Positions 1 through 22,911 of a stretch of DNA of 22,911 bases are shown here, one piece after another. Position 1 is the first letter of the stretch. Every line of letters starts with the position of its first letter. The notes under the pieces are model-generated. The model was given only the letters and a program-made list of their open reading frames with translations, had not been told where the DNA came from and did not search any database. The translations under genes and the position numbers were made by a program. The stretch comes from a virus (lineage: Duplodnaviria; Heunggongvirae; Uroviricota; Caudoviricetes), in the IMG/VR virus record IMGVR_UViG_2541047860_000001; one strand, given 5' to 3'.

Positions 1-1250
1 ACAAGCTCTGTCGCCGTCTCCCAGCCGTTGTTCGGGTCAATCCAGTTCACCTCAACGGCATTATGGCGGTCCTTCAGGGCGCTGAAGCTGTAGCGGAACG
101 GCGCGCCATCATCCGGCATCACCACATTACTGCGGTTATAGGTCCACACCTTATCCGACGGTCGGTCCTGCACGAACGTCAGCGTCTGCCCGTTCCATAC
201 CGGCATACAGCGCATCGCCGAGCAGAAATCACTGAGCACATCCCACGCCTTACGCTGTGTGGTCAGCCAGGCATTACAGGTGATGCGCGGCTCCGTGCCG
301 CCAAAACCATTCGGTACCAACTGGTCGCAGTACTGGCCGATGACATACAGCGTCCATTTATCCACATCTGCTGCACCAAGACGTTTCCCCATGCCGTAGC
401 GCGGATGGGTCAGCATATCCCACAGACACCAGGCCATGTTGTTGCTGTATGCTGGCTTAAACGTTCCATCCCAGATACCGCTGTATTGCCGCGTCTGCGG
501 GTTATAGTTCGACGGCACCTGCAGAATGCGCCCGCGCAGATGATAATTACGGCTCACCTGCTGGCTGCCGAACTGCTCCGAGTCCACCTGCACGCCGACC
601 AGTGCCGTGTTCGGGTAGCACTGTTTCACATCGATGATTTCGGTGTATGACGACCAGAGCGTTTTGTTCTGCAGCTGGTCTGTGGTGCTGTCCGGCGTCA
701 TCCTGCGCATCCGGATATTAAACGGGCGCGGCGGCAGGTTATCCACCACCACCGAGGCCAGATACTGTGAAGTGGTTTTACCCTTAATGGTGATGTCTTT
801 TTCCGTCACCCAGCCACCGTTACGTTGTATCTGAACCAGCAGGCGGACTTCCGATGGATTCCTGTCCCCCTTTGAGGTGGTTTCCACCAGTGCCTGCACG
901 CCGAAAGTAAAACGCAGACGGTCAATGTTTGCCGACGTGATGGTCCGGGTGATCGGCGTGTCATATTTCACTTCTGTACCGAGCACCGTCTCGGAGCCGG
1001 AGGATTCAAATCCCTCCGGCGGTGTCTGCTCCTGCTCACCGGCCCGGAACACCACCGTGACGCCGGATATATTGGTATTCCCCTCACTGTCCAGCACCGG
1101 CGTACTGTTCAGCAGCACGCTTTTTAATCCATCCACCGGACCTTCAACCGGCCCTTCGCTGATGGCATCGATCACACTCAGCAGTTGCGTGGACTTCAGG
1201 TTGTCCTTCGCTTCGCGCGGGGTATGCCCCTTACTGCTGCCTTTACCCAT
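1..1250 (-). CDS. J: Tail tip / host-specificity protein J, N-terminal ~416 codons; gene continues beyond the window start
   Basis: Seen: minus-strand ATG at 1250-1248 preceded by GAGGA; translation begins MGKGSSKGHTPREAKDN, as in lambda J. The plus-strand ORF 63-650 is its antisense. Confidence 0.9.
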   Translation of the reverse strand, partial: MGKGSSKGHTPREAKDNLKSTQLLSVIDAISEGPVEGPVDGLKSVLLNSTPVLDSEGNTNISGVTVVFRAGEQEQTPPEGFESSGSETVLGTEVKYDTPITRTITSANIDRLRFTFGVQALVETTSKGDRNPSEVRLLVQIQRNGGWVTEKDITIKGKTTSQYLASVVVDNLPPRPFNIRMRRMTPDSTTDQLQNKTLWSSYTEIIDVKQCYPNTALVGVQVDSEQFGSQQVSRNYHLRGRILQVPSNYNPQTRQYSGIWDGTFKPAYSNNMAWCLWDMLTHPRYGMGKRLGAADVDKWTLYVIGQYCDQLVPNGFGGTEPRITCNAWLTTQRKAWDVLSDFCSAMRCMPVWNGQTLTFVQDRPSDKVWTYNRSNVVMPDDGAPFRYSFSALKDRHNAVEVNWIDPNNGWETATEL

Positions 1251-1310
1251 TCCTCACGCTCCATAAACGACAAAACCGCCCGTAGGCGGTTTCACATAAA
1301 ACATTTTGCA

Positions 1311-1982
1311 TCAGCGACCAATCACCACAACCTGACCACCGTCCCCTTCGTCTGCCGTGCTGATCTCCTGAGAAACCACGCGTGACCCCACGCGCATTCC
1401 CCCGTACAGAACAGGCAGAACATTGCCCTGGGCAACCATGTTATCCAGTGAGGAGAAATAGGTGTTCTGCTTACCGTTATCCGTTGTCTGTGTACGGGGA
1501 GTTCTGGCTTTCGGTGCCAGCATCTGCGCCACACCACCGAGCACCATACTGGCACCGAGAGAAAACAGGATGCCGGTCATACCACCGGCCCCAATGGCTG
1601 CCCCCCATGCTGCAAGGGTGGCTCCGGCGGTAAAGAATGATCCGGCAATGGCGGCAGCCCCCAGGACAATCTGGAATACGCCACCTGACTTGGCCCCGGC
1701 GACTCTGGGAACAATATGAATCACAGCGCCATCAGGCAGAGTCTCATGTAACTGCGCCGTTAACCCGGACGTGCTGACGTCCCGCCCGGCAATCCGTACC
1801 TGATACCAGCCGTCGCTCAGTTTCTGACGAAACGCCGGGAGCTGTGTGGCCAGTGCCCGGATGGCTTCAGCCCCCGTTTTCACACGAAGGTCGATGCGGC
1901 GACCAAATCGTTGTAAATCCCCGTAAAGGCAGATGCGCGCCATGCCCGGTGACGCCAGAGGGAGTGTGTGCGTCGCTGCCAT
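1311..1982 (-). CDS. I: Tail assembly protein I (223 aa)
   Basis: ORF track 223 aa, MAATHTLPLASPGMARICLYGDL..., same length and N-terminus as lambda I; 60-nt gap to J and 103-nt overlap with K as in lambda. Confidence 0.92.
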   Translation of the reverse strand: MAATHTLPLASPGMARICLYGDLQRFGRRIDLRVKTGAEAIRALATQLPAFRQKLSDGWYQVRIAGRDVSTSGLTAQLHETLPDGAVIHIVPRVAGAKSGGVFQIVLGAAAIAGSFFTAGATLAAWGAAIGAGGMTGILFSLGASMVLGGVAQMLAPKARTPRTQTTDNGKQNTYFSSLDNMVAQGNVLPVLYGGMRVGSRVVSQEISTADEGDGGQVVVIGR

Positions 1983-2623
1983 TTGTCGGTGTACCTCTCT
2001 CGTTTACTCAGTTGTTCAGGAATATGGTGCAGCAGCTCGCCGTCGCCGCAGTAAATTGCGGCGTGATTCGGCACCGATGAACCAAAACAGCACAGCAGAA
2101 CATCGCCCGGCAGTGCCGCTGACAACGGCACCTGATACAGCCCTGTGGCCTCCAGATTATCCAGATAGAGATTCTGACCGTGACGCCACCAGTCATCCCC
2201 GCGATGAAAATCCGGCATCTCAATCCCCGCCAGATGATAAGCATCCCGGAACAGTGTGTAACAGTCCGTCACACCGTGCTCAAAGCGCCGCCCGGTGAGA
2301 TGCGGCACACAGCGGAACTTATGAATCGTCCCCCGGCAGACCAGCCACCACGGCAAATCACTCTGCACCTGCAGCCGCCGGTCGGCCTCACTCAGCCAGG
2401 GCAGACCACCGGGGTGGCTGTGGACCAGCGCCACAATCTCACCCTGCATTTCTGCCTGCAGCCAGTCCTCCGGAGCCATCCGGAAATAATCCTCCGGCTC
2501 ACCGGAAATATTCACGCAGGGAAAATATCTTTCCCCCTCCGGCGCTCTCACCACGAAGCCGCACGACTCCGCTGGCGCACATCGCCGGGCGTGCGCCAGA
2601 ATCGCTGATTCTGTCTCTGTCAT
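1880..2623 (-). CDS. K: Tail tip assembly protein K (MPN/JAMM + NlpC/P60-like); start at MTETES gives 247 aa, while the lambda K I recall is 199 aa from a downstream Met
   Basis: Seen: ORF continues MTETESAILAHARRCAPAESCGFVV; HSHPGGLPWLSEAD resembles the JAMM H-x-H...S-x-x-D motif; a downstream Cys/His pair fits NlpC/P60. The ATG at 2623 lies 5 nt after the L stop. Start choice is uncertain. Confidence 0.85.
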   Translation of the reverse strand: MTETESAILAHARRCAPAESCGFVVRAPEGERYFPCVNISGEPEDYFRMAPEDWLQAEMQGEIVALVHSHPGGLPWLSEADRRLQVQSDLPWWLVCRGTIHKFRCVPHLTGRRFEHGVTDCYTLFRDAYHLAGIEMPDFHRGDDWWRHGQNLYLDNLEATGLYQVPLSAALPGDVLLCCFGSSVPNHAAIYCGDGELLHHIPEQLSKRERYTDKWQRRTHSLWRHRAWRASAFTGIYNDLVAASTFV

Positions 2624-2627
2624 GGGA

Positions 2628-3326
2628 TTACTGCGAAAGTTTGTTAATGGAAAGGAAGCCGCCAAAGTTGCCGACGTTATTGCGAAACTTACAGCCGCTC
2701 AGGCATTTGCTGCATTTATCCTTCGTGATATCGGACGTCGGCTGGTCATATTCATCCGCGACTGCCGGACCGTGATAACCGCACTCATCACCGCGATAGG
2801 TCCAGGTGCAGGTGTTGGCCAGCATGATACGTCCCGGAAAAACAGCGCCATCCGTTTCCGTCGGCGTGGACAGTACAAAGGAGGCACTCACCGCGCTCAG
2901 TTCGCTGCACTGCTCGATGCGCCAGCGGCTGATCACCTCCTGCTCCGGATCGGCGTCACTGTTTCCGTTGACGAAGTTCACCGCATCCAGAAAACGGGCG
3001 TAAACCTTACGCCGGACCACCGTTCCGCCGACCAGACTCTGCAGATCTTCCGCCATCCCGGTGACCATACCGTACAGGTTAGAAACCGTCAGCGTGGGGC
3101 GCGTACTGGTGCCTTTGCCATTCAGTTCAAAACCACTCCCCTGAATGGGATACGGCTGATACTGTCGCCCCTGCCAGGTGACCGGCTCACCTTTTTCGTT
3201 CTGCTCATTACAGAAAAAATAACGTTCTCCACCGACCTCTGTCAGATCGATTTCCCAGAGCACCACGCTGGCCGACTGCTCCGCACGGGTGCATTCATTC
3301 AGTGTTTCCTGCCGGATATCCTGCAT
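2628..3326 (-). CDS. L: Minor tail protein L (232 aa)
   Basis: 232 aa as in lambda L; MQDIRQETLNECTRAEQSASVVLWEIDLTEVGGERYFFCNEQNEKGE...; adjoins M at 3326. Confidence 0.92.
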   Translation of the reverse strand: MQDIRQETLNECTRAEQSASVVLWEIDLTEVGGERYFFCNEQNEKGEPVTWQGRQYQPYPIQGSGFELNGKGTSTRPTLTVSNLYGMVTGMAEDLQSLVGGTVVRRKVYARFLDAVNFVNGNSDADPEQEVISRWRIEQCSELSAVSASFVLSTPTETDGAVFPGRIMLANTCTWTYRGDECGYHGPAVADEYDQPTSDITKDKCSKCLSGCKFRNNVGNFGGFLSINKLSQ

Positions 3327-3655
3327 CAGTTCACCACCTGTTCAAACTCTGCGCTGAACTCAACACGCAGCATACTGACCCGCGACGACCATTTTGCGCA
3401 GGTCACCTTTATCTGCCGCCACTCATAAGGCGGCGTCCACAGAAAGGACTTCCAGCCCCCGTGCTCAGCCAGAAACGACTCAAGCGCCGTGGCCTCCCAA
3501 CGGGGAACAGAAAGCGTCACGCTGTACGTTTTCAGGTCGGCATTCAGCCCGGCAGGCGCTCGCTGGGAATAGCCATCACCAAAGCGCACCTTTCTTACGG
3601 AAGGGGCCGAAGCCACATCCATACCGGGTTTCACTTTCCAGCGGAAGGTTTTCAT
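3326..3655 (-). CDS. M: Minor tail protein M (109 aa)
   Basis: 109 aa, MKTFRWKVKPGMDVASAPSVRKVRFGDGYSQRA..., same length and position as lambda M; overlaps the H stop. Confidence 0.92.
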   Translation of the reverse strand: MKTFRWKVKPGMDVASAPSVRKVRFGDGYSQRAPAGLNADLKTYSVTLSVPRWEATALESFLAEHGGWKSFLWTPPYEWRQIKVTCAKWSSRVSMLRVEFSAEFEQVVN

Positions 3656-6213
3656 CGTCCACCTCCGGAGAACAGACCACCATCGCGCATCTGTGTCTGA
3701 ATTTCATCACGGGCACCCTTGCGGGCCATGTCATACACTGCCTTCATCATCTGTGGACCTGGCAGACCATTCGTACCGTCGTTCTGAATCACCACGTGAT
3801 TGTTCTGATTAAAATTAATGCCTTCAGCCCGCCGCATCTGCGCCGGACTTCCGGCACCGCCCACATAACCACCTTCCGCATAGCCCCGCATCAGGCGGTA
3901 CAGGTTGCCGACACCAATCCGGCTGGTTGCCTCCTTCGTGAAGACAAATTCACCACGGTGAACAATCCCCGCTGGCTCATATTTGCCGCCGGTTCCCGTA
4001 AATCCTCCGGTTGCAAAATGGAATTTCGCCGCAGCGGCCTGAATGGCTGTACCGCCTGACGCGGATGCGCCGCCACCAACAGCCCCGCCAATGGCGCTGC
4101 CGATACTCCCGACAATCCCCACCATTGCCTGCTTAAGCAGAATTTCTGTCATCATGGACAGCACGGAACGGGTGAAGCTGCGCCAGTTCTGCTCACTGCC
4201 GGTCAGCATCGCCGCCATATTCTGTGCAATACCATCAAAGGTCTGCGTGGCTGCACTTTTTACCTGCGACATACTGTCCGTGGCGCTCTCTTCCCACTCA
4301 CTCCAGCCGGACTTCAGGCCTGCCATCCAGCTCCCGCGAAGCTGGTCTTCAGCCGCCCAGGTCTTTTTCTGCTCTGACATGACGTTATTCAGCGCCAGCG
4401 GATTATCGCCATACTGTTCCTTCAGGCGCTGTTCCGTGGCTTCCCGTTCTGCCTGCCGGTCAGTCAGCCCCCGGCTTTTCGCATCAATGGCGGCCCGTTT
4501 TGCCCGTTGCTGCTGTGCGAATTTATCCGCCTGCTGCGCCAGCGCGTTCAGGCGCTCCTGATACGTAACCTTGTCGCCAAGTGCAGCCAGCTGGCGTTTG
4601 TACTCCAGCGTCTCATCTTTATGCGTCAGCAGGGATTTCTCCTGTGCAGACAGCTGGCGACGTTGCGCCGCCTCCTCCAGTACCGCGAACTGACTCTCCG
4701 CCTTCCACAAATCCCGGCGCTGCTGGCTGATTTTCTCATTCGCTCCGGCATGCTTCTCCAGCGTCCGGAGTTCTGCCTGAAGCGTCAGCAGGGCAGCATG
4801 AGCACTGTCTTCCTGACGATCGCCCGCAGACACCTTCACGCCGGACTGTTTCGGCTTTTTCAGCGTCGCTTCATAATCCTTTTTCGCCGCCGCCATCAGC
4901 GTGTTGTAATCCGCCTGCAGGATTTTCCCGTCTTTCAGTGCCTTGTTCAGTTCTTCCTGACGGGCGGTATATTTCTCCAGCGGCGTCTGCAGCCGTTCGT
5001 AAGCCTTCTGCGCCTCTTCGGTATATTTCAGCCGTGACGCTTCGGTATCGCTCTGCTGCTGCGCATTTTTGTCCTGTTGAGTCTGCTGCTCAGCCTTCTT
5101 TCGGGCGGCTTCAAGCGCAAGACGGGCCTTTTCACGATCATCCCAGTAACGCGCCCGCGCTTCATCGTTAACAAAATAATCATCCTTGCGCAGATTCCAG
5201 ATGTCGTCTGCTTTCTTAAACGCAGCCTCTGCCTTAATCAGCATCTCCTGCGCGGTATCAGGACGACCAATATCCAGCACCGCATCCCACATGGATTTGA
5301 ATGCCCGCGCTGTCCTGTCTGCCCAGGTCTCCAGCGTGCCCATGTTCTCTTTCAGCCGGCGGGTCTGGTCATCAAACCCTTTCGTTGCGGCCTCGTTCGC
5401 CGCCTGCAATGCCCCGGCCTCATCGCCGGAACGCTGCAACTGAGCAACATACGCAATCTGCTCCGCCGTCACGTTATGGAACTGGCGTGCCATCGCTGTC
5501 AGCCCTGACGTCGGGTCTGTGGTCAGCTTCCCGAAGGCTTCAGCGACCTTGTCCATCTCCACGCCGGATGCAGAGGAGAAACGCGCCACACTCTGGCTGA
5601 TGGACGCAATCTGAGCCTCACCGCTTACCCCCGCCTTAACCAGTGCGCTGAGTGACTCGCTGGTCTGGTTAAACGTCAGCCCTGCCGCCTGCCCGGCTCT
5701 GGACAGGACCAGCATACGATCTGCCGTCAGTCCCGCCTGATTGCCGGAAAGGACCAGCGTTTTGTTGAAATCGGACAGGGTTGAGTTGCCCTGATACCAG
5801 GCATACGCCAGCGCACCGGTCGCCACCGCCAGCGAGGTGGCCCCCACCATCGGCAGGGTGATCGCACCGGCAAGCCCCCTGAACATGGGGATCATCCCGC
5901 CGAAGGAGTCCTTAACCTGACCACCCTGTTGCAGCAGGATCAGCCACGGACTTTGCCCGCCTGCAAGCTGCGTGGCCACGTCGGTGAACTGTGCAGGCAG
6001 CATACGCATGGCGGTTTTATACTGCCCGACGGAAATCCCCGCTTTCTGTGCAGCCAGCGCCTGTCGGCTCAGCGACTGTTCAACGACTGCCGCTGTTTTT
6101 TTCGCATCACTTTCCGTACCGGAAAAATGACGCCTGACTCTGGCCATCTGCTCGTCAAATCTGGCCGCATCCAGACTCAAATCAACGACCAGATCGCCTA
6201 CCGGTTCAGCCAT
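3652..6213 (-). CDS. H: Tail tape measure protein H (853 aa)
   Basis: 853 aa, identical in length to lambda H; coiled-coil-rich centre (ERLNALAQQADKFAQQQRAKRAA...) and Gly-rich C-terminal region. Confidence 0.93.
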   Translation of the reverse strand: MAEPVGDLVVDLSLDAARFDEQMARVRRHFSGTESDAKKTAAVVEQSLSRQALAAQKAGISVGQYKTAMRMLPAQFTDVATQLAGGQSPWLILLQQGGQVKDSFGGMIPMFRGLAGAITLPMVGATSLAVATGALAYAWYQGNSTLSDFNKTLVLSGNQAGLTADRMLVLSRAGQAAGLTFNQTSESLSALVKAGVSGEAQIASISQSVARFSSASGVEMDKVAEAFGKLTTDPTSGLTAMARQFHNVTAEQIAYVAQLQRSGDEAGALQAANEAATKGFDDQTRRLKENMGTLETWADRTARAFKSMWDAVLDIGRPDTAQEMLIKAEAAFKKADDIWNLRKDDYFVNDEARARYWDDREKARLALEAARKKAEQQTQQDKNAQQQSDTEASRLKYTEEAQKAYERLQTPLEKYTARQEELNKALKDGKILQADYNTLMAAAKKDYEATLKKPKQSGVKVSAGDRQEDSAHAALLTLQAELRTLEKHAGANEKISQQRRDLWKAESQFAVLEEAAQRRQLSAQEKSLLTHKDETLEYKRQLAALGDKVTYQERLNALAQQADKFAQQQRAKRAAIDAKSRGLTDRQAEREATEQRLKEQYGDNPLALNNVMSEQKKTWAAEDQLRGSWMAGLKSGWSEWEESATDSMSQVKSAATQTFDGIAQNMAAMLTGSEQNWRSFTRSVLSMMTEILLKQAMVGIVGSIGSAIGGAVGGGASASGGTAIQAAAAKFHFATGGFTGTGGKYEPAGIVHRGEFVFTKEATSRIGVGNLYRLMRGYAEGGYVGGAGSPAQMRRAEGINFNQNNHVVIQNDGTNGLPGPQMMKAVYDMARKGARDEIQTQMRDGGLFSGGGR

Positions 6214-6640
6214 ACCGGACTCCTCCTGCGATCCCTTCTGATACTGTCATCAGCATTACGTCATCCTCCGTCATGTCCGCCACATCCGGGGAAGCGGGGA
6301 TAACTTCATTCCCGTCCGGGCCAAAACGAACGCCTCCGGCAAGCCCTGCCGCTTTCTGCATCAGCACATCATCTTCAGGCTCTTCGTCAGCCTCGCGCCG
6401 GTTCAGCAGACTGAAATCCAGCGGATGCATCTCCGGATCGCTGAAAAACAGGCTGAGCACGGTGTACGTCAGCCCGGAAAAGTGCATATCCAGCAGAACA
6501 TCATGAAAATAATGGGTACTGTAAAAGCGGTGCCAGTCGGCATACTCCGTGGATGACATCCCGGCAAGCATGGCGCGCCAGTCGGGTCGCCCCATCTCAC
6601 GCGCCAGTTTCAGGGCAAAACTCAGCTCACCGTCGAACAC
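6206..6640 (-). CDS. T: T reading frame of the tail assembly chaperone; expressed as the G-T fusion by -1 programmed frameshift, not from its own start
   Basis: Seen: 144-codon frame overlapping the 3' end of G, with the slippery heptamer GGGAAAG at the junction. Established: lambda gpG/gpGT frameshift. Confidence 0.85.
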   Translation of the reverse strand: MFDGELSFALKLAREMGRPDWRAMLAGMSSTEYADWHRFYSTHYFHDVLLDMHFSGLTYTVLSLFFSDPEMHPLDFSLLNRREADEEPEDDVLMQKAAGLAGGVRFGPDGNEVIPASPDVADMTEDDVMLMTVSEGIAGGVRYG

Positions 6641-7044
6641 TTTCCCGCAGAAACAGGCTCTGCAGGCCCGGCGTCCTCTGCCTGTTCAGGAGCATCATTC
6701 ACCACAAACTCATACATACCGGACAGCCGGTACACCACGTTTTCAGCATGAGAAATTGCCTCTGTGGGCCAGGTGGTAAGCACTTCCTGCTCAATCTGTT
6801 TAACGGCTTCATTCATGGAAGGCAGCTTTGTCTTCTTCGGATGGTTATGCCACAGGGACATCGCCACCAGAAACGCGCCGGTTCTGATGGCGTCTTCCAC
6901 AGTAAACTTCCGGTTGCTGTCTGACTCCGCCTGTTCTGCCTGCCGTTTCATCAGGTCGAGATGCTCAATACGCTGCAGGGCTGACAGTTCAGAAAGCGTG
7001 ACGGTCACACCGTTATGTTCAAATGATTCGGTTTTCAGGAACAT
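6622..7044 (-). CDS. G: Tail assembly chaperone G (140 aa)
   Basis: 140 aa, MFLKTESFEHNGVTVTLSELSALQRIEHL..., matches lambda G. Confidence 0.92.
   Translation of the reverse strand: MFLKTESFEHNGVTVTLSELSALQRIEHLDLMKRQAEQAESDSNRKFTVEDAIRTGAFLVAMSLWHNHPKKTKLPSMNEAVKQIEQEVLTTWPTEAISHAENVVYRLSGMYEFVVNDAPEQAEDAGPAEPVSAGKCSTVS
6639..6645 (-). promoter_or_regulatory. -1 programmed ribosomal frameshift slippery site G GGA AAG (G to G-T)
   Basis: Seen: minus-strand GGGAAAG (plus-strand ctttccc) 5-6 codons before the G stop, exactly where the T frame opens. Confidence 0.8.
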
Positions 7045-7059
7045 CGCTGACTCTCCGGA

Positions 7060-7800
7060 TTAACTGGCGGTGACGTTGATTTCTGCAACCGCAGCAAACT
7101 CACCATTACCAGATACGACCGGAATGTTGACCTTGCCTGCAGCAACACCTTTCACGGTGATGGTCATACCACTGACCGACACGGTGGCTTTTGTTTTATC
7201 CGCAGACACCGCACGGAAGCTCTTGTCGGTTGCGCCATCCGGCTGGAATGCCACGGTCAGCGTGGTGCTCTGCCCTTTCACTACGGAAGCACTGGCGGGT
7301 GTCACCGTCATGCCGGTCGTCGCCGTCACCGTGCTGCGATCTTCTGCCATCGACGGACGTCCCACATTGGTGACCTTCACCGTGCGGGTAATCACTTCCT
7401 TCGCCGTCACCGCCTTACCGATACTGCTGACCCAGCCACGGAACACATCGACCGTGCCGTTCGGGAAGCGGATTTTATAGGCACGGGTATCACCTTCATT
7501 AAACCACGCCAGCAGCGCCTGCTGCCCCTGCTCTCCGGGCATCCACGCCAGCGTGAAGCTGGTATCTCCGGCAGATTTCTGCCCCTGTCCGGTCGCGGTC
7601 CAGTCCGCATCTTCATCATCGAGATAACTGTCGTCATAGGACTCAGCGGTCAGTTCGCCGGGCGTCAGGTCTTTAACCTTTGCCAGACGCGACCAGTCAT
7701 TGTCTGAAAGCGGGTTTGCATAAGGGTCGCCGCTCCCGTTATAAACCCACAGTGTGGTCCCGGCCCCTTTCACCGGTGCCAGAGGATTTGGTGTTGGCAT
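7060..7800 (-). CDS. V: Major tail tube protein V with C-terminal Ig-like domain (246 aa from [16 protein letters not shown])
   Basis: ORF track frame; internal ATG at 7800 gives the lambda gpV length. The C-terminal third ([25 protein letters not shown]...[25 protein letters not shown]) has Big_2-like character. Confidence 0.9.
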
Positions 7801-7807
7801 ATCGTCC

Positions 7808-8203
7808 TCACATTTCATAGGTAATGACATAAGTCAGATCGGCTGAACTCCACAGGCCCGCATCATCGTCGCGCCGGTAGTCATAGCCACTGGCCACCAT
7901 ACTGGTGATCAAATCTGACAGTGCCGGGATATCGCTCATCACCGGATAAATCCGGGACTCCATCCACGAATCCAGCTCTGAATCCGGCACCTGAGCAGGC
8001 AGGAAAACTTCAATATGCAGCTCCGCCTGCCAGGTATCGCTGTCCAGCTCTTCGCCCGTGTATTCAGCGCCGGTGAGATAAACGGCAACTGCCGGAAAAT
8101 CTTCCTCATCAAAAACAGCGGGGCGACCATCAAAAAGCGTCGCCCCGGTGTCATGCTTCTCCAGTGCATCCAGTACGGCTGCACGGAGTTCAGTATGTTT
8201 CAT
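7808..8203 (-). CDS. U: Tail terminator protein U (131 aa)
   Basis: 131 aa, [36 protein letters not shown]..., matches lambda U. Confidence 0.92.
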
Positions 8204-8778
8204 CGCTTTATTACCATTCTCAGTTGATGCTGCAGCGCATAGCCCAGCTCTTTCGGAAGACGCTCACGCCGTATCCGCTCAATATTCTGTTTAAACGCCG
8301 TGGTCAGCGGCACCGCCATCGGGATTTTCACCACATCAATGGGGTAACGGTTTTTCCCGGCCACACGCTGCATGACATGCCACCGGCCATTTTTCAGTTG
8401 CTGAATAAACGCGCCGGGAATACGACGGTTTCCCACCACAAGCACGCTGCCGCCACCTTTCAGGGATGAACGCTGCCCCTTTTTACGACGCCTGCGGCGG
8501 GACAGGACAACCCGCGCATTACCCAGCTTGATTACGGGCAAATCCCCCCGGTTAACCCTGATTCTGGCCTGCGGATTTTTGACCGTGGCCCTTTTCAGCC
8601 TGGCCCTTTCCTTTACCAGTTTCCGGCGTACCTTTGTCTCACGGGCAACCTGTGACGCAGACTGCGATATCGCGGATGACGCAACGCGGTTAATGGCCAT
8701 TGCGGCGGCACCAGGCACCGCCGTTTTGCTGATACGGCTGAGGTTTTCAACGGCCTGCTCAAGACCTTTTATGGCCAT
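8200..8778 (-). CDS. Z: Tail completion protein Z (192 aa)
   Basis: 192 aa, MAIKGLEQAVENLSRISKTAVPGAAAMAINRV..., matches lambda Z; 4-nt overlap with U. Confidence 0.92.
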   Translation of the reverse strand: MAIKGLEQAVENLSRISKTAVPGAAAMAINRVASSAISQSASQVARETKVRRKLVKERARLKRATVKNPQARIRVNRGDLPVIKLGNARVVLSRRRRRKKGQRSSLKGGGSVLVVGNRRIPGAFIQQLKNGRWHVMQRVAGKNRYPIDVVKIPMAVPLTTAFKQNIERIRRERLPKELGYALQHQLRMVIKR

Positions 8779-8789
8779 ACATCCCCCTT

Positions 8790-9143
8790 TCAGCGGCGAC
8801 GGTTAACGGCAGGCGGTACGCCCCGCCCAAGCCAGAGATGACAGCTTCCGCCATCATCCGGCGAAATCCGGTCTATCCAGAAGTTTTCCTCACCGATGGT
8901 CAGCGTGTCGCCGCGCCGCAGCTGCCGCACATCATCAGTCCGGACAAACAGGGACGGGCTGGAGCCTTCAACGCGCACGCCCTGTCCGGCATAGCTGATA
9001 TTTTCAGGGTCATCAAAAACACCACGTATCACCGCACCTGACTGCTCACCGGATGTCATGGTGGCTGACGTTCCCATGTACCCGCGTATCGTTTCATCGG
9101 CGCGGGCAATGGCAGCATCGAACAGGTTATCGAAATCAGCCAC
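8790..9143 (-). CDS. FII: Head-tail connector protein FII (117 aa)
   Basis: 117 aa, MADFDNLFDAAIARADETIRGYMGTSATMTSGEQSGAVIRGVFDDPENISYAGQGVRVEG..., matches lambda FII. Confidence 0.92.
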   Translation of the reverse strand: MADFDNLFDAAIARADETIRGYMGTSATMTSGEQSGAVIRGVFDDPENISYAGQGVRVEGSSPSLFVRTDDVRQLRRGDTLTIGEENFWIDRISPDDGGSCHLWLGRGVPPAVNRRR

Positions 9144-9154
9144 AGCGCCTCCCG

Positions 9155-9553
9155 TTATTGCATTCTGGCCAGGCCGCGCTCTGTCATTTCGGCTGCCACA
9201 CCGGCAGAGACACGAAACGCCGTTCCCGGCAGCACAAATGCCACAGGTTTATCCCGCGTGGCGTGAAGTGCATCAGTATGCAGCGTCACCAGTGCCACGA
9301 CCGTGACCAGTTCAGCCGTATCCTGAATCACGGTATCCGGCTGCGCTGATACCACCTCATTTTCATGCCCGGTCAGCACATTTTCCCGGCTGAGAGGGGT
9401 GTCCTGACCGGCAGTTTCATCCGTGTCATCAAGCTCTTCTTCCAGCTCTGCCACACGAAGCGCCAGTTCTTCTTTCGTTCCCGTCAAACTGACATCACGG
9501 TTCAGTTGTTCACCCAGCGAGCGGAGACGGGCAATCAGTTCATCTTTCGTCAT
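9155..9553 (-). CDS. FI: DNA packaging protein FI (132 aa from MTKDELIARLRSLGEQL)
   Basis: Internal ATG at 9553 preceded by GGAGGAG; length and sequence as lambda FI. The track ORF starting at 9592 is an upstream in-frame extension. Confidence 0.88.
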   Translation of the reverse strand: MTKDELIARLRSLGEQLNRDVSLTGTKEELALRVAELEEELDDTDETAGQDTPLSRENVLTGHENEVVSAQPDTVIQDTAELVTVVALVTLHTDALHATRDKPVAFVLPGTAFRVSAGVAAEMTERGLARMQ

Positions 9554-9594
9554 GGACTCCTCCACAGAGAAACAATGGCCCCGAAGGGCCATGA

Positions 9595-10620
9595 TTACGC
9601 CAGTTGTACGGACACGAACTCATCAGGATCAGCCAGCAGCATCAGCGGTGCTGACTGAATCATGGTGAACTCACGCGCCGGATCGCCGGTGGTCACCCAG
9701 TTTTTCGGGTAGCGGGCAGAGGCGTTAATACCTTCGCGCTGTGCGTCCGCATCCTGAATGCAGCCATAGGTGCGCAGACCGCGTGCCTGAGTGTTCCCCA
9801 GCACCATCGTGTTGTCCGGCAGGAAGTTCTTTTTGACGTCGTTTTCCACGTACTGTCCGGAATACACGACGATCGCCGTATCGCCATACATCCCCTTATA
9901 GGACACCGCTTCGCCCAGGTCTTTTACCGCTGTCTCCAGCTCGGAATTAGAGCCGCGACGGGTATCCAGCTTCTCCTTGACGGCTTTGAAGGAACGGAAC
10001 AGCGCCCAGCCTTTCGGATCAAACACGATGATATTCACCACGCCGCTGGCGTTCAGCGCATAGGCTTCGATATCGTCGGTCGGGTCATACGTGGACTTGT
10101 CACACTTGCTCCACTCCGTACCACCGGACTGTGTGATGTTGTTCGCCGCACTGCGGCCCATATCCACCTCAACCGGATCGAAGGCTTCACCGGTCATGGT
10201 GTATTTGCCCTTAAGCACAGCAGAAACTGCCTGCATCTCTTCGACCTGAGCAATGGCCAGCTCTTCGTCTCGCATGTTCTGCATGATGATGCGACGGCGG
10301 CGGTAAGCCGGGTCCGCCAGATTCTGCGGATCTTCATCCGGCAGGCGACGCAGGGTCATCTGCGGATTCACCTCATGCTTGGGTTTGACATATCCCGGCG
10401 TAAATTCAGAGGTGGAGCCGCCACGGGAACGGATAACCTCACCGGAAACAATCGGCGAAACGTACAGCGCCATGTTTACCAGTCCCGGAATTTGTGAGAG
10501 ATAGACTTTCTCCGTGGTGAAGGGATAGCTCTCACGGAAAAAGAGACGCAGAAACAGCGGATCAAACTTAAATTTCTGCTCATTTGCCGCCAGCAGCTGG
10601 GCGGTTGTGTACATCGACAT
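9595..10620 (-). CDS. E: Major capsid protein E (341 aa from MSMYTTAQLLAANEQKFKFDPLFLRLFF)
   Basis: ATG at 10620; lambda gpE length and N-terminus. Confidence 0.93.
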   Translation of the reverse strand: MSMYTTAQLLAANEQKFKFDPLFLRLFFRESYPFTTEKVYLSQIPGLVNMALYVSPIVSGEVIRSRGGSTSEFTPGYVKPKHEVNPQMTLRRLPDEDPQNLADPAYRRRRIIMQNMRDEELAIAQVEEMQAVSAVLKGKYTMTGEAFDPVEVDMGRSAANNITQSGGTEWSKCDKSTYDPTDDIEAYALNASGVVNIIVFDPKGWALFRSFKAVKEKLDTRRGSNSELETAVKDLGEAVSYKGMYGDTAIVVYSGQYVENDVKKNFLPDNTMVLGNTQARGLRTYGCIQDADAQREGINASARYPKNWVTTGDPAREFTMIQSAPLMLLADPDEFVSVQLA

Positions 10621-10633
10621 AAAAAAATCCCGT

Positions 10634-10654
10634 AAAAAAAGCCGCACAGGCGGC
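10634..10654 (-). terminator. D-E intergenic stem-loop (GCCGC-CUGU-GCGGC) followed by U7; partial terminator or RNA-stability hairpin
   Basis: Seen: 5-bp GC stem at 10641-10654 with an A-run on the plus strand (U-run in the minus transcript) between the D stop and the E start. Confidence 0.45.
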
Positions 10655-10675
10655 CTTTAGTGATGAAGGGTAAAG

Positions 10676-11008
10676 TTAAACGATGCTGATTGCCGTTCCG
10701 GCAAACGCGGTCCGTTTTTTCGTCTCGTCGCTGGCAGCCTCCGGCCAGAGCACATCCTCATAACGGAACGTGCCGGACTTGTAGAACGTCAGCGTGGTGC
10801 TGGTCTGGTCAGCATCAACCGCCAGAATGCCAACGGCAGTACCGTCGGTGGTGCCATCCCACGCAACCAGCTTACGGGTGGAGGTGTCCAGCATCAGCGG
10901 GGTCATTGCAGGCGCTTTCGCACTCAATCCGCCGGGCGCGGTTGCGGTATGAGCCGGGTCACTGTTGCCCAGCGGCTGGTAATGGGTAAAGGTTTCTTTG
11001 CTCGTCAT
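10676..11008 (-). CDS. D: Capsid decoration protein D (110 aa from [27 protein letters not shown])
   Basis: Matches lambda gpD; start taken at the MTSKET Met (11008). Confidence 0.92.
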
Positions 11009-11017
11009 AAACATCCC

Positions 11018-11413
11018 TTACACTGGTGTGTTCAGCAAATCGTTAACGGCATCAGATGCCGGGTTACCTGCAGCCAGCGGTGCCGGTGCCCCCTGCATCA
11101 GACGATCCAGCGCAGTGTCACTGCGCGCCTGTGCACTCTGTGGTGCAGCTGCCAGAATGCGGCGGGCCGTTTCCACGGTCATACCGGGGGTTTCTGCCAG
11201 CACGCGGGCCTGTTCTTCGCGTCCGTGAGCCTCCTCACAGTTGAGGATCCCCATAATGCGGCTGTTTTCTGCCGCAACCGCAGCGGTGATCTGCGCGTTC
11301 ACGTCCGGCTGCGCCGCGCTGGCGTTTTCGCCCTCCGTCGCTGGCACCACGTCAGTAACGTCAGCCTGCGAAGCAGTGGCTGAAACAGTTGTTGATTGAG
11401 TCTCTTTGGTCAT
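11018..11413 (-). CDS. Nu3: Scaffolding protein Nu3 (131 aa), in-frame internal start within the 3' part of C
   Basis: Seen: ATG at 11413 preceded by AGGAGG; MTKETQSTTVSATASQADVTDVVPATEGE.... Established: lambda Nu3 is nested in frame in C. Confidence 0.85.
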   Translation of the reverse strand: MTKETQSTTVSATASQADVTDVVPATEGENASAAQPDVNAQITAAVAAENSRIMGILNCEEAHGREEQARVLAETPGMTVETARRILAAAPQSAQARSDTALDRLMQGAPAPLAAGNPASDAVNDLLNTPV

Positions 11414-12317
11414 TCGCCCTCCTGAGAGACGGGATTTACGTGCATCCAGTGCATCACGCATAACGGTGATCGCATCGGTGCTGTTGACAAGTTCATCAGC
11501 CAGTCCGGCATCAATGGCCTCCTGACCGCTGTACACTGCAGCCTCGGTATCCAGCACAGCCTGCACGGACAGGCCGGTATATGCCGACACCTTCTGTGCA
11601 AACATCCGGCGGGTTGCATCCATCCGGGACTGCAATGTTTCCCGGACATCATCCGGTAGATGGCTGTAGGGGTTGCCATCCACCTTATGGCTGCCGCTGT
11701 AAATCAGCGTGATTTCCACGCCCTGTTTCTCCAGTGCAGCGCCGTAATTACTGTGAGCCATCATGACGCCGATGGAGCCTGTCCGGGCGGTCTGCGTGAC
11801 CAGACGCCGGGAGGCGGCACTGGCAAGCAGCTGACCTGCGCTGCAGTTCATGTCATTGGCCAGCGCCCATACCGGCTTTATGTCACGCACACGGGCGATG
11901 ATGTCAGCGCAGTCAAATGCCCCCGCCACCATCCCGCCGGGCGTGTCCATATCGAGCAGAATGCCGTCCACCATCGGATCGCTGGCAGCCTGTTGCAGAC
12001 GGGCGATAATGCCGTTGTAACCGGTCATCCCCGAGTACGGCTGCAGCGCCCGCGTCCGGCTGACCAGCGTGCCGGACACCGGCAGCACGGCGATGCCGTT
12101 CATGACCTGATAACTGCGGGCCTGTCGTGGTCCGTCATCATCACCGGATAATGCCAGCGTCGCGAGTGCCTCCTGGGCAGTCAGGCTGTCGCCGGACACC
12201 GCATCCGTCAGGCGGCTGATCCCAAGCTGGCCTGCAAGCGCACAAAAGAAAACCCGCGCATAGGCGGGTTCAAGCATCAGCGGCTCATTAAAAGCCATGC
12301 TGGCAATATGCGGGAGA

Positions 12318-12337
<20 letters not shown>
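11018..12337 (-). CDS. C: Head maturation protease/scaffold C (439 aa, GTG start)
   Basis: Seen: GTG at 12337 (VTAELRNLPHIASMAFNEPLMLEP...) overlapping the B stop by 20 nt; length equals lambda gpC. The 484-aa track ORF is an upstream extension. Confidence 0.88.
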
Positions 12338-16018
<3,681 letters not shown>

Positions 16019-16044
<26 letters not shown>

Positions 16045-16564
16045 TCAGCAACCCCGGTATCAGTTCATCCAGCGCGGCTGCTTTGTTCATGGCTTTGATG
16101 ATATCCCGTTTCAGGAAATCAACATGTCGGTTTTCCAGTTCCGGAAAACGCCGCTGCACCGACAGGGGGATCCCGTCGAGAATACTGGCAATTTCACCTG
16201 CGATCCGCGACAGCACGAAAGTACAGAATGCGGTTTCCACCACTTCAGCGGAGTCTCTGGCATTTTTCAGCTCCTGTGCGTCGGCCTGCGCACGCGTAAG
16301 TCGATGGCGTTCGTACTCAATAGTCCCTGGCTGGAGATCTGTCTCGCTGGCCTGCCGCAGTTCTTCAACTTCCCGGCGCAGCTTTTCGTTCTCAATTTCA
16401 GCATCCCTTTCGGCATACCATCTTATAACGGCGGCAGAGTCATAAAGCACCTCATTACCCTTGCCACCGCCTCGCAGAACGGGCATTCCCTGTTCCTGCC
16501 AGTTCTGAATGGTACGGATACTCGCACCGAAAATGTCAGCCAGCTGCTTTTTGTTGACTTCCAT
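16019..16564 (-). CDS. Nu1: Terminase small subunit Nu1 (181 aa)
   Basis: 181 aa, MEVNKKQLADIFGASIRTIQNWQEQGMPVLRGGGKGNEVLYDSAAVIRWYAERDAEIENEKLRREVEELRQ..., matches lambda Nu1. Confidence 0.94.
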
Positions 16565-16790
16565 TGTTCATTCCACGGCCAAAAACAGAGAAAGGAAACG
16601 ACAGAGGCCCAAAAGCTCGTTTTCAGCACCTGTCGTTTCCTTTCTTTTCAGGGGGTATTTTAAATAAAAACATTAAGTTACGACGAAGAAGAACGGAAAT
16701 GCCTTAAACCGGAAAATTTTCATAAATAGCGAAAACCCGCGAGGTCGCCGCCCCGTAACCTGTCGGATCGCCGGAAAGGACCCGCAAAAT
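16565..16790 (-). other. cos packaging site: cosB (about 16565-16741), cosN with the 12-nt cohesive-end sequence (16742-16753, plus strand AGGTCGCCGCCC = reverse complement of GGGCGGCGACCT), cosQ side (about 16754-16790)
   Basis: Seen: gaaaacccgcg-aggtcgccgccc-cgtaacctgtcggatcgccggaaaggaccc is the reverse complement of the lambda left-end/right-end junction. Established: lambda cos architecture. Confidence 0.88.
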
Positions 16791-16952
16791 GATAATAATT
16801 ATCATCTGCATGTCACAACGTGCATCTACGCCATCAAACCACGTCAAATAATCAATTATGACGCAGATATCGTATTAATTGATCTGCATCAACTTAACGT
16901 AAAAACAACTTCAGACAATACAAATCAGCGACACTGAATACGGGACAACCTC

Positions 16953-17186
16953 ATGTCAACGAAGAACAGAACCCGCAGAACAACAACCCGCAACATCCGC
17001 TTTCCTAACCAAATGATTGAACAAATTAACATCGCTCTTGAGCAAAAAGGGTCCGGGAATTTCTCAGCCTGGGTCATTGAAGCCTGCCGCCGGAGACTGT
17101 GCTCAGAAAAAAGAGTTTCTTCTGAAGCAAACAAAGAAAAGAGTGACATTACTGAATTGCTCAGAAAACAGGTCAGACCAGATTGA
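16953..17186 (+). CDS. ynfO: Small basic protein with ribbon-helix-helix-like core (77 aa); YnfO-like, equivalent to an ORF near the lambda right end
   Basis: Seen: MSTKNRTRRTTTRNIRFPNQMIEQINIALEQKGSGNFSAWVIEACRRRL... The strand/helix/turn/helix spacing is my reading, not a search result. Symbol assigned by position and memory of K-12 Qin. Confidence 0.7.
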   Translation: MSTKNRTRRTTTRNIRFPNQMIEQINIALEQKGSGNFSAWVIEACRRRLCSEKRVSSEANKEKSDITELLRKQVRPD

Positions 17187-17243
17187 AGCAATTTAGATAA
17201 TCGTGCAGACTACGCCCCCTCATATCACATGGAAGGTTTATCT

Positions 17244-17654
17244 ATGGATCAGGTAGTCATTTTTAAACAAATATTTGATAAAGTTCGAAACGATTTAAAC
17301 TATCAATGGTTTTATTCTGAGCTAAAACGTCACAATGTCTCACATTACATTTACTATTTAGCCACAGAGAATGTTCATATTGTATTAAAAAATGATAATA
17401 CAGTGTTATTAAAGGGCCTAAAAAACATTGTGTCTGTCAAATTTTCAAAGGATAGGCATCTTATAGAAACGACCTCTAATAAGCTGAAATCCAGAGAGAT
17501 CACATTTCAGGAATACAGAAGAAACCTTGCTAAAGCAGGAGTTTTTCGGTGGGTTACAAATATCCACGAACAAAAAAGATATTACTATACCTTTGATAAT
17601 TCATTACTATTTACTGAAAGCATCCAGAAAACTACACAGATCTTACCACGCTAA
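17244..17654 (+). CDS. ydfO: DUF1398-type protein, YdfO-like (136 aa from [11 protein letters not shown]; the track ORF starts 5 codons upstream at 17229)
   Basis: Seen: GGAAGG 9 nt before the ATG at 17244; the sequence (…[46 protein letters not shown]...) matches my memory of E. coli YdfO. Function unknown. Confidence 0.75.
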
Positions 17655-17662
17655 ACCATAAC

Positions 17663-17691
17663 GTCCGGCTTCTCTCACTCCTGAGCCGGAC
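17663..17691 (+). terminator. Possible stem-loop between convergent ydfO and gnsB (GTCCGGCT / AGCCGGAC, 13-nt loop); no clear U-tract
   Basis: Seen: 8-bp inverted repeat immediately after the ydfO stop. Weak as an intrinsic terminator. Confidence 0.3.
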
Positions 17692-17805
17692 TGCATTGGT
17701 TTAATAAAAACCATCAACAATTGTGATTTAGATATTCGGAACCATTCAAATATAACAAAACCCCGTAAAAACGAGGTTTATGGATAAATTTTATTATTGA
17801 ATACA

Positions 17806-17979
17806 TCAGATTAAATTAATCTTGACATCATAGCTTTCAAGACCCGTCATTTTTTCCCGTGCGGTAAACTGAATACTGGTAACTTCTTTCCCGGTCTTTT
17901 TCTTAAGTTCAATAATTTTTTTTGTTATATATTCAGAAATATCTGCTTCTGCTTTTGTTTTTAAGTTTTCAATATTCAT
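17806..17979 (-). CDS. gnsB: GnsA/GnsB-family small protein (57 aa); not in the ORF track because it is under 60 aa
   Basis: Seen: minus-strand ORF M(M)NIENLKTKAEADISEYITKKIIELKKKTGKEVTSIQFTAREKMTGLESYDVKINLI; tandem ATGs at 17982 and 17979. Established: GnsB is encoded in K-12 Qin. Confidence 0.75.
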   Translation of the reverse strand: MNIENLKTKAEADISEYITKKIIELKKKTGKEVTSIQFTAREKMTGLESYDVKINLI

Positions 17980-18150
17980 CATTTCCTCTTTTAGTCTGTT
18001 ATGACTTTCCAGTTACACAGTAAGTCGATTATATGGTGCAAACGTGTAAAAGATAAGATGAAACATCGCAATAATCAACATACGATAGTCTAAATTTTAC
18101 ACAAACAGACAAAGAAAATTTTCCTGAATTATCAATACAATAGCATCAAA

Positions 18151-18381
18151 TCAACTCAAGAGCCTTATTGCTGCTTCCAGAATTTCTTCTGAAGTAACAT
18201 GTCGATCCGCGGCTACATAAATGACTTTATGATCTCCGGTCAGAGATGGAAACCCTGCGGCCATTACAGTAAGGTGTGTTTTTTCGCCATTTGGATATTC
18301 ACGCATGATGGTGTTAACTCCAGTCATCGCTGGCACTACCACTGCAGGTTCAGAGTTAAAAAAAACTATGATTTTTTTCAT
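18151..18381 (-). CDS. Small protein of unknown function (76 aa from MKKIIVFFNSEPAVVVPAMTGV...; alternative start 18423 gives 90 aa); by position possibly YnfN-like
   Basis: ORF track 18151-18423; no strong SD before either start; sits between gnsB and cspI. I cannot confirm identity from memory. Confidence 0.5.
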   Translation of the reverse strand: MKKIIVFFNSEPAVVVPAMTGVNTIMREYPNGEKTHLTVMAAGFPSLTGDHKVIYVAADRHVTSEEILEAAIRLLS

Positions 18382-18418
18382 GATGTTACCGTAGTATGTG
18401 AGTATCCATCGAATAGAT

Positions 18419-18446
18419 ACCAAGCAAAAAAGCTCCCGAAGGAGCC
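18419..18446 (-). terminator. Candidate intrinsic terminator downstream of cspI (GCUCC-UUCG-GGAGC + U6)
   Basis: Seen: 5-bp GC stem at 18432-18445 with a run of 6 A on the plus strand (U in the minus transcript). Short stem; it overlaps the longer alternative start of the adjacent small ORF. Confidence 0.4.
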
Positions 18447-18652
18447 TTCATTTTCACTTTTTTAAATCCAACGACAGACGGCTGGCATTTAAGTATTGTG
18501 AAATATTATCAAATGTAATCATCATTGATTTACAAAAGATACATTTTGCCCCGAAAGGATTCATGTCAGAAACATCAAAAGATGATGTTCTATACTGGGA
18601 ACCATGACAACACGGGCATCTAAAGTGAATATGGTTTGTAATATTGTCTACC

Positions 18653-18865
18653 TCAAAGCGCCACTACATGAACAGCGGCAGGACCTTTAGGTCCGTTCTC
18701 AATACCAAATTCAACTTCCTGATTCTCAGTTAATGTTTTGAAATCGTTGCTCTGAATTGCTGAGAAATGGACAAACACATCTTTGCTGCCATCTTTCGGC
18801 GTGATGAAACCAAAACCTTTTTCAGGGTTAAACCATTTCACTAAACCAGTCATTTTGTTAGACAT
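18653..18865 (-). CDS. cspI: Cold-shock protein, CspA family (70 aa), CspI
   Basis: Seen: [70 protein letters not shown]; RNP1-like KGFGFI and RNP2-like VFVHF motifs; matches remembered CspI. Confidence 0.9.
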
Positions 18866-19228
18866 AATTATTACCTTTTGAAGAAATTAGCCCTTGGGCA
18901 GAATGGTCCGAAAAAAAATATCAGAGAGAAAAACCAACAAGGAAATCTCAAGAGGTACAAATAATAAAATTATAACAATGACTGCTTCAGATAAATTTGT
19001 AACAAACCAGAACACCATTAACGCATGATTAACCACCCATAGCAAGGATTACTTTTGTAAAGAAAAACACAGCAATGAAAGAATAGCTTTATTTATTAAT
19101 AATAACGTGTCATTCTGATTAAGACCTTTTATCTTACCCTTAAGATTTCAGGAATTTTGGCTCATGGAAGAGTCCTTTTTATTTAAATTTTACATTCCGC
19201 GATGTAAATGTTCCGATTTAATATTACC

Positions 19229-20252
<1,024 letters not shown>

Positions 20253-20256
<4 letters not shown>

Positions 20257-20564
20257 ATATATTTATGATGAGGACGCTCGTGCTTATTGGCAGGATTTTC
20301 AATCTTAAAGGAGTACTGATGCTGCAGATAAGACTCAACTTTTTCTGACAATTTTTCTGCTACTTCCAGGAAGACTTGCCGGACGCTCCTTCTGGCTGCT
20401 GCCTCATAAAACTCCAGCGCAGCTCCTTCAACACGGTCCATGGCGACATCCAGGTCAAAAATTTCACCGTCAAAGCGTTCTTTGTCCTGTAAGGCTACAG
20501 TTACCGTAACTTTATTCTCAAAATTACGGACTCCTTTCACAACCAGTTCATAGTCTTGAGTCAT
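20253..20564 (-). CDS. ydfR: DUF1327-type protein of unknown function (103 aa) between holin and endolysin
   Basis: Seen: MTQDYELVVKGVRNFENKVTVTVALQDKERFDGEIFDLDVAMDRVEGAALEFYEAAARR...; GGAGAG SD; stop overlaps the endolysin ATG (ATGA). Symbol by synteny with K-12 Qin. Confidence 0.75.
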
Positions 20565-20568
20565 TGGA

Positions 20569-20784
20569 TTACTCTCCTCTCGCAGCCTTACGCCTGTCTT
20601 CTTTAATCTTGAAATAAAGATTTGTCAGATACGTCAGCAGGCCAAAAACCAGGCTACCCAGCACACCGATTGCAGCCCACTGTGACGGAGTTACTTTATC
20701 GAGTAACTGCAATGCCCAGAAACCAGCATTACCCGCCGATGTGCCATAGGCAACACCTGTTGTTAACTTATCCATTGATTTCAT
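20569..20784 (-). CDS. essQ: Class II holin of S21 pinholin type (71 aa) with dual-start motif MKSM
   Basis: Seen: [71 protein letters not shown], two TM segments, close to phage-21 S; GGGGTGAGGA SD before the ATG at 20784. The track ORF starting at 20859 is an extension without RBS. Confidence 0.88.
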
Positions 20785-21003
20785 ATCCTCACCCCGATGT
20801 ACACGGATGGTGCAATATGTTTGAAAAGATCGGAGTCTACGGGGTAGTTTTGACAGCACACGTTGTTCTCAACGGCGCTAAAAAAACATACACATTAAAA
20901 ATGTGGGTAATTATTTTGAAAGAAAGTCATATATAAAATAATAATACGAGAAATGTTTTCATATTTAGTGTACTGTATACGGCCATTTATACAGGAAAAG
21001 CCT

Positions 21004-21174
21004 ATGTCAGAACGTAAAAACTCAAAATCACGCCGTAATTATCTCGTTAAATGTTCCTGCCCAAACTGCACCCAAGAGTCAGAACACAGTTTTTCAAGAG
21101 TACAAAAAGGTGCCCTTTTGATCTGCCCTCATTGCAACAAAGTATTCCAGACAAATCTTAAAGCTGTAGCCTGA
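21004..21174 (+). CDS. Small zinc-ribbon protein (56 aa, two CxxC pairs), possibly YnfU-like
   Basis: Seen: AGGAAA 8 nt before the ATG at 21004; MSERKNSKSRRNYLVKCSCPNCTQESEHSFSRVQKGALLICPHCNKVFQTNLKAVA with CPNC...CPHC. Resemblance to K-12 YnfU is from memory and unverified. Confidence 0.6.
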   Translation: MSERKNSKSRRNYLVKCSCPNCTQESEHSFSRVQKGALLICPHCNKVFQTNLKAVA

Positions 21175-21224
21175 TTGATTTTATTAGTAACAAGTATTTT
21201 TTATATTTTAATAATATATTTAAA

Positions 21225-21256
21225 GCAGATAATAAAAAACCCGCCTGAGCGGGTTT
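21225..21256 (-). terminator. Intrinsic terminator (AAACCCGC-UCAG-GCGGGUUU + U-tract) downstream of cspB
   Basis: Seen: 8-bp stem at 21237-21256 followed on the minus strand by UUUUUUAUUAUC; on the plus strand it lies about 65 nt after the zinc-ribbon ORF, so it may act in both directions. Confidence 0.6.
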
Positions 21257-21537
21257 GAGATTGTGGTGCTTTTTGTGGGAGTCATCCACTTACGCACTTT
21301 GTTTTGCCATGCCAGCAGTTAGCTTCTGCTGTAAAACTATTCATGCAGCAAACCTGCACTTCACCACAATGGTTAGCATACTTTTCCTGATTAAGATTTT
21401 GCCAAATATGCTAGCCATTGTTTCATGTATTGGACCTCCTTACTTTTTATTAAAGAGATCCAATATTCACTACTCTGTCCGTATCTCTACTCAGGCATCA
21501 GCCTTCTTCGTTATCGTATACAGACGAGCGATGAATT

Positions 21538-21753
21538 TTAATCAGTAATGATGACATTTGCTGCTGCAGGACCTTTAGCACCACTCTCTATAGAGAAGGT
21601 AACCTTTTGACCTTCAAATAAGGTTCGATAATTATCATTCTGAATCGCAGAAAAATGCACAAACACATCTTTACTACCATCAACAGGAGAAATAAAGCCG
21701 AAACCTTTATCAGCGTTAAACCATTTTACTAAACCAGTCATTTTATTTGACAT
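21538..21753 (-). CDS. cspB: Cold-shock protein, CspA family (71 aa), CspB
   Basis: Seen: [71 protein letters not shown]; matches remembered CspB. Confidence 0.9.
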
Positions 21754-21960
21754 TCTACATTCCTTAACTTGAGCCTTTCGGCATAAATGGTTTGCATAAC
21801 AGAAACGACTTCGTACTTAATTGGAGAGACTCAAAGAAGGAATAAGTGAATAACACCTGAAATGAGAACTGCTTTAGTAAACTACTTCGTATATCGTCTG
21901 TTCTTCAAACCGACGCAATCATTAACGCATAGTTGAACATATGAAGCAATGTTTATTTTA
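21754..21960 (-). promoter_or_regulatory. cspB promoter and long 5' UTR with cold-box-like element (minus-strand CGGTTTGAAGAACAGACGA at 21894-21912)
   Basis: Seen: about 160-nt leader before cspB ending in the SD AAGGAATG; the motif resembles the cspA cold box (CGGTTTGACGTACAGAC); -35 TTGCTT / -10 GTTAAT candidates upstream. Established: cspA-type genes have long cold-box leaders. Confidence 0.55.
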
Positions 21961-22053
21961 GACATCCAGCCATCTTCAACCCCATCAAAAAACTATAGCT
22001 TTCTTCAGGAACGTGTGTATAGTGCGCCAAGTTATCAGTATTAAGGAATTTTT

Positions 22054-22266
22054 TTGTCCCGTAAAATGACAGGAATTGTCAAAACCTTTGACGGCAAAAG
22101 CGGCAAGGGTCTTATCACCCCATCCGATGGTCGTATCGATGTCCAGCTTCATGTTTCAGCGCTCAATCTCCGCGATGCAGAAGAAATTACCACCGGATTA
22201 CGCGTGGAATTTTGCCGGATAAATGGTCTGCGTGGCCCTTCAGCTGCCAATGTTTACCTTTCATGA
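22054..22266 (+). CDS. cspF: CspA-family paralogue of the CspF/CspH subgroup (70 aa)
   Basis: Seen: [70 protein letters not shown]; diverges from canonical RNP motifs as CspF/H do; divergent from cspB as in K-12 Qin. Confidence 0.85.
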
Positions 22267-22320
22267 GCTATATTAAAGCTTTAATTTCAGGCCCCATCGG
22301 ATCACACATGGAGAGTTTTT

Positions 22321-22410
22321 ATGAATAACCCCGTCTGTCTTGATGACTGGTTGATTGGCTTTAAAAGCTTATGCTGTACTTTGGCCGTAATAGCTCTGCT
22401 AATAATATAA
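22321..22410 (+). CDS. Candidate small hydrophobic peptide (29 aa, [29 protein letters not shown])
   Basis: Seen: GGAGAG 6 nt before the ATG; C-terminal hydrophobic stretch long enough for a TM helix; a terminator follows at 22560-22595. Expression is unverified. Confidence 0.4.
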
Positions 22411-22556
22411 TAAGCAGACTCATTGTGTTTAGGGACATTGTACTGGAAGAAAACATTTTAAACATCAGGCAAATAACCAAGTCACCAGCTAAATAATAAG
22501 TTAACAGACATGAGTCCCGGGATGAGATTCAACATTACCATTGCCCCATTTAAAGC

Positions 22557-22595
22557 ACAAAACCCGCTCATCAGCGGGTTTTCTACTTTTTCTTA
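22557..22595 (+). terminator. Intrinsic terminator (AAACCCGCU-CAUC-AGCGGGUUU followed by UUCUACUUUUUCUU); a hairpin with a weaker U-tract also forms on the minus strand
   Basis: Seen: 9-bp stem at 22560-22581 and a T-rich tract 22582-22595. Confidence 0.65.
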
Positions 22596-22627
22596 ACGTC
22601 GGGTATACAAAGCCCATCGTTGAAAAA

Positions 22628-22656
22628 ATTTTATCCATATTTTTTGAAAAATGCAA
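22628..22656 (-). promoter_or_regulatory. Candidate sigma70 promoter on the minus strand (-35 TTGCAT, 17-bp spacer, -10 TAAAAT) pointing at the hairpin and the lysis genes; possible late promoter (pR'-like)
   Basis: Seen: hexamers at 22651-22656 and 22628-22633. Inference: its position upstream of the lysis module fits a Q-dependent late promoter with a short terminated leader. Confidence 0.4.
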
Positions 22657-22700
22657 ACATCATGTCGCCATCTTCAGCAAAAATCATTTATCTCGTCACC

Positions 22701-22911
22701 GGTGATGCTGCCAACTTACTGATTTAGTGTATGATGGTGTTTTTGAGGTGCTCCAGTGGCTTCTGTTTCTATCAGCTGTCCCTCCTGTTCAGCTACTGAC
22801 GGGGTGGTGCGTAACGGCAAAAGCACCGCCGGACATCAGCGCTATCTCTGCTCTCACTGCCGTAAAACATGGCAACTGCAGTTCACTTACACCGCTTCTC
22901 AACCCGGTACG
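22701..22911 (+). mobile_element. IS1 insertion sequence, left end (IRL from 22701), continuing beyond the window
   Basis: Seen: GGTGATGCTGCCAACTTACTGATTTAGTGTATGATGGTGTTTTTGAGGTGCTCCAGTGGCTTCTGTTTC is the IS1 left terminus as I recall it. Confidence 0.9.
22756..22911 (+). CDS. insA: IS1 InsA (transposition repressor), 5' part; GTG start
   Basis: Seen: GTG at 22756 then [51 protein letters not shown], a zinc-finger N-terminus identical to IS1 InsA. Confidence 0.9.

Follow-up and report, generated by a model that had tools for sequence, protein, structure and literature searches.

Can a very short reading frame with a strong Shine-Dalgarno (SD) sequence, situated just downstream of cspF in phage DNA, be taken for a gene, and if it is one, what might its hydrophobic product do in the cell that carries the phage? 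We considered this question for a single window, a 22,911-nucleotide stretch of viral DNA (IMG/VR record IMGVR_UViG_2541047860_000001), in which a preliminary description made from the sequence alone had noted such a frame. The gene proves to be one that is already known. The DNA around it suggests how a small accessory unit of a prophage may be organized with respect to the late transcription of its phage, and the peptide itself can be weighed as a membrane protein, as a young and weakly constrained product, and as a toxin.

Identity and expression of the reading frame

The frame occupies 22321..22410 on the plus strand and consists of an ATG start codon, 29 codons in all, and a TAA stop codon at 22408-22410. 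Its start at 22321, its length, and its location 3′ of cspF behind a GGAGAG sequence, all features of the preliminary description, were confirmed in the window sequence and in the list of its open reading frames (ORFs). The spacer between GGAGAG (22310-22315) and the ATG had been given as 6 nt and is in fact 5 nt long (TTTTT, 22316-22320). The window contains 10 ATG-initiated ORFs that are 20-50 aa long and preceded, at a distance of 4-9 nt, by an SD core, while shuffled sequences contain 13 ± 3; the combination of ORF and SD by itself is at chance level, and sequence alone is insufficient to establish a gene. We accept ynfS as real because it is identical to an annotated and experimentally detected protein, not because of this pattern.

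The product of 22321..22410 matches E. coli K-12 YnfS (b4750) at 29 of 29 residues, the exact-sequence look-up returning ‘Protein YnfS’ (YNFS_ECOLI) in UniProt, and the RefSeq record NC_000913.3 carries a 90-nt CDS, ynfS (b4750, ‘protein YnfS’), at the homologous position (1642122..1642211). The peptide is also matched from end to end by the Pfam family PF23697, ‘YnfS’ (80.9 bits, above the cut-off of 27; E 4.7e-23), residues 1-29 aligning with all 29 positions of the profile. Between positions 22040 and 22700 the DNA of the window is 100% identical to that of E. coli K-12 MG1655, where the RefSeq annotation shows ynfS flanked by cspF and the Q-type antiterminator gene ydfT/quuQ in the cryptic prophage Qin. 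The frame at 22321..22410 is ynfS, a gene of 29 codons that belongs to the Qin-type lambdoid prophages of Escherichia and Shigella.

Expression of this gene has been documented in several ways. Immunoblotting detected YnfS carrying a chromosomal SPA tag (VanOrsdel 2018, PMC6001520, Table 1), and the sequence, coordinates and neighbours (cspF and ydfT) listed in the same table are those found here. The tetracycline ribosome-profiling screen was also positive for ynfS (VanOrsdel 2018, PMC6001520), and retapamulin and Onc112 gave ribosome peaks at its start codon that are indicative of strong initiation (Weaver 2019). In addition, a ynfS transcript has been detected on tiling arrays. The frame had been put forward as a candidate small membrane peptide, with a failure to detect translation named among the results that would count against it; the published immunoblot and ribosome profiling answer this point, since translation is seen, and the SPA tagging and the start-codon profiling agree with each other on it. 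As a gene that is named, annotated in a reference genome, curated in Pfam and known from published work to be translated, ynfS was correctly found and is not new. It can be considered a positive control, a genuine small gene that was recognized from raw sequence only. Our search of the literature on ynfS, b4750 and small-protein toxicity screens found no report of a function, localization or partner; ynfS was still among the uncharacterized Qin genes in a review of the E. coli y-ome from 2024, and YnfS is not among the entries of the Pro-SMP finder supplement. The gene ynfQ is a different Qin gene, which encodes a protein of 37 aa (VanOrsdel 2018, PMC6001520).

Organization of the cspF-ynfS unit

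The gene upstream in the presumed cspF-ynfS transcription unit is cspF (22054..22266, plus strand; 70 aa), which appears in the ORF list and is annotated at the matching positions in RefSeq. A spacer of 54 nt (22267..22320) separates it from ynfS and contains the GGAGAG sequence and the TTTTT that follows it. In 109 related loci, drawn from viral and genome collections, cspF lies directly upstream of ynfS without exception, the distance from the cspF stop codon to ynfS is 54 nt in every case, and GGAGAG is unchanged in all 109. Because a scan of 22267..22320 for promoters and terminators found no promoter-like or terminator-like site between the two genes, co-transcription is the simplest reading of their arrangement, and cspF and ynfS are most likely co-transcribed. 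No candidate passed the promoter scan upstream of cspF. The ynfS SD sequence is unpaired in the centroid fold, and in the minimum free energy fold it is part only of a weak 6-bp hairpin of A-U and G-U pairs.

The ynfS stop codon is followed by a 3′ untranslated stretch of 148 nt (22411..22558, plus strand), which extends to the terminator described below; no other part of the locus has diverged as far. A comparison of this 3′ UTR and its antisense strand with Rfam gave nothing near threshold, the best match being isrK (16.6 bits, compared with a threshold of 50), over the terminator.

Two further observations concern small genes and leaders elsewhere in this region. An exact copy of YnfU, a 56-aa zinc-knuckle small protein whose gene is a recently recognized member of Qin, is encoded at 21004-21174 (plus strand), between the holin gene and cspB. 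The cspA thermoregulator of Rfam was matched at full length in two places on the minus strand, over cspB and its 5′ leader (21522-21914, 158.8 bits) and at 18626-19011 (112.8 bits), probably cspI as judged by the gene order of K-12 Qin, whereas cspF gave only a faint, partial match (21985-22084, 14.1 bits), and its leader looks different.

The terminator and the phage late promoter

The first terminator 3′ of cspF is a hairpin at 22559..22582, which the terminator scan recognized on both strands as a bidirectional intrinsic terminator (core CCCGCT-loop-AGCGGG, with A4 and T4 flanks and a U-tract on each strand). An intrinsic terminator had been described as following ynfS; it does exist, but it is not adjacent to the gene, as it begins 148 nt past the stop codon. 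A terminator is found 142-149 nt after the ynfS stop codon in 104 of the 109 related loci, and its sequence is 100% conserved between alleles. The same segment, downstream of Q, is annotated in phage SfV as a ‘putative rho-independent terminator’.

On the minus strand, the hairpin is preceded by a sequence that resembles the lambda late promoter pR′ (22613..22657), in which TTTGCA and TAAAAT (22657-22628), separated by 18 nt, are followed by CAACGATGGG (22622-22613). This 10-mer is identical in lambda pR′ and stands there at the same position relative to the -10 hexamer; we take it to be the sigma70-dependent pause element of lambda. That element is the site at which Q is loaded onto RNA polymerase. 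From this arrangement, the hairpin at 22559..22582 would end the cspF-ynfS transcript on the plus strand, and on the minus strand would be the counterpart of tR′, the promoter-proximal terminator for late transcription of the phage. Q-modified transcription originating from 22613..22657 (minus strand) would pass through ynfS and cspF in the antisense direction and continue towards cspB and the lysis genes. The hairpin lies about 40 nt beyond the pR′-like promoter, where termination would yield a short RNA of the 6S type, roughly 65-70 nt in length, and the sub-threshold isrK match overlaps this region.

The Q gene itself is represented in the window only by its 3′ end, a stretch of 13 nt that comprises three codons and the stop codon of ydfT/quuQ (22688..22700, minus strand); ydfT is annotated from the equivalent of 22688, and the match to K-12 stops at 22700. 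The remainder of the window (22701..22911, plus strand) consists of an IS1 end, with the inverted repeat GGTGATGCTGCC..., and the start of insA, the InsA N-terminus being encoded at 22759-22884. This element bounds the locus and lies outside ynfS: it begins at 22701, 290 nt 3′ of ynfS and 10 nt upstream of the ydfT/quuQ stop codon, severing the last three Q codons. A search of 5,426 complete E. coli genomes did not reveal the IS1-Q junction in any of them, nor is it found in the related loci that were retrieved. While the ynfS gene is identical to that of K-12, the presence of IS1 at 22701, in the last Q codons, distinguishes this window from the K-12 locus.

Comparison with other phages shows that ynfS is an addition to a widely shared arrangement. 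The lambdoid phages SfV, mEp460, the Stx2c phages and Ayreon are homologous to the window only over 22559-22700, the segment that comprises the hairpin, pR′ and the 3′ end of Q, and the ynfS segment is present in only 5 phage records. The complete phage PhiR42_1 and K-12 agree in the layout of this region, which runs Q, terminator, ynfS, cspF, cspB, holin, lysozyme. In phage HannyBb (locus about 5100-7060), about 1.9 kb of extra DNA with many tiny hypothetical ORFs is found between ynfS and Q, compared with only about 280 nt in K-12 and PhiR42_1.

This location is that of a moron, as cspF-ynfS lies between conserved phage modules and is absent at the same site from related phages. With respect to the expression features of morons, the unit has a terminator and its expression in the K-12 lysogen is published, and the scan accepted no promoter 5′ of cspF. 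In Stx phages, stx sits in the interval between Q/tR′ and the lysis cassette. The cspF-ynfS unit resembles the morons of this interval in being situated downstream of pR′-tR′ and upstream of the holin gene, and in its expression in the lysogen. It differs from them in orientation, since it is directed against late transcription and uses the tR′ hairpin jointly with it as a bidirectional terminator; pR′ would accordingly not drive its expression, and the late transcript would oppose it.

Predicted membrane insertion of YnfS

The preliminary description had attributed to the peptide a hydrophobic C-terminal half that is long enough to span a membrane. The unbroken hydrophobic run, S16-I29, is only 14 residues long, too short to cross the bilayer alone, but the larger segment L11-I29 (19 residues, with K15 inside) has a summed insertion energy of about -1.0 kcal/mol on the Hessa scale, and known small membrane proteins give values in this range when they are scored likewise. 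A transmembrane helix formed by L11-I29 is plausible on this calculation, and the original proposal survives for this longer segment and not for the unbroken run. A lipoprotein signal was considered and was rejected by inspection of the sequence, as neither C18 nor C19 is preceded by a lipobox and a basic N-region is lacking.

In these properties YnfS resembles the small single-pass inner-membrane proteins AcrZ, YnaM/YnfQ and YldA, which are likewise below 50 aa in length, have one predicted helix of comparable energy, and come from the same tagging and profiling screens. YnfS has no sequence similarity to these proteins and differs from them in the location of its helix at the extreme C-terminus, in the presence of a lysine in the 19-residue span, and in its three cysteines. 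It is placed beside them by its predicted helix only, and its location in the membrane and any partner that it may have there are putative.

Distribution, variation and selection

The ynfS segment is present in 1,406 of 5,426 complete E. coli genomes (about 26%); about 74% are without it. A DNA scan for the degenerate motif DWxxGFKxLCC, conducted in one genome per species for 185,579 species, returned only two E. coli records and one from Shigella flexneri. As judged by these searches, ynfS is confined to Qin-like phages of Escherichia and Shigella. The K-12 cspH locus was considered as the possible site of a ynfS paralogue, and none was found 3′ of cspH; this locus is homologous to that of cspF only as far as the stop codon. 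In that locus (779-1963), a copy of IS1, IS1D, lies about 420 nt downstream of cspH, with no ynfS-like ORF in between. The proximity of IS1 to both cspF-type genes may be a coincidence or may reflect a preference of IS1 for AT-rich targets.

The cspF-ynfS unit decays by different routes in nature. In TKEC21-59 (locus 3282-4113) IS1 has inserted within the last codons of ynfS; in STEC2018-607 (locus 1299-1588) the 3′ end of cspF and all of ynfS have been deleted, the deletion ending about 45 nt short of the terminator; and in E. coli DG341-1 (locus 1288-1644) cspF contains an internal stop codon while ynfS is intact.

Such findings bear on an alternative to the membrane peptide, according to which ynfS is translated but essentially functionless, or at most very young: a lineage-restricted frame that gained a strong ribosome binding site in the 3′ region of cspF. 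The benefit of such a frame, if there is one, would come from translation itself, e.g. by keeping Rho or RNases off the 3′ region of cspF, or from hydrophobicity as such and not from a particular sequence, and the sequence of the peptide would be under little selection, if any. The confinement of the motif to three records among the representatives of 185,579 species and the lack of a paralogue downstream of cspH both favour this view, as does the dispensability of the gene, evident from its absence in most complete E. coli genomes and from the deletion, IS1 and start-loss variants. The pattern of substitution is also in its favour. Among the variable sites of ynfS, 1 is synonymous and 10 are nonsynonymous (one of them the loss of the start codon), a split that does not differ from the neutral expectation of 21.5% synonymous sites (p = 0.28), whereas cspF, in the same 111 loci, has 20 synonymous and 14 nonsynonymous sites, compared with 25% synonymous expected (p = 3.7e-5). 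The splits of the two genes differ from each other (Fisher p = 0.005). By this test purifying selection on cspF is clear and none is detectable for YnfS at the amino-acid level, although the total of 11 variable sites in ynfS gives the comparison little power. YnfS may be a young, weakly constrained prophage peptide because, unlike cspF, it exhibits no purifying selection at the amino-acid level, and a peptide-level function of YnfS is not arguable from conservation.

Other features of the same loci are less easily reconciled with a functionless frame. Between the two main alleles, the ynfS ORF is 95.6-97.8% identical, compared with 90.7-94.4% for the upstream spacer and 84.6-87.2%, with indels, for the 3′ UTR; the non-coding DNA on either side has diverged 3-6 times as much as ynfS itself (Fisher p = 0.004 and 0.053 for the difference). 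The frame, its length and the SD are retained in 114 of the 116 loci in which the ORF and flanks are readable, the exceptions being one start-codon loss and one IS1 cut. Substitutions in the hydrophobic part of the peptide are mostly conservative (A22T, V23L, I29M and L11M), and Pfam curates YnfS as a family. On balance, we consider it possible, although on the unlikely side, that ynfS is nothing more than such a young and essentially functionless frame.

The proposal that YnfS is a type I toxin

The small size and hydrophobicity of YnfS had suggested that it might resemble a type I toxin, i.e. a membrane-damaging small peptide restrained by an antisense or overlapping small RNA. At 29 aa it is short, and its hydrophobicity is similar to that of TisB, ZorO or Ibs on the same scale. 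Other toxin systems, hokD and relBE, are found nearby, and late phage transcription would be antisense to ynfS. YnfS shares with Hok/Gef, Ldr, TisB, Ibs, ShoB and ZorO the property of being a short hydrophobic peptide, and its prophage setting adjoins hokD, but it differs from them in having no antitoxin RNA, no occluded ribosome binding site and no family match, and in being made constitutively at detectable levels.

An antisense small RNA on the opposite strand, for which a search had been suggested, would be one signature of such a system, the others being a toxin mRNA that is held translationally inactive and toxicity of the product. The computational scan of that strand revealed only a weak promoter-like match opposite ynfS (22431-22402, 9 of 12 positions). 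The minus strand from 22400 to 21714 contains no terminator able to end a short antisense RNA, and the antitoxin RNAs of Rfam gave no match even at E ≤ 10. Fold z-scores were unremarkable (-1.45 for the plus strand and -1.56 for the minus strand), and the SD is not sequestered. No toxin family, including Hok/Gef, Ldr, TisB and Ibs, was matched in Pfam, NCBIfam or PADLOC, the sole Pfam match at E ≤ 10 being YnfS itself. Furthermore, tagged YnfS accumulates in ordinary LB cultures of K-12 without reported harm, ribosome density at its start codon is strong, and the literature that we searched contained no report of toxicity or membrane damage on YnfS overexpression. With no antitoxin RNA, a free SD, no toxin family and a protein that is made in normal growth, the likeness to type I toxins fares poorly, and we regard it as improbable that YnfS belongs among them. 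That ynfS is an unexpressed chance ORF, as the chance-level count of ORF and SD combinations in the window might suggest, is practically out of the question, a reading already refuted by published work in which the protein and initiating ribosomes were directly detected, and opposed by the invariant SD and the conserved frame.

A proposed role for cspF-ynfS in the lysogen

We favour the view that YnfS is a lysogen-expressed, cspF-linked and probably membrane-inserted prophage peptide, and we assign this reading a probability of roughly 0.6. We propose that cspF-ynfS is an accessory, moron-like unit that would be expressed in the lysogen, having been inserted in reverse orientation between pR′-tR′ and the lysis genes, and that it would borrow the bidirectional hairpin of tR′ to end its own transcript. 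YnfS is predicted to insert into the inner membrane by means of a single helix of about L11-I29, with K15 near the interface and a short acidic N-terminus outside of the bilayer. By analogy with other small membrane proteins, any role of YnfS would be exerted through association with a larger membrane protein.

In an intact phage, the Q-dependent late transcript that is produced upon induction would run antisense over both ynfS and cspF. A more specific proposal, to which we attach little credence, is that YnfS is a membrane peptide with a role in the lysogen, such as excluding incoming phages, modulating a membrane protein of the host or being toxic under some conditions, and that it is switched off at induction by the late transcript. 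If this were true, the antisense regulator of the unit would be the late transcript itself, which converges on it and, antiterminated by Q, passes the shared terminator, and no dedicated small RNA would be involved.

Follow-up and report, generated by a model that had tools for sequence, protein, structure and literature searches.

A probable lambda-type late promoter, pause and terminator cassette following quuQ in a Qin/SfV-type lambdoid prophage

In this work, we have analysed a stretch of viral DNA of 22,911 nt (IMG/VR record IMGVR_UViG_2541047860_000001; hereafter, the window) and asked what lies on its minus strand just past the antiterminator gene quuQ. We are confident, short of certainty, that this segment is the late-gene cassette of a lambdoid prophage of the Qin/SfV type, made up of a late promoter (PR'), a Q-binding region, a sigma-dependent pause element, and a terminator (tR'), and served by QuuQ, an antiterminator of the Q-lambda family. 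An earlier, sequence-only reading had proposed a late promoter/terminator pair of the prophage at this place, and the proposal is upheld by the position directly after quuQ, the lambda-like architecture, the conservation of the elements, the late genes downstream, and an RNA 3' end mapped in E. coli K-12. Read in this manner, the cassette fixes the control point of the prophage's whole late operon.

The cassette is a textbook kind of element and leaves the textbook picture unchanged; what is described here is a previously uncharacterised member. It is unannotated in the K-12 RefSeq, and our literature search returned no paper giving the promoter sequence and none treating quuQ jointly with cspF. 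Among Rfam models, no match in the cassette region reaches the gathering threshold, the permissive matches being generic terminator or leader look-alikes. The coordinates of the cassette and of its surroundings are collected in Table 1.

Table 1. Features of the cassette and its neighbourhood, in window coordinates.
Feature	Position	Strand	Basis or remark
IS1 left end (inverted repeat GGTGATGCTGCC, start of insA)	22701-22911	plus	inserted in the 3' end of quuQ
quuQ/ydfT last codons (V-T-R) and TAA stop	22688-22700	minus	alignment with K-12 Qin, SfV, and mEp460
-35 hexamer TTGCAT	22651-22656	minus	aligns with lambda TTGACT; invariant in 79/79 related loci
Spacer TTTTCAAAAAATATGGA, 17 bp	22634-22650	minus	putative QuuQ-binding site; position of the lambda PR' Q-binding element
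-10 hexamer TAAAAT	22628-22633	minus	sequence and promoter scan
Discriminator TTTTTC	22622-22627	minus	comparison with lambda
Predicted start A 22621 and AACGATGGG	22613-22621	minus	register identical to lambda PR' +1 to +9
Expected pause zone	22605-22611	minus	predicted by comparison of the sequence with the T-N-Y-G consensus
A-rich leader tract AAGAAAAAGUAGAAAA (+28 to +43)	22579-22594	minus	cassette part most variable between phages
Terminator hairpin (tR' equivalent) AAAACCCGCU-GAUG-AGCGGGUUUU	22559-22582	minus	10-bp stem, loop GAUG
U-rich tail UUUUGUGCUUU	22552-22562	minus	K-12 3' end corresponds to C 22555
ynfS	22321-22410	plus	29-aa small ORF in the K-12 annotation
Downstream late genes overall	3652-20784	minus	ORFs, PHROG matches, K-12 lysis-gene annotation
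Holin essQ	20569-20784	minus	
Endolysin	19723-20256	minus	
Rz	19229-19726	minus	
Terminase small subunit	16019-16564	minus	
Terminase large subunit	14119-16044	minus	
Portal	12318-13919	minus	
Major head	9595-10647	minus	
Tape measure	3652-6213	minus	

On the minus strand, the elements follow one another in the order TTGCAT, TTTTCAAAAAATATGGA, TAAAAT, TTTTTC, AACGATGGGCUUUGUAUACCCGACGUU, the A-rich AAGAAAAAGUAG, the hairpin, and GUGCUUUAAA, the last lying directly 3' of the hairpin. The cassette begins, with its -35 hexamer, 31 bp past the quuQ stop codon (22690-22688, in agreement with the K-12 annotation, which puts the end of ydfT at the equivalent of window position 22688) and on the same strand, and the hairpin is found 106 nt downstream of that stop. 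The sequence-only reading had described a near-consensus -35/-10 pair with a 17-bp spacer, located roughly 40-60 nt upstream of the hairpin. Both hexamers and the spacing are present as described, and the distance is accurate, with 45 nt between the -10 hexamer and the hairpin; the -35 hexamer, in contrast, falls short of near-consensus, matching TTGACA at only three of its six positions. A promoter scan favours TTTGCA with an 18-bp spacer (score 9/12), and promoter-like matches in this AT-rich region occur at the density expected by chance (10 in the region versus 7.0 +/- 2.8 in shuffles), so that the hexamers are unconvincing when taken alone. What raises the unit above chance is the composite, lambda-like pattern TTGNNT-N17-TAAAWT-N6-AACGATGGG, of which the window has one copy and none of 100 shuffles has any.

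Six nucleotides past the -10 hexamer begins AACGATGGG, which is identical to positions +1 to +9 of lambda PR' and stands in the same register, and within it AACGAT, at +1 to +6, is identical to the -10-like, sigma70-dependent pause element of lambda. By analogy with lambda, we infer that transcription starts at A22621, seven nucleotides past the -10. From the -35 hexamer to +9, the window and lambda PR' are identical at 31 of 44 positions in an ungapped alignment. The lambda PR'-qut-tR' unit, which gives the 6S RNA, shares with the window a Q of family PF03589 with the cassette placed right after its gene, a 17-bp spacer, a 6-nt discriminator, and an intrinsic terminator ahead of the lysis genes. 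The Q-binding element of lambda PR' is located between the -35 and -10 hexamers (PMC9388147, PMC6266700), and the corresponding spacer of the window is identical to that of lambda at 11 of its 17 positions and differs at the other six.

The two cassettes also differ. The -35 hexamer is TTGCAT here and TTGACT in lambda; the leader measures 67 nt here versus 194 nt in lambda; and, unlike in lambda, a cold-shock module (cspF, cspB) lies between tR' and the holin gene. Next to its pause element, lambda has a -35-like TTGACT that serves sigma region 4 once Q has repositioned it (PMC9388147), whereas the window has TTTTTT at this place (22623-22628, sharing the final base of the -10 hexamer), a match at three of six positions; most phage variants read TTTTCT there, a match at four of six. 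A further difference concerns the pause consensus T-N-Y-G (PMC9191641), which in lambda occupies +14 to +17, where it modulates the pause and is not a defining feature of the cassette. The lambda T14-N-Y16-G17 is absent here: positions +14 to +17 read GTAT, the equivalents of lambda +16 and +17 being window positions 22606 and 22605. A TTTG that fits the consensus lies 3 nt earlier, at +11 to +14; it corresponds to an RNA 3' end at +13 (22609), and, judged from the sequence, pausing would be favoured near that position. The PR' regions of phages 21 and 82 follow the same logic of promoter, sigma-dependent pause, terminator, and Q loading, but their Q proteins belong to families unrelated to QuuQ (PF06530 and PF06323).

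QuuQ itself is clearly placed by its sequence. The full-length K-12 protein matches PF03589, the Q-lambda family, with E = 3.6e-54, and lambda Q as present in PDB 7UBM (one of the loading-complex structures 7UBM/7UBN) with E = 4.6e-36. The N-terminal segment is conserved between the two proteins, and the QuuQ residues aligned to lambda Q L202 and T206 are the same; substitution of L202 or T206 in lambda Q impairs antitermination (PMC9388147). The two proteins differ by an insertion of ~43 residues in K-12 QuuQ (L001, 3422-4174), with which the protein has four CxxC motifs and a DnaJ-like zinc domain (PF00684), compared with two CxxC motifs in lambda Q. The second zinc-finger pair of QuuQ is located in an arm whose counterpart in lambda Q contacts DNA and sigma region 4 (PMC9388147), and the details of QuuQ loading may differ for this reason. 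With its lambda-identical pause element, shifted pause consensus, degenerate site for sigma region 4, and doubled zinc ribbon, the system offers a natural variant for studies of Q-lambda-type antitermination. We also considered a Q21-type cassette, given that Stx2c phages presumably carry what is called 'q21'; this candidate was rejected, as QuuQ matches PF03589 and the lambda Q structures and not the Q21 family.

The downstream end of the cassette is marked by the terminator hairpin. Its stem had been described as 9 bp and GC-rich, a claim that we correct to 10 bp with five G-C pairs. The element can be read as a hairpin on both strands and is flanked symmetrically by AAAA and UUUU. A simple terminator scan calls it on the plus strand only; the minus strand escapes the scan owing to a U tract that is short and interrupted (UUUUGUGCUUU), and which in the Qin lineage lacks 3 U that SfV and mEp460 have. 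The GenBank record of SfV labels the same hairpin as a putative rho-independent terminator. Across 18 variants, pairing is kept in 93% of cells, and four pairs show compensatory changes, with both sides altered. In some relatives the hairpin is replaced, at the same place, by another one, such as CCUCGC-UUCG-GCGGGG or ACCGC-CACCGA-GCGGU. At least three different hairpin sequences occupy the tR' position among the relatives.

An RNA 3' end coincides with this hairpin in K-12. Window positions convert to K-12 coordinates (NC_000913.3) by adding 1,619,801, and the curated tables from the Term-seq study by Adams et al. 2021 (PMC7815308, supplementary file 1), which cover LB at OD 0.4, LB at OD 2.0, and M63, list a minus-strand 3' end of class 'orphan' at 1642356 in all three conditions, with 103,591 reads in LB at OD 0.4 and 55,368 in a second condition (PMC7815308). 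Judged by the flank printed for it, this end coincides with the C of GCGGGUUUUGUGC (window position 22555), in the U tail of the hairpin. We propose that this K-12 'orphan' end is explained as the tR' of the Qin prophage. As a matched 5' end was not found, the Term-seq 3' end could partly stem from quuQ transcripts. A start site at K-12 1642422(-), the counterpart of A22621, is not among the entries listed from Sun 2021, Ettwiller 2016, Kim 2012, and Yan 2018, which says little about the promoter; the start-site list of Kim 2012 goes from cspF straight to ydfU. Taken together, the predicted start at A22621 and the K-12 3' end at C22555 give an RNA of 67 nt, for which the predicted fold has an energy of -26.2 kcal/mol (z = -5.6). 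A conserved hairpin in the 5' leader, AACG/CGUU, was tried and rejected, its pairing being kept in the variants only via transitions opposite G or U and its fold in the window scoring no better than shuffles (z = -1.2). In one K-12 condition, Term-seq records another minus-strand 3' end at window position 22387 (K-12 1642188), antisense to ynfS and 168 nt beyond the terminator; the late-promoter transcript may give rise to it by read-through or processing.

Conservation singles out the same elements. The 434 bp between cspF and quuQ are present in 1,629 of 5,426 complete E. coli genomes (about 30%) and match 35 phage records, a Salmonella phage (80% identity) among them. In the matches to SfV, mEp460, Stx2c-converting phages, and others, the homologous stretch opens at query base 293 (window position 22559, the foot of the hairpin); a mosaic boundary between phages thus falls right after the terminator. 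We surveyed 80 viral contigs encoding QuuQ at 94% identity or more, and the cassette is present in 79, the exception being a locus that extends no further than the Q stop codon. Counted over unique variants, the mean minor-allele frequency is 0.038 in the spacer, where 4 of 17 columns vary, and 0.017 in +1 to +9, versus 0.07-0.17 in the 3' coding part of quuQ, the intergenic stretch, the discriminator, and +10 to +27. The segment +1 to +9 is nearly invariant in the 79 loci, with rare AATGAT and GACGAT, while the -10 hexamer appears as TAAGAT or TAGGAT in related phages, keeping A at its second and T at its sixth position. When one genome per species was surveyed, the module was found only in Escherichia/Shigella representatives and in a single contig of a metagenome-assembled genome of Veillonella parvula (L090); the latter has an Escherichia-type cassette and is probably a binning error.

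The active phages SfV and mEp460, together with phiSTEC1575-Stx2k and the Stx2c-converting phages, carry the cassette at 83-86% identity to the window, with the -35 hexamer, spacer, and pause element identical or nearly so and a hairpin at the same position. They differ from the window by a U tract of 6-7 nt, a TAAGAT -10 hexamer, and the absence of a convergent cspF, and what follows the terminator is either orf47/methylase or tRNAs and stx2. In phiSTEC1575-Stx2k (L092), stx2A follows the cassette at a distance of ~2.2 kb, past three tRNA genes. An unannotated Stx2c-converting phage (L091) also carries the module, and its stretch downstream of the module is 92% identical to the tRNA-stx2A 5' region of phiSTEC1575-Stx2k. 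Because this type of cassette stands upstream of stx2A in phiSTEC1575-Stx2k and the module occurs in Stx2c-converting phages, promoter strength, pausing, and terminator leakiness would bear on toxin output.

Based on the structures and pause studies of lambda (PMC9388147, PMC9191641), we can outline how such a cassette would operate. The sigma70-RNA polymerase would start at A22621, whereupon sigma region 2 would re-bind AACGAT at +1 to +6 and hold the enzyme in a promoter-proximal pause between +13 and +17. If Q is absent, the enzyme would escape from the pause and terminate at the hairpin, releasing the 67-nt RNA that ends at C22555. By homology to lambda, QuuQ would bind the spacer between the -35 and -10 hexamers and engage the paused complex together with NusA, and the modified, termination-resistant polymerase would read through tR', running antisense to ynfS and cspF. 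Read-through would continue via cspB and its terminator into the holin-endolysin-Rz genes and the head and tail genes, which span some 17 kb. The QuuQ dependence of this read-through is inferred by analogy with lambda. In the window, cspB lies downstream of the cassette on the same strand as the lysis and morphogenesis genes.

Whether the switch still operates in this particular genome is less certain, as an IS1 element has entered the 3' end of quuQ. Its edge lies 44 bp upstream of the late-promoter -35 hexamer, outside the cassette, and belongs to the context. The assignment to IS1 is based on the N-terminus of insA, which translates, and on IS1-family transposases annotated under the database matches; divergence from K-12 starts exactly at position 22701, and only the last quuQ codons are present in the window, the rest being cut off by the insertion. 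Neither the 5,426 complete E. coli genomes nor the species-representative genomes contain the IS1-quuQ junction; among the complete E. coli genomes, the sole full-coverage match is a two-piece match in a different arrangement. With the end of quuQ interrupted by IS1, the switch may no longer respond, and it is conceivable, if somewhat doubtful, that the cassette is a fossil here, with a promoter that fires and terminates while Q control has been lost through the insertion in a decaying prophage. IS1 begins inside the last quuQ codons, and the C-terminal residues L202 and T206 of lambda Q matter for antitermination (PMC9388147), both of which suit this reading; yet, with the far junction lying outside the window, the usual 9-bp target duplication would be predicted to keep all 250 quuQ codons and add only a tail of six residues. 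Moreover, the IS1-bearing genome retains an intact promoter, spacer, pause element, and terminator, and the late genes downstream form long open frames with strong matches to phage families. A second, independent IS1 insertion by the cassette is seen in another IMG/VR contig (L073), where an IS1 end (GGTAATGACTCCAACTTA...) stands directly after the terminator.

A different question is whether the product of the unit has acquired a function of its own. StxS of Stx phage and IsrK of Gifsy-1 are transcribed, as proposed here, from a promoter that directly follows a Q-like gene, and both are constitutive short RNAs ended at an antitermination-controlled terminator (PMC7547250, PMC4825925). Both have a demonstrated regulatory role, and StxS has been shown to bind Hfq, whereas the RNA considered here is not known to act in this way. 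We regard it as unlikely that the constitutive 67-nt RNA of this PR'-tR' unit has been co-opted, in the manner of StxS and IsrK, as a trans-acting host small RNA that binds Hfq. Besides these precedents for PR'-derived small RNAs, the abundance and stability of the K-12 3' end in three conditions (PMC7815308) are in keeping with such a role. The leader combines a terminator hairpin with the A-R-N-rich tract AAGAAAAAGUAGAAAA. The distal face of Hfq binds motifs of this A-R-N type. The tract, however, is not conserved in SfV-type variants, and no part of the cassette is less conserved than the segment from +28 to the hairpin. The Rfam isrK model (RF01394) does align end to end, but weakly, its score of 16.6 bits against a threshold of 50 (E = 0.05-0.26) being similar to those of several unrelated leader models. 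If this reading is true, about 30% of the complete E. coli genomes, K-12 included, would carry a constitutive host regulator.

Finally, the possibility that the hairpin functions above all as an ordinary 3' terminator, for quuQ and the early-right transcript on the minus strand and for cspF-ynfS on the plus strand, with incidental hexamers, draws on the plus-strand-only call of the terminator scan, the 106 nt between quuQ stop and hairpin, the lack of a 5' end matched to the Term-seq 3' end in the data examined, and the chance density of promoter-like matches, and is nonetheless highly improbable given that AACGATGGG is identical to lambda and sits at lambda's exact distance from a -10, that the -35 hexamer, spacer, and +1 to +9 are better conserved than the 3' coding sequence of quuQ, that phages without cspF keep the hairpin, and that the Term-seq lists hold no plus-strand 3' end at it.

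Within the late-cassette reading, a plus-strand use of the hairpin can still be accommodated. The sequence-only reading had also assigned to it the role of terminator for the cspF side, and this part of the claim stands only in weakened form: the hairpin fits the role by sequence, with no earlier terminator-like site on the plus strand past cspF/ynfS, but the K-12 Term-seq tables have no plus-strand 3' end at the hairpin in any of the three conditions (PMC7815308). The symmetry of the hairpin, together with its position as the first terminator-like site past cspF and ynfS, makes bidirectional use plausible. As the hairpin is kept in phages without cspF, a role on that side is secondary at most and not the reason for which the hairpin exists. 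Only the Qin lineage has the four-A tract; SfV reads GAAC at this place. We therefore consider it plausible, from the sequence, that the hairpin also stops convergent cspF/ynfS transcription, as a secondary use specific to the Qin lineage. The small ORF ynfS stands between cspF and the hairpin, in convergent orientation to the late promoter.

Further along the read-through path, a second symmetric, G+C-rich hairpin, AAACCCGC-TCAG-GCGGGTTT, is found at 21237-21256, between ynfU on the plus strand and cspB on the minus strand, and a plus-strand 3' end is listed there by the K-12 Term-seq data (1641060). The cold-shock genes cspB and cspI sit inside the late operon, co-oriented with the late genes, and their 5' regions (21522-21914 and 18626-19011, both minus) match the Rfam cspA thermoregulator with 158.8 and 112.8 bits, respectively.

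Follow-up and report, generated by a model that had tools for sequence, protein, structure and literature searches.

When a prophage contig stops inside an insertion sequence beside a late promoter, the question arises of what has become of the late activator gene that would be expected there. The window considered here, a 22,911-nt stretch of lambdoid prophage DNA, ends in this manner, and a preliminary description of it proposed that IS1 had truncated or displaced the activator, leaving a structurally intact virion module that could not be expressed. Comparison with uninterrupted relatives, and with the sequence on the far side of the element, points to a different outcome. The anatomy, which is very probably correct, is that of a single IS1 at the extreme 3′ end of the activator gene quuQ, with the late cassette intact and the activator untruncated. 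The encoded protein carries a short C-terminal tail and would, by a narrow margin of probability, keep at least partial, possibly reduced, activity. Taken together, the anatomy and the activity of the tailed protein form a reading to which a probability of about 60% is assigned. The features on which this reading draws are listed in Table 1.

Table 1. Positions of the features discussed (window coordinates unless a locus is named).
Feature	Position	Strand	Basis or content
Lambda-type virion module, Nu1 to J	3–16564	−	Full-length, stop-free matches to PhiR42_1 proteins
Lysis cassette (holin, YdfR, lysozyme, Rz)	19229–20784	−	tblastn with PhiR42_1 proteins: 99–100%, full coverage, no stops
Intrinsic terminator tR′	22559–22582	−	Hairpin from scan; the terminator that a Q must override
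Predicted transcription start (~22621) and sigma70-dependent pause element	22613–22621	−	AACGAT, then GGG
Late promoter pR′	22628–22656	−	−35 TTGCAT (22656–22651), 17-bp spacer, −10 TAAAAT (22633–22628)
quuQ/ydfT, stranded 3′ remnant	22688–22700	−	Alignment to K-12 MG1655 Qin, ydfT translation, frame analysis
Target-site duplication CTCGTCACC, 9 bp, window-side copy	22692–22700		Same 9 bp after the IS1 right end in locus L003
IS1, left 211 bp	22701–22911	+	100% identity to annotated IS1A in locus L001
IS1 left terminal inverted repeat GGTGATGCTGCCAACTTACTGAT	22701–22723		Identical to annotated IS1A
insA, first 52 codons	from 22756	+	Identical to IS1A
Other IS1 insertions	L001 6500–7268; L019 ~300–1070; L020 ~300–1070; L021 ~1300–2070; L022 ~1770–2540		

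The window corresponds to one entire contig within the E. coli scaffold KE701069.1 (GCA_000459435.1), where it occupies positions 1555837–1578747 of the record. It matches the scaffold at 100% with zero mismatches, window 13397–22911 falling in the stretch that spans IS1 (locus L003) and window 1–16213 in a second stretch (locus L031) that was reached through the tape-measure protein H. Position 1 adjoins a 4000-N gap in gene J (L031 16214–20213), and position 22911 adjoins a 290-N gap within IS1 (L003 10967–11256). It is because of this gap that the window stops within the element, as had been noted from the window itself. Both ends of the window are assembly breaks in repeats and are not biological boundaries. 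The best match to the whole window among 5,426 complete E. coli genomes has 98.5% identity, and the source is thus no closed RefSeq genome. The tail protein M is very common (8,306 index blocks).

Members of the IS1 family are approximately 768 bp long, possess terminal inverted repeats of about 23 bp, and encode insA and insB′, which are joined by a programmed −1 frameshift; target duplications of 9 bp are typical. The placement of the IS1 left end at 22701 in the preliminary description is confirmed by the 100% identity of window 22700–22911 to the left end of an annotated IS1A, and the terminal repeat opens with GGTGATGCTGCC at that position. Matches to the Pfam domains Zn_ribbon_InsA (PF03811) and DDE_Tnp_IS1 (PF03400) were obtained on the gene calls flanking the scaffold gap. 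The IS1 right repeat (...ATCAATAAGTTGGAGTCATTACC) is found on the far side of this gap in L003, and KE701069.1 continues there as ...CAATAAGTTGGAGTCATTACC, CTCGTCACC and TTCCTCAATTGCG..., that is, the right repeat, a second copy of CTCGTCACC and the remaining part of quuQ. The 9-bp target duplication that had been expected beyond the element is therefore present, with one copy on either side of IS1 in the scaffold. Furthermore, the two IS1 flanks overlap on the genome of phage PhiR42_1 by exactly 9 bp (17553–17561). The gap and both IS1 ends together come to 718 bp, compared with 768 bp for one IS1, a figure that depends on the estimated size of the gap. In no carrier is the interior of the element assembled, the insA-insB′ frameshift site included, and eight draft contigs end 27–259 nt into IS1, as a repeat would predict. 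The presence of a single 768-bp IS1 is deduced from the duplication and the gap size, because the interior is unsequenced in all carriers, and one simple IS1 insertion would be by far the most economical reading. The element resembles the IS1A of E. coli and Shigella in its identical left end, its right inverted repeat, its 9-bp duplication and its AT-rich prophage target; no difference is seen in the sequenced parts, the interior being a gap. The insA gene points into quuQ, against the direction of late transcription.

The identity of the interrupted gene is evident from its uninterrupted relatives. Window 21900–22700 matches the Qin prophage of E. coli K-12 MG1655 at 100% identity, and the K-12 sequence runs on without IS1 where the window enters the element. 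In both K-12 and PhiR42_1, quuQ ends at the equivalent of window position 22688, with IS1 sitting 10 nt inside its 3′ end. The K-12 gene (also named ydfT) is on the minus strand and encodes 250 amino acids ending in ...AQLRKVTR. The remnant in the window holds one base of the K247 codon, the codons for V248, T249 and R250, and the stop codon TAA (22690–22688), which reads as G, VTR and stop. The preliminary description reported only one minus-strand frame open across the junction, for eight codons. That frame exists (VGSIT/GDEINDFC, then stop; the slash marks the junction), but it is not the only one, as a second frame also crosses (ISKLAASP/VTR, then stop) with three native codons. The three-codon frame, as the alignments show, is that of the real gene and the end of quuQ. 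Since the shorter frame is the real one, the position of IS1 within the last codons of the activator was overlooked.

Because IS1 makes 9-bp duplications, the interrupted quuQ was predicted to read ...KVTR and then VMTPTY before a stop. A protein identical to this predicted 256-residue fusion has been deposited publicly (EQV11044.1 and three further accessions), and the quuQ::IS1 product consists of 250 native residues followed by six that are derived from IS1 (VMTPTY). The codon for R250 becomes AGG in place of AGA, a synonymous change, and all 250 native residues are retained because the 9-bp duplication repeats the last codons. The gene itself is shifted 777 bp away from its promoter by the 768-bp IS1 and the 9-bp duplication. 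The activator is therefore displaced and tailed, and neither truncated nor lost. The expectation of a late activator at this place was correct, as quuQ belongs to the lambda-Q family, and a Q-like reading frame is indeed interrupted beyond IS1, within its last 10 nt and with every native residue present. Of the two fates proposed for it, displacement holds and truncation does not, a complete quuQ lying beyond the element. The truncation scenario is refuted: an intact Q-type gene beyond IS1 is the first of the two observations that the preliminary description had itself named as speaking against it.

The K-12 Qin region (quuQ/ydfT-cspF-cspB-essQ) shares its gene order with the window and is 99.8% identical to it over 17898–22700. 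It differs in that Qin has no IS1 here and in that the window, beyond the shared lysis and moron region, carries lambda-type genes from Nu1 to J. PhiR42_1 (PV340562.1) is collinear with both IS1 flanks (99.89% and 99.41% identity) and is 97.8% identical over the whole window, and the two share Q, pR′, the morons, the lysis genes and virion genes of the lambda type. Its quuQ has no IS1, and it represents the uninterrupted counterpart of this locus. The viability of PhiR42_1 rests on its deposit as a complete phage genome for which a host is named; a literature search on the isolation of PhiR42_1 or of the ECOR-derived PhiR phages gave nothing usable. The source prophage is 99.4–99.9% identical to PhiR42_1 across its late genes and 10.7 kb of early sequence. 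A transposase gene lies between the replication genes and flxA in both (L003 4755–6068; PhiR42_1 11567–12880), and in L003 it encodes one 437-residue product with HTH_28/29/32 and rve_3 matches. Its occurrence in PhiR42_1 as well as in the source prophage indicates that it is no strain-specific lesion.

The promoter-like site noted beside IS1 in the preliminary description is 44 bp from the element, and its assignment is backed by homology to lambda pR′. A consensus promoter scan is by itself not above chance (10 sites compared with 7.0 expected), and the pR′ call consequently rests on comparison. An ungapped alignment of the promoter region with lambda pR′ gives 34 matches in 56 positions and an equal 17-bp spacing, and the block CAACGATGGG is identical in the window and in lambda. 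The −35 hexamer, spacer, −10 hexamer and pause block hardly vary among SfV, 2H10, an Stx2c phage and SKA5, and AACGATGGG (22621–22613) is unchanged in each of the seven aligned sequences, lambda pR′ among them. The alignments show that the site is a true homologue of lambda pR′. In lambda, AACGAT is the sigma-dependent pause element at which Q is loaded (PMC9388147). By this alignment, the first base of IS1 is predicted to lie at about −80 from the transcription start, upstream of every recognised promoter element. In 1992, Yarnell and Roberts reportedly placed the lambda Q-binding element between the −35 and −10 hexamers. The spacer of pR′ in the window resembles that of lambda and is almost invariant among QuuQ-type phages, and a putative QuuQ-binding element should be located within it. 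The distance from the Q stop codon to the −35 hexamer is 31 bp in K-12, PhiR42_1, SfV, 2H10, the Stx2c phage and SKA5, and 42 bp in lambda.

The region between the promoter and the late genes has also been compared with that of related phages. The predicted leader RNA of ~70 nt (22621 to ~22550) has a computed folding energy of −30.4 kcal/mol (z = −6.0), and an Rfam scan of this leader returned no known RNA family. At the position of tR′, all five related phages have a hairpin and then a T-run, the stem sequence being different in SKA5, and the annotation of SfV includes a terminator at this position. The homology of SfV and the Stx2c phage to Qin ends just past tR′, indicating a module boundary there. 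The PhiR42_1 annotation also includes a 51-residue hypothetical protein (window 22504–22656, minus strand), the frame of which runs from the −35 hexamer of pR′ through the leader and the terminator; this open reading frame is probably an annotation artefact and not a gene. Overall, the locus resembles the lambda Q-pR′-tR′ cassette in its 17-bp spacing, its identical AACGATGGG and its intrinsic terminator, followed by lysis and virion genes. In contrast to lambda, in which the 6S RNA is longer than the leader found here, cold-shock moron genes separate tR′ from the holin gene, IS1 parts the Q gene from pR′, and Q has a six-residue tail.

The genes that depend on this switch are well preserved. 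The 33 lysis, moron and virion proteins of PhiR42_1 that fall wholly within the window are all full length and stop-free (33/33), and the thirty-fourth tested, J, is cut at residue 416 by the end of the contig. The complete virion genes are Nu1, A, W, B, C, D, E, FI, FII, Z, U, V, G, T, H, M, L, K and I, and window 1–17673 is ~97% identical to phage lambda DNA. In another carrier assembly (L030), the J, lom and tail-fibre genes are complete. The joining of a lambda-like virion module to a Qin-type Q, lysis and moron region is a mosaic that is also found in PhiR42_1 and PhiR63_1. The Rfam cspA thermoregulator (RF01766) is matched at full length twice, at 21522–21914 and at 18626–19011, both on the minus strand. 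These matches span cspB and cspI with long 5′ leaders on the strand of the late genes, and cspB and cspI are cold-shock morons lying inside the late transcription unit.

The relationship of QuuQ to the lambda antiterminator is clear from profile searches. QuuQ matches Pfam PF03589, the Q-lambda family (PMC9388147), with 181 bits (cut-off 26.7; E = 3.6e-54). It matches the lambda Q structure (PDB 7ubm) over residues 1–120 and 160–250 with E = 4.6e-36, and the profile phrog_127 ("anti-termination protein Q-like") over residues 1–250 only with E = 2.5e-105. Both QuuQ and lambda Q end in VTR. In contrast to lambda Q (207 residues), QuuQ has 43 additional residues, with an extra DnaJ-type CXXCXGXG zinc-finger segment. 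This second CXXCXGXG motif (Pfam DnaJ_CXXCXGXG) is located at approximately residues 121–159 of QuuQ (L002 4789–5541, minus strand), between the two blocks that align with lambda Q. A search of the literature on quuQ gave nothing usable.

The C-terminus to which the tail is attached is of known importance in lambda Q. Residues 195–207 of lambda Q refold to extend a helix, L202 and T206 touch either the flap-tip helix of RNA polymerase or the Q torus, and antitermination is abolished by substitutions at this place (PMC9388147). The equivalent residues of QuuQ are L245 and T249, which lie five residues and one residue, respectively, before the new tail. In an alignment of 21 sequences that includes lambda Q, V248 and T249 are fully conserved and L245 and R250 almost fully. 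Furthermore, all but two of ~114 full-length family representatives (down to 63% identity) end in VTx. The exceptions are a protein that ends in VTLK, with one added residue, and P0028, a 243-residue protein that ends seven residues early (...AYAEA) and may be partial. No extension resembling the VMTPTY tail was found among these ~114 representatives down to 63% identity. In an AlphaFold model, the alignment for which left out lambda Q, residues 250–256 have pLDDT values below 50 and form a disordered appendage after the helix of residues 216–251. A paper on lambda Q and NusA that was checked for the tolerance of C-terminal tags contains only N-terminal tags.

On the preferred reading, IS1 has transposed into the 3′ end of quuQ in a lambdoid prophage similar to PhiR42_1 and Qin, duplicating CTCGTCACC. 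After induction, the early rightward transcript would still supply QuuQ, and QuuQ would act in trans at pR′, which is now ~0.8 kb away. With RNA polymerase paused at AACGAT, the protein would load onto it and allow it to read through tR′ into the late genes. Because QuuQ would still be made and would act in trans, the switch would be rearranged and not destroyed. Lambda Q is said to prefer to act in cis, as reported by Echols in 1976 and by Burt and Brammar in 1982, and the extra distance could therefore cost some activity. With the anatomy as described, silencing of the virion module would depend only on whether the VMTPTY tail harms QuuQ.

The alternative that survives best accepts the same anatomy and differs on this last point. 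It holds that the tail inactivates Q, such that loading and nozzle formation fail and transcription from pR′ stops at tR′; the intact lysis and virion module would be locked, and the prophage grounded, without any truncation. This possibility is a serious one, if rather less probable than retained activity. The tail directly follows the C-terminal helix that needs to contact the flap-tip helix and the Q torus, and the lambda Q contact residues that are needed for antitermination correspond to L245 and T249. However, zero native residues are lost and the model shows an unstructured tail. Short disordered C-terminal tails are often tolerated. The position of the C-terminus is nearly invariant in the family, and the PHROG profile ends at residue 250, but a fixed stop position may merely reflect the rarity of stop-loss variants. 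Similarly, the loss of early regions from three carriers (L007, L008 and L009) would fit a prophage that is no longer under selection, although prophages with a normal Q also carry deletions, and both the late genes of the source genome and 10.7 kb of its early region are still 99.4–99.9% identical to those of a deposited phage. The stronger proposal, that a tail beginning one residue past the polymerase-contacting threonine abolishes Q loading and has locked the module across an E. coli lineage, is a little more doubtful still. If this is true, quuQ::IS1 would count as a naturally occurring separation-of-function allele of the Q C-terminus, and the lock would in principle be reversible by precise excision of IS1 across the 9-bp repeats.

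Two further explanations place the effect outside the protein sequence of QuuQ or remove the protein altogether. IS1 polarity and the binding of host factors at IS1 ends are established, and the element could act in cis through polarity on readthrough from the early operon, through end-bound proteins at approximately −80 of pR′, or through antisense transcription from the insA promoter, which faces quuQ, opposes late transcription and would cover the 3′ end of quuQ. Such an effect is very improbable as the explanation here, as lambda-type late expression begins at pR′ and needs Q at the pause site, not readthrough from upstream (PMC9388147), and the −35 hexamer, spacer, −10 hexamer and pause element all lie downstream of −40 and are unchanged. 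Least probable of all is that IS1 truncated or removed the activator, or that an IS1-mediated deletion or inversion moved a Q-type gene elsewhere: IS1 has caused adjacent deletions in this region of other genomes (SW07091 and LR-03), and the join over IS1 in the source contig depends on scaffolding, but the 9-bp duplication stands on both sides, the flanks are exactly contiguous in K-12 and PhiR42_1, full-length quuQ runs into the IS1 right end in nine independent loci, and the 718 bp of gap and ends is near the length of one IS1.

The preservation of an untruncated, tailed activator carries a practical lesson, in that a contig ending in IS1 beside a late promoter does not imply loss of the activator; here the duplication has preserved the full coding sequence. 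In predictions of prophage inducibility from draft genomes, this prophage is to be entered as "Q present, with a C-terminal tail" and not as "Q missing". If the tail proves inactivating, the allele would offer a natural probe of the Q C-terminal helix and an example of a prophage silenced without gene loss. Beyond annotation, the importance of the finding is slight: a lambdoid prophage has taken up IS1 in the ordinary way, and public databases already contain the allele as "antitermination protein".

The distribution of the allele has also been examined. The 256-residue quuQ::IS1 product was found in 31 index blocks, with 24 contigs examined, and the identical IS1-quuQ junction is present in nine loci, comprising scaffold KE701069.1 and eight draft contigs. 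A search of 5,426 complete E. coli genomes for the quuQ::IS1 junctions gave no single-piece match; the multi-piece matches in these genomes proved to be IS1 copies at other sites of the same region. The carriers, which include GCA_011318415.1, are not uniform. The genes from int through O are absent from L007 and L008, the replication genes are absent from L009, and L010 differs at 0.3% of sites. In L007 and L008, rspB almost adjoins a DUF977 gene (4836–6215), and in L009 the loss of the replication genes is located at ~3547. These differences between early regions indicate that the insertion is not brand new and that some carriers have decayed further. As some of them have no integrase-to-replication segment or no replication genes, the allele persists in otherwise clearly defective prophages.

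Other complete genomes carry IS1 at neighbouring sites. In one of these (L001), IS1 lies in ynfS and is flanked by the duplication TAGCTCTGC; in others it lies in cspB, in cspF itself, beside cspF with a deletion, or just after tR′ with a deletion extending to gnsB. In SW07091 and LR-03, IS1 abuts a recombinase fragment or gnsB. In total, at least five other independent IS1 insertions are found in the ~1.2-kb quuQ-cspB interval of Qin-like prophages, two of them with adjacent deletions. This AT-rich stretch between quuQ and cspB looks like a recurrent target of IS1 and a starting point of prophage decay.
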